Assembly (NCBI GenBank): GCA_017560225.1
Contig: JAFYOJ010000090.1
Coordinates: 1,386-65,385 of the forward strand
Length of the DNA stretch: 64,000 nt
Direction: 5' to 3'
Origin: Clostridia bacterium
GTDB lineage: Bacteria > Bacillota > Clostridia > UBA1212 > UBA1255
Shown here: positions 1 to 64,000 of the stretch, piece by piece
Layout: every line of letters begins with the position of its first letter
How positions within the stretch are numbered: position 1 is the stretch's first letter
Translations under genes and position numbers: made by a program
The notes under the pieces: generated by a model
Seen by the model: the letters and a program-made list of their open reading frames with translations, nothing else
What the model was told of the DNA's origin: nothing
Databases searched by the model: none

Positions 1-148
1 GGTTTTGAATGCTCAAATCATAATATTCCGTTTTGAGCTCTACAAAGGGATCTAATACAATCTCTTTAATCTTCGCCCACACAACGCGGGTCATTTCGTC
101 TCCGTCCATCTCCACCAAAGGTGTTTTCATCATAATCTTATTGTTCAT
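1..148 (-). CDS. icd: NADP-dependent isocitrate dehydrogenase, N-terminal fragment (gene continues beyond window start)
   Basis: Minus-strand translation from the ATG at 148..146 gives MNNKIMMKTPLVEMDGDEMTRVVWAKIKEIVLDPFVELKTEYYDLSIQN, which matches the N-terminus of IDH1-type NADP-IDH (PLVEMDGDEMTRIIW motif). GGAGG RBS lies 6 nt upstream. The ATG overlaps the upstream gene's TGA (ATGA). Confidence 0.7.
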   Translation of the reverse strand, partial: MNNKIMMKTPLVEMDGDEMTRVVWAKIKEIVLDPFVELKTEYYDLSIQN

Positions 149-1425
149 ATCTGTTCCTCCCATTTTCTCGGATTAGTTCTTTCAAATTCTAAATACATTT
201 CTCTGGCTGACTCTGCACTATCGATGCCCGTAGGATTCTTAACCGGGGCAAATTCTTCTGTCCGTTCGATGCGCACCACTTGTAAATCATCCAAGTATAA
301 GAACGTATCAAACAAGAATAATTCAAATTTATATCCTTTCGGCACTGTAATCTCCTGTTTTGTTTCCGGATCCAAATAGGTCAGCTTCTTAACCGCAATA
401 TGGTACTCCGTACCTAAGGCTGCCAAACGCTCCACGGCATCCAACGTAAATATGTAATTTAATACGTTGGTATCACCATAGGTCCATTCCCCATTGTCAT
501 TCTTCATTTCTGCATATAACGTAGGAATTTCCGTATACTCCAATACGCCGGGACGCCCATCGCGGCGACAGAAGATACCGGCTTTCTCTCCGGGATCCCG
601 TTTAATATAAGACTTTGCCGTAGCTTGCGGCTGCTTCTCATCGGTAAGCAGGGCACCTAAGAACATAGGATCTGCCATCTTTACTAAGCAGTTATCAATA
701 CCGCAAACAAATAAATATTTAGCACCGTGGGCCTTCATCACGTCTAACAAACCGCAATTGGCAAGAGAAATAAACATACCACCGTTTCCATTGGGACTTC
801 TCAGCAATTCACTTTCAGAAGCCAATTGTAATTTCCCATCTTCGGTAACCGCCGGAATCATGGTTTGAGGGAAAAAATGAATTTTCTCCTTGGGATAACC
901 AAAATAGTTCTTTGCTTCAAAGAATGCCACTGTATCCCCATGATTGATGGTACTGGTCATAATATACCAATGGGGCTGGTATCCTGCGCGCTTTGCCACG
1001 GCATCAATCCCCTTACACTGAATCTCAAATAAAGATTCATCTCCGGGAAGTTGAATGGAATAAGTTCCCTTTGGTCCATCATGCCCAAGACGCGTACCTT
1101 GACCGCCGGCCATGGTCAATACCGCCAATTCACCTTTGCCAATGGACGCTAAACCCACACGACTCAATGCAACCTTCTCAGCATCCGTCATCTTGGTGGT
1201 ATCCAAGTACGGCAACGGTTCAATTTCATTAAACGCAGGGGTCACTTCCGTAGTAGACGCTGCGCTGGCTTTCTCATAAAGTTTGCCCATCAGGTCAAAA
1301 TCAACTGCATCCAATTGTTGCAGTAAAGAAGCTTTGGCTTCGTCACCCAATCCGTCATAGGTAGACAGCAAGTGAAGCTGCCCCGCCTTCTCTAATTTCT
1401 CATAAATACGATTATATAAATCCAT
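145..1425 (-). CDS. UDP-sugar / UDP-N-acetylhexosamine pyrophosphorylase (UDPGP/UAP1 family)
   Basis: LTMAGGQGTRLG nucleotide-binding motif and overall UDPGP-family architecture. Start moved to M14 (ATG 1425..1423) because the track ORF otherwise overlaps the ricT stop by 38 nt. Stop overlaps the icd start (ATGA). Confidence 0.7.
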   Translation of the reverse strand: MDLYNRIYEKLEKAGQLHLLSTYDGLGDEAKASLLQQLDAVDFDLMGKLYEKASAASTTEVTPAFNEIEPLPYLDTTKMTDAEKVALSRVGLASIGKGELAVLTMAGGQGTRLGHDGPKGTYSIQLPGDESLFEIQCKGIDAVAKRAGYQPHWYIMTSTINHGDTVAFFEAKNYFGYPKEKIHFFPQTMIPAVTEDGKLQLASESELLRSPNGNGGMFISLANCGLLDVMKAHGAKYLFVCGIDNCLVKMADPMFLGALLTDEKQPQATAKSYIKRDPGEKAGIFCRRDGRPGVLEYTEIPTLYAEMKNDNGEWTYGDTNVLNYIFTLDAVERLAALGTEYHIAVKKLTYLDPETKQEITVPKGYKFELFLFDTFLYLDDLQVVRIERTEEFAPVKNPTGIDSAESAREMYLEFERTNPRKWEEQI

Positions 1426-1426
1426 A

Positions 1427-2293
1427 TTAATCTGCGTGCTCCTGTTCTGCTGTATGATTGGCATGATTGTGATGTTTCTTTTTCTTCAAAACCTCGACTT
1501 CTTCTGCCTTAAACTTATGCAGTTCACCATTCTCACCATCTTGATCCAAGCGAACTTGCACCGTCTCACGAAGCAAGTCATTGGCTTCCACCACACCTTT
1601 GCCCTCCGGGGTTTCTACCCAAGCACCTACACCGGGCACTCTTCGAATGGCATCCTCATAGGCCTCTTGCTCATACTTCAGACAGCACATCAGTCTTCCG
1701 CAAGTACCGGAAATTTTGGTTGGATTCAGCGACAAGCCCTGTTCTTTTGCCATCTTAATGGACACCGGTTGAAAATCTCCAAAGGCAGATGCGCAGCATA
1801 ACACGCGGCCGCAAATACCCAAACCGCCCACGGTCTTCGCTTCATCCCGCACACCAATCTGGCGAAGTTCAATGCGAGTACGGAAAACGGATGCCAACTC
1901 TTTCACCAAGTCACGGAAATCAATGCGATTCTCGGAGGTGAAATAGAACAACACTTTACTGCCGTCAAAGGTATATTCCACATCAATGAGTTTCATATCC
2001 AATCCGTGTTCCCGGATTTTCTCCTGACAAACTTTGAAAGCCTCTTTCTCTTTTTGTTTGTTTGACTCAAAGGTCTTTCGATCCTCTTCTGTGGCAATCC
2101 GAACAATATCCCGAAGAGGTGCTACCAGTTCGCTGTCCTCTACTTGCCGAACATCCGTAACGGCTTCACTATATTCAACACCTCTGGAGGTATCCGCAAG
2201 CACGTACATGCCTTTTCGAATTTCCAACCCATTCGGTGCAAAATAATACATCTTTCCTGTGTTCCGGAAACGAACACCTACTACTTCTGTCAT
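1427..2293 (-). CDS. ricT: PSP1 C-terminal domain protein RicT (YaaT), stage 0 sporulation / RNase Y regulator
   Basis: Cys-rich PSP1 domain (GICGRVLCC...CGRLMCC). Conserved position immediately downstream of holB as in Bacillus. Start ATG overlaps the holB stop (ATGA). Confidence 0.85.
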   Translation of the reverse strand: MTEVVGVRFRNTGKMYYFAPNGLEIRKGMYVLADTSRGVEYSEAVTDVRQVEDSELVAPLRDIVRIATEEDRKTFESNKQKEKEAFKVCQEKIREHGLDMKLIDVEYTFDGSKVLFYFTSENRIDFRDLVKELASVFRTRIELRQIGVRDEAKTVGGLGICGRVLCCASAFGDFQPVSIKMAKEQGLSLNPTKISGTCGRLMCCLKYEQEAYEDAIRRVPGVGAWVETPEGKGVVEANDLLRETVQVRLDQDGENGELHKFKAEEVEVLKKKKHHNHANHTAEQEHAD

Positions 2294-3300
2294 TTCATTG
2301 CCTCCTGCAATTTGATGGCCGTACTGCCCACCATCAATTTATAATTTATATTCCGTCTGAGTAATCCCCACGCATCGTTTAAAATACGAATACTGTCAAC
2401 TGCATGGTGATAACCCAGTGTTTCTGCCAACCGTTCAATTTCTCGTCTAAATTGTTCATTCTGTAAATCGCACCGGTTGCCGTATCGCGCCATTGTCATC
2501 GCATCTCTTAACAGAGAAAGTACAGAGAAGAACACAAACTCTCGATTTTCTTCGTTTTGTTCAAACAACCGTGTAAAACGAATTAAGAAATCCACCTTGC
2601 CACCGGGAAGTAAAGAAAGTACTTCCAGCGCTTCCGTAGGAATTTGTTTAAAAATCTCAAAATCCGCAATATCCAAAGCTCTTCCGATAATACCGTCAGC
2701 GTACGCACAAATCAACGTCTTAGAAACACCTTGTGCCCCATAATCAACCCCTTGGCGATCCATGGCACAAATCACTTCTTGGTCGCTGTTTCTGGCAAAA
2801 TCAATGCGTACCACGCGAGACCGAATGGTTTCTAACAGCAATGCAATATTGGTACAAACTAAGATGACTACCACATATTCCGCCGGTTCTTCCAACGTCT
2901 TCAAAAGCGCATTCTGCGCTTCTAACGTCATCTTCTCCGCCACACCAATCACATATACTTTACGCATACCGTATTCCGGTGCTTTCGCCATATCTTCCTG
3001 CAAAGCACGAATCGTTTCTACACCGATGGAGTTCTTATCCTCATCCTCCATAATAAGGGAGAAGTCCGGATTGGTCTGATTCTTCATCAAGGTACAGCCC
3101 ACACAGGCGCCGCAGCAATCATCCTCATCGGGATGCCTTTGTGCACACATAATCCCTTGGGCAAAAGCACGGGCAAAAGATTTACGACCAATTCCGGTAG
3201 GTCCGCAAAACGCAAAAGCATGACCCACACGATCGCCGGTGATCATATCCGTCAATGTTTTCTTTATTTCATTCTGCCCATACAATCCATCAAATAACAT
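2290..3300 (-). CDS. holB: DNA polymerase III subunit delta-prime
   Basis: AAA+ clamp-loader N-terminus (HAFAFCGPTGIGRKSFA) with a Zn-finger-like CCGACVGC. Conserved darA-holB-ricT order. Confidence 0.85.
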   Translation of the reverse strand: MLFDGLYGQNEIKKTLTDMITGDRVGHAFAFCGPTGIGRKSFARAFAQGIMCAQRHPDEDDCCGACVGCTLMKNQTNPDFSLIMEDEDKNSIGVETIRALQEDMAKAPEYGMRKVYVIGVAEKMTLEAQNALLKTLEEPAEYVVVILVCTNIALLLETIRSRVVRIDFARNSDQEVICAMDRQGVDYGAQGVSKTLICAYADGIIGRALDIADFEIFKQIPTEALEVLSLLPGGKVDFLIRFTRLFEQNEENREFVFFSVLSLLRDAMTMARYGNRCDLQNEQFRREIERLAETLGYHHAVDSIRILNDAWGLLRRNINYKLMVGSTAIKLQEAMK

Positions 3301-3309
3301 AATACTCCG

Positions 3310-3636
3310 TTAGAACTTATGAAACTGATCCACATCCACCACAAAAACCGTGGCACCACCCACTGTAATTTCCACAGGATAGGAAAGATATTCGCCGGTT
3401 GCTGCCGGAGACACGCCGGGATTGATCACTTTCCGATGGCTCTTACAAGTGGATTCTATAATTTCCAGAACGCGAGCCACACCATCTTCCTCTACGCCAA
3501 TTAAGAGCGTCGTATTGCCCACGCGTAAAAAGCCGCCGGATGAACACATCTTGGTCACCATAAAACCGTTTATGTTCAATTCATCCATCACATTCACTGA
3601 ATCTTCATCCTGGACAATAGCAAGCACCAGCTTCAT
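3310..3636 (-). CDS. darA: PII-like cyclic-di-AMP receptor DarA (YaaQ, DUF970)
   Basis: 108-aa PII-like protein (MKLVLAIVQDEDS...) upstream of holB, as B. subtilis yaaQ. Confidence 0.8.
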   Translation of the reverse strand: MKLVLAIVQDEDSVNVMDELNINGFMVTKMCSSGGFLRVGNTTLLIGVEEDGVARVLEIIESTCKSHRKVINPGVSPAATGEYLSYPVEITVGGATVFVVDVDQFHKF

Positions 3637-3655
3637 ACGAATCCCCCCAAACGTA

Positions 3656-3985
3656 TTAAACCCCTAATTTCGCCGCAGAAATTTCAGAAATTTCCATTTC
3701 AATTTCTTTCTCAATGCGACGAATATCTCTTTGAATATCCTCTAATGTCTCATTGGCTTTCACATGTTCATGGTGTCTGTGAGAAAAATCACGTCTGTAA
3801 TGCTGTCCGTTATTTCCGTTATTGTTATTGTTGCCATGACCGGCATTCTGTTCCCCCTCTTGTCTTTGGGGATTATTGTTATAACGGTTATGATTGCGGT
3901 GTCCGTGATGACGTCTGCGTCCACCGTTATGCCCACCTTGACGGCCATTTTGTTCCCGATTTCTCTCCTCGTTCCCTTCTGCCAT
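3656..3985 (-). CDS. His/Asn/Gly/Arg-rich low-complexity protein with C-terminal coiled-coil; hypothetical
   Basis: ATG start, 109 aa. N-terminal two-thirds is NGGRRRHHGHRNHNRYNNN...GHGNNNNNGNNG. C-terminus EDIQRDIRRIEKEIEMEISEISAAK is a predicted coiled-coil. No recognizable family. Confidence 0.45.
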   Translation of the reverse strand: MAEGNEERNREQNGRQGGHNGGRRRHHGHRNHNRYNNNPQRQEGEQNAGHGNNNNNGNNGQHYRRDFSHRHHEHVKANETLEDIQRDIRRIEKEIEMEISEISAAKLGV

Positions 3986-4019
3986 TCAACTTCACAATCC
4001 TTTCTTTTCTAATATGTCT

Positions 4020-4589
4020 TTACAGGATAGAATAACCAAATAAAATCCGTTCTTCCGTTAAAGACGTAAATACTACGTAATCGTCCCCCTCATTTCGATG
4101 CACCCGACCTTGCTGTGCCTCCTGTTCATAGTAAGCACGCAGTGCCAGTTCTTTGAATGCATCGGATTCTTGTACCGGTCCCAGCACACAATCCCGATAT
4201 AGCGATTCCGAATTCTCATACAAAAGCGGTTCGTCCATAGCAGCATCATACCGCTCAATCTGCTCCGGGAAAACGGAAGCAATAATCAAACAACGGGGCT
4301 TCCGGTACGTGCCCAATCGATAGGATTTAGCAGGGACAAGAGATGCAAGATAGCGTTCTCCCGTAAACATCCCCTCTCCTACGAATGCCTTGTTATCTTC
4401 CAACTGAAGTTTCAGCACCGCCGTACCACGCTTGGTTAAAGCGTAATCAGCCGGATGCAAATAGGCTTCCATATAAGGATGTTCTGTCCCGTACACAGAC
4501 ACACACCCAGCGGCATTATGGCTTAACTTAAGACCATACGTAACCGCATCTTCGGCAATCTCTTCAGTTGTAAACAAATAAGCCTTCAT
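4020..4589 (-). CDS. hypothetical protein
   Basis: ORF with ATG at M5 (MKAYLFT...) preceded by AGGTG RBS. No recognizable motifs. Confidence 0.5.
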   Translation of the reverse strand: MKAYLFTTEEIAEDAVTYGLKLSHNAAGCVSVYGTEHPYMEAYLHPADYALTKRGTAVLKLQLEDNKAFVGEGMFTGERYLASLVPAKSYRLGTYRKPRCLIIASVFPEQIERYDAAMDEPLLYENSESLYRDCVLGPVQESDAFKELALRAYYEQEAQQGRVHRNEGDDYVVFTSLTEERILFGYSIL

Positions 4590-4620
4590 GGATTCACACA
4601 CCTATTGAGAAAGGTTCTAA

Positions 4621-6990
4621 TTATACCTCCCTATTATACCTTGATTTTGCGTAAAATGCAACGAAACAAAATGCAGAAATCCCGGCTAATACAATCCACA
4701 AGCAGCCATTGGGCGGAGCTTCTTCTCCCGTAGTAGGATTCACAGGAATTTTTCGGTTCACAAGAGGAGTTCCACCATAAATGGTACCGTTTTCAACCCG
4801 GTAAATAGTTTCATCCAACTGATATTCTTCCGCTGTTACAATTTCCTGCACATATAAATCAACGGGAAAATACGTAAATAGGCAAACCCGCCCACTTTGA
4901 TCAGGACTGGCTACACACAAAAGGTCACCGGGATTCACCGCAGTGCCATCCGGGGCGACGTAACTGTCATTGGCATATAACCCAAACCAGACTTCTTGAA
5001 ATCGGCTTGCGTCGCCGTCTTCTAACTTTTTGTCAAACATAACCGGGTACTTTTTCAAAACATTCTCCACCTCTACCACGCAAATTTCTTCCGGCAAAAT
5101 CGTGACCAAAAGAGGGGACAAATCGCAGGGTGCTTCATACCCTTGCGCCACCACACACTCCACCAATTGATAGACGCCCGGATATAACGTTCCGGACAAA
5201 TAACGACCTTCGCAGCAACGAATCTGTTCTACCCACGTTCCTGCCGGAATGCGCACTGTCCCATCCTCTCCGCAAATGTCCGCATAGGCATATACGTCGA
5301 AAGCACACCCCTCTAATTCCACGCGATCCAATGTAGGCTTTTTAAATCCGCAAATTTCTTCCACCGACACAATCCCCAGCCCGGTTTTTGAAATTTCAAA
5401 TTGCCCCCGAAGGGCTTTATTTTCAAGGAAAACATTTGTGGTTTCGCCCGCTTCAATTTGGCAGGTAACCGGATCACACAAGGCATATCCTTTTGTATGC
5501 TCGTTCGCAAGTTCCGTAACGGTGTACGTGCCAATGGGCAATTCTGAAAGGAGAATACCGCCTTGTTCATCGGTAACAACCGTTTCGCAATATACGGTTT
5601 CCGACCCATAAGTTCCCACAATTTCAAACGCAACACCTGCACGCGACGTCATACACCCCTCAAAAGTTTTGACAATGGATAACGCCCCGGTTTTCAACCG
5701 ATTTTGAAAAACTACTTGCGTAGTAGTACGGTCCTGTACTTCCACACGCTGAGAAGGGGGCTGCTGCCAAGGAGTTTCATCGGCTAAAAGTTCCGACACC
5801 TGATACCAACCGGCAGGAAGCCCCGTTAGAAGAGCACAACCATCGTCGTTGGTTTCTACCAACCGGAGAAATTCAACATTTTCGCCTCGAACTTCAAACG
5901 CATATCCGGAAAGTGCTCCAATTTCCACCTGTTTCCGAATTTGGATATCGCCAATTTCCACGTAATCTTCCGTTTGAAGTGCCATCACACCCACTTTCCC
6001 CGCCGCCTCTGACACCGTGGATTTGCAGGCAACCACCTGGGTAGCACCACTCCCGTCGGAGAAGAACAACATTTTCTTACCACCGTCCGGAAGTTCCTTA
6101 TGAATCTCTACGGCCAATAAATTTTCAATGGGCTGTACTGACTCAAAGCGATATCGATACTCTCCTAAATAGGAAACTTGCAACCAGGGAATCGTGTTGC
6201 CTTGTGTGTCTGACAGGGTAAAATGTGCTCCTGTACAATATTCATCCTGCAGTTCCAACACATACCGGCCATTTTTCTCATACTGTACCAACGTTTCTCC
6301 GGTTTGACGCAAATCGCCGGAGGGTTGCACAAAAGAAGGAAGTTGCAAATAGGTCTCCATTTGCGTAAGAATCCAATGATAACAACGTTCCGCAGGGCGG
6401 TCTTTGATCATATTATAATAAATATCGGCTTCAACTTGCCCATTGTTCTGTCTTGGGAAAACGCCCCGGCGAATCCCTTGTTGATACTCCCACACCAGCA
6501 CTTGCGTGGCTAGCCAATAGTCATCTTCATTGGTATCGGGCACAGGGGAAGCTTTTCCATCTTCATATCCAAATTGAAGCGTCAACCAAATTCCTTGCCG
6601 AGCCGCCTCCGGCAGCCGTTCGTAGTAGTCATTTGGCATTTCCAAATCTTCTTGCATATATTTGTCCCCACCGTAATAATAAGGAAGTCCGGTACCGATA
6701 CAATAGACAGAATGAATGGTGCCATCATAGCAAGCAATGCGTAATTTCTTTTGGATGTGACCACCCGCCGTATACTTGTATGAAGCCGTACCATCCTCCT
6801 CGTAGAGCAGAATCCAATAATCTTGATCCGCCGTATATTTCTCCCCATCGCTGCCAATGCAATCTACCATATTAGGATCCCATATTTCATTCCACGCCGG
6901 TTCTTGGGCGTAGACCATCCCATTCCCTACGATTCCACCAATCAACAAAATCACCATCTGCACAATACAAATTACTTTTTTCACAAACAT
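4621..6990 (-). CDS. Cell-wall-anchored adhesin with N-terminal thioester domain (TED), Cna-B/SpaA-like stalk repeats and C-terminal NPxTG sorting signal
   Basis: Signal peptide (MFVKKVICIVQMVILLIGG). TED signature WLATQVLVWEY (TQxxVW Gln motif) with upstream Cys candidates (SVYCIGTG, RIACYDG). Repeated about 100-aa beta-rich segments follow. C-terminus is VNPTTGEEAPPNG + hydrophobic helix + KSRYNREV, a cell-wall sorting signal of the class-B type NPxTG. Start set to ATG at M5; the track M1 is TTG. Confidence 0.7.
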   Translation of the reverse strand: MFVKKVICIVQMVILLIGGIVGNGMVYAQEPAWNEIWDPNMVDCIGSDGEKYTADQDYWILLYEEDGTASYKYTAGGHIQKKLRIACYDGTIHSVYCIGTGLPYYYGGDKYMQEDLEMPNDYYERLPEAARQGIWLTLQFGYEDGKASPVPDTNEDDYWLATQVLVWEYQQGIRRGVFPRQNNGQVEADIYYNMIKDRPAERCYHWILTQMETYLQLPSFVQPSGDLRQTGETLVQYEKNGRYVLELQDEYCTGAHFTLSDTQGNTIPWLQVSYLGEYRYRFESVQPIENLLAVEIHKELPDGGKKMLFFSDGSGATQVVACKSTVSEAAGKVGVMALQTEDYVEIGDIQIRKQVEIGALSGYAFEVRGENVEFLRLVETNDDGCALLTGLPAGWYQVSELLADETPWQQPPSQRVEVQDRTTTQVVFQNRLKTGALSIVKTFEGCMTSRAGVAFEIVGTYGSETVYCETVVTDEQGGILLSELPIGTYTVTELANEHTKGYALCDPVTCQIEAGETTNVFLENKALRGQFEISKTGLGIVSVEEICGFKKPTLDRVELEGCAFDVYAYADICGEDGTVRIPAGTWVEQIRCCEGRYLSGTLYPGVYQLVECVVAQGYEAPCDLSPLLVTILPEEICVVEVENVLKKYPVMFDKKLEDGDASRFQEVWFGLYANDSYVAPDGTAVNPGDLLCVASPDQSGRVCLFTYFPVDLYVQEIVTAEEYQLDETIYRVENGTIYGGTPLVNRKIPVNPTTGEEAPPNGCLWIVLAGISAFCFVAFYAKSRYNREV

Positions 6991-7619
6991 CCCCCTTCCC
7001 AATCCTTCTCAAAAACCAACAAAGCGGCATACAAAACCACTTCCATTTCCCCAAAACCTTTACAGTCTTGCACGATTTCCTCCAATACATCCGCCTGTAC
7101 CATCGGGTTGCTCCCCGCCGCATGCATCACTTTCTGCAAACAAGTCCGAATCGCCTTTCCGTGACGTCCCCGGGGACTTTGATATAACAGAAGTTGAATT
7201 TGTTCCAATCCCGTAAACTTATCACTCATCAAGGCCCCTTCTACGTGAAGCAATTCATCCGGCACCTTCCCAAACAGCCACGTATGGACCGGCAAGCTAC
7301 CCAGCGCCATCAACAGCTGACGAAGACAATGCCGTTCTTCTAAAAGATAGGGCATCATAAAAATCAAATTAACAAACATACGTATAACCGGTGCGTATTT
7401 AAAGGTGTTCCAAAGACGTTCTGCCGCTTCCGAAACTGCATCCGAATCGCCTTGTTGCAAAGCCTGTAACCACGGCAGCAAATAATACGCCGCTACCTTC
7501 GGCAGTCCCACGGAGCAACGAGTATATACCTCATTTGCAGAAGAGGCTCCGGCTAAACCATAGCAAAAAATACGGATGGTTTTAGGAATTTGCCGAACAA
7601 ACATAAAATGACGAATCAT
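6981..7619 (-). CDS. hypothetical protein
   Basis: 212-aa ORF with ATG start directly abutting the upstream stop (TAAATG). No recognizable motifs. Confidence 0.5.
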   Translation of the reverse strand: MIRHFMFVRQIPKTIRIFCYGLAGASSANEVYTRCSVGLPKVAAYYLLPWLQALQQGDSDAVSEAAERLWNTFKYAPVIRMFVNLIFMMPYLLEERHCLRQLLMALGSLPVHTWLFGKVPDELLHVEGALMSDKFTGLEQIQLLLYQSPRGRHGKAIRTCLQKVMHAAGSNPMVQADVLEEIVQDCKGFGEMEVVLYAALLVFEKDWEGGCL

Positions 7620-9200
7620 TTAACCGATCAAACGCTCAATGATTTTTTCATACTGCAGCGCATCTTCCCGACAGGCTTCTGCCGGCTGTACAGGAAGACG
7701 ATTTTTCTTGCGCGTTCTGCTTTCGCTGTGAGTCACTTCGCCTAAATACAGTTCTTTACCCACAATTTTTGCCAGTTGATCCCGTTTCGGGGACGCGCCT
7801 TCACAATAGTCCCAGGCCACAAAACGCACTTTAGAGAAAACCAAGCGCTTATTGTCCGCCAAGGACACATAATAATCCCGATAAGACTCCAAATCCTCCA
7901 CACTGGAAAGCGGCGTTGTAATCACGCAGCTGCAATAGCGCATAAAACAGTCCACAACAGCAGGATCATCCTGTCGCTCTGCCGTAAATAACACCAAATC
8001 AAAATTTCCGTGACACCAATCAAAAAACTGATCAAAATCCGACTCCGTACGCAACGGAAGCTCCAGCAGAAGTTTCCCCGACCCTACAAACAACTTGTCC
8101 GAGCAAGCGTGAAGCAAGCCCCGCTGCACCCACTGATTACTGGTACGCAAATACAAAGACTGATGATCAAAAATAAAAGGATAATAATCTTCACAAACCA
8201 ATTCGCTCAATTGATTTAAATTTAAAAAATAATATTCCAAATTGCGTTGCCCTTTTTCCGAAACTGCGAATACGCCGGTGCGAAGCCCTAACAAATCCGA
8301 TGCAACGTGGGCCATTTCACTGGCGAAACAAGCATTGCAGTCCACCATAACCGAATATTTCCGATAATTCCCCAGCACACGAACACCATCCTGTCGTTCT
8401 GCCCGCACCGTATCCAAGGACAATATTTTCTTATCTTTTCTCCTTTTTCTCCGGGCAACATCAATCAAAGCTTCTTTCAATTCGCCCACGTGACCATACC
8501 GGCCGGCGGGGTCCGGATGAATACACTTCATAATAATCTGCCCGCAAGGAAAATCCCCTTCCAGCGTCCCCGGATATTCCTCCTTCCCTGTAAGCATCGT
8601 GTATAAAATAACACCCAGAGAATAAATATCACAGGTTATATCCGGAGATCCGAAAATCACCTCCGGCGCCGTATAGTAACAGCTGCCTAATTTTCGCGTT
8701 GCAGAAACTGCGCCGGACGACTCCGATTCTTTCTCCAGCCGAATGGCCGCCTCGTAGTCCACCAACGTGATCCCGAAGATACCGGTTTCAACGTCCCCCC
8801 GAATCATAATATTGGCGGGTTTCAAATCCACAAAAGCAATAGCGCCCCGCTTATTCCAATGAAGAAAAGAAAGTGCGTCACATAGCGCCTTTAGAATCTC
8901 CACGCTTTGCTCAAAAGAAAGGGCACCCTCGCGACGAATCAAATCCGAAAGGGTTTCTCCCGGAATCCATTCTTCTGCTAAATACCGAACCCCATCTTCT
9001 TCAAAAGTACAAATAAATTTAGGCGTATACGGACTGTCAATTCCCGTCAACATCGCAATTTCATTGTTCGCCTGTTCATCTCCCCCACGCCAACATTTCA
9101 GAAAAACATCCTGTTTGCTACCGTCATCATAGGCGCGATACGTACGATGGGTACACAAAGTTTCCCGTACCGTAAAACGGTTCCAGATTTGCTCACACAT
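7620..9200 (-). CDS. Atypical Ser/Thr protein kinase-like domain fused to a C-terminal degenerate ParA/MinD-like domain
   Basis: Kinase subdomains are recognizable: VFLKCW (VAIK Lys), FVDLKPANIMI (HRDLKPxN with the catalytic Asp but no His-Arg), LVDYE (DFG position), YYTAPE (APE). The Gly-rich loop is absent. The C-terminal 300 aa has the ParA/MinD-type motif DLVLFTAERQDDPAVVDCFMRYCSCVITTPLSSVEDL without a Walker A. Start set to the first ATG (M38) with GGGGAGAG RBS; the track M1 is TTG. Confidence 0.6.
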   Translation of the reverse strand: MCEQIWNRFTVRETLCTHRTYRAYDDGSKQDVFLKCWRGGDEQANNEIAMLTGIDSPYTPKFICTFEEDGVRYLAEEWIPGETLSDLIRREGALSFEQSVEILKALCDALSFLHWNKRGAIAFVDLKPANIMIRGDVETGIFGITLVDYEAAIRLEKESESSGAVSATRKLGSCYYTAPEVIFGSPDITCDIYSLGVILYTMLTGKEEYPGTLEGDFPCGQIIMKCIHPDPAGRYGHVGELKEALIDVARRKRRKDKKILSLDTVRAERQDGVRVLGNYRKYSVMVDCNACFASEMAHVASDLLGLRTGVFAVSEKGQRNLEYYFLNLNQLSELVCEDYYPFIFDHQSLYLRTSNQWVQRGLLHACSDKLFVGSGKLLLELPLRTESDFDQFFDWCHGNFDLVLFTAERQDDPAVVDCFMRYCSCVITTPLSSVEDLESYRDYYVSLADNKRLVFSKVRFVAWDYCEGASPKRDQLAKIVGKELYLGEVTHSESRTRKKNRLPVQPAEACREDALQYEKIIERLIG

Positions 9201-9343
9201 ATAACTCTCCCCCAATAATTTTTTCTCCCTGATTTTCAGGGAAGCACATTGTAGCACTCCCCATTTTCCTTGTCCACGCGTCTTAGCATTATTTCCCAAA
9301 ATGTACAACAAATGAACTTTCGATCCGGCGGCAAAACAAGGAA

Positions 9344-9371
9344 GGACGCCGTTTTTAAACCAACGGCGTCC
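9344..9371. terminator. GC-rich hairpin (ggacgccgtt-loop-aacggcgtcc) between cwlD and the kinase-like gene; putative intrinsic terminator
   Basis: 10-bp perfect inverted repeat with an 8-nt loop, flanked by T-rich tracts on both sides. Confidence 0.4.
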
Positions 9372-9402
9372 CTAAACGTTTTTTCTTTTATTTCCCAAAA
9401 CT

Positions 9403-10221
9403 TTACAATTCTGCAGGGCTCATAGTGGTAAAATAATCATCAATTCCCATCTTAATTGCCTCTGCAATACGTTTTTGATAATCCGCATTGACCAAACGCA
9501 TTTCTTCCGCTTCATTGGACAAAAAACCACATTCCACAATAGTGGTAGTCACTTTACAATCCTTTGTAATCAAGATATCTTCTGCTTTCAACAGCGCTTC
9601 TCGCGTATTGGACTCATCCAAATGTCCCCGCAAAGCATCTTGCAATGCAATGGCCAACTTCTTACTGGATACAGACTGCTTGGTATAGAACGTTTGGGCA
9701 CCGGAATACCGTTCATCGGTAAAAGCATTCAAATGAATACTGACCACAATATCCCCACCACTTTCGTCCATCATTTTCTTTCGTGCCTGCAAATCCTGCC
9801 GCCGTTTTCCCGTCATGGACAAATCCGAATCCGTGTAGTTCAAAATATCCTCACTACGGGTTAAAATAACCGTATATCCGTCTGCTTCCAACAGTTTCTT
9901 CGTTTCTAACGTAATGGCTAATGTAATATCTTTTTCTTTCGCACCGCTGAATTTGCTCACTGCACCGGGATCTTCGCCCCCGTGGCCCGCATCCAATACT
10001 ACCGTCTTCCCTGCTTGCGTCAGCGTTTCCACCCACTCCAAAGAAACATCCGCATCGCCCGCAGGTTCCGCCATAGACGAAGCATTTTCCCCGGAAACCA
10101 CCTGAACACCCACCAAGGTGACCACCAGCAGCAAAATCAAACCCAATAACATTACATTTGTTTTTCTGAATAAAAGAATCAACGACGACACGCCTTTCAC
10201 ACAAATTGCTTGATTCAACAA
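9403..10221 (-). CDS. cwlD: N-acetylmuramoyl-L-alanine amidase (amidase_3), CwlD-like germination-specific
   Basis: N-terminal membrane anchor plus the VVLDAGHGGEDPGAVS amidase_3 signature. The start is ambiguous: track M1 is TTG, ATG at 10152, TTG at 10182. Confidence 0.7.
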   Translation of the reverse strand: MLNQAICVKGVSSLILLFRKTNVMLLGLILLLVVTLVGVQVVSGENASSMAEPAGDADVSLEWVETLTQAGKTVVLDAGHGGEDPGAVSKFSGAKEKDITLAITLETKKLLEADGYTVILTRSEDILNYTDSDLSMTGKRRQDLQARKKMMDESGGDIVVSIHLNAFTDERYSGAQTFYTKQSVSSKKLAIALQDALRGHLDESNTREALLKAEDILITKDCKVTTTIVECGFLSNEAEEMRLVNADYQKRIAEAIKMGIDDYFTTMSPAEL

Positions 10222-10236
10222 TATGTGCGCAAGGGG

Positions 10237-11067
10237 TTATATATGCATAATATCTTCGTATTGACCGCCTAATTTATAAATAGCAGAGGCAATTTCTCTA
10301 CACCATTCCATATTAAGGGGCATCTGACGAACCAAGGATTCCAAATATTTACGCAGCACAAGAATGGCGCCGGGATTGCCGTAGTCCCCCAGCAATACCC
10401 CCAAGAACTGTTTCTCCTCTGCGTCTTTCGCTTCTTTAAAATACCGTTTCAAAATGCCATACAGGGTATCACGACGAATATCCGACTCACAAAGGTAATT
10501 CAAAAGGCCAATTTGAATGCCGCGATGGAAGGTTTCTGTGGTCAAGAAACACTCTAATTGTTGATTTTTTGTATGCAGCAAGCCTTTCATCAGTTTCTCC
10601 GGCACAAATTCATGTTCCAAAGGAATCTTCGGCAACCATTCTACACAAAACTCCCCAAAATCCTCCGGATAAACACATTCCAACAGGAAAAATGCCTCCG
10701 CAAACTGATTCATACGCCGCACCGTAGGGGCATCCACCTGTTCTTCCCAATCCAAAACCAACAAGTCTTCTGCAAGATAGGTTTTGAGCAAAGCCTTGGT
10801 CTTCTCGCCATCCCACGCCGCACTGTTTCTGGCCACGTGCAAAAGTACGGTATCGCCCGCTTCTAATTGGGTTTGCAAGATTTGAAAGCATTCTTCCGGC
10901 GTCCATGCAGGCAGCATTTTCTTCTCCTGAATCCACTGTTCTTCGCATCGCTCCCGTAAAATGGCATCATTCCAACAAGGTACTCCCTCGGATAAATATG
11001 CGAAGTAGTACGCCTCAAAATCTTTAAAGATTTCTTTTGGGAAAATGGGTGGTTGCTGTTCAGCCAT
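10237..11067 (-). CDS. hypothetical protein
   Basis: ATG at M3 with AGTGAGG RBS. Helical, acidic. No recognizable motifs. Confidence 0.5.
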   Translation of the reverse strand: MAEQQPPIFPKEIFKDFEAYYFAYLSEGVPCWNDAILRERCEEQWIQEKKMLPAWTPEECFQILQTQLEAGDTVLLHVARNSAAWDGEKTKALLKTYLAEDLLVLDWEEQVDAPTVRRMNQFAEAFFLLECVYPEDFGEFCVEWLPKIPLEHEFVPEKLMKGLLHTKNQQLECFLTTETFHRGIQIGLLNYLCESDIRRDTLYGILKRYFKEAKDAEEKQFLGVLLGDYGNPGAILVLRKYLESLVRQMPLNMEWCREIASAIYKLGGQYEDIMHI

Positions 11068-11077
11068 TTTCAATGCC

Positions 11078-11737
11078 TCACTGTTTCTTCATGGCTTTCT
11101 TACGTGCCTTTTCTTCTTGTCTGATCCGCTTGGGTTTTGGATAGAAAATGTTATGCAAGAATTTATTCTTAATATCCCACTTGATAATCCGTTTCCCGTG
11201 GAAACCCATATAGTAACCAAATGTAGAAAACACAATGATCAAGAGACCGGGAATCAAACAGTTCCAATAGGATACAGACGGAATGGGACAAAGTTCCCCT
11301 ACCGGTCCTTCAATCAAGCGGAAAAACCAGTAAAAGGGCATGCACAACGCCAGACGCACATAAGCGTTCAATACTTCAATCACAAATTTAGGGTGGGACA
11401 CAATTACGTATTCATTGGCTACCCCAATCATCACGTATTCAAGCAGCATAATAATTACATACGCAATGGCGCCACAAACCAAGCCTTTCCAAGGATAACG
11501 CACCCATTTATAGGGTTTCCGGTCATCCTCGCCAAAGCCATGCATAATACAATACGTTATGATACAAAAAACAATAGTAGAGAAAAGGGTATAGCTACTA
11601 AACCAAAAGTCCGGTGTCATATACCCGCTCAGCACAATGACAATTAAAGGGAATGCAGCCCAAGCCAGTACTACGGTTAAGACATAGCACAGCAGAACAT
11701 TTCTGATTCCCTTTAAATGTGTCTTGAAATTCTCCAC
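11078..11737 (-). CDS. hypothetical polytopic membrane protein
   Basis: GTG start with perfect AAGGAG RBS (6-nt spacer). Five or six predicted TM helices. Lys-rich C-terminus. Confidence 0.5.
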   Translation of the reverse strand: MENFKTHLKGIRNVLLCYVLTVVLAWAAFPLIVIVLSGYMTPDFWFSSYTLFSTIVFCIITYCIMHGFGEDDRKPYKWVRYPWKGLVCGAIAYVIIMLLEYVMIGVANEYVIVSHPKFVIEVLNAYVRLALCMPFYWFFRLIEGPVGELCPIPSVSYWNCLIPGLLIIVFSTFGYYMGFHGKRIIKWDIKNKFLHNIFYPKPKRIRQEEKARKKAMKKQ

Positions 11738-11747
11738 AAATAACTCC

Positions 11748-14420
11748 TTAAATCTGCGCCTTCAAAGCAACTACGCGAACGCTGTCGCTGATTGTCAGGT
11801 TGGACAAGTCCTCACCAAAGGCAATCAAGAGTTCCACGTCGCCCTTTGCAAGCATATCGGCCTCTTTTGCAGAAATCGCGCCAATGCCGCGAACTGCCAC
11901 ACCGTTTTGGTTGAAGCCTACTGCTAAATCTTCCCCTTCTGCCGCTTTCTTATTCCGAACAGCCGCATAAGTTGCACTGGCCTTCTGACGTCCTTCTTCA
12001 ATCACTTTGTTCAAAGAATTGGAAGCCACGAAAGCAACGTCTTGAGCAATCGCCAGAATCGCATCTACTTGTTGATTGGAACAAGTGGTACCTACCAAGA
12101 TCGCAACCTTAGAAGCATCCATAGACGCCATTGCCTCTTTTGCTGCAGCAACTTGATCCGTTACCGCGATCAACTTAGGCATTTCGAAACGTCCGCGAAC
12201 GCAAAGTACGTCTTGACCCTTACCCTTCTTGGGAAGTACACGGGTTACGCGGCTACCGCAAGAAGCAACCTGAACGTCACAACCTGCCTGACACATCACG
12301 CACTTGGCATCCTTCACAGTTTCCTTCACAGGAACTTGCTTATCCAAAGCAGAAATTTCCACCAAGGCACCGGTAGGACATACGCTTACGCAAAGTCCGC
12401 AGCCCAAACACTCAGTTTGAGACAAAGGCATACCCATCTCAGGCTGTACAATGGTATCAAAACCACGGCCCACAAGACCGAGAATGGTCTTGCCTGTAAT
12501 TTCTTCACAAGTACGGGCACACAGTCCGCAAAGTACACACTTATCAACATCGCGTACAAAGTACTTGCCGGCCGTCTTCATCTGTCTGTCGTGACGGTAA
12601 CCGCCAAAGCGATCCGGATCAATATCATACCGATTTGCGTAGTTGATCAACTTACACTCGAAGTAGTCCATACAGCCGCACTCTAAGCAACGTGCTGCTT
12701 CCTGCTGTGCTTCTTCCCGCGTAAAGCCGTGCATATATTCCTTAAAGTTGTTCTTACGCGCTTCCGCATGGGTATGTGCCATCTGTACTCTGTCAGAAGG
12801 TTCTTCCTTACGGTGCGCATACAATTCCTTCACTTGATCATCAGAAAGTTTCCGTTTGGAGTAGAATGCCGCCTTAGGCGCCTCTACTTTACCGGTACGC
12901 AAGTACTGATCCACTGCTTTCGCCGCTTTCTGGGCTTCGCCGATGGCTGCAACTGCAATGCCGGGGCCCTTGTTGGTGTCGTCACCGCAAGCAAAAACGC
13001 CGGGAACGGAAGTTGCAAAGGTTTGCTCGTCTGCAACGAACGTATTCTTTCTGGTGAGTTCCAAACCGTCGATGCCGGCAGGATTTACACCCTGACCGAT
13101 GGCCATAATAACCGTATCTACGGGGATAATCTCGAAAGCACCTTCAACAGGTACAGGGCTGCGACGGCCGGATGCATCGGGCTCGCCCAATTCCATCTTC
13201 TGCACTTTAACAGATACAACTTTGCCATTCTCATCGCCTATAATCTCAACAGGATTACAAAGGAACTTAAATACAACGCCTTCTTCCTCAGCCTCGCAAA
13301 TTTCAATATCTTCTGCAGGCATTTCAGCGCGGGTTCTTCTGTACAAAGTATAAACGTCTTTCGCACCTACGCGAACAGCGGTACGGCAAGCGTCCATAGC
13401 CGTGTTACCACCGCCGCAAATTGCAACGCTGTTTCCGATTGCCGGTGCGTTCCCAAGAGCAACGTCTCTCAAGAAATCGATACCGCCCAACACACCCTTC
13501 AAATCTTCTCCGGGTACGCGCATCTTACTGCTGGTCCATGCACCGATTGCAACGATCACCGCATCATTCTCTTTGCGAATGGTCTCAAAAGCAATGTCCT
13601 TGCCGATTTGAACACCGGTCTTGGCCTTTACGCCAAGGGCTTCAATCACGGCAATTTCCTGATCCAATACAGCCTTGGGAAGACGGTACTCAGGAATACC
13701 ATAACGAAGCATACCGCCCATCTTCGGCATCTGCTCGTAAATGGTTACGTCGTGACCCATGCCGGCAAGTTGTGTCGCTGCGGTCAAACCTGCAGGACCA
13801 CCACCGATAATAGCAACTTTCTTACCGGTAGAGCTAACCGGCTTTTGATAAACCTTGGCAGCTTCTTCCAAGCCAAGTGCCAAGTTCTTATCGGCAACGT
13901 AACGCTTTAAGAATGCAATAGAAACAGATTCATCCAACTGACCTCTGCGGCACTGCTTCTCACAAGGATGGGGACATACACGACCGATAGATGCAGGAAG
14001 AGGAATCTTCTCCATTACCAAACGAACCGCTTCTGCGTCCATACCATTTGCGATCATACCTACGTAACCTTGACAATCGGTTTCAGCAGGACACGCCAAC
14101 ATACAAGGCGGACGACAGTCGCCGGTGTGGTCTGTCATAAGCAATTCCAAAGCCACCTTGCGGGCCTGAATAACACGGGGAGTCTCGGTGTAATACTCCA
14201 TTCCTTCTGTACGCTCATTGACTTCCGTAGAGCAAGAACGAAGCAGTTTGCCACCGCCCTTCGCTTCAATCACACACATACCGCAAGCGCCATAGGACTT
14301 CACCTTAGGATCGTGACAAAGGGTAGGAATGTCAATACCAAAGCGAGCCGCTACGTCGGAAATCATCTCGCCGGCTTCTGCATAAACCGGAATATCGTTA
14401 ATCTTAAAATTTATACTCAT
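11748..14420 (-). CDS. Multi-FeS / GltD-like NAD(P)H flavoprotein fusion subunit of a NuoEF-type bifurcating oxidoreductase (StnC/HydA-N-terminal-like, no H-cluster)
   Basis: Domain order: 2Fe-2S ferredoxin (CHDPKVKSYGACGMC) -> His-ligated 4Fe-4S (HTGDCRPPCMLACP) -> GltD-like FAD/NAD(P)-binding (VAIIGGGPAGLTAA; AICGGGNTAMD) -> two 4Fe-4S ferredoxin motifs (CVLCGLCARTCEE; CLGCGLCVSVCP) -> truncated molybdopterin-type 4Fe-4S (CVMCQAGCDV...C). No TSCCPxW, MPCxxK or ExMACxxGCxxG hydrogenase motifs. Start set to M6 (GGAGG RBS). Confidence 0.7.
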   Translation of the reverse strand: MSINFKINDIPVYAEAGEMISDVAARFGIDIPTLCHDPKVKSYGACGMCVIEAKGGGKLLRSCSTEVNERTEGMEYYTETPRVIQARKVALELLMTDHTGDCRPPCMLACPAETDCQGYVGMIANGMDAEAVRLVMEKIPLPASIGRVCPHPCEKQCRRGQLDESVSIAFLKRYVADKNLALGLEEAAKVYQKPVSSTGKKVAIIGGGPAGLTAATQLAGMGHDVTIYEQMPKMGGMLRYGIPEYRLPKAVLDQEIAVIEALGVKAKTGVQIGKDIAFETIRKENDAVIVAIGAWTSSKMRVPGEDLKGVLGGIDFLRDVALGNAPAIGNSVAICGGGNTAMDACRTAVRVGAKDVYTLYRRTRAEMPAEDIEICEAEEEGVVFKFLCNPVEIIGDENGKVVSVKVQKMELGEPDASGRRSPVPVEGAFEIIPVDTVIMAIGQGVNPAGIDGLELTRKNTFVADEQTFATSVPGVFACGDDTNKGPGIAVAAIGEAQKAAKAVDQYLRTGKVEAPKAAFYSKRKLSDDQVKELYAHRKEEPSDRVQMAHTHAEARKNNFKEYMHGFTREEAQQEAARCLECGCMDYFECKLINYANRYDIDPDRFGGYRHDRQMKTAGKYFVRDVDKCVLCGLCARTCEEITGKTILGLVGRGFDTIVQPEMGMPLSQTECLGCGLCVSVCPTGALVEISALDKQVPVKETVKDAKCVMCQAGCDVQVASCGSRVTRVLPKKGKGQDVLCVRGRFEMPKLIAVTDQVAAAKEAMASMDASKVAILVGTTCSNQQVDAILAIAQDVAFVASNSLNKVIEEGRQKASATYAAVRNKKAAEGEDLAVGFNQNGVAVRGIGAISAKEADMLAKGDVELLIAFGEDLSNLTISDSVRVVALKAQI

Positions 14421-14434
14421 TGTCCTTACCTCCA

Positions 14435-16198
14435 TTAGTCCTTGACGATTGCACCGAACTTACAACTTTCGAAGCACTTACCGCACTTGATACACTTGTC
14501 TGCATCGATCACGTGAGCTTCTTTCACTTTGCCTGCGATAGCATCTACCGGACACTGGCGAGCGCAAAGGGTACAACCCTTACACTTATCCGCGTCGATG
14601 GTAAAATGAATCAAAGTCTTACAGTTGCCGGCAGGACATTTCTTATCCCGAATATGAGCTTCGTACTCATGACGGAAATAACGAATGGTAGTAAGTACAG
14701 GGTTCGGTGCCGTCTGGCCCAAACCACAAAGGGCACCATCCTTCACCGTAGTACAAAGTTCTTCCAAATTCTCAATGTCGCCTTCACGGCCTTCACCCTC
14801 CACGATACGAGTTAAGATTTCGTGAAGACGCTTAGTACCCAAACGGCAGTGTACACACTTACCGCAAGATTCCTTGGTGGTGAAATCCAAGAAGAAACGA
14901 GCCATATCCACCATACAAGTACTCTCGTCCATAACAACCATACCGCCGGAACCCATGATAGCACCGGTAGCACCCAGTTTCTTATAGTCAATCACCGTAT
15001 CCAGCAAGTCTGCAGGAATACAACCGCCGGAAGGACCGCCCATCTGAACGGCTTTGAATTCTGCATCATTCTTAATACCGCCGCCGATATCAAAGATAAC
15101 GTCGCGCAAAGTCTTACCCATAGGGATCTCCACAAGGCCTCCCTTGCGAATCTTACCGGTCAAAGCAAATACCTTGGTACCCTTGCTGTCTTCGGTACCC
15201 ATTGCAGCAAATGCTTCGCCGCCATGGAGCAAAATCCATGCAACGTTGGCAAAGGTTTCTACGTTGTTAATGTTAGAAGGCTTCTGCCAGTAACCCTTCT
15301 GTGCCGGGAACGGAGGCTTCAAACGAGGCATACCGCGCTGGCCTTCTAAGGATTCGATCAATGCTGTTTCCTCACCGCATACGAATGCACCGGCACCGGC
15401 TTTGATTCTCATCTTACAAGAAAAACCTGTGCCCAAAATGTTCTCACCCAAGAAACCGGCTTTCTCTGCCTGCTCAATAGCCTTGGTCAAACGAACAATA
15501 GCCAAAGGATACTCTGCGCGTACGTATACGACTGCTTCGGATGCACCGATGGCGTAGGCGCCGATCAACATACCCTCAATCAAATTATGAGGATCACTTT
15601 CGATAACCGCACGGTCCATAAATGCACCCGGGTCGCCCTCGTCCGCATTACAAATCAAATACTTCTGCTCGCCGGGAGAGCTCTTAGCCGCATTCCACTT
15701 AAACCAAGTGGGGAAACCTGCACCGCCACGGCCTGCCAGACCGGAAGTCTTAATCACTTCGATAACGTCGTCCGGCGTCATGGTCTTCAGTACTTTGGTC
15801 AAAGCCTGATAACCGTCAGCCGCCATATATTCTTCAATGCTCTCCGGATTGATATTACCGCAATGGCGAAGGGCAATTCGAGTTTGCTTTCTTAAATAGT
15901 CCTTGTCTTCCTCTGCAATTTCATAAGCTTTCAGTGCATCTGCATCTAAATTGCCGGATGCCACAGCTTCAGCTAACGCAAGAGCAAATTTCTCGTCCGC
16001 TTTGCAATAGGTACGACGTGCATCACCTTCGTAAACATCTACGATAGGCTCTAAATAACACATACCAATACAGCCGGTAATGGAAAGTGTAACTTCGGGA
16101 TTGCCGGATACTTTCTCGTTCAAAACATCATATACTTTGCCGGCACCGGCAGCAATACCACAGCTACCTTGTCCTACTTTAATTAAAAACTTACTCAT
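14435..16198 (-). CDS. NuoF/HydB-like NAD(P)H-binding flavoprotein subunit (FMN, 4Fe-4S) with N-terminal thioredoxin-like 2Fe-2S and C-terminal 2x[4Fe-4S]
   Basis: GAGAFVCGEETALIESLEG (FMN/NADH site), the SxGGxCxxC-type cluster motif region (ESCGKCVHCR), and C-terminal CKGCTLCARQCP / CIKCGKCFESC. ATGA overlap with the upstream NuoE-like gene. Confidence 0.85.
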   Translation of the reverse strand: MSKFLIKVGQGSCGIAAGAGKVYDVLNEKVSGNPEVTLSITGCIGMCYLEPIVDVYEGDARRTYCKADEKFALALAEAVASGNLDADALKAYEIAEEDKDYLRKQTRIALRHCGNINPESIEEYMAADGYQALTKVLKTMTPDDVIEVIKTSGLAGRGGAGFPTWFKWNAAKSSPGEQKYLICNADEGDPGAFMDRAVIESDPHNLIEGMLIGAYAIGASEAVVYVRAEYPLAIVRLTKAIEQAEKAGFLGENILGTGFSCKMRIKAGAGAFVCGEETALIESLEGQRGMPRLKPPFPAQKGYWQKPSNINNVETFANVAWILLHGGEAFAAMGTEDSKGTKVFALTGKIRKGGLVEIPMGKTLRDVIFDIGGGIKNDAEFKAVQMGGPSGGCIPADLLDTVIDYKKLGATGAIMGSGGMVVMDESTCMVDMARFFLDFTTKESCGKCVHCRLGTKRLHEILTRIVEGEGREGDIENLEELCTTVKDGALCGLGQTAPNPVLTTIRYFRHEYEAHIRDKKCPAGNCKTLIHFTIDADKCKGCTLCARQCPVDAIAGKVKEAHVIDADKCIKCGKCFESCKFGAIVKD

Positions 16199-16695
16199 GC
16201 CTGCTTCCCTCTCAATTCCCGGATAATCTCTTTCGCTTTAGAAGGAGTAAGAGAACCGTATGTTTCGTCATTGATCATCATAACAGGAGACAAACTGCAG
16301 CAGCCAAGGCAAGCTACCGTCTTCAAAGAGAACAAGCCGTCATCGGTGGTGTCGCCGTCTTTAATGCCTAACTCTTCTTCCAATGCCGCCTCTACCAACT
16401 TAGCCCCATTTACGTGACAAGCGGTACCCTGGCAAAGCAAAATCAAGTACTTACCAACGGGTTTAAAACGGAACTGGGTGTAGAAAGTCGCAACGCCCAA
16501 TACCTTTGCCGGTTTGATACCGGTCTTCTCCGCTACGTGCCACAAAACATCTGTGGGCAAATAACCGTATATATCCTGTGCATGTTGCAAAATCGTAATT
16601 AAACTGCCCGGTACACTTGCGTACTTAGCAAGTACCGGTTCCAACAAAGTAAGATCACTCTTACTACCGCATGTACAACAAAATTCTTTCTCCAT
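16195..16695 (-). CDS. NuoE/HydC-like 2Fe-2S thioredoxin-fold subunit
   Basis: 166 aa with CQGTACHVNG ... CLGCCSLSP cysteine pattern typical of the 24-kDa NuoE family. Confidence 0.85.
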   Translation of the reverse strand: MEKEFCCTCGSKSDLTLLEPVLAKYASVPGSLITILQHAQDIYGYLPTDVLWHVAEKTGIKPAKVLGVATFYTQFRFKPVGKYLILLCQGTACHVNGAKLVEAALEEELGIKDGDTTDDGLFSLKTVACLGCCSLSPVMMINDETYGSLTPSKAKEIIRELRGKQA

Positions 16696-16743
16696 ACTTT
16701 CGCTTCTTTCTATAAAAAATCTATTCCAATCAAATTGTAATCA

Positions 16744-18351
16744 TTATTCCCCGGAAGGTTCCTGAGAAGATTCTTCGGTAGGCTCATCAGAAGGCTCCTG
16801 GGAAGGTTGTTCCGTAGGTTCATCAGAAGGCTCTTGGGTAGGCTCTTCCGTAGGCGCATCAGAAGGCTCCTGGGAAGGTTCTTCCGTAGGTTCTCCGGAA
16901 GGCTCCTGAGAAGGTTCTTCTGTAGGTTCTTCAGAAGGTTCTTCGGAAGGTTCCTGGGAAGGAATGTCAGAAGGCTCTTCTGTCGGTGTTCCGGAAGGTG
17001 TCGCCGTAGGTTGTGTAGACGGCGGCGGTGACCATACCGGTTTAAGCGTAGGCGTTTGTGTAGGCTCCGAGGTGCTCGCATCTACGGTTTCTGATGCTGC
17101 AGGAATCGACGGAAGTGCCTGTTCGCCATCATTGGGCGTACTCAAATACTTATAACCAAGCACAATAAACAGAATAACAATAATCAAGCAAAGGGCGAAC
17201 ACAATCACTGCCGGCCAGATTTGCGCATCGGGAGAATCCGAATCTAATCCCAAGAAATTCTTTACCTTCGCCATAAAACCGGAGCTCTGCTTAGCCGTGC
17301 GGCGAGAAGAAACACGTCTGCGAACCGGCGCTACCGGCGCTACAGGATCCGCTTTCTCTTCGTCCATCACAAACAAAGAGGTCTTGGAAACAGGACGACT
17401 CGATGCAACACGGTCTTCCTGCGTACTCTCTTCCGTTCTCCAAGTATTGGGACGGGTATGAACATCTGCAGAAGCCATGGTAACGCCTGAAATGCTTGCA
17501 GGATCCACAACCGATTTGGGTGTATCCATCGCTGTCAGTACAACCAAAGTCGTATCTTCTTGAAAACCGGTTTCCGATACTTCTGCCATCAACTTATCAA
17601 TAATGTCAGCAGCAGTTTGGTTTTTCGAAAGAATTGCCTGAATATCTTCCGCAGTAATACTTTCACAAAAGGCATGGCTGCAAATCAAGAATACGTCACC
17701 TGCTTCTGCCGTCATTTCAAAAACAGCAGGATTCAACGGAGACGAGTCACTATGGATGCCCATATACTGCGTCAATTTGTGTCTTTTCGGATGGGCTGCC
17801 GCACGCTCTGCAGGAATCATGCCCGCATCCACCATCTTCTGGGCTTGCGTATGATCTTCAGAAATTTGCTGCAGCAATCCATTTCTAAAATGATAAATTC
17901 TGGTATTGCCCAAATTGGCGGTAACTACCCGCTTCCCTTTCACACAAATCATGGCAAGGGTCGCACGCAATTGGTCGTCCCCTAAATTAGATGCCTTTGC
18001 CTTAATCGTGTTATTTGCGGATTGGATATAGGTATTTACAAAACCCACCATATCCATACCTGCGGTAGATTTCCCTGCCTCTCGGGCTGCTGCAAGTTCC
18101 TGCAATTTCTTGCCATGGAACTTAAACAGGGTCTTCATAGCAGACAATGAAGCTTCTTCACTGTACGTATCTGCACCAAAGCCCTCACTAATGGCATATA
18201 ACTGAAGTCCTTTCTGATCTTTCTTCTGTGTCAGCAGGACTTGGGAGGAACAAAATTCCTCGGTTATGTATTTGGAATTTAAGTAGAAATTGTTGCTATT
18301 GTAGCTTTTCTTCTTGCCCGGACAAGTCGCCGCGGCTGCCCTATAAATCAT
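16744..18351 (-). CDS. Membrane-anchored PP2C-like (PPM) domain protein with a C-terminal Pro/Glu/Ser/Thr-rich tandem-repeat tail
   Basis: N-terminal about 270 aa aligns to bacterial PP2C (PrpC/Stp1): [25 protein letters not shown]. Several metal-binding positions are substituted (DGxGG -> EGFGA, GDSR -> GNTR, CSDG -> CSHA). A single TM helix ([23 protein letters not shown]) follows. The C-terminus is about six copies of [12 protein letters not shown]. Confidence 0.65.
16747..17010 (-). repeat. Roughly 36-nt in-frame tandem repeat (about 6-7 copies) encoding [12 protein letters not shown]-type units
   Basis: Visible nucleotide periodicity (ggttcttc[a/c]g[a/t]aggctcctg[g/a]gaa...) at the 3' end of the PP2C-like gene. 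Confidence 0.7.
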
Positions 18352-18467
18352 CTCAACACCTCATACTCCCACGATAAAATTATACAGACTGATTATAGCA
18401 CAAAAGAACAGCAAGAACAACACCCGGAACAATAAAAATAGGGTTTGGAAATATGCGCCAAAAAGCG

Positions 18468-19235
18468 TCAGGCAATCAGCGTAAAATGGAGAATTCCCAG
18501 TATTTCCCGCACCCAATATTCAGGTTGCATGGAGAAAGTTGTAAAGGTAAATGAGGTTACCGGAATTGCATACGCAGGATGATGAACGGCATTAGCGTGA
18601 AGATAGGCGCGAAGTTGATGGAAACCATCAGTTGCAATCAACATTGTTTCCGGCAAACCCTCCCGACGGATAATTTCGCCTGCATAGAGAATATTTTGTT
18701 TTGTATCACGAGACTGTTCCTCACAATAAATGCGTGTGGACGCAATGCCATTTTCCATTAAATACTTGCGCATCACGTAAGCTTCCGAATAAATTTCGTC
18801 GTCCCCCACCCCACCGGCGACCACCACCGGCGTTTCCGGGTGTTGCGTTAAATAAGAAAGGGCCGCATCCAAGCGAGCTTTCAGCACCCGAGAAGGACGC
18901 TCTCCGTGGATTTCGCAACCAAGGACCACCACTGTCCCCTGTATATCTGCAGGGGGTGTGTGGACATACCCAAACCAAATCATAAACCCGGAAATCATAA
19001 AGCCACATACGAAACAAGTCAAGAGGACACCGGAGGCCGTGTAGCGTAAAATGCGCAAAGCGATCGTCTTTTGCAATTGTGTCCAAAAGACCGAAAGAAG
19101 AAAGGCAAAGATGCCGAATAAAATCAGCGCACCATTCCCCGTATTCAGATGTCCGTAGAAACACAGGGGAAATATCCCACAAAAGAGAAAAAAGACAGCA
19201 ATTGTACGAACAACACCATGCAAAATACGTTTCAT
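18468..19235 (-). CDS. DUF218 / YdcF-SanA-ElyC family membrane protein
   Basis: N-terminal TM helices plus a DUF218-like core (VVVLGCEIHGERPSRVLKARLDAALSY...). Confidence 0.65.
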   Translation of the reverse strand: MKRILHGVVRTIAVFFLFCGIFPLCFYGHLNTGNGALILFGIFAFLLSVFWTQLQKTIALRILRYTASGVLLTCFVCGFMISGFMIWFGYVHTPPADIQGTVVVLGCEIHGERPSRVLKARLDAALSYLTQHPETPVVVAGGVGDDEIYSEAYVMRKYLMENGIASTRIYCEEQSRDTKQNILYAGEIIRREGLPETMLIATDGFHQLRAYLHANAVHHPAYAIPVTSFTFTTFSMQPEYWVREILGILHFTLIA

Positions 19236-19237
19236 CT

Positions 19238-20422
19238 TTACAGGCCCTCAAAAAAACCGCGTTTTCGCCGTAATGACACAGACAAAAGCACACCAATTGC
19301 AAAGAAATTGGTAATCATAGCACTTCCGCCTTTGCTGACAAAAGGCAACGGCAAACCTGTAATCGGCATAACGCCTAAATTCATACCGATATTTTCAAAG
19401 ATATTGAATAAGAACATGGCAAAAATACCGATGGCCACACATTGCCCAAACACATCGCGGGCGCGCATGGAAATATAGCACATGCGCAGCAATAAAACAG
19501 CAAATAACACAACCAGAAGAACCGTCAGGATAAATCCGCCCTCTTCTCCAATCACGGCAAAGATAGAGTCCGACAGTTTAACCAAGATCTTCTTGCCATT
19601 ATTCATAGGCCCTTCCCCAAGTCCCTTTCCAAATAACTGTCCGGAGCCGATGGCCGTTTCCGCGCGTCTTAATTGCAAAGAGAAATCCGAATATTTCTCA
19701 GGATCCATAAAAGCCAGCAATCGAGCCCGTCGCACACCGTTTATGTAGAATTTCCAAACAAAAGGCACCATACATACACCGGTTCCAATAATGGAAAGAA
19801 TGTACCACCATTTGGCGCGACCAATAAACAAAGTCATCAGAAAGGCAAAAGTCAATACCATCGCCTGACCGATATCCCGCTGCAGAAAAATCAACCCCAA
19901 CGGGATTAAATAGGCCACCAAAATTTTCGTTCCATTCGCACGGGTAAAGCCATCCTCTTGGGCTCGTTCCAATTCTTTTGCCACCACCAATACCATCGCT
20001 AATTTCATGAGCTCCGAAGGTTGGTACGTAATGACACCGAAATTAAGCCACGCCCGACTGCCATTCTCCTCAATGCCCAGCGGCGTATAGACGCACAGCA
20101 TCAATAAAACGTTCACTGCATAGAAAGGAACGGTAATATTCTTAAGCAGATTATAATCAAAAACCGCCATGACCACAGCACAGATTAAACCTAAAATCAA
20201 GCCTACAACCTGCACAATCATAGCGCCTGTACCGCCGTCGGCGTACATATTGTCCATAGCACTATCTAAGAAAACCAATCCAATGGCAGTAATTAAAAAC
20301 GCAACACCAAGAAGAAAGTAATCAAACTCCCCTAAGTAGTCAATTTCTTTATTCTTGGATACCGAGCGGAATAAGTTTCGCTGAGCAAAGCCATCCGAAC
20401 GGTTAAAACGATTGCGCCACAT
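19238..20422 (-). CDS. SEDS family peptidoglycan glycosyltransferase (FtsW/RodA/SpoVE)
   Basis: 394 aa, 10-TM SEDS topology and motifs. GGAGG RBS. Confidence 0.85.
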   Translation of the reverse strand: MWRNRFNRSDGFAQRNLFRSVSKNKEIDYLGEFDYFLLGVAFLITAIGLVFLDSAMDNMYADGGTGAMIVQVVGLILGLICAVVMAVFDYNLLKNITVPFYAVNVLLMLCVYTPLGIEENGSRAWLNFGVITYQPSELMKLAMVLVVAKELERAQEDGFTRANGTKILVAYLIPLGLIFLQRDIGQAMVLTFAFLMTLFIGRAKWWYILSIIGTGVCMVPFVWKFYINGVRRARLLAFMDPEKYSDFSLQLRRAETAIGSGQLFGKGLGEGPMNNGKKILVKLSDSIFAVIGEEGGFILTVLLVVLFAVLLLRMCYISMRARDVFGQCVAIGIFAMFLFNIFENIGMNLGVMPITGLPLPFVSKGGSAMITNFFAIGVLLSVSLRRKRGFFEGL

Positions 20423-20423
20423 A

Positions 20424-21356
20424 TTATTCCTCCGCGTCTAAACGCTCTCGCGTAGCCTCAAAACCCGTTGTTTCCGAATCAGACACATTCTCTGCCATTT
20501 GTTTCTTACGATAACGGACACGGAACACTGCAAACAACGCAATACCGCCCGCCACAAGAATCACGGATAACAACTGGGATACGCGAATGCCCGTGTTTCC
20601 GATCATCAAGCTGTCTGTACGCAAACCTTCCACAAAGGCGCGCTCCACCCCATATAAAATCATGTACAAACACACACATTCTCCGTTTGTTTTCTTCAAA
20701 CGGCTTCTGCGATAGAGCAATATGACAACAAAACCAACGAAACACCAAAGAGATTCGTATAAGAACGTAGGATGGACCAACGTATCTGCGCGCCATCCCC
20801 TATAAATATTCTCCACTGCAATTTGGTCACCGGTCATCCCCCAAGGCAATGTGGTCACCCCACCGTACGCCTCCTGGTTAAAGAAATTCCCCCACCGACC
20901 AATGGCCTGTCCCAATAAAATATACGGCATCGCAAAGTCTGCCAACTTTAAGAAACTCTGCTTCTTATAGCGGGATACCAAGAAAGCCGTAAGCAGCGCC
21001 GCAATAACACCGCCATACACTGCCAGTCCGCCTCCGCGAATATCGAATACGGAAAGCAAATCCTTCTTAAACCGTCCAAAATTGAATAAAACGTAGTAAA
21101 CCCTTGCGCCGATCACAGCAGCAGGCAAAGAAAACAAGGCATAATCCAATAAATCATCCTGCTCAATCTCATAACGGCGGCAAGCGCGCATCCCCAAGGC
21201 CACGCACAACAAGACGCCAAGACCGATCAGCAATCCGTACCAACGCACACTGAAACCAAAAATTTCAAAAGCTTCTTCGGATAAAGAAAATTTCAATCCG
21301 CCAAACAAGTTAGGAAATTCAACATAGCCTGTGTTAGCGCCAAGCAACTGCGTCAT
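20424..21356 (-). CDS. lgt: Prolipoprotein diacylglyceryl transferase
   Basis: Lgt signature GRWGNFFNQEAYG, plus a C-terminal acidic tail. Confidence 0.9.
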   Translation of the reverse strand: MTQLLGANTGYVEFPNLFGGLKFSLSEEAFEIFGFSVRWYGLLIGLGVLLCVALGMRACRRYEIEQDDLLDYALFSLPAAVIGARVYYVLFNFGRFKKDLLSVFDIRGGGLAVYGGVIAALLTAFLVSRYKKQSFLKLADFAMPYILLGQAIGRWGNFFNQEAYGGVTTLPWGMTGDQIAVENIYRGWRADTLVHPTFLYESLWCFVGFVVILLYRRSRLKKTNGECVCLYMILYGVERAFVEGLRTDSLMIGNTGIRVSQLLSVILVAGGIALFAVFRVRYRKKQMAENVSDSETTGFEATRERLDAEE

Positions 21357-22639
21357 AGACTGCGACTCCTTTCATTCTCCACCAGAGATACCGCCATGTC
21401 ACCCAAGAAAACTTCTCGAAAAACACGGTCCACTTCATCAAAAGTTATTGTACCACACGCGGTAAAATAGTCAAATGCCTGCACCCCTTGCAAAGAAGAC
21501 ACGCAAACCATGGTGCCCAAAGACTCGGGAGAATTCAATTTCTTCAACATTTTACCCGCTATAGACGCCCGCACCATCCGGAAATCCTCCAAATCCAAGC
21601 CGACTTTGGCAATCTGCGCCAAATGCCCGCGCACCCGGTTCTCCACCTCTTCCGGCCGTTCTGTTTCGCCGGAAATCATGGCCAGCGCAAACTCCCGCTC
21701 GATCTCGTAGGATGCACCAAATTCCTGGTTGATCAACCCTTCTGCGTACAATTGTTCATAGAAATCCGTATGTCTTCCAAATAACATTTCTTTCGCAATG
21801 GTGCCGGCTAAATCCCGACGTACCCGAGCAGCGCCCCGGTACGCTTCGTGCCGATCCTTGAAGGCAAAATGGAACAAAGGAAGAGACACATCCATATATT
21901 TTCGGTCCATTTTACCGTAAAGAACAGCGGGTTCCGGTTCCGAAATTCGTCTTACGCCGGGTAAAACATTCCCGGGAATTTCCACAGACTCCACCAAAGC
22001 CTGCACCGCAATCGGATCTTCATCCGCCACAATCGTCAAGCACATATTGTCCGGCCGATAGAAAGTGTTATAACACTTCATCAGCAAATCCCGATTGAGC
22101 CCTCGAATATCCTCCACACTGCCGGCAATGTCGTTTCGCACCGGATTTTTTTGATAAAGCAAGCGAATGACACCCAACATACTTTGGTAGTACGGGTCAT
22201 CTTCATACATGCGAATTTCCTGTTCAATAATCCCTTTCTCTTTCTCCACATTTTCCGGCGTCAGATGGGGGTGAAATACAAAGTGAAGCAACAACCGCAG
22301 GCAATCTTCAAAACGATCGGTGCAGTTAAAATAATAATACGTATTGCTGAAACCGGTGGCCGCATTGGGACTGGCCCCCATACGGGTGTATTTCTCCAAT
22401 ACGTTTCCGTCCTCTTGTTCAAACAATTTATGCTCCAAGAAATGGGCAATACCTTGCGGCACCGTGGTAATCGGCTCACCGGCAACTTGGAAACACGTGT
22501 TCACGGAGCCAAAGTCCACGCCAATAACCCCGAATTTTCGGGTGAAACCTTTCTTTTGAATCAAGATCACCGGCAAGCCGGAGGAATGTGTAAACGTATA
22601 GAGGGTTTCTCCTAAGCTACTATAAATCAACTTATCCAT
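21353..22639 (-). CDS. M16-family zinc peptidase (active subunit, HxxEH)
   Basis: HFLEH inverted zinc motif. Start set to ATG at M16 (AGGAGGGG RBS); the track M1 is TTG. Confidence 0.8.
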   Translation of the reverse strand: MDKLIYSSLGETLYTFTHSSGLPVILIQKKGFTRKFGVIGVDFGSVNTCFQVAGEPITTVPQGIAHFLEHKLFEQEDGNVLEKYTRMGASPNAATGFSNTYYYFNCTDRFEDCLRLLLHFVFHPHLTPENVEKEKGIIEQEIRMYEDDPYYQSMLGVIRLLYQKNPVRNDIAGSVEDIRGLNRDLLMKCYNTFYRPDNMCLTIVADEDPIAVQALVESVEIPGNVLPGVRRISEPEPAVLYGKMDRKYMDVSLPLFHFAFKDRHEAYRGAARVRRDLAGTIAKEMLFGRHTDFYEQLYAEGLINQEFGASYEIEREFALAMISGETERPEEVENRVRGHLAQIAKVGLDLEDFRMVRASIAGKMLKKLNSPESLGTMVCVSSLQGVQAFDYFTACGTITFDEVDRVFREVFLGDMAVSLVENERSRSL

Positions 22640-23918
22640 GCCGGAACCCCTCCTTGCTTGTAAGGAAATAAATTGTGTCTGCAACCACCCGCTGCGCCAC
22701 CCGAATTACGTCTTCTTTCGATACGCTTTGAATTTGTTCGATATACGTTTCTACAGACGTAGCTTTCTCCAGGAAGGATTGGCCAACGTAGTAATTCATC
22801 AACGAAAATTGCGTATCGGACAACCCCCGCAAACCATGGATGACCGTAGCCTTGGCGCCCTCTAATTCTGCCGCAGTAATATGACCCTGTTGTATTTCTT
22901 CCAATTGCGCCAGAATCAACCGCTGCGCTTGTTCTTTGTTCCCTACGTCGATGCCGGAAGTAACGTACATTAGTCCCTTGTACCGTTCCAATCGACTGGA
23001 GGCATAATATGCCAGAGAATGTTTCTCCCGAACGTTCATAAACAATTTAGACTGGGGGCCCCCACCAAAAAGAGTACTCATTACGTACAATGCCGGATAA
23101 TCCAATGAATCCGGTGCCGTATTGGTGCGAAAACCAATATTTAACTTGCCTTGAAGCACCTCTGCATATTCGGTCACTTCTTGAAGCGTACATTTTGGCA
23201 CTGCACGGTACCCCAAATCCAAGGGCTGTACACTTGCGCCGGAAGTCAGTACACCACCGGCTTCTAACTGTTCAATCAGCGCAGTGGGTTCTTGCATAGC
23301 ACAACAAAAAATGCGAACGGGCATCTTTTGTAAAAAGTTTTCTTGGTAATCTCTGTACAAAGTTTCCGGCGTCAGCCCATCTCCATCGCCTAAACTACCC
23401 AATTCGGAAATGCCGAAAGGTTCTTCTTTACACATGGTTTCAATGCATCGACGCATGGCATAACTTTGTTTATCATTGATTTCAGAGCGAATAAATTGAT
23501 CCGTGTTGCTCCGTTCTTGCCGGAAATAAGCCGGATCAAAACCTCCGGCATCCGAAACCACCGGATTGGTTATGATGTCAACTAAGAATTCACCCATTTG
23601 TCTGCCAATATCAGGACAGTTTTGTGCATAAGCGGGAGCAATATAGTCAGACTGAAACTGAAGGAGTTGAATCTCACCCCGTTTATCCACATCTACACCA
23701 AAACTTGCACCATATAAGCCCATTAAATGTTTGGTAACAGCACCGGTGGTGGGATATGTCTTACTTCCCCGATTCAAAACCATTGGAATCAAAGCATTTC
23801 CGTAGGCTTTTTCTTGGGTAAGGGGAGCACAAAAAGTCACCGATAAAGTTTCTGTCTTAAATTTATCTGTGGGCATATAGTACAAACGCACGCGGCCCTT
23901 TTCGTAAATTAAATGCAT
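22632..23918 (-). CDS. M16-family peptidase, non-catalytic partner subunit
   Basis: M16 fold without HxxEH. Start set to MHLIYEKGR (ATG 23918, AAAGGAA RBS) so it does not overlap ribF. Confidence 0.7.
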   Translation of the reverse strand: MHLIYEKGRVRLYYMPTDKFKTETLSVTFCAPLTQEKAYGNALIPMVLNRGSKTYPTTGAVTKHLMGLYGASFGVDVDKRGEIQLLQFQSDYIAPAYAQNCPDIGRQMGEFLVDIITNPVVSDAGGFDPAYFRQERSNTDQFIRSEINDKQSYAMRRCIETMCKEEPFGISELGSLGDGDGLTPETLYRDYQENFLQKMPVRIFCCAMQEPTALIEQLEAGGVLTSGASVQPLDLGYRAVPKCTLQEVTEYAEVLQGKLNIGFRTNTAPDSLDYPALYVMSTLFGGGPQSKLFMNVREKHSLAYYASSRLERYKGLMYVTSGIDVGNKEQAQRLILAQLEEIQQGHITAAELEGAKATVIHGLRGLSDTQFSLMNYYVGQSFLEKATSVETYIEQIQSVSKEDVIRVAQRVVADTIYFLTSKEGFRHG

Positions 23919-23931
23919 AGATGAATTCCTT

Positions 23932-24882
23932 TCACTGAAGCACTGCATCCTCCATAGACGCACGCTTCGCAACATCTTTGCCCAGCTGGGTTTGCAGCGC
24001 TTCCACGCTCTCAAATTTACATTCTCCCCGCATCTTACACAAGAAATACACTTCAATGGCAGCCCCGTACAAAGCGCCTTCAAAATCCAGGAGGAAAGTT
24101 TCCACGGTTACGTGACGAATCCCTGCAAAAGTAGGATTATTGCCAATATTGGTAACACTTCTGTACGCCTTTCCGTTTCGCACCGTCACAGTTGCATATA
24201 CGCCGAAATCCGGCAAGGCAAATCCTTCTCGCGGTAAAATGTTGGCGGTAGGATAACCTAAACTTCGGCCTACGTGTCTTCCTTCCACCACGTGTCCGGG
24301 AATCGAGTAATAATGGCCGGCAAGATCTGCAAAATCTTCCATACGTCCTTCCCGAATCATACGACGAAGGACCGTACTGGAAACCACCACCGATTCCTCG
24401 GTGTCACCAAGATTGCGCATTACGTGGGGGACCGCAATTACGTCAAAACCGTACACTTGGCCCAGCTTCGTCAATAATTCCGCATTGCCTTTCCCAAAAC
24501 TGCCGAAGGAATAATTATGGCCCACAACTACCACTTGGGCTTGCAGTTTCTTTACCAAAATTTCCTTCACAAAAACTTCAGGCTCCATAGAAGCGTATGC
24601 GTGGTCAAAATGTTCAAAATAGAGTTCATCAATCCCCTGTGCTTCCACAAGAGCAGATTTCTGTTCATTGGTAATGATCAGAGGCGTTTCCGCAATCTTC
24701 CCTAAGATATGATTGGGATGATTTGCAAAAGTATACACCATTGCAGAGATGCCCCGTTGGTCGCAAGCCGCTTTCAGCACACGCATCAATTCCGCGTGGC
24801 CAATATGGACACCGTCAAAATTGCCTAATCCCACACCCCGTTTGATATCTGCGGGTTTCATTTGATTGGTGTAGATTTGCAT
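23932..24882 (-). CDS. ribF: Bifunctional riboflavin kinase / FMN adenylyltransferase
   Basis: GNFDGVHIGH (adenylyltransferase HxGH) and a C-terminal flavokinase domain (PTANI...E). The track M1 is GTG; the first ATG is used. Confidence 0.85.
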   Translation of the reverse strand: MQIYTNQMKPADIKRGVGLGNFDGVHIGHAELMRVLKAACDQRGISAMVYTFANHPNHILGKIAETPLIITNEQKSALVEAQGIDELYFEHFDHAYASMEPEVFVKEILVKKLQAQVVVVGHNYSFGSFGKGNAELLTKLGQVYGFDVIAVPHVMRNLGDTEESVVVSSTVLRRMIREGRMEDFADLAGHYYSIPGHVVEGRHVGRSLGYPTANILPREGFALPDFGVYATVTVRNGKAYRSVTNIGNNPTFAGIRHVTVETFLLDFEGALYGAAIEVYFLCKMRGECKFESVEALQTQLGKDVAKRASMEDAVLQ

Positions 24883-24902
24883 ATCCCGTCTCAACCTCAC
24901 TC

Positions 24903-26465
<1,563 letters not shown>

Positions 26466-26602
26466 GGATTCACCAACCTATGTAAAATTATAAATATTGA
26501 GTATTTTCTTGTTCTGCAATGAAAAATAGAAAAAAGAATAATAAAAAGACTACAAATGAATGGATAATCTATCCAACATTGTAGCCTTTTTTGCCAAAAT
26601 TG

Positions 26603-27481
26603 TCAACCTTGCACCGCTTGTATTAAACTTCTGCCCACATCATGCAAAAGTTTTGCCCCGGATAACTGCGCACCGGCCGGAAGACGGGCACAAAGACTGT
26701 TTGCCTCAAAAGTCATATCCCCTTGGTAACCGATTTCCCGAAGGGCCTGCGTCACACCGGCAAAATCAATGCGCATGGTGTACGGCAATGCGTGATTGTC
26801 TTCCTTAAAATTGTTGTCGTGTACATGAAGAGCCTGCAACCGATCCCGGCCCAACATCTTAATGATGCGGGGTAAATCTTCATCCACCAAAGGTACGTGA
26901 CCAATATCCAAACACCCTACAATCCACGGGCTTCCGATACGGTCAATGTACCGGCAAAATTCCTCCGCTTTGGAACAAGTGCTGTCAACAATACGGCATT
27001 TTTCCGGATCATACTGCCACATATTTTCCACCGCCACACGAATTCCGAATTGCTCACAGTAAGGAATTAAACTCCGGTAGAACTGGATGTTCATTTCTTC
27101 CAATCGCTCCGGATTTCCCGGTTCCCGATAAGTTAAATGCTGCTTAGGATGAACCACAATAATCTTTGCCCCTGCAATGGCCGCAATTTCCATAGAGCGA
27201 ACAATCTGTCCGTAAATCACGGCATCTTGCTCAGGATCCCCTACGCTGCTGGGGAATGGTGCGTGTGCCTGATTACAGACGATCCCCGCCCGGTCGGCTG
27301 CTTGTCGAAGTGCTTCCGCATAGGCGCGATAATCGTCCTTGCAAAAAGGGCAATTTACATCACGCCCCATGGCAAACAAAGATAGATCATAGGCATCAAA
27401 ACCGGCCTTCGCCAACATTTCTACCGCCGGAATTTCTCCCAATGTGCGGGACAATGAACTAATTTCCGTAGATAGCAACAT
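26603..27481 (-). CDS. Sugar phosphate isomerase/epimerase (xylose-isomerase-like TIM barrel)
   Basis: AP-endonuclease-2 / xylose-isomerase-like TIM-barrel pattern (VHPK..., VAVENM, HVHDNN). Confidence 0.65.
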   Translation of the reverse strand: MLLSTEISSLSRTLGEIPAVEMLAKAGFDAYDLSLFAMGRDVNCPFCKDDYRAYAEALRQAADRAGIVCNQAHAPFPSSVGDPEQDAVIYGQIVRSMEIAAIAGAKIIVVHPKQHLTYREPGNPERLEEMNIQFYRSLIPYCEQFGIRVAVENMWQYDPEKCRIVDSTCSKAEEFCRYIDRIGSPWIVGCLDIGHVPLVDEDLPRIIKMLGRDRLQALHVHDNNFKEDNHALPYTMRIDFAGVTQALREIGYQGDMTFEANSLCARLPAGAQLSGAKLLHDVGRSLIQAVQG

Positions 27482-27485
27482 ACAA

Positions 27486-29207
27486 TCACTCCGCTACAAA
27501 AATAAAGGGATAAACGTCCTGTCCGCCTTCCGTCAGATACAACTCAACTTCCGGATAATTGTCCTTTACAAAACTTTCCACGTTTTGTGCTTGTTCCGGT
27601 GCCACGCCGTGACCCACAAACGCGGTAACCACATAGAAGGAACCATCAGAAAGCATATGTTTCAAAAGTCCGCAGGCCGCTTCCGCCGCACAACTTTCAG
27701 ATACCAGCATTTCTTTGCCCACAAAACCGATATAATCGCCATTGTGAATTTCCACACCATTCAGCTGTGCATCCCGTACTGCAGGAGAAACGCAACCGGT
27801 GGCTACGTGTTTCATAGCCGTTTCCAACTGTTCCTTCAAGTCCATGGGATTCTCCACAGAAGTATCCATCGACGCAAGGGCTACGTACCCGCTACCTAAA
27901 TCCTTACTGCCAACAACGTAAACCGCAACGGGATTAAATTGATCTTCTTGATAAATTTCTGCAGCTTGCTGCGCTGCCAACATAATATTTCCGTTATTGG
28001 GAAATACAAAAATATGTTCTGCGGCAACTTGATCAAAGGCATCCAAGAAGTCTTGGATGGAGGGATTCTTGGTCTGGCCACCGTGAACAATTACATCCAC
28101 ACCTAAATCCGTAAAAATCTGTTCAATTCCGGCGCCGTTTGCAACAGCAATAGCACCATATTTCTTTCGTTTCACAGCAGGTTTGGAAGACGTTTCCTTC
28201 TTCGGTGCCGTTTCAGGCTTATCAATGGTTTCGCTGTGCTGCAAAGACATATTTTCAATTTTGACATTGATAAACTCACCAAATTGACGGCAGTACGCCA
28301 GCACCTTCTCCGGTGTCATAGTATGCACGTGAATCTTCACGATACTATCTGCCTTGAACGCCACGATAGAATCTCCGATTTCTTGCAAGAAAGCCGTAAG
28401 GGGCTCAATATTAAAAGTATCAATTTGCACTTTACTGTGCTGCAGTTGCACCAAAAGTTCCGTACAATATCCGTATTCCATCACGCTGTTCGGTCCAAAC
28501 GTATGGGCTTGGGGGGCAGGCTTCGCTTTTTCTTTCTTGCCACGACCGGCTTTCACTTCTTCTCCTTGAAGAATTTTATTAAAGCCTTCCATAATGTATA
28601 AAAGTCCGGCACCGCCGCTGTCAATGACGCCGGCTTCTTTCAAAGCTTCCAACAAATCCGGCGTACGAGCCAAAGATGCTTTCATCTCTTTCTCTAAATC
28701 CGAGAAAAGAGTTTGAATACTGCTCTTGGGCGTAATTCTGGAAACGGCATAGTCGACCGCCTCTCTGGCAACCGTAAGAATCGTCCCTTCCATAGGAGTC
28801 AGTACGGATGCGTACGCCTGCTTTACACCTTCTCGTAACGCGTTACCTACGGTGCCCACATCTGCCTTCTCACAAGTTGCAAGCCCTCTGCCCACGCCTG
28901 CAAAGAACTGGGAAAGAATAACACCGGAATTGCCCCGGGCACCCAACAACATACCTTTCGACAGTGCCTGAGATACCTCGCCTAAATTGCCGGAATCCAT
29001 CCCATCTAATGCCGCCACACCACCTTCAATGGTCATCCGCATATTATCGCCGGTATCACCATCGGGAACGGGAAACACATTCAAATTATTCACCGTATCC
29101 GCCTTGGCACTTAATCGAGCCGCACCACCCCGTAACATACGGGCAAAAGTCCAACCATCCAGAAAACGTGTGGTTTTCTGCTTCTTACTCTTCGTTTCTT
29201 TCTTCAT
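27486..29207 (-). CDS. DAK2 domain fusion protein YloV
   Basis: N-terminal Dak2 motif DGDTGDNM and a C-terminal DegV-like/DAK1-like domain. Confidence 0.8.
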   Translation of the reverse strand: MKKETKSKKQKTTRFLDGWTFARMLRGGAARLSAKADTVNNLNVFPVPDGDTGDNMRMTIEGGVAALDGMDSGNLGEVSQALSKGMLLGARGNSGVILSQFFAGVGRGLATCEKADVGTVGNALREGVKQAYASVLTPMEGTILTVAREAVDYAVSRITPKSSIQTLFSDLEKEMKASLARTPDLLEALKEAGVIDSGGAGLLYIMEGFNKILQGEEVKAGRGKKEKAKPAPQAHTFGPNSVMEYGYCTELLVQLQHSKVQIDTFNIEPLTAFLQEIGDSIVAFKADSIVKIHVHTMTPEKVLAYCRQFGEFINVKIENMSLQHSETIDKPETAPKKETSSKPAVKRKKYGAIAVANGAGIEQIFTDLGVDVIVHGGQTKNPSIQDFLDAFDQVAAEHIFVFPNNGNIMLAAQQAAEIYQEDQFNPVAVYVVGSKDLGSGYVALASMDTSVENPMDLKEQLETAMKHVATGCVSPAVRDAQLNGVEIHNGDYIGFVGKEMLVSESCAAEAACGLLKHMLSDGSFYVVTAFVGHGVAPEQAQNVESFVKDNYPEVELYLTEGGQDVYPFIFVAE

Positions 29208-29223
29208 AACCGACTGTTTCTCC

Positions 29224-30090
29224 TTATCGCTCTTTCCCTACGAAAAACAACGCAAGGGTACCGGGACCCGAATGGGCGCCAATAACCGGACCTACGTCGG
29301 AAACAACCTCTACATCTGCATTGTACTGTTCTTTCAACATTTTCTTTAAAAGCTCCACATCCTGCATACAATCGCCGTGAGAGATATAAACAGGCGCCTG
29401 GATGGAAGGGTCAACCAATTGGCCATACTGATCGGCCATTGCCTGCAAAGCCGCTCTTCTGCCCCGTACTTTAGACATGGGAATCAATTTACCCTCGTTA
29501 TCGACATGCATAACCGGCTTAATGCCCAACACGCCGCCAACAAAAGCCGCCGTGGGACTCACCCGTCCGCCGCGCTTAAGATATTGCAAGTCATCCACCG
29601 TAAACCAATGACATAATTTCAAACGTAAATCCGTTACATACTGCGCAACCGTCTCAATGGATGCACCGGTTTTCTTCTGCTGCACCGCCAAATAAATCAG
29701 AAGACCAACACCTGCAGACGCCGCCAAGGTATCCACTGTCAAAATCTTTCTATCCGGATACGCCGGAGCCAACTCCTGCGCAGCCAAGCGGGCAGAATTG
29801 TAGGTCGTACTAATGCCGGAAGAAAATCCCAGATAAAGGATATCTGTCCCGTTCTCCAAGTACGGTGCGAAAAGATTTTTGAAATCTTCCACGTTTACGG
29901 CCGAAGTCTTCGCCACACCACCGGCACGCATTTTTTGGTAAAAAGCCGCTGCGGGAAGCTCATTATTGTTGTATTCCTCCGGCTCCCCTTCAAATCGAAA
30001 ACGCAAACTGGCCGAGCCAACTTCCCAGTCACGCAATATAGTTTCGCTCATATCACAAGCCGAATCTGTACAAATCACATATGGGTTCAT
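29224..30090 (-). CDS. DegV family fatty-acid-binding protein
   Basis: DegV/EDD fold signature (ICTDSACDM..., SGISTTYNSA). Confidence 0.85.
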   Translation of the reverse strand: MNPYVICTDSACDMSETILRDWEVGSASLRFRFEGEPEEYNNNELPAAAFYQKMRAGGVAKTSAVNVEDFKNLFAPYLENGTDILYLGFSSGISTTYNSARLAAQELAPAYPDRKILTVDTLAASAGVGLLIYLAVQQKKTGASIETVAQYVTDLRLKLCHWFTVDDLQYLKRGGRVSPTAAFVGGVLGIKPVMHVDNEGKLIPMSKVRGRRAALQAMADQYGQLVDPSIQAPVYISHGDCMQDVELLKKMLKEQYNADVEVVSDVGPVIGAHSGPGTLALFFVGKER

Positions 30091-30250
30091 CTTTACACAA
30101 GCCCTCCTTGTTTTAATGTTCTTATTATAACGGAGTTATAAAGTGCCACGCAAGAGAATTTATCTCCCGACGTGTAAACGATTTGTTCCAGGTGCGTAGA
30201 ATTGTCAATTTCTTACTCTACCCCCGGTAGAAACCCGCACCAATAAAGGG

Positions 30251-30279
30251 TTGCAAAGAACAAAAAAATATGGGATAAT
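30251..30279 (+). promoter_or_regulatory. Sigma-70-type promoter for the divergent XRE-family gene (-35 TTGCAA, 17-nt spacer, -10 GATAAT)
   Basis: TTGCAAagaacaaaaaaatatggGATAAT about 20 nt upstream of the GAGGTG RBS and ATG 30300. Confidence 0.45.
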
Positions 30280-30299
30280 GTTGCAGTGAGGTGTTTTGT

Positions 30300-30899
30300 A
30301 TGGAGGATATGAAATCCATTATTGCCCAAAATATTATTCGTCTTCGCAAGAATGCCAATATGACACAGGCAGAGTTAGCAGAGAAATTAAGTTATACCGA
30401 TAAAGCGGTTTCAAAATGGGAGCGGGGCGAGTCTATTCCGGATGTGCTTGTATTAAAGAAATTAGCAGATTTATTTCAAGTTCGAGTGGACGATCTGCTG
30501 ACAGAATTCGACGAAACGCAAGTGTTCAAACAAACCGGCACCGGTCCCAGTATCCGCAATCACGGCTTTATTACAGGGATGAGTATCTTATTAGTGTGGT
30601 TGATTGCCACCTTGCTGTTTGTCATTTTTGAATCCGCTCCGGGCTTTCATGGGCATTGGCTTGCGTTTATTTACGCCATTCCCACCACGATGATCATTTG
30701 GCTGATTTTCAATTCCGTTTGGTTTAATCGCAGACGAAATTTCTTAATTGTATCGCTTTTAATGTGGTCCGTACTGGGTGCCTTGTATTTAAATTTATTA
30801 CTAGCAGGGCTTCACATTTGGTTATTGTTTGTATTAGGTATCCCCGGACAGATTATTATTTTAATGTGGTCCGGCATTCGGGGAAAAGGAAAGAAATAA
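30300..30899 (+). CDS. XRE-family HTH (Cro/C1-type) regulator fused to a 4-TM membrane domain
   Basis: N-terminal IRLRKNANMTQAELAEKLSYTDKAVSKWERGESIPD is a canonical HTH_XRE. The C-terminal half is hydrophobic. Start at ATG 30300 (GAGGTG RBS); 30291 lies inside the predicted 5' UTR. Confidence 0.7.
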   Translation: MEDMKSIIAQNIIRLRKNANMTQAELAEKLSYTDKAVSKWERGESIPDVLVLKKLADLFQVRVDDLLTEFDETQVFKQTGTGPSIRNHGFITGMSILLVWLIATLLFVIFESAPGFHGHWLAFIYAIPTTMIIWLIFNSVWFNRRRNFLIVSLLMWSVLGALYLNLLLAGLHIWLLFVLGIPGQIIILMWSGIRGKGKK

Positions 30900-30936
30900 T
30901 CCCCATTTTACACAACTCTACCACTAAACCGCAAAT

Positions 30937-30987
30937 AGAGCCGTCTTCTACCGCCGAGAAATCGGAAGCAGAAAGACGGCTCTTTTC
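30937..30987 (+). terminator. Intrinsic terminator (agagccgtctt ... aagacggctct TTTT)
   Basis: 11-bp stem followed by a T-tract, downstream of the XRE gene. Sits between convergent genes. Confidence 0.5.
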
Positions 30988-31005
30988 ATCGTCTAATCTT
31001 GAACG

Positions 31006-32361
31006 TTAAATTTTGATAACGCCCAAGCCTTCCAACACAGAGAAGCCCAATATTAACAAAATACATACCGGTGCAATATACTTAATCATAACGGTGAAAA
31101 GCGCTTTCGCACGGAACTTACCGGAAAGTTCCACTTCCTCAATGAGCGCTTTAGGTTTAATAATATAGCCAATAAAGATACAGGTGAGGAATGCCACAAT
31201 CGGCATAATTACGCTATTGCTGATGAAGTCAAAGAAGTCCAGGAAGGGCATTCCGATAATCTTCACACCATCCAACAAGCCGTAACCCATAGAAGACAGC
31301 GAACCGACTAAAAGGGCACCGCCCAATACAAGCAAACAAGTCTTCCTTCTGCCCCATTTCAACTTATCCTGGAAGATGGACACCACAGTTTCCATCAAAG
31401 AAATGGAAGACGTCAAGGCAGCCAAGAACACCAGTAAGAAGAAAGCAATGCCCAAATACACACCGCCCTTCATGCTGGCAAAGACTTTCGGCAGCGTAAC
31501 AAACATCAAACCGGGGCCTTTCCCCAAAGCATCAGGATCTCCACCGGAGAATGCAAACACCGCAGGAATAACCATCATGCCGGCGAGGAACGCAATACCG
31601 GTATCAAAAATCTCAATTTGGTGAACAGAAGATTCAATACCGACATCTTTCTTCATATAAGAACCATAGGTAATCATAATGCCCATAGCCAAAGACATCG
31701 AGTAGAACAACTGCCCCATGGCCGCCAGCACCGTCGTTACAGAGAAATGACTGAAGTCCGGCTTTAAGTAATAGCTAATACCGGCTTTCGCCCCCGGCAT
31801 ACAAGCTACATAAATTGCAATAATCAAAGTAAGGCCAACCAAAATGGGCATCATCCATTTGCTAACTTTCTCAATGCCTTTCTCCACGCCCAACATAACA
31901 ATCAAAGCCGTAATACCAATAAATACGCAAAACCAAATCAAAGGTTCTGCGGTTTGGGTAATAAATCCATCAAAATAGCCGGAATGTGCCGCCATAGCCG
32001 CATCGCCGGAAACAAAAGCGATTAAATATTTAATAACCCAGCCGCCGATGACGGAATAATAAGGTAAAATAATCATCGGTACAATGGATGCCAGATACCC
32101 AATAAAAGCATATTTCTTGTTCAGCGCCCGAAATGCACCAATGGCGCTTAAGCCGGTCTTTCTGCCCAAGGCAATTTCGCCTGCCATCAAAGCAAAGCCA
32201 AATGTAACCGACAAGATTAAATAGGTGAGCAAGAAAATACCGCCGCCGTACTGTGCCGCAAGATATGGAAATCTCCAAATATTGCCCAGACCCACCGCGG
32301 ACCCCGCGGCAGCAAGTACAAAACCGATCTTACCGGTAAAACTACTTCGATTATCGTTCAT
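31006..32361 (-). CDS. Neurotransmitter:sodium symporter (NSS/SNF) family transporter
   Basis: GLGNIWRFPY signature and 11-12 TM. Start moved to MNDNRSSF (AGGAG RBS); the track M1 is TTG. Confidence 0.85.
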   Translation of the reverse strand: MNDNRSSFTGKIGFVLAAAGSAVGLGNIWRFPYLAAQYGGGIFLLTYLILSVTFGFALMAGEIALGRKTGLSAIGAFRALNKKYAFIGYLASIVPMIILPYYSVIGGWVIKYLIAFVSGDAAMAAHSGYFDGFITQTAEPLIWFCVFIGITALIVMLGVEKGIEKVSKWMMPILVGLTLIIAIYVACMPGAKAGISYYLKPDFSHFSVTTVLAAMGQLFYSMSLAMGIMITYGSYMKKDVGIESSVHQIEIFDTGIAFLAGMMVIPAVFAFSGGDPDALGKGPGLMFVTLPKVFASMKGGVYLGIAFFLLVFLAALTSSISLMETVVSIFQDKLKWGRRKTCLLVLGGALLVGSLSSMGYGLLDGVKIIGMPFLDFFDFISNSVIMPIVAFLTCIFIGYIIKPKALIEEVELSGKFRAKALFTVMIKYIAPVCILLILGFSVLEGLGVIKI

Positions 32362-32427
32362 ATAACAACTCCTACAATCAACATCCAAAAACGAACCTAC
32401 TTATTATGCCATATTCCCCGGGAAAAC

Positions 32428-33489
32428 TCAACCCATTTTGCGTTTCAGGCGAATATCATCTCCGCAAAAACGAAGCACATCAAACGTGCCCAGTATTCGG
32501 GAGGCCACACGTTCTCCATAGGTATCAAATAAGTTCTTCGGTGTCATATTGGTGGTAATAATCGTCTTGCAAGGATGCTTTCGTCCATTTAATTCACGGG
32601 TATTCAGAATTTCCAACAATTCTTCATACCGGGTGGCAGTCTGTTTCTCCGAGCCCAAATCATCAATAATTAAAAGCTCTACGTTCAAAATTAAGTCTTT
32701 CAGCACTTGCAGCATCTCTTTCTCCTCATCGGAAGCAAACGCTGCCGCGGCAAAAGGCTTAAACAACGTAGAAACGGGCATATACAATACCGGAACACCT
32801 TGTTCCAGCAAACCGGAAGCCACACAACTACTGAAGAATGTTTTTCCCACGCCACTTCTGCCCACAAATAATAAATTGGGTGTATCGGAGCAGGTAAAAC
32901 GTTCCACAAATGTCTCACAAATCTCCTTCATCTTCAACATATGTTGGCGAGGAGATTGTGGGATTCCGTAAAGTTCCGCATTGGGTTCATCCGGATACAA
33001 TGAAGCGTCGAAACGTGCAAACGTATCTAAATCCGAAGGTAAATTCGCTTTCTCCCGTAATTTCTCCACTAAAATAATTTTTGCGCAGTTACAAGGAGTC
33101 CCCATAGGTGCATCTTTCAAGAAACCGGTATCGTCACACAACGTACACGTGAAAACAGGACGAAAATCTTGTTCCGTCAAGTGCAGCTGATCCAACAAAG
33201 CCTGCTTGCGCTGTTTCAGCCGTGCAACGGATGCTTCCACTTGCACCGCATTTCCTTGATCCAGTTCCGGCAGCAATTGTTTCATAGTTTCCACAACTTG
33301 ATTCGGCAAAGGTTTCCGCAATTTCAAATACACCCTTAGGATGTGCAACGCATTTAATTGTTCTTCGATATACTTCAGTTCCGGACATTGAACGTATGCT
33401 TTCTGACGCTTTGTTTCTCCCAGCGCTTTCGCCCGCGCCCTGCGTGCAGCAAATTCCTCCTGCAAAGCTTTTCGAATTTCGTGAATCAT
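32428..33489 (-). CDS. dnaI: DnaC/DnaI-type helicase loader (IstB-like AAA+ ATPase)
   Basis: Walker A GRSGVGKTF, Walker B LLIIDDLG, N-terminal Zn-binding Cys pairs (CTLCDDTG...CNC). ATGA overlap with the upstream DnaD-domain gene. Confidence 0.75.
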   Translation of the reverse strand: MIHEIRKALQEEFAARRARAKALGETKRQKAYVQCPELKYIEEQLNALHILRVYLKLRKPLPNQVVETMKQLLPELDQGNAVQVEASVARLKQRKQALLDQLHLTEQDFRPVFTCTLCDDTGFLKDAPMGTPCNCAKIILVEKLREKANLPSDLDTFARFDASLYPDEPNAELYGIPQSPRQHMLKMKEICETFVERFTCSDTPNLLFVGRSGVGKTFFSSCVASGLLEQGVPVLYMPVSTLFKPFAAAAFASDEEKEMLQVLKDLILNVELLIIDDLGSEKQTATRYEELLEILNTRELNGRKHPCKTIITTNMTPKNLFDTYGERVASRILGTFDVLRFCGDDIRLKRKMG

Positions 33490-34469
33490 TGAGAATCACT
33501 CTCCTTGTATAAACGGTTAAAGAAATCTTGGCTGTACTGACGTTGGCTATGGTTATCCTTCTGGGCCACATCCCCACTGCCGGAATTTCCGGTTCCACTC
33601 GGTTTCTTTCCACGCGCAGCAAGGTGCGCTTTCACATCTTGTGCCGTGCGCAATCCCAGGTCACACCAATCTTTCAAAATTTTCTCATACAGATTAAATG
33701 TAGGACGCGCAAAACCGGCGCCCTCTTTCAAAGCTAAGGCAATAATTTCCCAATTGTAGCCGTATGTATAGAACCAACGATGGACATATTCACTCTGATA
33801 ATCGGTAAGGGGTGCTTGGATATGTAACCTCTTCCGAATTTCCTTCCGAATCTTGTCAAATTCCTCATAAGAGCGGAAATACTGCTCTAATTGCTCCGCG
33901 GTGCGAATATGATGCTGCGCACCCCAGCTTTCTGCCACTTTTCGCATATAAGGTTTGGTAACTGCATTATTTTGGGCACAATGTTGGAAAAGCATAAATA
34001 CCACTTCCGGAGAAAAGCCGTATTTCCCAATCCATAAATCAATCTCACCATACCAAGAATTGGGCATCTGTCCTGAGAAGAAGCGATCACTCACAGCGCG
34101 AATCATTTGGGAACGTGCTTTATCCCCACCATTCTCAGCATCCTCATCCGGGCGTTTCGATGTGCGCGGCCGATAATTTCGGTCAATTTCTTTTCTGGCT
34201 AAGTTCTCCAAATAAATGGAACTACCTTCTGCTGTAACCACGCCGGCAGCACAAAGTTGCACCATCGCCGCATCAATGACAGAACCATCCACATTCAAAA
34301 TGGCCGCCATGGCGTCTTTGGTACATTTTCGACCGGTTTCAGTCAAATACAGCAAATACAAATAAACCTTTACTGAATTTCCATCCAGCATAGGCAAATA
34401 TTCCTCCATAAAAATATTGCTGATGGCGGTTGTATCCAATAATTCGTCTCGTTTCTTCTCTACTTTCAT
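33486..34469 (-). CDS. DnaD-domain replication initiation / membrane attachment protein (DnaB-like of Firmicutes)
   Basis: DnaD/DnaB C-terminal domain pattern, paired with dnaI as in the Bacillus dnaB-dnaI operon. The track M1 is GTG; ATG at M7 with GGAG RBS is used. Confidence 0.7.
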   Translation of the reverse strand: MKVEKKRDELLDTTAISNIFMEEYLPMLDGNSVKVYLYLLYLTETGRKCTKDAMAAILNVDGSVIDAAMVQLCAAGVVTAEGSSIYLENLARKEIDRNYRPRTSKRPDEDAENGGDKARSQMIRAVSDRFFSGQMPNSWYGEIDLWIGKYGFSPEVVFMLFQHCAQNNAVTKPYMRKVAESWGAQHHIRTAEQLEQYFRSYEEFDKIRKEIRKRLHIQAPLTDYQSEYVHRWFYTYGYNWEIIALALKEGAGFARPTFNLYEKILKDWCDLGLRTAQDVKAHLAARGKKPSGTGNSGSGDVAQKDNHSQRQYSQDFFNRLYKESDSQ

Positions 34470-34483
34470 CGTCCTTGCTCCAA

Positions 34484-35461
34484 TCACATATAGGGGGCCG
34501 TGCCCACCTTCACTGCATGCACCGTAAGTCTTCCTTTTGCACCACCATTAGGTCTATAGCACGTGGATAACGTCAGTACGTCATCCTCCGCGGTCAGTAC
34601 CGTATTGGTTTGAAATTTCGATTTCGCCCCTAAATCTTCAATGAAGGCCAAATAAGCCGCATCATCTCTAAAGTAGGTTTCTATATAATACTCGTCTGTG
34701 GTGGTAATGTAAACAGAATATACGCGCCACATGGTAATGCCTTCTTCTGTAAGCGTGTAAAGGTACCGATGACTGTCAAAGAAATCCTTTTGCAAATATC
34801 CGCGCAATTTCCCGAACACACTTAAATCATTCATGGTGTGGCCGTACACAATGGTATGCCCCTCCATGGTCACCGGATCACACCGATAGTCCAAGAAACA
34901 GGAACCGCTCACCAAATACTGCTTATAAATATTCTTATAAAGGTAGAAGTCGTTATCTTCCGCTTGCATTACATAGTAGCTCACTTCAGAGTCCGGAATA
35001 TGGAGCCAAAATTGAAAATCCGAATTGATTTCTTTCAATTTCTTTAAAGAATCAACAGAAGGAAGCTCCTTTGCCGGATAAGTAACTCGCTCCGGTGTAG
35101 CTAATGGGTAGGACGGCGGTGTGCGTTCCGGCGTAGAAAAAGGTTCCTCCGTAGTCTTCGCAATCAACTGATCAATCTCACTGCGGTGTTCGTTGCCTTC
35201 CACGCTGCCCTTATAATTCTCGCCCAACTGCCCAATGGAGAATAACATAATCGCCAGCATGAGGGATTGGATAAAAATATAGATTGCTTGAGAACGGCGC
35301 TTCTTCTCTGCCAGCTGTCGCATCCGCAATCTTCTGCGGGCCGCATCATGTTCATTAAACCCTTCCACACGACGAATGGCCAAAGTGTAGGATTCTTTCG
35401 TGGGTTTCAACCGTTTTCCCGAGAAAGCCACAATTTTCTTCAATCGAAGCATTTTCTTCAT
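34484..35461 (-). CDS. srtB: Class B sortase
   Basis: N-terminal TM anchor, catalytic His (VYGHTMND), TLSTCY Cys motif and conserved Arg (GRLTVHAV). Overall SrtB-type length and layout. Confidence 0.8.
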   Translation of the reverse strand: MKKMLRLKKIVAFSGKRLKPTKESYTLAIRRVEGFNEHDAARRRLRMRQLAEKKRRSQAIYIFIQSLMLAIMLFSIGQLGENYKGSVEGNEHRSEIDQLIAKTTEEPFSTPERTPPSYPLATPERVTYPAKELPSVDSLKKLKEINSDFQFWLHIPDSEVSYYVMQAEDNDFYLYKNIYKQYLVSGSCFLDYRCDPVTMEGHTIVYGHTMNDLSVFGKLRGYLQKDFFDSHRYLYTLTEEGITMWRVYSVYITTTDEYYIETYFRDDAAYLAFIEDLGAKSKFQTNTVLTAEDDVLTLSTCYRPNGGAKGRLTVHAVKVGTAPYM

Positions 35462-35487
35462 CTATATTTCAACCTCCCTTCTGACCT

Positions 35488-37029
35488 TTATTCATAGATT
35501 CTGGTAATCAGACAATCTGCATACGCAGCTTCCGCCCAATTAGTCACAATCATAGACTGCAAACTCTCTCCATAGCACTCTACGGAATAAATTTGCTTCA
35601 CATCACTAAAATCCAATGTTTCAATTTGATTATAACTGCATCGCAAATAGCGAATTTTTGCAAAGAGAGTCACATCCAATTCCGTCAAAGAACAGGATGC
35701 ACAGTCCAATTGTTCCAAGGAAGCAAATGTATCCAATTGAATCGATGTAACACTTTCATTCTCCGCTATGCGAAGAGTAACCAAAGATGGTAATGTTTCT
35801 CCCGTAATCTCCGTTTCCTCAATGGCAGTATCGGAACAATCTAAATATTGCAATTTAGATACTTCACTGTAATCCAACCACCCCAACGGCGTTCCACGAT
35901 AACTCAGCGTAACCAATTCCGGCACTGCGTAAAATGGAATCTCCGTCAACTGTGTTTCTTCTACAATCAAACGCTTCAATCCGGGCACGTTGGTCAAATC
36001 CAACGTTTCCAACGGAGTGGAAGAAATTTCCAATTCCACCAAATCCGTCAGCCCCACCGGCGCAAACTCTGTCAATACCGCATTTCGAATCGTAAGAGAA
36101 GATAATGCGGTAAATTTCTGCAAATCCCGCTCCGGAAGCGTCAACGTACAATCTTCAATGTGCAACGCGGTAATGACCTGCAAATCCCGTCTTAATACCT
36201 GACTATCCTGTGTGTACTGGTCATAACGGCCATCCGTGTTATGCTTTAATAAGAATTCAATAGCAGCTTTGCGAATCCCTTCATTTTGAAGCTCCACCAC
36301 ACTGAGCCCATCCATAATCGCCTCGTATCCGGTGAAAGGAACTTCTTTATTGGACAATCGAGAACCGGTGATCTCCGGCGCCAAAATTTGTCCATATAAA
36401 TATGTATCTTGGCAAGTAACGGTGGCATAGGGCGCCAGTAATGTTCCGGTAAAAATGCAATTGGTTAAATCCACCGAAGTAGCTTCATAACAATTAATCA
36501 GCACCCGGGAAGCATACCGCACAGAATCATCTCGAGAAAGTATGTAATAATCAGACAGATCAATTTCTTCCCCCGCTAAATTAACCACCACATAGAAATA
36601 ATTATGTTCGGAATTCATCCAAATGTGGTCAAAATTTTGAAGGGTGAAATCATTCTCACACAACGCATTGCTATCTGCGTGAAAGATACTAAACTCCGGA
36701 TTTTCTTTCGAGATAAAATATAGGCCGCCCTTCTCCCCCTTGGAAGAAGCATCCTCCGTCAATTCGGTCCAAACCTCTGCCGTAGCGTCCAAAGAGGCAT
36801 AAGCTTCTGAAAGTTCTTTGTAGTTCAAGGCGCCGGAAAGCACATCGGAAGCAGCGTCACCTACAGAGGCGTTTACAACACTGTCCCCGCGCAACAAAAC
36901 GTTCTCGTATAAGTGCACACCGTAAGACAGTACCACCATAACAAACACCAGTACAACCAGTGTTAGAAGCGTCAGTACAGTATCCATCTTATGCTGTTTC
37001 AAAAAAGCAATTATCGGTTTCCGTTTCAT
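35488..37029 (-). CDS. Membrane-anchored leucine-rich-repeat (LRR) protein
   Basis: N-terminal TM (LTLLTLVVLVFVMVVL), then 10 or more LxxLxLxxN/CxxL repeats (LTELDVTLFAKIRYLRCSYNQIETLDFS...). Start set to ATG M15; the track M1 is TTG. Confidence 0.6.
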   Translation of the reverse strand: MKRKPIIAFLKQHKMDTVLTLLTLVVLVFVMVVLSYGVHLYENVLLRGDSVVNASVGDAASDVLSGALNYKELSEAYASLDATAEVWTELTEDASSKGEKGGLYFISKENPEFSIFHADSNALCENDFTLQNFDHIWMNSEHNYFYVVVNLAGEEIDLSDYYILSRDDSVRYASRVLINCYEATSVDLTNCIFTGTLLAPYATVTCQDTYLYGQILAPEITGSRLSNKEVPFTGYEAIMDGLSVVELQNEGIRKAAIEFLLKHNTDGRYDQYTQDSQVLRRDLQVITALHIEDCTLTLPERDLQKFTALSSLTIRNAVLTEFAPVGLTDLVELEISSTPLETLDLTNVPGLKRLIVEETQLTEIPFYAVPELVTLSYRGTPLGWLDYSEVSKLQYLDCSDTAIEETEITGETLPSLVTLRIAENESVTSIQLDTFASLEQLDCASCSLTELDVTLFAKIRYLRCSYNQIETLDFSDVKQIYSVECYGESLQSMIVTNWAEAAYADCLITRIYE

Positions 37030-37048
37030 GTACCTCTCCCAAAATGAT

Positions 37049-37138
37049 CTAACCGTCGTTATGGGCCGCAACCATCAGTGCCATTACAAAAACACCCATA
37101 AATCCGCCAATCAGAAGCCCACAAAAAAATTGTAACAT
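37049..37138 (-). CDS. Putative 29-aa hydrophobic micropeptide (MLQFFCGLLIGGFMGVFVMALMVAAHNDG)
   Basis: ATG preceded by GAGGTG RBS (6-nt spacer) in the cpsB-LRR intergenic region. Single predicted TM helix. Not in the ORF track (below the size cutoff). Confidence 0.3.
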   Translation of the reverse strand: MLQFFCGLLIGGFMGVFVMALMVAAHNDG

Positions 37139-37197
37139 ACAAACACCTCGGCTTACAACAGAAAATTCCTTCCTATTCTGTCCCTTCCGAGGGCGTA

Positions 37198-37920
37198 TTA
37201 TTCAATCTTTAATTCACAACACTGCACCCAAGAAAGACGTTCCGGAAAGTCCTTGCCCATCTTCTTTGTAAGCCACTGCCGAATCTGCGCATAGCCCGAC
37301 ACATCCGTAGGCCCTCTGTCAGAAACACCATGGCAATCACTGCCGAAGAAAACAGGATACCCTTCCTTCATTACTTTCTTTATGAAAGCTTTTGCTTTCC
37401 GATCGTTAAAAGCAGTATGATTAAACTGAAAACAGATTCCGGGAATTTCCAGAATCTTCTTCAAATCCTTCTTGCTGATACGGGACAACACGCGCTCCAC
37501 ATGGGCAATCACCGGACGCACATTATAAATGGCAGTCACGCCGGAAAGTACGGTGTACATCCATTCTCTAAATTCAGACACAGGCAACTCTAAGAGTAAT
37601 AAATCTGTATCTCCAATACACAACAGATCTAAATCTTCCGTAAGAAGCAGATTGCGTTCCACATAAACTTCTGCCCCCAACAAAATACGGGGCATTGTCT
37701 GTCCATTTTGTGCGGCAGCGTCTTGCAATATCCGCGCCGCCTCCGAAATTCTTTGTTTAAAAGCAACAGGCTTTTCGTCTAAAGAAAAATAATGAGGGGT
37801 AGCAATGACAAGATCGACTTGACTTTTCTCCATTTCCCGCAGCATACGAAGCGACGTGTCCACATTTTGGGCACCGTCATCTACGTTTGGTAAAATATGG
37901 GTATGGAAATCAATCCTCAT
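37198..37920 (-). CDS. cpsB: PHP-family Mn-dependent protein-tyrosine phosphatase (CpsB/YwqE type)
   Basis: MRIDFHTHILPNVDDGA ... PHYF ... GSDCH motifs of CpsB/YwqE. Confidence 0.8.
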   Translation of the reverse strand: MRIDFHTHILPNVDDGAQNVDTSLRMLREMEKSQVDLVIATPHYFSLDEKPVAFKQRISEAARILQDAAAQNGQTMPRILLGAEVYVERNLLLTEDLDLLCIGDTDLLLLELPVSEFREWMYTVLSGVTAIYNVRPVIAHVERVLSRISKKDLKKILEIPGICFQFNHTAFNDRKAKAFIKKVMKEGYPVFFGSDCHGVSDRGPTDVSGYAQIRQWLTKKMGKDFPERLSWVQCCELKIE

Positions 37921-38737
37921 CGTCCTCTTCCTTGTTCAGCAAGTCGGCAAAATCTGCAGTGGTCTGCTTCGCAGCAGGCGCAAACTCCATAGTCTTGTCC
38001 CCGCTTCGCTTGTATCCGTAGGATGCGTAACGCGTATATTTCTTGTATTTTCGACTGTAATACTTGCCGTGACCACTGGGAACTTCCGCAATGGTGTAAC
38101 CAAGAAGTGCAACACCGGTTGCAGAGAACGCATCTACCGCACGATGTAAATCATCATACGTAGTATGTCCGTAACGAAGTACAAACATAACGCCTGAAAC
38201 GTACGCAGAAAGTACCGCAGCATCGGTTACCAAATTAACCGGCGGTGTATCCAGGATAATATAATCGTAATACTCATTCATCTTCTCCAAGAAAATCTTC
38301 ATCCGCTCACTGCCCAAAAGTTCAGACGGGTTCGGCGGAATAACACCGGAAGGCATAAAATCCAAATTCGGCAGTACCTCTCTGCAAAGGGCCTCAGAGA
38401 AAGACTCAAATCCAACCAAGAATCTGGAAAGACCGTGATTGTAATTTACCTTAAAGAAGGTATGAAGCGTAGGCTTTCGCATATCCGCATCAATCAACAG
38501 TACTTTACTGCCATTCTGCGCCAGAGCAATAGCTAAATTAGCAGCCGTCGTACTCTTACATTCAGAAGCATTGGCCGAGGCAACAATGACACTCTTGCCA
38601 CCGGTGGGTGCTAACGCGAACACAATATTCGTACGCAACGTATTAAACGCTTCACGGACAGGAAACGCAGTCTTGTCATTCAAGATACGATCTTTGGGCA
38701 TCAATTTATTCTTCTTATTCTTCTTGCCAAACAGCAT
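37910..38737 (-). CDS. cpsD: BY-kinase catalytic subunit (CpsD/YwqD-type tyrosine kinase)
   Basis: Walker A' / A region (VIVASANASECKSTTAANLAIALA), Walker B (LLIDADMRKP), C-terminal Tyr cluster (YYSRKYKKYTRYASYGY). Confidence 0.8.
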   Translation of the reverse strand: MLFGKKNKKNKLMPKDRILNDKTAFPVREAFNTLRTNIVFALAPTGGKSVIVASANASECKSTTAANLAIALAQNGSKVLLIDADMRKPTLHTFFKVNYNHGLSRFLVGFESFSEALCREVLPNLDFMPSGVIPPNPSELLGSERMKIFLEKMNEYYDYIILDTPPVNLVTDAAVLSAYVSGVMFVLRYGHTTYDDLHRAVDAFSATGVALLGYTIAEVPSGHGKYYSRKYKKYTRYASYGYKRSGDKTMEFAPAAKQTTADFADLLNKEEDDED

Positions 38738-39495
38738 TAGCGTCTGCCCCCTTTCCGTTCGGAAATTTGTTCACTGTATTTGTAGTACGTATAACCGCCT
38801 TTAAAGGTATCATTCATATCGGGAATTTCGCCCATGAATCGAAGTTTCGTCGTTTCTGTCACACGTGCAGATTCCCGAACCGTATTATCCATCATATGAA
38901 CGATGATAATAATACCACAACTCAGCACAAGGCCGACCAACACACCCAAAAATGTGTTGGTTTGGATATTGGGCGATGCCGGACTGGACGGAACTCTTGC
39001 AGAATCCAATTTCGCCAAGGTATAGCCCACATACATAGGCGCCACAACATCGGGGGCAATTTCCGTAATTTTATTACAAATCAAATAGGACAATTCCGGG
39101 TCTGTGGTGTTTACGGAAATATATAAAACATCAGAAACATCTTCATTTGTAGAAACGGAAATGCGTACATTGGCAGAAGCCGGAATTTGCACTCCGTCAT
39201 CCCAAAGAGCCTGATACAAATACTCCCGGTAATCATAAGAATCTAATTTCTCCTTATACACCGGAACAATCTTTAAGCGAATAGAAACCTCTCCGGTGCT
39301 TACAGAATCCGATTCCATGTCCATATTACTCATTCCCTGCACATGCATCTTTGCAGAAGAAGTATATGTAGGGGCAATCAGAAAAGCGGAGTACGCATAA
39401 GAAAGCGCACCCACCACAACGGCACTAATCAAAATCCACACAATCTTGTCCAGCAAAAGTCTGGCAATTGTCTTAAGATCTATTGTATCCTTCAA
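38737..39495 (-). CDS. cpsC: BY-kinase transmembrane activator / Wzz-like chain-length determinant (CpsC/YwqC type)
   Basis: Two TM helices flank a periplasmic Wzz-like domain. N-terminus KDTIDLKTIARLLLDKIVWILI fits CpsC. Start set to an in-frame TTG with AAGGAG RBS, since the ORF has no ATG before residue 58. Confidence 0.7.
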   Translation of the reverse strand: MKDTIDLKTIARLLLDKIVWILISAVVVGALSYAYSAFLIAPTYTSSAKMHVQGMSNMDMESDSVSTGEVSIRLKIVPVYKEKLDSYDYREYLYQALWDDGVQIPASANVRISVSTNEDVSDVLYISVNTTDPELSYLICNKITEIAPDVVAPMYVGYTLAKLDSARVPSSPASPNIQTNTFLGVLVGLVLSCGIIIIVHMMDNTVRESARVTETTKLRFMGEIPDMNDTFKGGYTYYKYSEQISERKGGRR

Positions 39496-39566
39496 AACAG
39501 CATTCTCCTTTAGCTTCAATTACAGATATACAAATCACATTATAGCACACATCTTTTTTTTTGTCA

Positions 39567-40298
39567 TCAAGTAAACCATGCCCAAAAACTTTTAATTTCC
39601 TGCTTGGTTTTTTGGAAAAGATCAATCACCTTAAAACGTACGGTCACCCGATTGGTTTCTACCTTTTCCGGAAGGCTTACAGGCGTTTCGGTTGCTTCAG
39701 CTTCAGGCGCAGCCGTATTTTCCGGCACTCGGGCATTCACAAAACATAATTTCGGGAAAAGGACGCACCACCAGTTTCTACCGGCCGCCTCTCCAATTTC
39801 TACGCGGAGAGCCTGATAAACCCCCGCAGGCAAAGACCCACCTTCGTAGTCACGAGTAGGAAAATAGACTTCCTCCAGCCGCACAGACACAGGATAGTCG
39901 TAGCCCTCCTCACCAATACAGACGGCTGCCGCCTGAGAAAGAACCTCCGTATTTTCCGCTATGCGGGCTTTAGCTTCCTCCCGGGTCTTGCAGTCGGACA
40001 GCAATGTTTCCGACGCCGTCAACACACAATCCCGCACTTTTAATTTTAATGCCTGATCTGCAGCAGAATCACTGTTGGCAAGCACGTGAAGACGAAGCAC
40101 CTCTTCAGAAATGCCACGAAATTCCATTTCTGAATAGACGCAAAAACTCCAAACCACCACAAAAATACATGCCGCCACGGTAGCCATTATTTTCTTTCGC
40201 CGTTCTGTTTTTTGTTCTGTACAAGGGAAGGGAATAATTTCCATTTCCATTTTACATCGCCTCCTCATTCCAAGTTTCTCCCATTTTTTTGAATTCAT
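39567..40298 (-). CDS. spoIIR: Stage II sporulation protein R
   Basis: LRLHVLANSDSAADQALKLKVRD core motif of SpoIIR, with an N-terminal signal/TM segment. Confidence 0.8.
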   Translation of the reverse strand: MNSKKWEKLGMRRRCKMEMEIIPFPCTEQKTERRKKIMATVAACIFVVVWSFCVYSEMEFRGISEEVLRLHVLANSDSAADQALKLKVRDCVLTASETLLSDCKTREEAKARIAENTEVLSQAAAVCIGEEGYDYPVSVRLEEVYFPTRDYEGGSLPAGVYQALRVEIGEAAGRNWWCVLFPKLCFVNARVPENTAAPEAEATETPVSLPEKVETNRVTVRFKVIDLFQKTKQEIKSFWAWFT

Positions 40299-40364
40299 AC
40301 AAAAAATACTGAAAATTTGTCTAATTTATGGTATACTGTACAGGAACAACAGAAGGAGGATTTT

Positions 40365-41297
40365 ATGGCAGGACGTCCCCATCATCATACAACTTGTTCT
40401 ATTTATGATTTATGCAGTGCCCGGCACGACCCTGCCTTCATTGTGGTTGCCGCTCGTTTTAAAGGACATTGGGTCTTTATCCAGCGCAAAGGGACTGAAT
40501 TATTTGAATGTCCCAGCGGACGTGTGCGCCAAGGAGAGTCCCCTGTAATTACAGCAAGACGCATTTTATACGAGCAAACCGGCATTACCGCCGGGAAATT
40601 ATATCCTGTTTGTAATTATTCTTTGGCCACAGCCCAAAGCTTTAAATCTCACGGATCTCGGAAAGAAACCTACGGAAGACTTTACTATGTAGAAGCCCTT
40701 TGCAAGACAGCACTGCCCAATTTTGACGTAGCTTGTACAAGAGAAGACGGTTGGATTCCCGGCGAGAATGAATGGAATCACCCTTTGGTACAGAAACCGC
40801 TTTTCCGAAAAGTATCTGCTTGGTTAGAGGACGTCAAAGAGAATGGAGCCCCGGAAACAGAAGCATTTTTCTTTGAGAAAGTCTGCGGTATCGTTCCCTA
40901 TTGCATCAAAGACGGCGTCCGTCACTATTTAGCTATTCAAAATTTATCCGGCCATATCGGTTTCCCGAAAGGTCATACCGAGAACGGAGAAACGGAAATA
41001 GAAACAGCCCGTCGAGAAGCAAAAGAAGAAGCGGGCGTACAAGTAGAAACGCTCCCCGGTTTCCGATTCTGTTTTTCCTACCGAGCACAAGAACACGCCT
41101 TGCGCATTCATAAATACGCCGTCTACTTTATTGGCGAATTTTCCTTAAATCAGGCGCAGATTCAGGCTCAACCGGAAGAAATTTTGAACTGGTGGCTGAA
41201 ACCCTACGAAGAAATACTTACCATGTTGAACAAACCCAACGACAAAGCGTTACTGACCCGCGCAGAAGAATTCCTTTCCCAGAAAGACGAAGCATAA
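40365..41297 (+). CDS. Tandem Nudix-hydrolase-domain protein
   Basis: C-terminal domain carries a canonical Nudix box GHTENGETEIETARREAKEEAGV. The N-terminal domain carries a degenerate box (GESPVITARRILYEQTGI). Start at the ATG with GAAGGAGGA RBS; the track start is TTG. Confidence 0.7.
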   Translation: MAGRPHHHTTCSIYDLCSARHDPAFIVVAARFKGHWVFIQRKGTELFECPSGRVRQGESPVITARRILYEQTGITAGKLYPVCNYSLATAQSFKSHGSRKETYGRLYYVEALCKTALPNFDVACTREDGWIPGENEWNHPLVQKPLFRKVSAWLEDVKENGAPETEAFFFEKVCGIVPYCIKDGVRHYLAIQNLSGHIGFPKGHTENGETEIETARREAKEEAGVQVETLPGFRFCFSYRAQEHALRIHKYAVYFIGEFSLNQAQIQAQPEEILNWWLKPYEEILTMLNKPNDKALLTRAEEFLSQKDEA

Positions 41298-41307
41298 AGT
41301 ATCAAGG

Positions 41308-41345
41308 CACCTCATAAGATTGCATAGAAGCATTCCTATGAGGTG
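41308..41345 (+). promoter_or_regulatory. Hairpin (cacctcata-20 nt loop-tatgaggtg) whose 3' arm contains the GAGGTG RBS of the downstream lipoprotein gene
   Basis: 9-bp perfect inverted repeat. The right arm ends 5 nt before ATG 41351. Could act as terminator for the Nudix gene and/or a translational attenuator. Confidence 0.35.
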
Positions 41346-41350
41346 TTATT

Positions 41351-42016
41351 ATGTTGAAGTCTACATTTAAATCCATGCTTGCAGGCGGGCTGACAATCCT
41401 CTCCATTTTATCCCTTTGTGCTTGCAAGGCAGAAATTCCCACCGGAACGGAAGATGAGAACTTTGCACCGGTGAGCAGTGTTGCGGTCGGCACTGAAGAA
41501 ACGTCGGCGCTTTCCGGTAAAATGCATTTTCGAATCTACTACGCCAATGCCACCGGCACAAAATTGGCACCTGAAATAAAATTAACGGAATACAGCAAAG
41601 ATTTTCGCCATACCGATACCTTAGCGAAAGCTATGCTTTCCCAAATGTTAGTCCCTCCTGCCAATCAAAAACTGCAAAAAACTTTACCGGAGGGTACCAT
41701 TATCAATAGCGTCATTGCCGTAGGAAACTGCCTGACGGTAGATCTTTGCCAAGCATTTTACGATAACCTGGCTGCAAACACCAAAACCGCGCCACTGGTA
41801 CTGGCCTCCATTGTCACCACATTGACCGAATTGAAAGACATTACGTACGTTACTTTCTTGTGCGACGGGAAAACGCCCGCCATGTCCGGCAATTTCATCA
41901 AATTGACGCGAAACAGCGCCGTAGTGGCGGCCGCTTTGGAAATCACCACCTTGGCAGAAATCAATCAGGACGCAGTGGAAGCGGGCGCTTCCTGGGAAGA
42001 CGTGGTGTTGGAGTAA
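41351..42016 (+). CDS. GerMN-domain lipoprotein (sporulation/germination-associated)
   Basis: Lipobox LSLCAC. GerMN (germane) domain pattern: LPEGTIINSV...GNCLTVDLCQAFYDN...LVLASIVTTLTELKDITYVTFLCDGKT. Confidence 0.6.
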   Translation: MLKSTFKSMLAGGLTILSILSLCACKAEIPTGTEDENFAPVSSVAVGTEETSALSGKMHFRIYYANATGTKLAPEIKLTEYSKDFRHTDTLAKAMLSQMLVPPANQKLQKTLPEGTIINSVIAVGNCLTVDLCQAFYDNLAANTKTAPLVLASIVTTLTELKDITYVTFLCDGKTPAMSGNFIKLTRNSAVVAAALEITTLAEINQDAVEAGASWEDVVLE

Positions 42017-42037
42017 TCCCATAGGTAAAAACACATC

Positions 42038-42655
42038 TTGCGTCCCACCGCGAATTCCTTTATACTGAAGCAAATACAGAAGGGAGTTTCGCCGTTGGAC
42101 GCAAATTTTTCCACAATCATACAAGAAGCCTTGCCCCAAACTGCCCACACCCCCCATCTTCTTCTTCGAAGTCGGGAGAACAGCGTGCAGTTATACACCA
42201 ACTATGCCTTGGTGACCGGCATTGCTCCGGAAATTTGTGCAGATACGTTCAACAGGCAAAGCAGCGTCGGAAAGGCCATAGCGCAGGGGGATTTTATTCA
42301 TTTTACCCTCTCCCAAACAGAACTCCAAAACACGCTGGCCACCATCGCATCGGCCTACCAACCGGCCCCCCCGGCACTTCCTGATGAGGTGGTAAAATAT
42401 CTGCAATATGTCATCACGGAACTAATCAAAACCTATCCCACCGCAGAAACAGCCAAGCCGTATACCCAAGAAGAACAAGACTTAGCCATCCTGCTCATTT
42501 ATATGGCGCAACGTTCCGAGAACAAACAAAAACGGCAACAAGAGCTTGCTGCTCGTATTGCCGCATTTCTGAAGAATATACTCTTTTCCAAAATTTCCGC
42601 CGACACCCAACTATTACTTCGGGCGGCCCACGTTATGCTTCAGCCAACTTACTGA
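42038..42655 (+). CDS. hypothetical protein (start uncertain; alternative TTG at 42095 with GAAGGGAG RBS)
   Basis: No internal ATG for about 150 codons. Converges on and overlaps the LMW-PTP 3' end by about 23 nt. Confidence 0.35.
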   Translation: MRPTANSFILKQIQKGVSPLDANFSTIIQEALPQTAHTPHLLLRSRENSVQLYTNYALVTGIAPEICADTFNRQSSVGKAIAQGDFIHFTLSQTELQNTLATIASAYQPAPPALPDEVVKYLQYVITELIKTYPTAETAKPYTQEEQDLAILLIYMAQRSENKQKRQQELAARIAAFLKNILFSKISADTQLLLRAAHVMLQPTY

Positions 42656-43103
42656 CCAGTACGCGAAGGGCTTGCTCAATCAGACCGGCACAACGGTCAT
42701 AGTCTTCTTCGTCCCCTCTGTAAGGATCTTCAATATCTTGCACGCCGGAAAGTCCGTCCTCTCCGTACACGTATTCCAACAAAGTATAAATCTTCTCCTC
42801 CGCCTCCGGATATGCCTCGATCAAAGTATGCTTCAAATCCATATCCATGGTCAGAATACAATCGCTCTCCTCTGCCAATTCCTCTGTCATAGGCTGCGCC
42901 TTATGTTTCTCCCCCTCAAGGTCATACAATCGAGCAAGCACGTCTACCGCTTCCTCTACTGCTTCATCATCTTCCACCGCAAAAATACCGGCAGATTGCA
43001 CGTCACAATCCAAATCAGCCTCTTTCAAAAGCATCTTCATCAGATACTCCGCCAAGAAACTCCGACACGTATTGGATGTACAAACAAAAAGAATATTATC
43101 CAA
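42633..43103 (-). CDS. Low-molecular-weight protein-tyrosine phosphatase
   Basis: C(X)5R P-loop CTSNTCRS and a DPY-like Asp loop. Start set to TTG giving LDNILFVC... (GGAAAGGGAAAGAG RBS); the track start is also TTG, 10 codons upstream, with no RBS. Confidence 0.75.
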   Translation of the reverse strand: MDNILFVCTSNTCRSFLAEYLMKMLLKEADLDCDVQSAGIFAVEDDEAVEEAVDVLARLYDLEGEKHKAQPMTEELAEESDCILTMDMDLKHTLIEAYPEAEEKIYTLLEYVYGEDGLSGVQDIEDPYRGDEEDYDRCAGLIEQALRVLVSKLAEA

Positions 43104-43119
43104 CTCTTTCCCTTTCCTT

Positions 43120-44205
43120 TCAAACTTCCTCAATACAATCTATAATTCGTCCTCCGGCTGCCCGGAATAACCGATTCATCACCGCATCACCAACGCCATC
43201 TTCCGAAACCGCTTGTGCGAAAACCACTTGTACGTCTTGCGTATCAAAGGTGCGCAAACAATCAAACAAACGTTCCGCGTGGGCCAGGCTGTCACCCATC
43301 TTCCCTAATGATAACACAACTTGGGCCTCTTTGTACAATTTTTTTGTTTCATCCGTTGCCAGCACCCCTACCCGAAGGCCTTTTGCCGCGGCCGACCGGA
43401 TTTCTCGCTGCATCCGAGCCACCACAGCGGCTTGACTTCCCGCATACACAGTGGTCTCTGCCACAGGTGCATAATGGCGATATTTCATGCCCGGGCTTCT
43501 GGGTTTTTCCACTTTACCCTCCAAGCCTTTCCAATCGTACGCCGCGCAAGTACCCAATACCCGCATCACATCTTCTTTCGTAACTGCGCCGGGACGAAGC
43601 ACCGTAGGTTCTTGGGAAACCAAATCCAGCACCGTGGACTCCACACCCACACGGGCATCCCCGCCGTCAATAATCACGTCCACTTTTCCATTCATATCTT
43701 CATAGACGTGGCTAAACTTCGTAGGGCTGGGACGGCCGGAAGAATTCGCACTGGGGGCCGCAATGGGTACGCCGCTCTCCCGAATGAGTGCCAGGGCCAC
43801 CGGATGCACCGGCATTCGAATACCTACTGTTTGCAATCCGCAAGAAACGGCCGGCGGAATCTGTTCATCCTTGCCCACAATCATGGTAAGGGGGCCGGGC
43901 CAGTACACTTCGCCCAAGGCCATGAGCCGTCTTTGTTCTTCTTCGTTATTGAAGGCCGCCACGCCTTGCAGCATCCCATAATCACTAATATGGACAATCA
44001 GAGGATTATCGGCAGGACGGTTTTTGGCGGTAAAAATACTTCGTACCGCTGCATCGTTAAAGGCATTGGCCCCTAACCCATACACCGTTTCTGTGGGAAA
44101 CGCAACCAAGCCGCCTTCCCGAATGACAGAACCGCAGTACTTTAGGGCCTCTATGTCCGGATCCTCTCCGGAAATTCGAATAATCTCAGTCTTCATCGCT
44201 GCCAC
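43120..44205 (-). CDS. tsaC: L-threonylcarbamoyladenylate synthase (Sua5/YwlC/TsaC)
   Basis: [15 protein letters not shown] motif and C-terminal Sua5 domain. The track start is GTG (AAGAGG RBS); an ATG lies 3 codons in. Confidence 0.85.
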
Positions 44206-45262
44206 TTAACCTCTTTGCCTGATCCGAAAGGATCAAAGCATCTACAATTTCATCCAAATCACCGTTTAAAATCGCTTCCAAACGGTACAATGTCAATTCA
44301 ATCCGGTGGTCGGTCACACGGTTTTGGGGATAGTTATACGTACGAATGCGCTCACTGCGATCGCCCGTACCCACCTGGGACTTTCTCTCCTGAGACAGCG
44401 CTTGATCCGCCGCATTCTGAGAAATCTCATATAACTTCGCATACAAAACTTTGAAAGCTTTCTCTTTGTTCTTCAGCTGAGAACGCTGATCCTGACACGT
44501 TACCACAATGCCGGTAGGACGGTGTGTCAGACGAATAGCCGAGTCGGTCTTATTGATATGCTGACCGCCGGCACCGCTGGAACGATAAATGTCAATATCC
44601 ACGTCATTGGGATCTAACTGTACGTCCACTGCTTCTGCTTCCGGCAGAACAGCCACCGTAGCCGTCGACGTATGAATACGTCCGCCCGCTTCTGTTGCAG
44701 GCACACGTTGCACACGGTGAACACCGCTTTCAAACTTAAAACGGCTGTACGCACCGTTTCCCTCCACAGAGAAAACAACTTCTTTCATGCCGCCGATTTC
44801 CGTTTCGCTCACGTCCATAATTTCCACGTGCCAGCCGCGACTTTCTGCGTAATGGGCATACATTCTGAAAAGAACCGCCGCAAACAAGGCCGCTTCTTCT
44901 CCACCGGCGCCGCCGCGAATTTCAATAATAACGTTCTTGCGATCATTGGGATCTTGGGGGGTCAACAGTAATTTGAGCCGCTGTTCTAAATCACGGCAAG
45001 CCTGTGTCTTCTCTTCAAATTCCTCCCGGACCATTTCCTTAAATTCGGGATCCGTAAGGCCTTCCAACATTTCCCGAGCGCCGTCCCGTTCTTCAATACA
45101 CTTCTTGTATTCCCCATACACCTGGGCAATTTCAGAAAGCTCTGCGTGTTCCTGCAAAAGCTTACTGTAAAGTTCCCGATTGTTGATTACGTCAGGTTCT
45201 GTCAATTGCTGATTCAATTCTTCAAAGCGGTTCTCCGCCGCTTGTAATTTCTCTAACATCAT
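44186..45262 (-). CDS. prfA: Peptide chain release factor 1
   Basis: GGQ motif ([19 protein letters not shown]) and the RF1-type PAT tripeptide. ATGA overlap with recR. Confidence 0.9.
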
Positions 45263-45855
45263 AGTGTCACCCGATGCTGCAGCGCCATGGCCAGCGTCAC
45301 GTCATCCGCATATTCCAAATCGCCGCCGACGGGTACGCCGTGGGCAATTCGGGTCACCTTAATTCCTAAAGGTTTAATTAAACGTGCCAAATACATAGCC
45401 GTGGCCTCTCCCTCCACATTGGGATTGGTGGCCACAATCACTTCCGTCACACCCTCGTTCAAGCGAGCCAATAATTCCGCAATGCGCAAATCATCCGGAC
45501 CCACCCCGTTCATGGGTGAAATAGCGCCGTGGAGCACGTGATAAAGTCCGCGAAACTCTCTGGAGCGCTCCATAGCCAGCACATCACGAGGATCCTCCAC
45601 TACACAAATTAAAGAGGTATCCCGTGCCGTGTTGCTGCACACGTCACACACGTCCTTGTCAGACATATTCTGACAAACTGTACAGAACTTCAGTCCTCGG
45701 CGCGCGGACACAATGGCCTCCGCAAAGGCTTCCACATCCGCTTCGCTTCGGTGCATCAAGAAAAATGCCAAACGCTCGGCACTCTTATGGCCGATGCTGG
45801 GCAATTGCTCAAACGCTTCAATTAACTTGGTAACAGACGCTCCGTATACGCTCAT
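45259..45855 (-). CDS. recR: Recombination protein RecR
   Basis: HhH, C4 zinc finger ([16 protein letters not shown]), Toprim domain. Confidence 0.9.
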
Positions 45856-45873
45856 AGCCTCTCCCGCTTCAAA

Positions 45874-46218
45874 TTACATCGGAAGTCCTGCGGTGTACTT
45901 CCCCATCTTTTCTTCACTGACTGCATCAATCTTAGAGGTGCAATCGTTTATGGCTGCCACAATCAAATCCTGGAGCATTTCAACGTCATCAGGATCCACA
46001 ACTTCCGGCTTCAATTCAACGCCGGTAACCTTCTTGGAGCCCTGCATGGTCACCTTTACCATACCGCCACCGGAAGTACCTTCAAAAACAGTGGCTTCCA
46101 ATTCTTCCTGTTCCTTGGCCATTTCTCTTTGGAGCTGTTGTGCCTGCTGCATCATACGCTGCATGCTGTTGCCGCCACCGCTCTTCTGACCAAATCCACC
46201 TCTGAAACCTTTAGACAT
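45874..46218 (-). CDS. ybaB: Nucleoid-associated protein YbaB/EbfC
   Basis: YbaB family. Start at MSKGFRGG with AAGGAGG RBS; the track M1 lies upstream and contains this RBS. Confidence 0.85.
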   Translation of the reverse strand: MSKGFRGGFGQKSGGGNSMQRMMQQAQQLQREMAKEQEELEATVFEGTSGGGMVKVTMQGSKKVTGVELKPEVVDPDDVEMLQDLIVAAINDCTSKIDAVSEEKMGKYTAGLPM

Positions 46219-46289
46219 TATGTCGTCCTCCTTCAAATCATCATACGAAGTTCATTATACAAGAAAAACGGCAAAGTTTCAATAACCGG

Positions 46290-46319
46290 TTGCAGACAAT
46301 CGTCAGGTTGTGGTACAAT
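46290..46319 (+). promoter_or_regulatory. Sigma-70-type promoter with extended -10 (TTGCAG - 18 nt - TGgTACAAT)
   Basis: Located about 30 nt upstream of the GAGGGAGG RBS of the + strand membrane-protein gene at 46349. Confidence 0.45.
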
Positions 46320-46348
46320 GAAACCCTAAAATATGAGGGAGGTTCTCT

Positions 46349-47026
46349 ATGACAGATTTCCAGCAAGAGCAAGAGCAAGAACTCGAGCAGCAACCGGAAA
46401 CAAAAGAAAATCTGCGCACAGCACTGCTTAACCGCGTGCTGGATTTTGTGGCACCGGAATCCAAAGGAAACCGCAAATCGGCCCCCAAGAAAGATCCCAA
46501 CGCCCCGAGAAAATCCTCCTACTTCTCCCAGGCAGTCCATAAGAACCGCAATCCATTAAACTTATCCGGTCCTGCGCAGCGGACGCTTGGCCTTATCTTA
46601 TTGGCAGTAGCCGCCATTGATTTAGTGGCATTTTCCAGAATTGTTACCAATCGGTTCTTTACTTTGGCAGGAAATTTGATGTATTTCTTCCGATTAGATA
46701 CGTTGACGTACCACTTAAACACATTGGTAGAGATTCAAGTTATTATTAGTTTAATATTAAGCGCGGTATTGGGCGGTCTTTTAATCTATTGGTTCTCGAA
46801 ATTTACCGTTTACCTTTCCACCACCGCCGGACTTTCCGTGCAAAGGCGACACGTAACCTACGTATTAGGGATTCTCGCCCTGATTTTCTTCTTGTGTTTC
46901 TTTGTCAGCATTTGCAGCGGAAACTCGTATGCGTCCTATGAAACGTTTCATTATCTGGCGCCTTTCCTGACCTATTTAAGCGGTCTTTGCATCTTCGGTC
47001 TCAGCCAAGTGCAATTCGATATTTAA
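46349..47026 (+). CDS. hypothetical membrane protein (acidic N-terminus, 4 TM)
   Basis: Strong RBS. Predicted TM helices. No recognizable family. Confidence 0.5.
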   Translation: MTDFQQEQEQELEQQPETKENLRTALLNRVLDFVAPESKGNRKSAPKKDPNAPRKSSYFSQAVHKNRNPLNLSGPAQRTLGLILLAVAAIDLVAFSRIVTNRFFTLAGNLMYFFRLDTLTYHLNTLVEIQVIISLILSAVLGGLLIYWFSKFTVYLSTTAGLSVQRRHVTYVLGILALIFFLCFFVSICSGNSYASYETFHYLAPFLTYLSGLCIFGLSQVQFDI

Positions 47027-47530
47027 TCACAAAATTTTGCAAATCAGCAGTGCAAAGATACAAGCAAACAAGTTAGCAATCAATGCCGCAGGAATCACAC
47101 CGGGAAGTTTCTTCACCGGTGTTCCTTGTGTATACACCGCCATCGTATATAACACCGTTTCCGAGGAGCCCATCATCACGCAGGCAACACGGCCGGCATA
47201 AGAATCGGGGCCGCAATTTTCCAGAATATCTCGTACCACAGCAAGGGCGGCGCTGCCGGACATAGGCCGTACCATCACAAGGGGCAACAATTCTTCCGGG
47301 ACACCCAAATATGACAGAGGTGTCTGTAAAATATTTCCTAATATCTCCAAAGCCCCGGATGCACGCAACACCCCAATAGCGGTAATCAAGCCCACCAGCG
47401 AAGGTACCAGGTTCAAAATGGTCATGGCACCTTCTTTCGCGCCTCGGGTAAAATGTTCAAACGCAGCCACTTTGCGCACCAACCCCAGGGAAACAATCAA
47501 AAAAATCAAGGCAGGCAATATGTACTTCAT
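47027..47530 (-). CDS. spmB: Spore maturation protein B (nucleoside-transporter-like)
   Basis: Hydrophobic SpmB-like sequence downstream of spmA. Start chosen at MKYILPAL. Confidence 0.7.
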   Translation of the reverse strand: MKYILPALIFLIVSLGLVRKVAAFEHFTRGAKEGAMTILNLVPSLVGLITAIGVLRASGALEILGNILQTPLSYLGVPEELLPLVMVRPMSGSAALAVVRDILENCGPDSYAGRVACVMMGSSETVLYTMAVYTQGTPVKKLPGVIPAALIANLFACIFALLICKIL

Positions 47531-47531
47531 T

Positions 47532-48107
47532 TTACCTGCGCCCCCTGCAAATGCGATACGCAAGAAGCGCCATCAAAACAGCCCCCAAAGACGTGATCCA
47601 CGTAGGAAGCAAAATATCCATAGCGGCTTGGCTACCCAGCCCCGCCCGCATGGCAATCACGGTGGTGGGCATCAACTGCAAGGCCGCCGTATTAAGGACT
47701 AAAAATAAACAGATATCCCGAGAAGCGCGTTCGCCATCGCCGCCAAGGCGTGACAATCCCTGTACTGCCGCAATGCCGGAAGGTGTGGCACCGTTCCCCA
47801 ACCCCAGAAAATCCGCCGTTAAATTGGTGATGATATTTTGCTGTGTTTCCGGATCTTTTTTAGCCGAGGGAAAGAGCCGGACAATCACCGGCCTCACCCA
47901 CTTTTGCAAGGCAGCAAGTCCCCCTGCTGCCTCTAAAATCCGAATAAGTCCGCACCAAAAGGCACAAATGCCCACCATCCCAATGGCAAACGTAACAGCT
48001 TCCCGGGAACAATTTACAACGGCTTCTGTCACCGCTTCCGTCCTCCCCGTGGCAATGCCGCAAAGAATCCCCACCATCAGCAGCACGCACCAAATGATAT
48101 TTAACAT
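47532..48107 (-). CDS. spmA: Spore maturation protein A
   Basis: SpmA-like N-terminus MLNIIWCVLLMVGIL (compare Bacillus MINYIWFFL...). GGGAG RBS 7 nt upstream of this ATG. Confidence 0.7.
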   Translation of the reverse strand: MLNIIWCVLLMVGILCGIATGRTEAVTEAVVNCSREAVTFAIGMVGICAFWCGLIRILEAAGGLAALQKWVRPVIVRLFPSAKKDPETQQNIITNLTADFLGLGNGATPSGIAAVQGLSRLGGDGERASRDICLFLVLNTAALQLMPTTVIAMRAGLGSQAAMDILLPTWITSLGAVLMALLAYRICRGRR

Positions 48108-48164
48108 ACGCATGCTCCCTGCACAGATCATTGGTACTGGTTATATATGCGCAAGAGAAATTTC

Positions 48165-49553
48165 TTATGCCACTAATTCCACCCGTTCTTCCGAGCCTTC
48201 CACGGCGTCCACATAGATCATAAACGTATGGCCAAGACCGGTGCAACGAAATTCATAGAAATAATCTTCTCCGCCATAGCCGTTGTCCATATAACACAGC
48301 CGTACTTCTTCCACCGTTAATGCAGGGTTAATTTTAGATTGAGCCGCCTCTTGTGAAATCGTTTTGGTGCCTTGTTGATTTTCTCGGGCACAGTGATACA
48401 TAAAATAGGCGTAGGCGTCAAATCCAATCACTTCGCCGCTGCCGGATGCTACTTTGACCCGCACCCAATCGGGATAACAATAAACGCCATCCATCACGGG
48501 ACAGAAGGTAAGCAGCGTAGCACCGCCTAAATCTTCCGTTTGCACCAAGGCCATATTTTTCATCCCCAATGCTTTTAAGAAAGCGCTGCCGGACTCCTCT
48601 ACTTGCGCCGCAGACAATGCTCCTGCGGGCAATTCTTTATTATATAGCAAATCGCACAAAACGCCGCCTTGTTTGGTAAGGCTCACATAGGCCACCGTAT
48701 CGTCTTCTCGCGTCACTTCATAGCAAAGTAAATCGATGCCATTCATAGAAGTTTCCCCGGTGTAGCGCACTTGGGGCTTTTCTCCAAAGGCGTCATTAAA
48801 TATTTTACGAATGTGATCCGCCCCCTGCTCCTGTCCAACTACGTACCCTGTAAGGCCTTTTGGGGTCAAGTGTTTCATGTGGTCGGAAAATGGTCCATCA
48901 TATTCCACCACGGGATAATCCTGAAAAGGATCCGCCAAGAGTTCTTCCGTATCTTTTTCTATATTCTTCCAGCTGTAATGATTTTCCGTCACCCGAACCG
49001 CCAATTCTGAAAGCGCCGCACTTAAATCTAAGGAGTAGCCGTGCAGTTCTTTCAGTAAGGTGTAATTTTCTTCTGTGAAACCGGCCCAGCCTTTCTCCGT
49101 ATTCCCGCCACTGGAAGCCTCCACCAATTCATCCCCCACATTCACCTGTTGGCTCTTTAATTCGTCTGAAATCGCCGCATCCGCCCAGGCTTTCGCCAGG
49201 TCATCCACCTGAACAAGATAATTGGAAATTTTCGCCGAAACGTTGGCATCAATGGGCAGCAAGGCCATACTCCCCTCTGCGTAACTGCTGGCTCTCGCCG
49301 CTTCTTGCAGCATCCGTGCTGTTTGTTTAGCAGAGCCGGAAGCCATAGCTTTGAGCAAATATTCTTCTGATCGGGAAACCGCATAAGCCATATCCGACAA
49401 AGCGCGGTCATACTGCAGCATGAGTGTATTCCGTGTCTTTCGCTCCATACGAAGAGAAACTGCTACCGCAACCACTAAGCACAAACTGACACCCGCCAAA
49501 ATCCAAACCGATGCCAATAAAATCGTATATTTTTTCTTCTTCATAAAAATCAT
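48165..49553 (-). CDS. ypeB: Germination protein YpeB (PepSY-domain membrane protein)
   Basis: N-terminal TM. LMLQYDRALSDMAYAV matches the YpeB N-domain (B. subtilis ENNYQRAFHELTYQV). C-terminal PepSY-like repeats. Confidence 0.7.
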   Translation of the reverse strand: MIFMKKKKYTILLASVWILAGVSLCLVVAVAVSLRMERKTRNTLMLQYDRALSDMAYAVSRSEEYLLKAMASGSAKQTARMLQEAARASSYAEGSMALLPIDANVSAKISNYLVQVDDLAKAWADAAISDELKSQQVNVGDELVEASSGGNTEKGWAGFTEENYTLLKELHGYSLDLSAALSELAVRVTENHYSWKNIEKDTEELLADPFQDYPVVEYDGPFSDHMKHLTPKGLTGYVVGQEQGADHIRKIFNDAFGEKPQVRYTGETSMNGIDLLCYEVTREDDTVAYVSLTKQGGVLCDLLYNKELPAGALSAAQVEESGSAFLKALGMKNMALVQTEDLGGATLLTFCPVMDGVYCYPDWVRVKVASGSGEVIGFDAYAYFMYHCARENQQGTKTISQEAAQSKINPALTVEEVRLCYMDNGYGGEDYFYEFRCTGLGHTFMIYVDAVEGSEERVELVA

Positions 49554-49616
49554 GCCTTTCCTTCAAGGTTCCACAAAGACAAGTGTTTCCAAAGAAAAGG
49601 CAATTTATACAATGAT

Positions 49617-50564
49617 TTATGCGTAAAGGGCGGCCAATCGAGTGGCTTCTTTCATAGAAATAGGATCTGCAATGCCTTTCCAGGCAATGTCGAAAGCGGT
49701 GCCGTGATCGACCGAGGTACGAAGATAAGGAAGTCCGTGAGTAACGGAAATGGTGCGATGGAAATCCAGTGTCTTCGCCGCAATGTGGCCTTGATCGTGA
49801 TACAAAGAAAGGACTGCGGCGTATCTTCCAATATGTGCCTGATGGAATACGGAATCTGCGCTCACCGGTCCTTCTACCCGGTAGCCTTCTTCTTTCGCCT
49901 TGGCAACCGCCGGTACAATGGCGTCCATTTCTTCCGTACCGAATAAACCGTGTTCACCGCTGTGAGGATTTAATCCTGCCACCGCCAGCGTACCGTCTTG
50001 AATCCCAATATTACGAAGAGCCGCCGTACATCTTCGAATATAGTCCAGCACCCGATTCGCGGTCACTTGGTCACAGGCCTGCCGCAAAGACAGATGCCGC
50101 GTCAGGAAGAAAATGCGAAGTCCGGTGGTTTCGAACATCGTAAGAGGATCTGCTGCGCCGGTAAGGCCTGCAAAAATTTCCGTGTGGCCAATGTAGGGCA
50201 CTTGGGCCGCTTTCAAAGATTCTTTGTTAATAGGCGCCGTGGCTACCGCTTGACATACGCCTTGAGTACAAAGTTCATGCGCCCGTTCAATACAGGCATA
50301 GGCTGTGCGTCCCGCTTCCGCCTGCACCGTGCCGGCATACGCCTGCGGTGCGGAAAGATTACAAGGCACGTGCTCAATTTCTCCGCCGAACTTGGCTTCA
50401 AAATCCGCGATGCCGCAAAGGGCCGCCGCTTGTGCCAGAATCGATCGATCCCCCACCAAAATCATCTTGCATTGTTGTCGTAATGCCGGATCCGCAAGAG
50501 TTTGTACCGCAATTTCAGGACCCACCCCTAAAGGATCGCCCATAGTAATGGCAATGGTTTTCAT
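49617..50564 (-). CDS. pdxA: PdxA-family NAD-dependent 4-hydroxythreonine-4-phosphate / 4-phospho-D-threonate dehydrogenase
   Basis: MKTIAITMGDPLGVGPEI N-terminus and HGTAFDIAWKG C-terminal motif typical of PdxA/PdxA2. Confidence 0.8.
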   Translation of the reverse strand: MKTIAITMGDPLGVGPEIAVQTLADPALRQQCKMILVGDRSILAQAAALCGIADFEAKFGGEIEHVPCNLSAPQAYAGTVQAEAGRTAYACIERAHELCTQGVCQAVATAPINKESLKAAQVPYIGHTEIFAGLTGAADPLTMFETTGLRIFFLTRHLSLRQACDQVTANRVLDYIRRCTAALRNIGIQDGTLAVAGLNPHSGEHGLFGTEEMDAIVPAVAKAKEEGYRVEGPVSADSVFHQAHIGRYAAVLSLYHDQGHIAAKTLDFHRTISVTHGLPYLRTSVDHGTAFDIAWKGIADPISMKEATRLAALYA

Positions 50565-50572
50565 CGTGTGTT

Positions 50573-51049
50573 TCACTCCCATAAAAACATCCAGTCTTCA
50601 AAAGTATCCGCTGCCTCTTCGCCGTAATTTGCGTAGAGCCAGTCGTAAACTTCTCCGGCGTCGCTGAAATCCGGCAAGAAGGGTTCCATAATTAAATACA
50701 CAAAGGCGAACATCAACACAATCAATGCGATGCATAAGCCAAGAATCGCAAGAATCATGCCCACAAGCGCGATGCCGCTCAAACGACGATTCGTTTCTTT
50801 TCTGGATAAAATAGCAAAAACAATAGCAACAATGGAGGAAGTCAAGCCTAAGACACCCATTTGGATAGGCCAAATCAGCGCAAAGAAAGGCGCGATCATA
50901 CTGATAATCCCCAAAATCAGCGCAAGTGTCGCCTTCCAAGAGGATACACGCTCCACTTCTACCGTTTCTTCGGGACGCGGGGCGCCGCAATTAGAGCAAA
51001 AATGTTCTTTGCTTCTTAACTTTCTTCCGCACTCTGTACAACGTATCAT
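50573..51049 (-). CDS. Zinc-ribbon + DUF4190-like small membrane protein
   Basis: N-terminal CxxC...CxxC (CTECGRK...CSNCG) followed by two or three TM helices. Confidence 0.55.
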   Translation of the reverse strand: MIRCTECGRKLRSKEHFCSNCGAPRPEETVEVERVSSWKATLALILGIISMIAPFFALIWPIQMGVLGLTSSIVAIVFAILSRKETNRRLSGIALVGMILAILGLCIALIVLMFAFVYLIMEPFLPDFSDAGEVYDWLYANYGEEAADTFEDWMFLWE

Positions 51050-51250
51050 CGTTCCGCCTCCATTCTTACGACGATTTTATAATGAGGCGGTCAAAAAGTC
51101 AAGTCGAGTGGTATGTAAAATGGTCGTTAGACGTATCCAAGCAACCGCAAAACAAAGGCATAGCTACTTCTGTTAAACCGTTCGGTATCTAAAGTAGTGT
51201 TTTGGAGTATGCAAGCTACCGCATTTTACAGTCGACAATACCGCCTTCCC

Positions 51251-51283
51251 CAACAAAAAAGCGGCCCGGTATTCCGAGCCGCT
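51251..51283 (-). terminator. Intrinsic terminator downstream of pnp (agcggc-loop-gccgct + TTTTTGTTG on minus strand)
   Basis: 6-bp GC stem with a 12-nt loop, followed by a T-tract on the transcribed strand, about 25 nt after the pnp stop. Confidence 0.5.
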
Positions 51284-51307
51284 TTCAAATCCGCTTTTGT
51301 GATTAAA

Positions 51308-53392
51308 TTATTCAACATCTTTAATGGAGAAGTCCATTCTGCCCTGCTTATCAAGACCGATATACTTCACTTTCACGATGTCACCAACATTCACAACGTC
51401 TTCTGTCTTCTCAACGCGGTGCTTTGCAAGCTTGGAGATGTGAACCATTCCCTCTTTGCCCGGGAGATACTCAACGAATGCACCGAATGCCATAGTACGT
51501 GTAACTTTACCTTCGAAGATGGTACCTACTTCGATATCGCCAACGATACCCTTAATGATATCCATTGCTTTGTTTGCAGCATCTTCATCAATGGTTGCAA
51601 CAAAGATGGTACCGTCATCGTTAATATCAATCTTAACACCGGTCTCATCGATGATGCGGTTGATTACCTTACCACCTGTACCGATTACTTCACGAATCTT
51701 ATCGGGATCGATCTTCATCTGGTACATCTTCGGTGCATACTTGGAAACTGTCTCACGAGGAGCAGAGATACAAGGAAGAATTACTTCGTTCAAAATCTGT
51801 GCACGACCTTCGTGGGTAAGTTCAAATGCCTGACGAATAATTTCATAGGAAAGACCCTGAACCTTAATATCTACCTGAATCGCAGTGATACCCTTCTCGG
51901 TACCGGCAACCTTAAAGTCCATATCGCCGAAGAAGTCTTCGATACCCTGAATATCCATAAAGGTTACGAAATCATTCTCATCATCGGGGTTTGTTACCAG
52001 ACCTGCGGAAATACCGGTTACAGGACGCTTAATCGGAACACCGGCATCCATCAAAGCCAAAGTAGAACCGCAAACGCTACCCTGAGAGGTAGAACCGTTG
52101 GACATCAATACTTCAGAAACCAAACGAAGTGCGTAAGGGAACTCCTCAACAGAAGGAATTACCGGCTCCAAAGCACGCTCAGCCAAAGCGCCGTGACCGA
52201 TCTCACGACGGCCGGGACCTCTGGAAGTCTTTGCCTCACCTACACTGTATGCAGGGAAGTTATAGTGGTGCATATAACGCTTGGTCTCTTCCAAATCGAT
52301 ACCGTCCATCTTCTGCACTTCGGACATAGGTCCTAAAGTTGCGATGGTCAATACCTGAGTAAGACCTCTTCTAAACAAACCGGAACCATGGGTTCTGGGA
52401 AGCAAACCAACTTCAGCGCTCAAAGGACGGATCTCGCGAAGACCACGGCCGTCAACACGCTTATGTTCACGAAGGATACCCTCACGAACAATTGCCTTCT
52501 CAATCTTGTAGATAGACTCGCCAATCTTAGCCTTGCCATCAGGATACTTCTCTGCCAAATCAGCAACAGCCTTCTTGGTGATCGCATCGATCTTCGCATC
52601 TCTTTCCTGCTTGTCCGCAGTAAATACAGCGCTCTTCATATCGTCGTATACAAGCGCCTTCACGTCTGCATACAAATCAGCCGGAACATCTGCAGAAGTG
52701 TACGTGAACTTCGGCTTACCGATCTCTTCGCGAACGCTCTCGATGAACTCACAAATCTTCTTAATGGTGCCGTGACCCTTGATAATCGCGCTGAGCATAA
52801 CGTCCTCAGGAACTTCGTCCGCACCTGCTTCTACCATGGTGATCTTATCCTTGGTACCGGCAAGGGTTACGTACATACGGCTCTTTGCTCTTTGTTCAGC
52901 ATTGGGGTTAATAACAACCTCGTCATCTACCAAACCCAATACAACCGCACCGATAGGGCCTGCAAAAGGAATATCGGAAATAGTCAATGCAGCAGAAGCA
53001 CCGATCATCGCTGCAATTTCAGGAGAGTTGTCCTGATCAACAGACATAACCGTGTTTACTACAACAACGTCATTTCTCAAATCCTTGGGGAACAAGGGGC
53101 GGATCGGACGGTCAATAACACGAGAGGTCAAAATAGCCTTCTCAGAGGGCTTACCCTCTCTCTTGGTGAAACCGCCGGGAATCTTACCTACGGAATAAAG
53201 CTTCTCCTCGTAATCTACGCTTAAGGGGAAGAAATCAATACCGTCTTTCGGCTCTTTGGAAGCAGTTGCAGTAGACAAAACTACAGTCTCACCGTAACGA
53301 ACCAAAACTGCGCCGTTTGCAAGCTGTGCCATCTTACCAAATTCTAAGGTAAGGGTTCTGCCTGCCAATTGTGTCGTAAAAGTCTTAAACAT
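51308..53392 (-). CDS. pnp: Polyribonucleotide nucleotidyltransferase (PNPase)
   Basis: Two RNase PH domains, KH and S1 domains, at full length. Start at MFKTFTTQLAGRTL (GAAAGG RBS). Confidence 0.95.
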   Translation of the reverse strand: MFKTFTTQLAGRTLTLEFGKMAQLANGAVLVRYGETVVLSTATASKEPKDGIDFFPLSVDYEEKLYSVGKIPGGFTKREGKPSEKAILTSRVIDRPIRPLFPKDLRNDVVVVNTVMSVDQDNSPEIAAMIGASAALTISDIPFAGPIGAVVLGLVDDEVVINPNAEQRAKSRMYVTLAGTKDKITMVEAGADEVPEDVMLSAIIKGHGTIKKICEFIESVREEIGKPKFTYTSADVPADLYADVKALVYDDMKSAVFTADKQERDAKIDAITKKAVADLAEKYPDGKAKIGESIYKIEKAIVREGILREHKRVDGRGLREIRPLSAEVGLLPRTHGSGLFRRGLTQVLTIATLGPMSEVQKMDGIDLEETKRYMHHYNFPAYSVGEAKTSRGPGRREIGHGALAERALEPVIPSVEEFPYALRLVSEVLMSNGSTSQGSVCGSTLALMDAGVPIKRPVTGISAGLVTNPDDENDFVTFMDIQGIEDFFGDMDFKVAGTEKGITAIQVDIKVQGLSYEIIRQAFELTHEGRAQILNEVILPCISAPRETVSKYAPKMYQMKIDPDKIREVIGTGGKVINRIIDETGVKIDINDDGTIFVATIDEDAANKAMDIIKGIVGDIEVGTIFEGKVTRTMAFGAFVEYLPGKEGMVHISKLAKHRVEKTEDVVNVGDIVKVKYIGLDKQGRMDFSIKDVE

Positions 53393-53521
53393 ACACGTCA
53401 TCCTTTCTTCTTAACTTGAAGACAGAGGCGGTAGCATGTAGATTCTGCGTCGGAATCTGCGGGTAAAAAGGCATCCGGCGTACAATCTACGCTCTACGGC
53501 CACGGTCTTCCTACTGTAAAA

Positions 53522-53562
53522 TATTTATAAAAAGCGAGGCTCCCGGAACAGAACCTCGCTTT
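53522..53562 (-). terminator. Intrinsic terminator downstream of rpsO (gcgagg...cctcgc + T-tract)
   Basis: Hairpin about 12-40 nt after the rpsO stop, followed by TTTTATAAATATTTT on the minus strand. Sits in the 170-nt rpsO-pnp intergenic region, the classic pnp leader. Confidence 0.55.
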
Positions 53563-53573
53563 CTATGTTCGAA

Positions 53574-53837
53574 TTACTTTCTCAGACCGAGCTTCTCAAT
53601 AATTGCACGATAACGGTCCATATCAACTTTCTGCAAATAAGCAAGCAAGCCTCTACGCTGACCTACCAAAATGAGCAAGCCTCTTCTGGAGTGGTGGTCC
53701 TTCTGGTGAGAAGCAAGGTGCTTGTTCAGCTCGTTAATACGCTCTGTCAAAATAGCAACCTGTACTTCCGGAGAACCGGTGTCGCCTTCTTTAAGGCCAT
53801 AAGTCTTGATAATTTCTTGTTTTCTTTCTTTCGTCAT
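53574..53837 (-). CDS. rpsO: 30S ribosomal protein S15
   Basis: [41 protein letters not shown]... The track ORF is an upstream extension; the true ATG has an AAAGGAGA RBS. Confidence 0.95.
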
Positions 53838-53960
53838 GACGAAAATCTCCTTTACTTTAAAATTCACCGTGTTCCAAGAAGGGGTTGGAGTGTCCACACA
53901 TCCGGGAATCGGCATGCCTGGGAATTATAGCACAGAGCAAAAGGCGTTGTCAACTCTTTC

Positions 53961-54275
53961 TTACTCTGTTTCTGCCACGATACTTTCAATCGTTTCAAAG
54001 GTAGGCAACTTTCCCTCTTCCCCATATAAAAGATATTCTGCAGAAACTTCCAAGGCTACCGCCAAATATTTAAGTTCAATATCTGAAACTTGCCGTGTAC
54101 CCTTTTCAATGCGACACACCGTTACACGTTCAAAATTTTCTAATCCCTTTAATTGTAATTTTGCTGCCAAATCCGCTTGGGTCATACGCACACGATGGCG
54201 TTTTCCATAGTTCTTGCGGGCAAGACGGACATTCTCCCCACAGGCATTTTGGCGTCTGATTGGTAACTTCTTCAA
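53961..54275 (-). CDS. XRE-family HTH transcriptional regulator
   Basis: GENVRLARKNYGKRHRVRMTQADLAAKLQLKGLENFERVTVCRIEKGTRQVSDIELKYLAVALEVS matches HTH_XRE. Start placed at TTG with AGAGAGGTG RBS; the track ATG at 54320 lacks an RBS. Confidence 0.5.
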   Translation of the reverse strand: MKKLPIRRQNACGENVRLARKNYGKRHRVRMTQADLAAKLQLKGLENFERVTVCRIEKGTRQVSDIELKYLAVALEVSAEYLLYGEEGKLPTFETIESIVAETE

Positions 54276-54343
54276 AATCGGCACCTCTCTTACGTAGAGT
54301 TTCTGCCGATAAGTTATCATTTATTCTTTTCAAAAAAGTTCAT

Positions 54344-54823
54344 CTAATGAACTTCTCTGTAAAATTTTACCTTTTTAACCCAAGTTCCCAGCAGGACCAG
54401 CCCCGCCGCCACCGCAAATCCGGCAAAATCCAGCCATACGTCCGCCAAACTACTGCCGCGCCCTGTAAAAAGCTGCAAAGTTTCATCCATGGCACCCACC
54501 AGAAAGCCGAAACAGAAGCAATGCGCCATCCAATGAAGTTCTATTTTCCTGCGCACCCAAAGCAGTAAAAAACATTCCAAACCCAGCGCAAAGAACTCCG
54601 CAAAATGACCCAGTTTTCGAACAAAATATTCGGTGATATTTTCCGCGCCGAACAAGGGTCCCAACAGCGGCTTCACAAGATTCTCCAGTAGCGCTTGACT
54701 CTTCTTAGACGAATCTTGGGGGCCTTCCAAAGAATGCCCCCAAATCACACACAATGTAATGACAATCAAAACGATCAAGATTGCCGTCCAAATATTTTGT
54801 TTCGTCCACTTACAGTGCTGCAT
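54344..54823 (-). CDS. VanZ-like family membrane protein
   Basis: VanZ-like hydrophobic pattern (...FVRKLGHFAEFFALG...). Overlaps the ald 3' end by about 14 nt. Confidence 0.55.
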   Translation of the reverse strand: MQHCKWTKQNIWTAILIVLIVITLCVIWGHSLEGPQDSSKKSQALLENLVKPLLGPLFGAENITEYFVRKLGHFAEFFALGLECFLLLWVRRKIELHWMAHCFCFGFLVGAMDETLQLFTGRGSSLADVWLDFAGFAVAAGLVLLGTWVKKVKFYREVH

Positions 54824-55922
54824 GAAGCTCCGTGTACGCCAAATCCAAGCTGGTGGCCACATTCTTGTTCACGCACTTGCCGCCGTAGATATTCACACCG
54901 TTTGCCAAACCTGCGCACTCGGAAACAGCTGCCTCCAAGCCCATCTCCGCAATCATCAAACCGTAGCGAATGGTTGCGTTGGCAAGCGCCACAGTAGAAG
55001 TATAAGGAACAGCACCGGGCATATTGCCTACACAGTAGTGTACAATGCCTTCTTCAATATAAACAGGATTGTCGTGGGACGTTACGCGAGAAGTCTCGCA
55101 GCAACCGCCCTGGTCGATGGCGATATCTACAATGACAGCGCCTTTCTTCATCAGTTTCAAATGCTCCTTGCGTACCAATTTCGGCGTAGCGGCACCGGGA
55201 ATCAAAACAGAGCCGATTACAAGATCTGCTTCCTTCAAAGACTTGCGAATATTGGCTTCCGTGCTGTACAAAGTGGTAACAGACGCGCCGAAGATATCTT
55301 CCAAATAAGCAAGACGATTGGCATTGACATCCAGCAAAGTTACCTGGGCGTCGCTACCTACCGCTGCCTTTGCCGCATAGGTACCGGCAATACCGCCGCC
55401 GATGATTACAATCTTACCCCGCTCTACACCAGGCACACCGCCAAGCAAAATACCGCGGCCGCCGTAGCTGCGCTCCAAATACTTGGCACCTTCCTGTACA
55501 GAAAGACGACCGGCAATCTGGCTCATGGGACGAAGACAAGGAAGATTGCCCTGCTCATCGGTAATGGTTTCAAAAGCAACGGCCTTTACCTGCTTCTCCA
55601 TCAAAGCCTTGGCCAATTCCGGATTGGCCGCCAAGTGCAAATACGTGTAAAGAATCTGGCCCGGTCTTAAATATTCAACCTCACAAGCCTCCGGTTCCTT
55701 TACCTTAACAATCATATCTGCAATGTCAAAAACTTCTTTCGGCGTAGCCAGAATCTTGGCACCCGCTTCTATATATTCTTCATCGGAAAAGCCTGCGCCT
55801 GCACCTGCACCGGTCTCTACATAGACGGTGTGCCCTTTTGCGGTATATGCAAGGACGTTATCCGGCGTCAAACCTACTCGATATTCGTGATTCTTCAATT
55901 CTTTTGTTGTACCAATAATCAT
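54810..55922 (-). CDS. ald: Alanine dehydrogenase
   Basis: Full-length AlaDH: N-terminal substrate domain, NAD Rossmann motif VIIGGGIAGTYAAKAA, and HYCVGNMPGAVP. Confidence 0.9.
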   Translation of the reverse strand: MIIGTTKELKNHEYRVGLTPDNVLAYTAKGHTVYVETGAGAGAGFSDEEYIEAGAKILATPKEVFDIADMIVKVKEPEACEVEYLRPGQILYTYLHLAANPELAKALMEKQVKAVAFETITDEQGNLPCLRPMSQIAGRLSVQEGAKYLERSYGGRGILLGGVPGVERGKIVIIGGGIAGTYAAKAAVGSDAQVTLLDVNANRLAYLEDIFGASVTTLYSTEANIRKSLKEADLVIGSVLIPGAATPKLVRKEHLKLMKKGAVIVDIAIDQGGCCETSRVTSHDNPVYIEEGIVHYCVGNMPGAVPYTSTVALANATIRYGLMIAEMGLEAAVSECAGLANGVNIYGGKCVNKNVATSLDLAYTELHAAL

Positions 55923-56023
55923 AAAGATTCCCCACTTTCTGTTCGGTTTATTTTACAACCCGTGAGATAAAAATACAATACTGTGTATAAAAAAAGTTAT
56001 AAACTCAACACAATGCCCTTGCG

Positions 56024-57187
56024 TTACAAACCCAACTCGTCTAATAACGCTTGCATCTCATCTGCTTTTTCCCGGGAAACATTATGATTGTACAACAATT
56101 CTCTCATAGACCTTTTGGCATGACCACAAAACACTAATTTAAACCACCGTCGAACCTGCATAACCGGTGTGAGCCACTTGTGTTTTTGAAGAATTGGATA
56201 ATGCCGCTTAATTAAATCATACGGAATCACAATTTTTGAAAAAGCGTATTGCAAACGCCCACCTAACTTTTGTTGGCGGAGAACAATTCTATTTTGCAGC
56301 GTTCCGTAAACACCTCCGGAAAGAATAAAGTATTCCATCTTTTTCGTGCAGGCATTACCGGGCTGATTATCAAACCACATTTCGCCAAGAAGTGTTGCAT
56401 TTCTGGCAAATTTACCCACCCCACCTTTTTCAAGGAGTTCCTCATACTTATCTAAATCCTTTTCAGGAAGATGATTCAATATCCACAAATCTAATACCGA
56501 GCGAATACCACAACCGCCGTTTCGAAAATGCTTCGACATATGAACAACATGATAAAAATAGAACAAATCAGCCGGCATTTCCATTTGATATAACCATCCC
56601 GGACGAGCAGTTGCCACATCCCAAAGATTATCAAAAATCCCTGCTATTTTTCCGGTATAATCATCTTCTATAAGGAGAAAGTGCAATTCAATGTGATAGC
56701 CGTTTTGTGAATACAGAGCCACGTCGTGTAAACATCGTGAGCGTTCAACAAATTGCAACTCACCAACTAAAATGGAAACAGCATTTTCCAAATCTTCAAC
56801 TTTCACTAATATGTCAAGATCGCTACAAGTTCGCATCCACGGTTCCGGATAATAGTTTTGCATCACAGCACCTTTTAACGGAATAAATGAAATTTTTGCC
56901 TTTTCAAAGGCATTACAAATACGCACCCGTTCATACTGTTGATTTTCATGTCGATATATGGCCCGAAAAATATACTTTTGCAGCCGAGATTTGCTTTCAT
57001 CATTTACCAAACCATTTTTTATTGCGCCTAACGCTACCAAGTGTGCCAGATCGTGTTTTTCTGCCAAGCGAATAATGTTTGAAAGCAAGTTTTCAGATGC
57101 AATTTGCTTGCTTTCGCTATTCATCGGTTTATTTTGAATAACTGATTGAAGAATTGAAAAAAATATATCTCGCTCTTTCTCGTTCAT
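56024..57187 (-). CDS. Uncharacterized nucleotidyltransferase (NTP_transf_5-like)
   Basis: About 390 aa with the DLDILV nucleotidyltransferase Asp motif, a family common in polysaccharide loci. Start at ATG M24 (AAAGGAAG RBS). First gene of the AT-rich island. Confidence 0.55.
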   Translation of the reverse strand: MNEKERDIFFSILQSVIQNKPMNSESKQIASENLLSNIIRLAEKHDLAHLVALGAIKNGLVNDESKSRLQKYIFRAIYRHENQQYERVRICNAFEKAKISFIPLKGAVMQNYYPEPWMRTCSDLDILVKVEDLENAVSILVGELQFVERSRCLHDVALYSQNGYHIELHFLLIEDDYTGKIAGIFDNLWDVATARPGWLYQMEMPADLFYFYHVVHMSKHFRNGGCGIRSVLDLWILNHLPEKDLDKYEELLEKGGVGKFARNATLLGEMWFDNQPGNACTKKMEYFILSGGVYGTLQNRIVLRQQKLGGRLQYAFSKIVIPYDLIKRHYPILQKHKWLTPVMQVRRWFKLVFCGHAKRSMRELLYNHNVSREKADEMQALLDELGL

Positions 57188-57240
57188 AGTAATGAACTTC
57201 CTTTCAACAATACATTCACGCGCAATCCGTATGGTAAATT

Positions 57241-58347
57241 CTACTGTTCCAAACAACGCATAAAGTTTTCTTTATTTTCTTTGGCAGTTGTAGTAGGTCT
57301 TCCCAAATCAGCTCTAGCGCCAATAGCACATTTAATTTCTATCAACGTAAGATTATTTTTGTTTTTTGCTTGCCAAAGCGCTTTATCCAGTTCGTCAAAA
57401 TTATCTACAGAAACAACGTTAGAATAGCCGCAACCTTTTGCAATAGCACAAATATCAATTTTGGATGCCACCGTAGGCATTCCGCCAACCGTTTCATGGG
57501 CGCCGTTGTTGATAACAATGTGTACTATGTTTTCAGGAGCCATTGATCCTAATAGAGCAACTGAACCCATATGCATTAACAACGCTCCGTCACCATCAAT
57601 ACACCAAATCTTTTTTTGGGGATTTTGCAATGCAATGGATAGCGCAATAGAGGAACTATGTCCCATAGAACCCACGGTAAGAAAATCATACTGATGGCCT
57701 TGACCATTGATCTCCCGAATTTCAAACAATTCTCGCGATGCTTTTCCCGTGGTAGATATAACAGGATCTGTATCCGACACGGCAACAATGTGTCGAATAA
57801 TCTCCTCACGAAGCATTTTATTGTCATTATTATACGAAACTTTCAAATCACATTCTAATGCGCCTTTCTTAACAACAAAAGCAACCTGTTTCCCCGATTC
57901 CAATAAAGGCTTCCATTGTTCAAGTTGCATAACAACTTCACTTTCGGTTGTTTCCTTACTGATAACAAAAGTACGAATATCCATATCTTCCAAAAGTTTT
58001 ATCGTAACTTCTCCCTGATAAATGTGTTGCGGTTCATCATGAACACCCGGTTCACCTCTCCAGCCAACAAAAAAGATACAAGGAATCCCGTACACTTTAT
58101 CATTCATAAGGGAAGCAACGGGATTAATAATATTGCCAATACCGCTATTTTGCATATAAACCACCGGAATCTTTCCTGTAGACAAATAATAACCTGCCGC
58201 AAGCGCTACGCAATTTCCTTCATTGGCTGCAATAATATGTTGTTTGCCAATACCGTAAGTAGCCATCAAATAGTTGCATAACGGTTTCAGTTGAGAATCC
58301 GGCACGCCTGTAAAAAAATCATAATTCTTTAAAAAATCTAATTTCAT
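57241..58347 (-). CDS. ppd: Phosphonopyruvate decarboxylase (TPP-dependent)
   Basis: Fused alpha/beta TPP-enzyme of about 370 aa with ThDP motif CIDGDGALLMHMGS...N. Sits immediately downstream of a PEP mutase gene. Confidence 0.8.
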   Translation of the reverse strand: MKLDFLKNYDFFTGVPDSQLKPLCNYLMATYGIGKQHIIAANEGNCVALAAGYYLSTGKIPVVYMQNSGIGNIINPVASLMNDKVYGIPCIFFVGWRGEPGVHDEPQHIYQGEVTIKLLEDMDIRTFVISKETTESEVVMQLEQWKPLLESGKQVAFVVKKGALECDLKVSYNNDNKMLREEIIRHIVAVSDTDPVISTTGKASRELFEIREINGQGHQYDFLTVGSMGHSSSIALSIALQNPQKKIWCIDGDGALLMHMGSVALLGSMAPENIVHIVINNGAHETVGGMPTVASKIDICAIAKGCGYSNVVSVDNFDELDKALWQAKNKNNLTLIEIKCAIGARADLGRPTTTAKENKENFMRCLEQ

Positions 58348-58348
58348 T

Positions 58349-59464
58349 TCATTTCACGTCCAATTTTAAAATTAATATATATAAATCATATAAATTTTGT
58401 GTTTCAAGTTTAACAGGATTATTATTCAATCGTGTAAGGTTAACAGATGCAGACAAAACAGGTAAGTCATCCACATGTGCTTTGCACGGAGCTTCCAAAC
58501 CTATTTCGTTGAGTAAATCCGAAAATTTGCAAACCGCCTCATCCACATTTTCACACCCTAATGACTTAGCAATCGCTTCAAAGGTGCTTGCCAAATAAGA
58601 TTTTCCTCTGCGGTCGATACACAAATCCAGATTTTGATGCATATACGCCCATATATAAGGCAAACAAATTGCAACTGCATGACCATGCGGAAGCCCATAC
58701 AGTGACGTGATTTTATAGCTCATAGCATGCGCTGATGTCGTTTGTGTAATATTAATCGCCTGTCCTGCATAGTTGGCGGCCAAAAATATTTCGGTTGTTG
58801 CATGGTCATCGTTTTTAAAAAGATAGGCCTTGTAATTCTTCATAATTGTTTCAACGGCTTTTTGGGAAAGCTTTTTACTTGTTTCCGTAGAATTAACCGA
58901 CCACCATGACTCAATCCCCTGACAAAGAGCATCCATTAACGTACACGTTTTTTGGTAAAATGGAAGTGTTTTTAACACACTAGGCTCAAGAATAGCATAC
59001 TCCGGTATCAAACTTTGGTGGGTAACAGACTGCTTTTCACCGTTATAATAAATAACTGCATATCTTGTTGATTCGCTTCCTGTACCCGCTGTTGTAGGAA
59101 TTGCAATCAGTGGAATCCCTGTATCTTTATATTCCTGTTGCAAAAAGTTGGTTGTTTCATCCATTTTGCAATACAGCTTGATGCATTTCGCAACGTCAAT
59201 ACTACTTCCGCCACCAACCGCCAAAAGCGTATCACATCCTTCAGCATTGAACAAATGCACCCCTTTTGCTACATCTGCATATTGAGGATTCGGTGTAAAG
59301 TCATCAAAAAAAACAATTGGAATTTGAATGTTGTCAATTTGTTCTTTAATGGGTAAGAACTGATAAGAACAGCTGCAAACAATCATAACCTTTCTTGCCC
59401 GCACCGTATTCAAAATATGTTTAAGTTGTTGTATACTCCCGTTTCCTGCAATAACTTTTTGCAT
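58349..59464 (-). CDS. Iron-containing (group III) alcohol dehydrogenase; predicted phosphonoacetaldehyde reductase
   Basis: GGGSSIDVAKCI NAD/Fe-ADH motif and His-rich metal site (HAMSY...HGHAVA). AAGGAG RBS. Function inferred from its position between pepM and ppd. Confidence 0.65.
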   Translation of the reverse strand: MQKVIAGNGSIQQLKHILNTVRARKVMIVCSCSYQFLPIKEQIDNIQIPIVFFDDFTPNPQYADVAKGVHLFNAEGCDTLLAVGGGSSIDVAKCIKLYCKMDETTNFLQQEYKDTGIPLIAIPTTAGTGSESTRYAVIYYNGEKQSVTHQSLIPEYAILEPSVLKTLPFYQKTCTLMDALCQGIESWWSVNSTETSKKLSQKAVETIMKNYKAYLFKNDDHATTEIFLAANYAGQAINITQTTSAHAMSYKITSLYGLPHGHAVAICLPYIWAYMHQNLDLCIDRRGKSYLASTFEAIAKSLGCENVDEAVCKFSDLLNEIGLEAPCKAHVDDLPVLSASVNLTRLNNNPVKLETQNLYDLYILILKLDVK

Positions 59465-59477
59465 AGCGGTACGCTCC

Positions 59478-61487
59478 TTATTCCTCAGGAATTAACGTAA
59501 TAATTTCTTTAATCGACATACACAAATCATCCGCTTCTTTTGCTCTATGGTTGGTTAAAATGATTTTAGCCACATTCTGCATGGCGGGGAATCCGCTCCT
59601 GGTAAGCTGATTTGCATAAATTACAACATTAACACCCCGTTGTTTCCATTCATCTTCCGTCACCGTATTAAATGATGTGGGCACAACTACAATAGGTGTA
59701 TGTGCGTCCTGTTGCCTAAATCTTTCTACAAACGTAAAGATTTCCGTAGGGTCTTTCTTTCGGCTATGAATCATAATGGCATCTGCACCAGCTTTTACAA
59801 ACGCAAAAGCACGTTCAAGTGCATCCTCCATTCCTCGTTCAAGAATCAAACTCTCAATACGGGCACATATCATAAATTCTTTCGTTTTTTGCGCCTTTTT
59901 TCCTGCCTGAATCTTTGCACAGAAATTTTCAATACTATCCTGTGTCTGTTCAACCTCCGTACCAAACAGGGAGTTCTTCTTCAAGCCCGTTTTGTCCTCA
60001 ATAATAACCATAGATACACCCATTCGTTCTAAGGTTTTAACTGTATAAACAAAATGTTCGGTCAATCCGCCTGTATCTCCATCAAAAATAATAGGTTTTG
60101 TGGTAACTTCCATAATATCGTCAATTGTGCGGAATCGAGAAGTCATATCCACAAGCTCAATATCCGGTTTGCCTTTGGCTGTACTATCGCAAAGAGAAGA
60201 AACCCACATAGCATCAAATTGATACGTTTTACCATCTTGAAGCACAGTTGTTTTCTCCGCAATAAGACCGGTAAGACCGCTATGGGCCTCAATTGCAGTA
60301 ACCGTTTTTTTCATATTGATCAATTTTTTCAATCTGCCACGGCGTACATCCGGCATGGCTAATTGTGCACGACTCAATTTGTCCAAATCAGCATATTTAG
60401 CATCTTTGGAATAAGGGTATTCTACAAGTGTTCCACCATATTCTGCAAGAACTTTGGTGACCTCATCTCGAATTGGTTTTTGAAAGCCTTCTTTCCAATC
60501 ATCACCGTGAACAACGTAGGTGGGTTTCATAGTTTTAAGATTTTCCGCATAGCTCAGTTGTTTCTGTTCAATAACCTGATATACACCATTAATGTTTTCA
60601 ATCAAAGATTTTCTTTCCTCGTATGGAAGCAACGGAAAGCGCTTGTAACTGGATACCGCTTCATCAGACAACACACCAATGGTCAACCGTCCAAGTTTCG
60701 CTGCTTTCTTAATAATTGCAATATGACCGCTGTGGATCATATCCGTGGAAAAGCACATATAAACTGTGCGATTTTCCACTTCCGCCAATTTAGTCTTCAC
60801 AACAGCTAAATCTTCCGGGGTATCAATCTCCGTACACAACCGATTGCCAACGTCATACGCCATAATCTCACATTGATCAGAAATCTCGTTAAACGCAACT
60901 TCTGCATAGCATTTTCGGTTATTAGATTCACAGTACTCGCAAATCTTATCTAACCAAACATTCCAATCCTGACTATTTAACTTGTACAATGCCTGCGCTT
61001 CCATAGCGTCGTTAAAAAATTCAACACCGATTTTTTCAACACGGCCATCGTGAACAACTGCCTTAAAATCTTTCTCCGGCAAAGCACAAGTAGAGCTGAC
61101 CTTCATGCAGCTTTTTTCAAAAGCCAACAGTTCATCAAGAACAGATGCTTCAAAAACCAAATCGCCATGCATCAACACAATATCTTCATTCCGAAGATAT
61201 TCTTTTGCACAGTAAATAGAATAAATATAATTTGTCTGGTCGTAAATCGGATTATTCACAAATGTATACTGTAGTTTCAGATTTAACGAATGACAGTAAT
61301 TTACAAGGATTTCATTATAATAGCCTGTTGTCATAACAACGTCGGTAACGCCGGCATCCGCAAGCAATTTAAGCTGGCGGCTTAATATTGTCTCTTTGGC
61401 AGATATTTCCGTCATACATTTTGGATGTTCAGAAGTAAGCACACCCATACGATGACCTAAACCGGAATTTAAAATCAGCGCCTTCAT
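59478..61487 (-). CDS. pepM: Tri-domain fusion: LicC/MobA-like nucleotidyltransferase + HxGH cytidylyltransferase (TagD/CCT-like) + phosphoenolpyruvate mutase
   Basis: Residues 1-230: MKALILNSGLGHRMG (NTP_transferase G-x-G-x-R). Residues about 240-370: CFSTDMIHSGHIAIIKKA (HxGH cytidylyltransferase). Residues about 380-669: PEP mutase motifs FDGDTGG, IIEDKTGLKKNSL, GADAIMIHSRKKDP. Confidence 0.85.
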   Translation of the reverse strand: MKALILNSGLGHRMGVLTSEHPKCMTEISAKETILSRQLKLLADAGVTDVVMTTGYYNEILVNYCHSLNLKLQYTFVNNPIYDQTNYIYSIYCAKEYLRNEDIVLMHGDLVFEASVLDELLAFEKSCMKVSSTCALPEKDFKAVVHDGRVEKIGVEFFNDAMEAQALYKLNSQDWNVWLDKICEYCESNNRKCYAEVAFNEISDQCEIMAYDVGNRLCTEIDTPEDLAVVKTKLAEVENRTVYMCFSTDMIHSGHIAIIKKAAKLGRLTIGVLSDEAVSSYKRFPLLPYEERKSLIENINGVYQVIEQKQLSYAENLKTMKPTYVVHGDDWKEGFQKPIRDEVTKVLAEYGGTLVEYPYSKDAKYADLDKLSRAQLAMPDVRRGRLKKLINMKKTVTAIEAHSGLTGLIAEKTTVLQDGKTYQFDAMWVSSLCDSTAKGKPDIELVDMTSRFRTIDDIMEVTTKPIIFDGDTGGLTEHFVYTVKTLERMGVSMVIIEDKTGLKKNSLFGTEVEQTQDSIENFCAKIQAGKKAQKTKEFMICARIESLILERGMEDALERAFAFVKAGADAIMIHSRKKDPTEIFTFVERFRQQDAHTPIVVVPTSFNTVTEDEWKQRGVNVVIYANQLTRSGFPAMQNVAKIILTNHRAKEADDLCMSIKEIITLIPEE

Positions 61488-61489
61488 AA

Positions 61490-62248
61490 TTATACATTTC
61501 CTTTCTTTTCATTTGATTGATCTTTACGAATATAATTGTTTTTCCTCGGGGTCATATAATCTCCATAGAGCGACGTAAGAAACATATCATATTCTGCTAT
61601 ACATTGATATTGTTGGTCTTCAAAAGGAAGTTCAACCGTTTTCTGCATCATAGTTTTAGGATAAGCATCATAATACGGAGGTGCAAACACTGTTACGTAT
61701 TCAGAATCACTCCAACCATATTGTGTCGAATATGTACGATATACTTTGTTCGTATATGTATCCGGAACAAATATTGCAAACATCTTTGTAAAAAATAACA
61801 ATATCGGTTTCTTAGTAGCGTGAAAAGGTTTGTATTTAGCAGAGAAGAATTGATATAATCTGCGAGTCTTTTTCAAAAAGCGTATACGTTCTTGTGCATC
61901 ATTCGGTGCGCCAATTAAACCATAGATATCAATATGACAATCATAGTGTGACTGACCTTCAAGAATCAAGCGTTCATGACACGAGCCAAAACCTTTTTCA
62001 ACACCGGGAACGCAAAGATGATAATGACTCTTTTTGTCACAACGAATGGCATTTCGTAATTTCAGCAAATCGTCGTGCCGCACAAAAATATCGACATCTA
62101 AGTCCCAAGGGATAAAGCCTTTTTCTCGTACCGCACCCAAAAGAGTTCCATACGCAAGAGAATACCAAATATCGTTCTCTTTGCATACGCGGTGTAGATA
62201 ATTCAGCATTTGTAACAAGTCATCTTTTTGATCATTTTGGGCTATCAT
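61490..62248 (-). CDS. licD: LicD-family phospho-head-group transferase
   Basis: YSLAYGTLLGAVREKGFIPWDLDVDIFV is the LicD family signature. Start at ATG M26 (AAAAGAGGA RBS). Confidence 0.8.
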   Translation of the reverse strand: MIAQNDQKDDLLQMLNYLHRVCKENDIWYSLAYGTLLGAVREKGFIPWDLDVDIFVRHDDLLKLRNAIRCDKKSHYHLCVPGVEKGFGSCHERLILEGQSHYDCHIDIYGLIGAPNDAQERIRFLKKTRRLYQFFSAKYKPFHATKKPILLFFTKMFAIFVPDTYTNKVYRTYSTQYGWSDSEYVTVFAPPYYDAYPKTMMQKTVELPFEDQQYQCIAEYDMFLTSLYGDYMTPRKNNYIRKDQSNEKKGNV

Positions 62249-62268
62249 GCAAATCCTCTTTTCTGTTT

Positions 62269-63396
62269 TTACTGTAGCAAATCCCGAAACAACGCGTCTA
62301 ACTTTGCTACAACCTCGCCCCAACCATATTGTTGGGCTATAATTTCAGATTTTTTACTATACGCGTCCCACAAAGTATTGTCATCTGCAATTTTTGTCAT
62401 AGCATTGCAGACACTTTGGCTATCAGAAGGCGGAAAAATAATTCCGGAATCCTGTACAACACTGGCAATATTTCCAACATCCGAAGAAAGTACGGGCGTT
62501 GCAGTTGCCATTGCTTCAATAATAACTTTTGGAAATCCCTCTGTGACAGATGTCAGAACAAAAGCACGCGATTGATTCAACTCGTTTGCAATGACTGATC
62601 TATTTTGTATGCCGCAAAACTCAACTGCATGGGAAATTCCAAATTGCTCGCACATCGCACAAAGTTCTTCTCTTCGTTCTCCATCACCAATCATTTTTAA
62701 TGTATAATCTTGATGCTGCTCATAGAACTTTGCAAAGCCTTCCAATAAGATATGTTGAGCTTTTTGCCACCGCAAACTGGCCACGTGAATAAATTGTTTT
62801 TTTCTCGGCAGTTTATTATTTTGAAACACGGTGAGATCCACTCCATTTCCAACACAAACAACCGGTTTTGAATAGGAACGACCTAGTGGCAGCAAATCAA
62901 TCATATTTTCTCCGACTGTAACAACTGCGTCCGGAATCCTTAGTATATACTTTCCAATGAGCGGTTTTTTTTTCATGCGCAATGCATCGGAACCATGTAA
63001 ACTCATTACAATTTTGGTACCGTATTTTTTTCTTGCATAGATACCACATTTAATTGTCATGGGCGAAACCACGTGAATAACATCCGGCTTAAAAGCATCA
63101 ATCAGGGGATGCACACTTTTCGCAAATTGATTATACGCATTATTTTTCCGAATAAACTTTAGAACTCGCGCAAAAATATTCTCGTCATATTTGCCCAGCG
63201 GCACATTATCGAGTTCCACTTCAACAACTTCGACGCCTTCTCGATTTTGAAACATCGTACCATCTCGTTTACCGGTTACAATCATTTCATCATAGTCAGA
63301 AAACATCGAATAATAGTACGCATGCAGACCCGCTCCCGGTAGTGTATCCCGCGGGTACGTAGCACTAACGCGCATCACTTTCAATTTCTTTTCCAT
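62269..63396 (-). CDS. Glycosyltransferase family 4
   Basis: GT-B fold with the E-x7-E region EGFPKVIIEAMA. Start at ATG M3 (GAGGT RBS). Confidence 0.8.
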   Translation of the reverse strand: MEKKLKVMRVSATYPRDTLPGAGLHAYYYSMFSDYDEMIVTGKRDGTMFQNREGVEVVEVELDNVPLGKYDENIFARVLKFIRKNNAYNQFAKSVHPLIDAFKPDVIHVVSPMTIKCGIYARKKYGTKIVMSLHGSDALRMKKKPLIGKYILRIPDAVVTVGENMIDLLPLGRSYSKPVVCVGNGVDLTVFQNNKLPRKKQFIHVASLRWQKAQHILLEGFAKFYEQHQDYTLKMIGDGERREELCAMCEQFGISHAVEFCGIQNRSVIANELNQSRAFVLTSVTEGFPKVIIEAMATATPVLSSDVGNIASVVQDSGIIFPPSDSQSVCNAMTKIADDNTLWDAYSKKSEIIAQQYGWGEVVAKLDALFRDLLQ

Positions 63397-63423
63397 AGTC
63401 AACCTCTAATGTCCAAAGTAATG

Positions 63424-64000
63424 TTATCTATCCAATAAATCCATAAACATCTCTGTAATATAGATGTACCACTTTTGGTCCGGTGTTAAATCTTTTCCGT
63501 ATCCCAGATTAAACTCGGGACGTGTTGCACCTTGGTAGTCTCGCATCCATTGTTCCAATGCACGTGGGAGCGGAAGTTTTTTAGGCTGCCCCCATCCAGG
63601 ATATAATTTACTAAACACTTCACGGACTAAATATTTATTTTCTCCGCTTCTAATTCTATCTAAATCCAACGGTATATCTAATTTGGTAGTAAGATAAGGA
63701 GCCACGAAGTCAACACCAGCCAAAGAACACGAATTGATATAAGAATTGGGCGATTGACGAAGATGAATATCATTCAGAAAACCATATACATCCATACGAC
63801 CGTCTTTATAATGTCGCTCATACGGTTCTCGAATGATCACGCCATTTTTCAATGCTTTCGTGGGGTCAACAAAATTATGATATTCTATATATTCATCCAA
63901 CTGAAACTCTCTGCAAAGTTGAATACTGTGTCCACCGTAAATAATATCTGCGGTCTCTCCAAAAATCAGTTTTTCATATCCAGCTTTCCGTGCAATTAAT
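63424..64000 (-). CDS. Asparagine-synthetase-like amidotransferase, C-terminal part (ORF open to window end)
   Basis: Reading frame continues upstream of the track Met to position 64000 with no stop. IFGETADIIYGG resembles the AsnB LSGEGADELFGGY region. Confidence 0.5.
   Translation of the reverse strand, partial: LIARKAGYEKLIFGETADIIYGGHSIQLCREFQLDEYIEYHNFVDPTKALKNGVIIREPYERHYKDGRMDVYGFLNDIHLRQSPNSYINSCSLAGVDFVAPYLTTKLDIPLDLDRIRSGENKYLVREVFSKLYPGWGQPKKLPLPRALEQWMRDYQGATRPEFNLGYGKDLTPDQKWYIYITEMFMDLLDR

Follow-up and report, generated by a model that had tools for sequence, protein, structure and literature searches.

A predicted 2-hydroxyethylphosphonate cassette with a FomC-type alcohol dehydrogenase in a polysaccharide locus of a Clostridia genome

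Close to the end of the window (i.e., the whole 64 kb stretch of DNA that was analysed, beyond which the contig continues for about 6.8 kb), a gene for a Fe-alcohol dehydrogenase (Fe-ADH) is found between a gene for a PEP mutase (Ppm, pepM) fusion protein and a phosphonopyruvate decarboxylase (Ppd) gene (Table 1). The original prediction had placed the ADH between pepM and ppd with tight, operonic gaps, which direct reading of the sequence bears out: the junction from the pepM stop to the ADH start is TAA-GGAGCGTACCGCT-ATG, with a spacer of 13 nt that includes a GGAG ribosome-binding site, and that from the ADH stop to the ppd start is TGA-A-ATG, with a spacer of 1 nt. The spacer between the LicD gene and pepM is 2 nt long. 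No terminator-like sites were found at the minus-strand gene junctions, the sole minus-strand match of this kind (59779-59804) being within the pepM coding sequence. The GC content is about 0.38–0.40 from 56 kb to the window end versus 0.43–0.50 elsewhere, and the phosphonate genes are situated in this low-GC part. Outside the window, upstream of the Asn_synthase-family gene, follow genes for the flippase Wzx, a CTP_transf_like protein of 137 aa, another LicD, the polymerase Wzy and one more GT4 glycosyltransferase.

Table 1. Features of the phosphonate genes and their surroundings, in window coordinates.
Feature	Coordinates	Strand	Basis and remarks
Alanine dehydrogenase	54810-55922		TIGR00518, 488 bits
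NTP_transf_5 (PF14907) protein, final gene of the low-GC stretch	56024..57187	-	PF14907, E 1e-38
Phosphonopyruvate decarboxylase (Ppd/AepY/Fom2 type)	57241..58347	-	TIGR03297
Fe-ADH, predicted phosphonoacetaldehyde reductase	58349..59464	-	ATG start, 371 aa, intact ORF; Pfam, FomC comparison
Triple fusion: LicC/PntC-like CyTase + Fom1-like CyTase + PEP mutase, 669 aa	59478..61487	-	Pfam, TIGR02320, PDB matches
PEP mutase domain, aa 384-669 of the fusion	59481..60338	-	TIGR02320, Ppm motif
Fusion middle domain, aa 239-361, HxGH-type CyTase	60405..60773	-	5x3d match
Fusion N-terminal domain, aa 1-235, LicC/PntC-like NTP transferase	60783..61487	-	phmmer, motifs
LicD-family phosphotransferase, 252 aa by contig gene call	61490..62248	-	PF04991, E 5e-26
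GT4 glycosyltransferase, same polysaccharide locus	62269..63396	-	PF00534 + PF13692, gene call
Asn_synthase-family gene, 3' part, 344 aa, continues beyond the window end	63424..64000	-	Gene table

Two neighbouring genes were considered as further components and set aside. The alanine dehydrogenase, evaluated as an amine-forming partner, is a genuine enzyme of that name, is located beyond the low-GC island with the housekeeping genes rpsO and pnp after it, and is best regarded as a flanking gene, while membership of the NTP_transf_5 gene in the module is doubtful, with a homologue in only two of the 80 best of at least 567 related loci.

The fusion protein (PF12804/PF00483 (NTP_transf_3), PF01467 (CTP_transf_like) and PF13714 (PEP_mutase) in Pfam; 404.7 bits on TIGR02320, cut-off 319.6; PDB matches 5x3d, 1m1b and 1jyk) combines two cytidylyltransferase (CyTase) domains with the mutase. 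Its N-terminal domain scores 40.1 bits on PF12804 (cut-off 27), finds the Streptococcus pneumoniae LicC (1jyk, E 1.7e-9) and the Tde1415 PntC (6pd1, E 3e-5) in phmmer searches, and shows a GxGxR loop (SGLGHRMG) and a PK motif (EHPKCM) by alignment to 1jyk, as well as GD and EIDTPEDL by alignment to 4jd0. The middle domain, with HSGH at aa 252, has the CyTase of Fom1 (5x3d) as its closest solved relative (E 3.6e-42, 146 bits, gap-free over 121 residues; 53.8% identity over 119 locally aligned residues), the next PDB matches being much weaker (ECT 7e-11, TagD 2e-7), and the Fom1 CyTase is active on 2-hydroxyethylphosphonate (HEP) (PMC6697681). As the Ppm domain carries EDKTGLKKNS at aa 497 of the fusion, a match to the Ppm motif EDKxxxxxNS defined in PMC6697681, the Fom1-type architecture, in which a PF01467 HxGH domain is N-terminal to such a Ppm domain, is present. 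The proposal that the fused cytidylyltransferase could produce CMP-HEP is thus plausible in view of the 54% identity to the Fom1 CyTase, but spoke of a single domain where there are really two different ones. The Ppd assignment is based on 474.5 bits on TIGR03297 (cut-off 312.5).

The ADH matches both Pfam Fe-ADH models (PF00465, E 1e-40; ADH_Fe_C PF25137, E 1.4e-25), has the NAD(P) glycine motif GGGS at aa 84-87 and a metal site composed of D178, Q182, H246 and H260 that is invariant among 122 relatives; a Gln at the second metal-ligand position is also seen in FomC and in the Zn-dependent SarD. The FomC used for comparison was reached via the Fom1 PDB sequence and originates from the fosfomycin cluster of Streptomyces wedmorensis NRRL 3426 (L022), which was checked gene by gene (Fom3, Fom4, FomD, FomA, Fom1, Fom2, FomC), with no Pfam match for the ORF located where FomB was expected. 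A full-length BLASTP alignment of the window ADH to FomC has an E of 5e-58 at 31% identity, although pairwise identity barely separates the groups (29–33% to FomC versus 25–30% to generic Fe-ADHs), and the grouping of the ADH with FomC is drawn from profile scores, a residue signature and a distance tree of moderate support.

With respect to the profiles, a FomC-clade HMM from which the window's own family had been left out gives the window ADH 366 bits, versus 205 and 202 bits on TIGR03405-like and generic HMMs, respectively, and generic ADHs reach 200–243 bits on the FomC-clade model. The clade signature in the window ADH consists of T242, T243, Y250, H262, N342, R345, N348 and N349, and identity to FomC is seen at 17 of the 19 inspected positions; Q182, T242, T243, Y250, H262 and R345 are common to the window ADH and FomC, whereas FucO/PduQ have H, L, G, H, V/R and C there. 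In the model of the assayed Paraburkholderia fungorum PhpC, the predicted HEP-binding residues are Tyr264, Lys157, Arg349 and Thr256 (PMC13576164), the counterparts of which in the window ADH (Y250, K144, R345 and T242) are invariant in 122 family members, with Y250, K144 and T242 occurring also in some non-phosphonate Fe-ADHs (e.g., TM0920). The neighbour-joining tree of 90 Fe-ADHs, which is a distance rather than a maximum likelihood tree and includes FomC as its sole characterised phosphonoacetaldehyde reductase (PhpC, DhpG and AglG are not among its taxa), split 66 taxa from the other 24 at a bootstrap of 84/100. On the larger side, FomC and the window family are joined by the ADHs of Glycomyces and Stackebrandtia and by further ppm-linked ADHs. 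The smaller side comprises L080, 13 ppm-linked ADHs of the TIGR03405-like type and the ten comparison Fe-ADHs, namely FucO, PduQ, SarD, TM0920, a methanol dehydrogenase, a single member of TIGR03405 and four plasmid ADHs that are unassigned. The phylogenetic comparison called for by the original prediction thus leaves the ADH in the FomC clade, apart from the lactaldehyde, propanol, methanol and sulfoacetaldehyde reductases.

Among the curated models, the window ADH stays below the cut-off of every NCBIfam model, with 165 bits on TIGR03405, 158 on ErcA and 151 on FucO. The TIGR03405 match, albeit the best (165.2 bits, cut-off 423.7), was rejected as evidence for being non-specific, as FucO, PduQ and other generic ADHs score 166–189 bits, and a true member from Variovorax flanked by phnA and phnY, included as a control, scores 526.5 bits. 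Judging by its sequence, the window ADH is outside the TIGR03405 (degradative PhpC/PsrA) subfamily, and is predicted to be a FomC-type phosphonoacetaldehyde reductase (EC 1.1.1.309) of the group III (Fe/Zn) ADHs, which would convert phosphonoacetaldehyde to HEP with NAD(P)H. For FomC, PhpC and DhpG, kcat/KM values of 1,200–41,000 per M per s are quoted (PMC13576164).

A 2-aminoethylphosphonate (AEP) head group would call for an AEP transaminase at the same branch point. No aminotransferase of any class was present in the Pfam gene tables of the contig from 8.4 kb of the window to 5.5 kb beyond its end, nor was there one in a Pfam scan of the seven ORFs with 250 aa or more located within 1-11 kb of the window, and six-frame phmmer with an AEP transaminase seed gave no match at E <= 1e-3 in the window or its extension (L001). 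The seed was a PGAP-annotated AEP transaminase (474.5 bits on NF010006, cut-off 296), and was used in place of a permissive regular expression aimed at the PLP-lysine motif that AEP transaminases carry, which had yielded spurious matches only. The statement that the island has no aminotransferase has accordingly held for both the Pfam tables and the six-frame search, and the 5.5 kb beyond the window end, where a transaminase located just past the window had been envisaged as a counterargument, are free of it as well.

A metagenome scan with the CyTase-Ppm region of the window recovered at least 567 relatives, the best 80 of which are 79–87% identical and are all triple fusions. Among these best 80, an ADH is found in 75 of the 76 informative loci and an AEP transaminase in one, and LicD is present in 39 of the 80. 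The exception (L131) has a CyTase-Ppm part 81% identical to that of the window, followed, in place of the ADH, by an AEP transaminase fragment (91 bits on TIGR03301, covering positions 1-73 of 355); two ADH-containing relatives (L132 and L161) have a divergent class-V aminotransferase one to two genes upstream. In 80 genomes with a CyTase domain closest to Fom1, Ppd and a Fe-ADH are encoded in 66 of the 67 loci with enough downstream DNA and an AEP transaminase in none of the 80, while a TagF-like CDP-glycerol glycerophosphotransferase is found in 21 of the 80, LicD and the TagF-like gene never occurring together there. Homologues about 55–60% identical from Eubacteriales, Bacteroidales and Segatella copri share the same ppm-ppd-ADH core without a transaminase, and the same module is annotated in S. 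copri DSM 18205, a human gut species that can be cultivated. Habitats are stated in few of the metagenome contig names (fermentation metagenome and human gut metagenome among the matches listed), and the related genomes from Bacteroidales were sampled from rumen and buffalo reticulum. The type of the CyTase does not fix the head group, because L131 pairs a close homologue of the window CyTase-Ppm with an AEP transaminase and Bacteroides fragilis PSB bears AEP yet uses a PF01467-Ppm fusion (PMC8942020).

Taken together, the locus probably represents a CMP-HEP cassette within a polysaccharide locus of the Wzx/Wzy type in the metagenome-assembled genome of a spore-forming member of Clostridia, in which HEP would be activated with CTP and put on a surface glycan, and the preference for HEP over AEP voiced in the original prediction is supported by the FomC-clade ADH and the lack of a transaminase nearby. 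With the predicted substrates, the PEP mutase domain would convert PEP to phosphonopyruvate, and Ppd would decarboxylate the latter to phosphonoacetaldehyde, pulling the unfavourable mutase equilibrium forward, after which the FomC-type ADH would reduce phosphonoacetaldehyde to HEP. A CyTase domain of the fusion, more likely the Fom1-like one and possibly the LicC/PntC-like one, would then form CMP-HEP from HEP and CTP, and LicD is predicted to move the HEP-phosphonyl group from CMP-HEP onto a sugar hydroxyl, presumably within the repeat unit made by the neighbouring glycosyltransferases.

HEP might also be made and CMP-activated without being a simple terminal decoration, either with its free hydroxyl serving to extend or bridge chains (to give a phosphonate ester polymer resembling teichoic acid, or a HEP-glycerol unit) or with HEP being tailored before or after the transfer, an outcome that we regard as unlikely. 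It gains some ground from the TagF-like genes that replace LicD beside the same core in S. copri and in the Fom1-like loci counted above, as well as from the second LicD and the 137-aa protein, a TagD-like cytidylyltransferase, just past the window. Partial hydrolysis of actinomycete glycans in the work of Yu et al. (2014) reportedly released a HEP mono(2,3-dihydroxypropyl) ester, which points in the same direction. The window itself, however, carries LicD and no TagF-like polymerase, and tailoring finds no methyltransferase, radical-SAM enzyme or oxygenase in the island, the oxygen-dependent HEPD, MpnS and HppE being unlikely in an anaerobic spore-former.

It seems quite improbable that the head group is still AEP, made by an AEP transaminase from another part of the genome, with the ADH being a side or buffering activity. 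The L131 arrangement with its genuine transaminase fragment and the upstream class-V aminotransferases of L132 and L161 agree with such a scheme, as does the LicC/PntC-like N-terminal domain, which belongs to a family shown to prefer AEP (PMC6697681), and the part of the genome in view comprises 64 kb plus 5.5 kb. Against it stand these 69 kb around the operon without an aminotransferase of any class, the translational packing of the ADH between pepM and ppd, the ADH being at the branch-point position in nearly all informative loci of the best 80 relatives, and the complete lack of transaminases in the Fom1-like loci.

That CMP-HEP is made and LicD directs its head group to a glycolipid or an anchor of the lipoteichoic acid type, and not to the Wzx/Wzy polysaccharide, is very improbable: among the NCBIfam models, LicD matches the Mf1 diacylglycerol cholinephosphotransferase of Mycoplasma best (89 bits, short of the cut-off of 225), LicD relatives can act on glycolipids and phosphonolipids are a known class (PMC8942020), but a GT4 gene flanks LicD, the Wzx, Wzy, second LicD and further GT4 genes follow just past the window end, and the related loci are capsule- or O-antigen-like. 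Lastly, a generic group III ADH acting on another aldehyde or alcohol (e.g., a sugar- or glycerol-derived one), with phosphonoacetaldehyde being used otherwise, is scarcely credible, for despite the similar sub-threshold NCBIfam scores and the near-equal identities to FomC and generic ADHs, the profile, tree and signature tests all put the ADH with FomC, its family essentially always adjoins ppm and ppd, and the island has no other phosphonoacetaldehyde-consuming enzyme (AEPT, PhnY or RhiG type).

As to how exceptional the preferred reading, i.e., a HEP-bearing surface glycan, would be, the original remark that such decoration is unusual was overstated: HEP glycans, albeit uncommon, are on record. 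The HEP branch is predicted for 8.5% of ppm neighbourhoods, and HEP has been purified from a Stackebrandtia exopolysaccharide (PMC8942020), its presence in phosphonoglycans of two actinomycetes is documented as Yu et al. (2014) are summarised in PMC13576164, and HEP ranks among the major phosphonates in marine organic matter of high molecular weight (PMC8931226). The HEP branch of phosphonate biosynthesis is itself already recognised, and the identical protein is already named “phosphonoacetaldehyde reductase” at NCBI. Literature searches on HEP glycans of gut bacteria, on CMP-HEP beyond the fosfomycin field and on phosphonates of Prevotella copri gave no relevant results, the literature found on HEP glycans or CMP-HEP describes no gut-bacterial HEP glycan, and no chemical study of any clade member (Clostridia/Eubacteriales or Bacteroidales, including S. 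copri) was met in the literature searched.

The choice of the branch enzyme sets the surface group, a zwitterionic amine in the case of AEP versus an anionic, hydroxyl-bearing phosphonate in the case of HEP, and thereby alters charge, immunogenicity and phage or host recognition. A HEP glycan in a gut bacterium, if confirmed, would provide a concrete producer for the HEP that is eaten by dedicated catabolic pathways. A broader proposal, which is tentative and on balance rather doubtful, is that in many anaerobes of rumen and gut the routine phosphonate on surface glycans is HEP and not AEP, feeding recently described HEP catabolic pathways in fibre-degrading habitats, and that the triple fusion is a head-group-agnostic platform; community production of HEP has been raised only as speculation (PMC13576164). 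The fusion may be such a platform in that an AEP-type (PntC-like) and a HEP-type (Fom1-like) CyTase are united in one protein, the decoration being switched by a swap between ADH and transaminase, as the L131 variant suggests. For annotation, a FomC-clade ADH (Q182, T242, T243, Y250, H262, R345) beside ppm-ppd predicts HEP, whereas the TIGR03405 score does not.

The Fom1-Fom2-FomC set of S. wedmorensis shares with the window the chemistry up to CMP-HEP and its components, namely a CyTase-Ppm fusion (52.5% identity to Fom1 over CyTase and Ppm), Ppd (41% to Fom2) and a group III ADH (31–33% to FomC). The window, which comes from an anaerobic Firmicute, lacks Fom3 (the B12 radical-SAM methyltransferase), FomD, Fom4 and FomA/B, in the place of which there are LicD, glycosyltransferases and Wzx/Wzy; compared with Fom1, its fusion has an additional LicC/PntC-like domain, and its gene order is ppm-ADH-ppd, versus ppm-ppd-ADH in the fosfomycin cluster. 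CyTase-Ppm, Ppd and a clade-A ADH are likewise found in species of the genera Glycomyces and Stackebrandtia (L026, L027, L029), and Glycomyces paridis additionally encodes a TagF-like protein as well as a TPR protein that has a short match to LicD. These, however, are actinomycetes with a double rather than a triple fusion and an ADH only about 30% identical, and the HEP phosphonoglycans from these genera are, as far as the 2014 work is relayed in PMC8942020 and PMC13576164, the only chemically shown HEP on a bacterial exopolysaccharide.

Another counterpart is the aepX product of S. copri DSM 18205, a triple fusion of the same 669 aa that is 78.5% identical without an indel (89% in the Ppm domain), accompanied by an ADH and a Ppd 55% and 51% identical to those of the window, no transaminase, and also within a Wzx/Wzy polysaccharide locus. 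S. copri differs in being a member of Bacteroidota, in having the order ppm-ppd-ADH and in carrying a TagF-like transferase instead of LicD. The high identity of the Ppm domain might suggest a recent transfer from Bacteroidota, but the DNA identity is only about 66%, which therefore speaks for purifying selection and not for a recent transfer.

The Pnt pathway (PntC of Atopobium rimae Ari1348 and of Treponema denticola Tde1415, with LicD; PMC6697681) and B. fragilis PSB resemble the window in having Ppm, Ppd, CMP activation and LicD-type transfer, and the N-terminal domain of the window fusion belongs to the LicC/PntC fold family, triple fusions being on record for 42 proteins, or 2.8% of Ppm (PMC6697681). 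They differ in the branch enzyme, which is an ADH in the window and not a class-V AEP transaminase, and the similarity of the N-terminal domain to the Tde PntC is weak. Finally, P. fungorum PhpC/PsrA (TIGR03405, a HEP dehydrogenase; PMC13576164) shares with the window ADH the Pfam family, the reversible reaction and the predicted HEP-contacting Tyr/Lys/Arg/Thr, but falls into a separate clade, has His as the second metal ligand where the window ADH has Gln, and is encoded in a catabolic context (phnX or phnY-phnA) versus the ppm-ppd context of the window.

The genes of interest all lie on the minus strand, inside a low-GC stretch (approximately 0.38–0.40 from 56 kb to the window end vs. 0.43–0.50 elsewhere), outside of which, after the NTP_transf_5 gene, alanine dehydrogenase, VanZ, rpsO and pnp follow. 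The reported placement of a Fe-alcohol dehydrogenase (ADH) between pepM (within the gene of the fusion protein containing PEP mutase, Ppm) and ppd, with operonic spacing, was correct as written, since the junctions are tight (pepM-ADH, TAA-GGAGCGTACCGCT-ATG, 13 nt with a ribosome-binding site within; ADH-ppd, TGA-A-ATG, 1 nt) and no terminator-like site falls at any gene junction, the sole minus-strand match lying within pepM.

Genes of the low-GC stretch and domains of the fusion protein
Feature	Position	Strand	Remarks
Asn_synthase-family gene, 3′ part	63424 to past window end	-	
GT4 glycosyltransferase	62269-63396	-	
LicD	61490-62248	-	
Fusion protein	59478-61487	-	669 aa
LicC/PntC-like NTP transferase	fusion residues 1-235		GxGxR, PK, GD, EIDTPEDL motifs intact
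HxGH cytidylyltransferase (CyTase)	fusion residues 239-361		53.8% identity, gap-free alignment, to Fom1 CyTase domain
PEP mutase	fusion residues 384-669		EDKxxxxxNS signature
Fe-ADH	58349-59464	-	
Phosphonopyruvate decarboxylase (Ppd)	57241-58347	-	
NTP_transf_5 protein	56024-57187	-	PF14907, "uncharacterised nucleotidyltransferase"; last gene of low-GC stretch

The window is contained in a 77.7-kb ENA contig bearing the exact ADH protein, and in the 5.5 kb past the window end the Asn_synthase remainder is joined by genes for a Wzx flippase, a CTP_transf_like protein of 137 aa, a second LicD, a Wzy polymerase and a further GT4, so that a Wzx/Wzy polysaccharide locus ends, on its 3′ side, with this operon. 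Within this extension (L001:912-3422, 1.5–4 kb beyond the window end), the Wzy polymerase is accompanied by the second LicD (288 aa) and the 137-aa protein, which is free-standing and TagD-like, a set suggesting a second CDP-activated decoration, e.g., glycerol phosphate, on the same polysaccharide. The NTP_transf_5 gene begins 53 nt past ppd; its product matches no NCBIfam model, and just 2 of 80 related loci have a homologue. Some 17 kb from the polysaccharide locus (~37000-39600, minus strand), Wzz, a CpsD-like tyrosine kinase (CbiA/AAA_31) and a CpsB phosphatase are encoded, and after them come an LRR/pAdhesive_15 surface protein and a sortase. The product of 4621-7002 (minus strand), 793 aa long, is a putative covalent adhesin, a surface protein that combines a thioester domain (TED) with a prealbumin-fold domain of SpaA type. 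SpoIIR, YpeB and Germane, sporulation genes found in other parts of the window, place the host together with the NCBI label "Clostridia bacterium".

The original prediction also held that the island has no aminotransferase, which was borne out by the contig Pfam tables (running from 8.4 kb in the window to 5.5 kb beyond its end), by an added Pfam scan of the seven ORFs ≥250 aa between 1 and 11 kb of the window, and by six-frame phmmer of the window and its extension with a PGAP-annotated 2-aminoethylphosphonate transaminase (AEPT) carried on a plasmid of Rhizobium rhizogenes (474.5 bits vs. a cut-off of 296 on NF010006). An AEPT just past the window was not seen either, as neither the Pfam tables nor phmmer found one in the 5.5-kb extension. 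This seed does pick up relatives in other phyla, and in the metagenomic loci it recovered an 83-aa fragment of a true AEPT and two divergent class-V enzymes.

The function of the ADH is left unsettled by library matches alone: the closest PDB sequences, TM0920, a methanol dehydrogenase and the sulfoacetaldehyde reductase SarD (all ~1e-33), are of generic type, and the top NCBIfam match, TIGR03405 (165 bits vs. a cut-off of 424), is barely above ErcA and FucO. As FucO, PduQ and other ADHs themselves reach 166–189 bits on TIGR03405, and a control Variovorax ADH flanked by phnA and phnY 526 bits, this match is uninformative and was set aside as evidence. A characterised enzyme, FomC, was therefore brought in by scanning species-representative genomes with the Fom1 CyTase sequence (PDB 5x3d alignment), the top genome being S. 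wedmorensis NRRL 3426 (100% identity), whose fosfomycin cluster was confirmed by Pfam (B12 radical-SAM Fom3, HTH-cupin Fom4, DUF402 FomD, AA-kinase FomA, CyTase-Ppm Fom1, Ppd Fom2, then the Fe-ADH FomC; no Pfam family matched the ORF where FomB would be expected). Aligned end to end, the two ADHs share 31% identity (E 5e-58) and the C-terminal VNxxRLxNNPV motif, a raw pairwise identity barely above that between the window ADH and generic ADHs.

Phylogeny places the window ADH with FomC, apart from FucO, PduQ, SarD and methanol dehydrogenase. Among 90 Fe-ADHs placed in a bootstrapped NJ tree, FomC being the one characterised phosphonoacetaldehyde reductase, a split supported at 84/100 separates 66 taxa (the window family, FomC, the Glycomyces and Stackebrandtia ADHs and other high-scoring ppm-linked ADHs) from the other 24, namely 13 TIGR03405-like ppm-linked ADHs, that of L080 and ten comparison Fe-ADHs (FucO, PduQ, SarD, methanol dehydrogenase, TM0920, four unassigned plasmid ADHs and a Variovorax TIGR03405 member). 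On a FomC-clade HMM, from which the window's family and its four nearest relatives had been removed before building, the window ADH scores 366 bits vs. 205 on a TIGR03405-like and 202 on a generic HMM, and generic ADHs reach only 200–243 bits on the former. It matches FomC at 17 of 19 inspected positions, those distinguishing the clade being Q182, T242, T243, Y250, H262 and R345 (H, L, G, H, V/R and C in FucO/PduQ). AlphaFold3 modelling of PhpC from P. fungorum, an assayed enzyme, puts Tyr264, Lys157, Arg349 and Thr256 around 2-hydroxyethylphosphonate (HEP) (PMC13576164), and onto these residues map Y250, K144, R345 and T242, invariant in 122 family members. A second ppm-linked Fe-ADH clade (L043, L044, L047, L059, L060, L067, L069, L071, L072, L081, L084, L089 and L091) groups with the TIGR03405 (degradative PhpC/PsrA) member rather than FomC (NJ bootstrap 83); recruitment of phosphonoacetaldehyde reductases thus seems to have happened two or more times.

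Across 80 genomic loci with a Fom1-like CyTase-Ppm (L022-L101), AEPT was found in none, and Ppd and Fe-ADH directly follow the fusion in 66 of the 67 with enough downstream DNA. The only locus with full flanks lacking a Fe-ADH match, L085 (Spirochaetia MAG, OY764342.2), lacks AEPT as well. LicD is present in 13/80 and a TagF-like transferase (a CDP-glycerol glycerophosphotransferase homologue) in 21/80, never together, and Fom3-like genes in only 7/80; CMP-HEP cassettes would therefore mostly serve glycopolymer decoration, fosfomycin being the special case. The exclusivity of LicD and TagF-like genes, which co-occur once in the best 80 metagenomic loci, suggests two alternative uses of CMP-HEP, possibly decoration vs. 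polymerisation.

Those metagenomic loci, 79–87% identical to the window CyTase-Ppm, are the best 80 of its at least 567 relatives. The triple fusion is present in all of them, LicD in 39/80 and the ADH in 75 of the 76 informative ones, ordered ppm-ppd-ADH in 62 and, as in the window, ppm-ADH-ppd in 12. The sole exception, L131 (496-3902 of metagenome contig JAEIGA010128031.1; CyTase-Ppm part 81% identical to the window's), carries the triple-fusion Ppm, Ppd and then, in the ADH's place, the start of a genuine AEPT (a TIGR03301 score of 91 bits, covering positions 1–73 of 355), apparently a natural exchange of the ADH for AEPT on one and the same activation platform; the head group would be set by the branch enzyme, not by the cytidylyltransferase. 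Two ADH-containing relatives (L132:4214-5311 and L161:319-1392) have a divergent class-V aminotransferase 1–2 genes upstream of the fusion gene (132–137 bits on TIGR03301, far under the 361 cut-off) and might make both head groups.

The same core recurs in Eubacteriales, Bacteroidales and S. copri DSM 18205 homologues at ~55–60% identity. Compared across phyla, S. copri aepX (L005:8850-10859) and the window fusion are equal in length, without an indel, and 78.5% identical (89% in the Ppm domain), whereas the adjacent Ppd and ADH are only 51–55% identical, the gene order is not the same and identity at the DNA level is ~66%; constraint on the mutase part is very uneven relative to its neighbours. 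Triple fusions had already been recorded (42 proteins, 2.8% of Ppm), and the CMP-HEP maker is the Fom1 CyTase domain (PMC6697681).

Taken as a predicted route, the proposed path to a HEP-decorated glycan is supported: PEP would be converted to phosphonopyruvate, phosphonopyruvate to phosphonoacetaldehyde, the latter reduced by the ADH to HEP and HEP activated to CMP-HEP, from which LicD would transfer it to a glycan. "Phosphonoacetaldehyde reductase" is the existing NCBI name of the exact window ADH protein, and the S. copri and Fulvitalea homologues are named likewise. The literature searched yielded no paper showing HEP glycans from gut or rumen bacteria; according to a speculation of Piazza et al. 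2026, HEP in fibre-degrading habitats might come from members of the community (PMC13576164), and in marine high-molecular-weight organic matter HEP is among the main phosphonates (PMC8931226). In the classification of Li and Horsman, the PhpC/HEP branch accounts for 8.5% of ppm neighbourhoods, with products from only 2 of 10 cluster families, one being the Stackebrandtia HEP exopolysaccharide (PMC8942020), and the predicted HEP-glycan operon is a further case of this already known phosphonate branch.

Follow-up and report, generated by a model that had tools for sequence, protein, structure and literature searches.

Two nucleotidyltransferase domains in series ahead of a PEP mutase: a conserved tri-domain protein that probably serves a hydroxyethylphosphonate route to surface polysaccharide

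Phosphonate decorations are common on bacterial surfaces and their chemistry is poorly known; to our knowledge, nearly all work on them concerns 2-aminoethylphosphonate (AEP). A single open reading frame in the 64,000-nucleotide stretch of DNA analysed here (the window) raises the question of why one polypeptide should carry two different nucleotidyltransferases ahead of a PEP mutase, which forms the carbon–phosphorus bond, and on what they act. The frame runs without interruption from 59478 to 61487 on the minus strand and encodes 669 residues, with MKALILNSGLGHRMG at the N-terminus and CFSTDMIHSGHIAII at residues 245–259, both exactly as the sequence-only reading of this DNA had given them. 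That reading had also proposed two distinct nucleotidyltransferase folds in series before a canonical PEP mutase, and Pfam, NCBIfam and structure matches bear it out. Specifically, Pfam places NTP_transf_3 / NTP_transferase at residues 2–126, CTP_transf_like at 249–346 and PEP_mutase at 386–643, all above the gathering cut-offs, and the AlphaFold model shows three distinct folds with a low-confidence linker at residues 361–382. On these grounds the protein is confirmed as three domains that are predicted to fold separately and to be catalytically intact. The domains and their neighbours, from upstream to downstream, are as follows.

62269–63402, minus strand: GT4 glycosyltransferase, part of the polysaccharide cluster (NCBIfam GT4; Pfam Glycos_transf_1 / Glyco_transf_4)
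61490–62248, minus strand: LicD-family phosphotransferase, predicted CMP-HEP:glycan phosphonotransferase (PF04991, 3.5e-26)
60774–61487, minus strand: NT, residues 1–238, LicC/PntC/IPCT-type nucleotidyltransferase domain (PF12804/PF00483)
60408–60773, minus strand: CyT, residues 239–360, Fom1-type HxGH cytidylyltransferase domain (PF01467; H252-S-G-H255 and H327-G-D-D-W331)
60342–60407, minus strand: inter-domain linker, residues 361–382 (AlphaFold pLDDT <50; poorly conserved among orthologues)
59478–60341, minus strand: Ppm, PEP mutase domain, residues 383–669 and the stop codon (core 385–669; TIGR02320, PF13714)
58349–59464, minus strand: Fe-dependent alcohol dehydrogenase (Fe-ADH), predicted phosphonoacetaldehyde reductase yielding 2-hydroxyethylphosphonate (2-HEP, here HEP) (TIGR03405, below cut-off)
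57241–58347, minus strand: phosphonopyruvate decarboxylase (Ppd) (TIGR03297, 474.5 bits against a cut-off of 312.5)
56024–57187, minus strand: PF14907 (NTP_transf_5) protein, last gene of the low-GC cluster (9.7e-39)

The C-terminal domain is, judged by its profile and motif, a bona fide PEP mutase. The NCBIfam equivalog TIGR02320 scores 404.7 bits over residues 386–668 (cut-off 319.55), PF13714 matches at 3.5e-54, and Foldseek pairs the domain with the PEP mutases 5unc and 1s2u (TMt ~0.72). The EDKxxxxxNS motif, which separates Ppm from other enzymes of the isocitrate-lyase superfamily (PMC6697681), is present as E497-D-K-T-G-L-K-K-N505-S506 and is invariant in 73 orthologues save for one K499R. 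The CyT domain is equally recognizable: phmmer aligns residues 239–361 with the whole solved Fom1 cytidylyltransferase (CyTase) domain 5x3d (5e-41, ~60% identity as read from the alignment), and Foldseek superposes it on the same HEP-CMP-bound structure with a TM of 0.89, an rmsd of 2.0 Å and 52% identity. The concern that the HxGH segment might lack the rest of its fold is thereby removed. The CyT motifs, including H252-x-G-H255, are preserved in at least 72 of the 73 orthologues, and also in cassettes where the domains are unfused. Since the Fom1 CyTase is a HEP cytidylyltransferase that yields CMP-2-hydroxyethylphosphonate (CMP-HEP) (PMC6697681, PMC9088020), CyT is the best-supported candidate catalyst for CTP + HEP → CMP-HEP + PPi.

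The N-terminal domain, NT, aligns end to end (residues 1–234) with small LicC/IPCT-type enzymes, and its family profile matches both LicC (1jyk; 1e-26, residues 2–237) and Tde-PntC (6pd1; 1e-20, residues 2–232) over their full length; the nearest solved structures are those of LicC, which acts on phosphocholine, and IPCT, which acts on inositol phosphate. The family signature GxG(T/S)R-x4-8-PK reads G9-L-G-H-R13-x8-P22-K23; 73/73 orthologues share G9, G11, R13, P22 and K23, and the T/S position is variably H, S, R, Q or T. Further signature residues are H107-G-D109, E196 and E220-x-D222; the motif residues checked, a set without E196, are invariant in 73/73 orthologues, and G9, G11, R13, K23, H107, D109, E196, E220 and D222 are all invariant in 48 relatives at 33–60% identity. 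The metal-binding Asp (D109) and the C-terminal E220-x-D222 are thus kept, as in a full-length fold. Because every catalytic residue is retained, NT is predicted to be an active nucleotidyltransferase.

Foldseek matches to the whole model are dominated by the Ppm domain and do not rank LicC against PntC for NT, so the head-group pocket was compared by profile–sequence alignment. In this alignment, which is not a structural superposition, Glu196 of NT falls on Glu196 of Tde-PntC and His107 falls on Glu104, the PntC residues whose roles in head-group binding were described by Rice et al. (PMC6697681). Of the two PntC acids only Glu196 is therefore kept, and the other position is an invariant His. 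The neutral-polyol enzymes IPCT 2xme and 4jd0 likewise carry no acid at this position, having Met and Cys instead. Relatives specific for AEP or choline carry Glu or Asp at the position of this invariant His, which suggests that NT most likely acts on a phosph(on)ate without a cationic group, either HEP or a compound close to it in the pathway.

The distribution of the protein provides a second line of evidence. In a search for the same architecture elsewhere, a relative was encoded in at least 591 stretches, drawn from species-representative genomes of three phyla, and the best 120 database matches all have ~669 residues and the same three domains. Contigs of different samples encode an identical 669-residue protein (six contigs read; four places shown, from four samples), and the coding sequences of 73 orthologues contain no internal stop. 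Across these 73 orthologues dN/dS is ~0.12 for NT, ~0.11 for CyT and ~0.05 for Ppm, values that derive from a minority of comparisons because synonymous sites are saturated in most pairs; NT and CyT are under purifying selection of similar strength. Eighty loci, 74–83% identical over essentially full length, were kept for analysis of context. The carriers belong to Bacillota, Bacteroidota and one spirochaete lineage, come from guts and rumens, and include the cultured [Clostridium] symbiosum ATCC 14940, Ruminococcus sp. FC2018 and Bacteroides cutis. The spread of the cassette among phyla at 75% identity or more points to a selectable surface trait.

What travels with the protein is a small and specific gene set. 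Among 68 loci with enough sequence, Fe-ADH is the next gene downstream, on the same strand, in 62, Ppd is present in 62 (counted where enough downstream sequence was available), and both follow the tri-domain gene in 60. In the window Ppd is two genes downstream, providing the mutase with a partner that consumes phosphonopyruvate (PnPy); the best NCBIfam match of Fe-ADH is TIGR03405 Phn_Fe-ADH (1.8e-48), at 165 bits below the cut-off of 424 bits. No aminotransferase recurs in the core among the neighbours of 78 orthologues, and an AEP pathway was rejected on this ground. ADH and Ppd are the only genes conserved with the tri-domain gene; a choline kinase, a transporter or any other gene for precursor supply is not. 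A LicD or TagF-like transferase is found in 28 of 46 well-flanked loci (~60%), TagF-like and TarI-like genes recur near orthologues, one locus (L097) has an LCP ligase, and the PF14907 gene occurs in 12 of 78 tri-domain loci.

The source contig places these genes in a polysaccharide cluster with glycosyltransferases, LicD, Wzx and Wzy. The stop codon of the adjacent LicD lies 2 nt before the tri-domain ATG, as read from the junction sequence; a scan for promoters and terminators gave no signal above chance inside the cluster. A second LicD gene in the cluster adjoins its own stand-alone TagD-like cytidylyltransferase. Of the Lic set only LicD is represented, with no LicA/B-type choline kinase or transporter either in the cluster of the window or on the source contig. 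Fom3 (B12 radical-SAM methylase), Fom4 (epoxidase) and FomD (CMP hydrolase) are absent from the window and source-contig neighbours, and a fosfomycin-like pathway was rejected accordingly.

The pairing of NT with CyT persists through several fusion states. In three loci (L094, L096 and L097) NT is a separate gene, 42–51% identical to the N-terminal domain of the window protein, in the order Ppd–NT–[CyT-Ppm]–ADH; because both halves of residues 1–370 thus occur as separate genes, that segment is not a single bipartite nucleotidyltransferase, a possibility that the sequence-only reading had raised against itself. Elsewhere NT is fused to the dehydrogenase, either as NT-ADH beside CyT-Ppm (L085) or as NT-CyT-ADH beside CyT-Ppm (L089). 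Of the 150 cluster representatives (50% identity) nearest to NT, 72 stand alone and ~40 are joined to ADH; a plain NT-Ppm fusion does not occur among them. The contexts examined for this subfamily are all Ppm cassettes, apart from four (P0123, P0124, P0128 and P0173) whose contigs were truncated or too short to be informative. NT is not a random accessory but belongs to a separate branch of LicC/PntC-like enzymes whose constant companions are CyT-Ppm, Ppd and ADH, and NT and CyT form a fixed pair in the proposed HEP cassette, whether NT is separate, fused to ADH or part of the triple fusion. Given that an unfused NT gene overlaps the start of CyT-Ppm by 4 nt in other lineages, and given the NT-ADH and triple-fusion states, the triple fusion arose by the joining of two adjacent, translationally coupled genes.

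Taken with the domain identities, intact motifs, purifying selection, gene-set linkage and fusion permutations, these observations make it probable that the reading frame is one genuine polypeptide with three working enzymes on a HEP route to surface polysaccharide, and that it stands at the head of the phosphonate sub-operon within a Wzx/Wzy-type cluster. In the proposed route, the Ppm domain would convert PEP to phosphonopyruvate, the downstream Ppd would decarboxylate this to phosphonoacetaldehyde, and Fe-ADH would reduce the aldehyde to HEP, a product that we infer from gene content. HEP would then be joined to CMP, with the Fom1-like CyT domain as catalyst, and the LicD encoded 2 nt upstream would transfer the HEP group to a sugar of the polymer with release of CMP. 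CMP-HEP is accordingly the most likely product, presumably the donor passed to the adjacent LicD as putative transferase; the place of NT in this scheme, like its substrate, is a prediction from the pocket residues and linkage described above.

The strongest competitor to a shared HEP role assigns the two domains to two head groups: CyT would make CMP-HEP, and NT would activate phosphocholine, glycerol phosphate, inositol phosphate or a sugar-1-phosphate for a second transferase acting on the same polymer. The nearest solved relatives of NT (LicC and IPCT), the two LicD genes of the source cluster and the recurrent TagF-like and TarI-like genes all lend it some plausibility. However, the genes conserved with the tri-domain gene are ADH and Ppd, not a choline kinase, a transporter or another source of precursor; NT is fused to the predicted HEP-forming dehydrogenase in ~40 of its 150 nearest representative clusters, with Ppm cassettes in all contexts examined; the second LicD has a cytidylyltransferase of its own; and, of the pair of acids that holds a cationic head group, one is a His in NT. 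The suggestion of the sequence-only reading that one domain serves a choline-like or polyol/sugar phosphate moiety thus finds little support, and we regard two head groups as improbable.

A different division of labour would place cytidylylation early, with a nucleotidyltransferase acting on phosphonopyruvate or phosphonoacetaldehyde, Ppd and/or ADH using CMP-bound intermediates, and the fusions serving substrate hand-over. CyT is indeed found joined to Ppm and NT to ADH, which gives each nucleotidyltransferase a fusion partner that produces a phosphonate intermediate, and the equilibrium of the Ppm reaction is unfavourable, so that immediate capture of its product would help. Yet Ppd already pulls that reaction, the Ppd and phosphonoacetaldehyde (PnAA) reductases of other pathways use the free acids, and the homologous Fom1 CyTase uses free HEP and was crystallised with HEP-CMP. 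Early cytidylylation is accordingly quite unlikely, and the same low probability attaches to the channelled route from PnPy to an NMP-phosphonate that had been suggested for this protein, which is without specific support.

Less probable still, and in our view very unlikely, is that one of the two domains is catalytically silent and acts as a scaffold or as an allosteric nucleotide sensor for the mutase. The apparent functional redundancy of NT and CyT would invite such a role, and the AlphaFold model, with a pTM of only 0.51, is uninformative on inter-domain contacts; against it, at least 72 of 73 orthologues keep the known catalytic residues of both folds, as do relatives as distant as 33–45% identity, and both domains are under similar purifying selection. 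Finally, although the 4-nt overlap of the unfused genes means that a single indel could join them, a frameshift or misassembly is ruled out by the identical protein in independent samples and by the full-length reading frame in hundreds of species-level genomes of three phyla, free of internal stops in the 73 coding sequences analysed, leaving the chance of an artefact negligible.

The HEP route nevertheless contains a tension of its own. A HEP-specific NT would be redundant if CyT makes CMP-HEP, yet both domains are conserved, and at least one of the two substrate assignments may therefore be wrong. The Fom1 CyTase acts alone in fosfomycin biosynthesis, on free HEP (PMC6697681, PMC9088020). 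We tentatively propose, as a possibility that is more speculative than the route itself, that NT and CyT constitute an obligate two-enzyme activation system for HEP-type cell-wall phosphonates, in which NT represents a new, HEP-specific (His107/Glu196) branch of PntC and the pair supplies distinct activated donors or nucleotide conjugates to LicD- and TagF-like transferases, with which many anaerobes of gut and rumen would build a teichoic-acid-like polymer that contains phosphonate. If the two domains do make different donors, this would be a new step in phosphonoglycan assembly. In either case the tri-domain protein marks a compact HEP cassette of Ppm, Ppd, Fe-ADH and two nucleotidyltransferases, and the fused enzyme offers both predicted nucleotidyltransferase activities in one expressible protein.

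The tri-domain architecture is not itself new. Rice et al. (2019, Nat Commun 10:3698; PMC6697681, Fig. 2b) counted 42 non-redundant RefSeq triple-fusion Ppm proteins with PF12804 and PF01467, 2.8% of motif-bearing Ppm, and this class (PF12804 + PF01467 + PF13714) has exactly the domain content of the window protein, a metagenome-derived orthologue. These fusions were counted there without substrate, genomic context or an explanation of the two domains, and NCBI annotates them plainly as 'phosphoenolpyruvate mutase'. The sequence-only reading had taken the arrangement to be uncharacterized, which agrees with the searchable literature, where searches on CMP-HEP, phosphonoglycan cytidylyltransferases and PepM fusions found no characterization, but the arrangement had been on record since that 2019 count. 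New here are the conserved gene module of the proposed HEP route, the pairing of NT with CyT and the invariant His107.

Three characterized systems frame these features. Fom1 of Streptomyces wedmorensis (CyTase-PepM, 5x3d) has the CyT-Ppm architecture of the C-terminal two-thirds of the window protein, and its cluster has the same upstream chemistry, with Ppd and Fe-ADH leading to HEP; unlike the window protein, Fom1 has no N-terminal LicC-type domain, and the fosfomycin pathway uses CMP-HEP as a short-lived handle for a radical-SAM methylase, whereas the window and its source contig surround the gene with LicD, glycosyltransferases, Wzx and Wzy. Tde1415 of Treponema denticola (PntC-AEPT fusion, 6pd1/6pd2) shares with NT its fold and GxGxR…PK signature, and also a logic, namely a PF12804 nucleotidyltransferase fused to a branch-point phosphonate enzyme, as in the NT-ADH fusions among NT relatives. 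PntC is AEP-specific and holds the amine with Glu104 and Glu196, whereas the subfamily of the window NT combines Glu196 with an invariant His107, and its linked gene encodes an alcohol dehydrogenase in place of an aminotransferase. LicC of Streptococcus pneumoniae (CTP:phosphocholine cytidylyltransferase, 1jyk) is the solved structure that best matches the NT family; the LicA kinase and LicB transporter of its system are not linked in the window and Asp105 of its choline pocket is a His in NT, but the adjacent LicD repeats the LicC-then-LicD logic of donor and transferase.

The 669-aa ORF at 59478..61487 on the minus strand runs without interruption and encodes three separable folds. Pfam hits are NTP_transf_3/NTP_transferase (residues 2-126), CTP_transf_like (249-346) and PEP_mutase (386-643), and with 404.7 bits the protein clears the 319.55 cut-off of the NCBIfam PEP-mutase equivalog model. 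Among nucleotidyltransferases, only the small LicC/IPCT type aligns with the N-terminal domain (NT, residues 1-234) over its full length, and the second (CyT, residues 239-361) matches the solved N-terminal cytidylyltransferase (CyTase) of Fom1 (5x3d) at 5e-41, with ~60% identity as read off the printed sequence alignment. An AlphaFold model (mean pLDDT 77) delimits folds at 1-238, 241-360 and 385-669, joined by a disordered linker (361-382), with inter-domain packing that is unreliable because pTM is 0.51. With Foldseek, CyT superposes on the Fom1 CyTase bound to the CMP conjugate of 2-hydroxyethylphosphonate (HEP; TM 0.89, rmsd 2.0 Å, 52% identity), and the C-terminal domain (Ppm) superposes on PEP mutases. 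The sequence-only reading of two different nucleotidyltransferase domains preceding a PEP mutase is thereby confirmed, and its functional interpretation finds partial support.

There is virtually no chance that the fusion is an assembly or frameshift artefact, which we reject because an identical 669-aa protein occurs on contigs of several different samples and full-length relatives are widespread. In a 5.8-billion-protein collection, each of the 120 best matches is ~669 aa long and shows this trio of Pfam domains, the named entries reading simply 'phosphoenolpyruvate mutase'. A scan of species-representative genomes found at least 591 stretches that encode a relative. The best 80 of these show 74-83% identity along practically the whole protein, and their hosts are Bacillota (Oscillospiraceae, Lachnospiraceae, Ruminococcus sp. 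FC2018, [Clostridium] symbiosum ATCC 14940), Bacteroidota (Prevotella, Bacteroides cutis) and one Sphaerochaetaceae MAG. Together with a GC content of 38-39% in the polysaccharide/phosphonate cluster (56000-64000) versus 43-50% in the remaining window, this spread points to horizontal movement of the cassette among gut and rumen anaerobes. The sequence-only reading knew of no characterization of this arrangement; it is uncharacterized in the literature searched, where we found no paper on the triple fusion or on a PF12804-type HEP cytidylyltransferase, but the architecture itself was already recorded by Rice et al. (PMC6697681), whose discussion gives no reason for both nucleotidyltransferase types occurring together. 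Ppm fused to either type, and some clusters with two PntCs, were described by Li & Horsman 2022 (PMC8942020).

Between 63.4 kb and 56.0 kb every gene lies on the minus strand, tightly packed, in this order:

GT4 glycosyltransferase, minus strand
61490-62323, minus strand, LicD as mechanically called (TTG start, 277 aa, overlapping the end of the GT4 gene); the source-contig call starts at ATG 62248 (252 aa)
59478-61487, minus strand, tri-domain gene
Fe-alcohol dehydrogenase (ADH), minus strand
Phosphonopyruvate decarboxylase (Ppd; TIGR03297, 474.5 bits), minus strand
56024-57187, minus strand, PF14907 protein (NTP_transf_5, 'uncharacterised nucleotidyltransferase'), ending the phosphonate sub-operon

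The LicD Pfam match falls entirely inside the shorter form, and the LicD stop codon lies 2 nt ahead of the tri-domain ATG. The PF14907 gene, which encodes a third nucleotidyltransferase-fold protein of the cluster, is found in 12 of 78 tri-domain loci and was flagged beside Ppm in another cluster family (Li & Horsman 2022, PMC8942020). Further upstream, the source contig carries an Asn-synthase-like gene, Wzx, a stand-alone TagD-like cytidylyltransferase, a second LicD, Wzy, another GT4 and an epimerase; the whole is a Wzx/Wzy surface-polysaccharide cluster. At 3517-4799 of the source-contig locus, upstream of the window end, the second LicD adjoins the 137-aa TagD-like enzyme, followed by Wzx and the Asn-synthase-like gene, and besides the phosphonate the polymer is likely to bear another CDP-derived substituent, e.g. 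glycerol phosphate.

When ORFs from genome loci with a full tri-domain gene were clustered, 68 loci had 2.4 kb or more of downstream sequence, and in 60 of them both ADH and Ppd followed the gene on its own strand. Clostridial loci run Ppm-ADH-Ppd and most Bacteroidales and Prevotella loci run Ppm-Ppd-ADH, despite protein identities of at least 74%. No recurrent aminotransferase appeared among the clustered ORFs; the gene content is that of the HEP branch (Ppm, Ppd, PhpC/FomC-type reductase), not the 2-aminoethylphosphonate (AEP) branch. LicD, a TagF-like CDP-glycerol glycerophosphotransferase (PF04464), GT2 and Wzx also recur nearby, and a TarI/IspD-like enzyme does so occasionally, with LicD or TagF-like genes in 28 of the 46 loci having at least 6 kb on each side. 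In the proposed pathway, Ppm would convert PEP to phosphonopyruvate, Ppd would yield phosphonoacetaldehyde and ADH would reduce this to HEP; CyT, by homology with Fom1, would form CMP-HEP, from which LicD would move the HEP group onto the polysaccharide.

The origin of the fusion was traced through relatives of NT. An exhaustive HMMER search with residues 1-238 against 1.84 billion representatives gave 193 clusters at E<=1e-30, the best 150 of which were sorted using the window's own domains as probes, with Pfam spot checks. Stand-alone NTs of ~240 aa account for 72 of these 150 and NT-ADH fusions for ~40 (three also with LicD, at lengths up to 1228 aa); there are three NT-CyT proteins, one NT-CyT-ADH and one of the tri-domain type, and a plain NT-Ppm fusion is absent from the 150. 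Relatives' loci hold the following gene sets (fused domains hyphenated):

L085: NT-ADH, APS-kinase-like gene, CyT-Ppm, methyltransferase, Ppd
L089: CyT-Ppm, LicD, GT2, NT-CyT-ADH, LicD
L094/L095: Ppd, NT (4-nt overlap with the next gene), CyT-Ppm, ADH
L096: Ppd, NT, CyT-Ppm, 372-aa gene
L097: Ppd, NT, CyT-Ppm, ADH, GT2-TagF-like, LicD, LCP ligase

From these unfused sets it follows that the tri-domain gene arose when an NT gene became joined to the CyT-Ppm gene next to it, to which it was translationally coupled; its junction (…VENRTVYMCF…) aligns with the start of separate CyT-Ppm proteins (MNKVYMSF…). The association is old, since the stand-alone NTs of unfused cassettes are only 42-51% identical to the window N-domain. 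Related HEP cassettes (L085 9911-10429; L094 4347-5860) contain an APS-kinase-like gene (PF01583), and L094 also has a radical-SAM/SPASM gene beside Ppd, NT and CyT-Ppm. In the Campylobacter phosphoramidate pathway an APS-kinase-like enzyme 3'-phosphorylates the cytidine diphosphoramidate donor; by analogy, CMP-HEP could be further phosphorylated in lineages with this gene.

Tde-PntC (an AEP cytidylyltransferase) contacts the AEP amine through Glu104 and Glu196, equivalent to Asp105 and Asp192 of LicC (PMC6697681). An NT-subfamily profile matches LicC (1e-26), Tde-PntC (1e-20) and IPCT (2e-16) over their full lengths, and aligns the subfamily-invariant His107 opposite Glu104, an equivalence of sequence alignment rather than structural superposition, and the invariant Glu196 opposite Glu196. 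The neutral-polyol enzymes IPCT (2xme) and 4jd0 have Met and Cys at the first position and so likewise lack the acid. This pocket would fit a non-cationic head group such as the HEP hydroxyl. Activation of a second, unrelated head group, one of the readings first offered for the paired domains, is unlikely, and cytidylylation of an earlier pathway intermediate is quite improbable. Mega-fusions of NT, ADH and LicD (P0173, 912 aa, L091 234-2972; P0237, 890 aa; P0250, 1228 aa, with LicD twice) unite in a single polypeptide the reductase that forms HEP, the activating enzyme and the presumed transferase, and lend strong Rosetta-stone support to ADH, NT, LicD as the order of action. We favour NT as an active nucleotidyltransferase of this ADH-linked subfamily, acting on HEP or a close pathway relative.

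A silent scaffold role for one domain is less likely than either rival above. Across 73 full-length orthologous CDS, G9, G11, R13, P22-K23, H107-G-D109, E220 and D222 of NT are invariant; in CyT, H252, G254 and H255 are kept in at least 72, and within HGDDW, H327, G328 and W331 are invariant and D329 becomes Asn in six; the Ppm EDKxxxxxNS motif is invariant save one K499R. Median dN/dS is 0.12 (NT), 0.11 (CyT) and 0.05 (Ppm), from closer pairs only, most pairs being saturated at synonymous sites. NT catalytic residues likewise do not vary among 48 relatives of 33-60% identity, and CyT motifs are retained in the CyT-Ppm partners of unfused cassettes, 45-63% identical to the window CyT; the Fom1 domain (52-60%) therefore sits inside the family's own range.

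The redundancy of NT and CyT is the weak point of this scheme: either they are set apart by substrate, nucleotide or kinetic role, or one of the assignments is mistaken. What lifts the system above routine is that NT and CyT form a fixed pair of the HEP cassette over several fusion states, with a distinctive His107 pocket, both directly testable in cultured carriers. In fosfomycin biosynthesis the Fom1 CyTase alone is enough for CMP-HEP, whereas the glycan cassettes always retain both enzymes. The NT-ADH fusion corresponds, on the HEP side, to the PntC-AEPT fusion Tde1415, where a nucleotidyltransferase is joined to the enzyme producing its substrate (PMC6697681).
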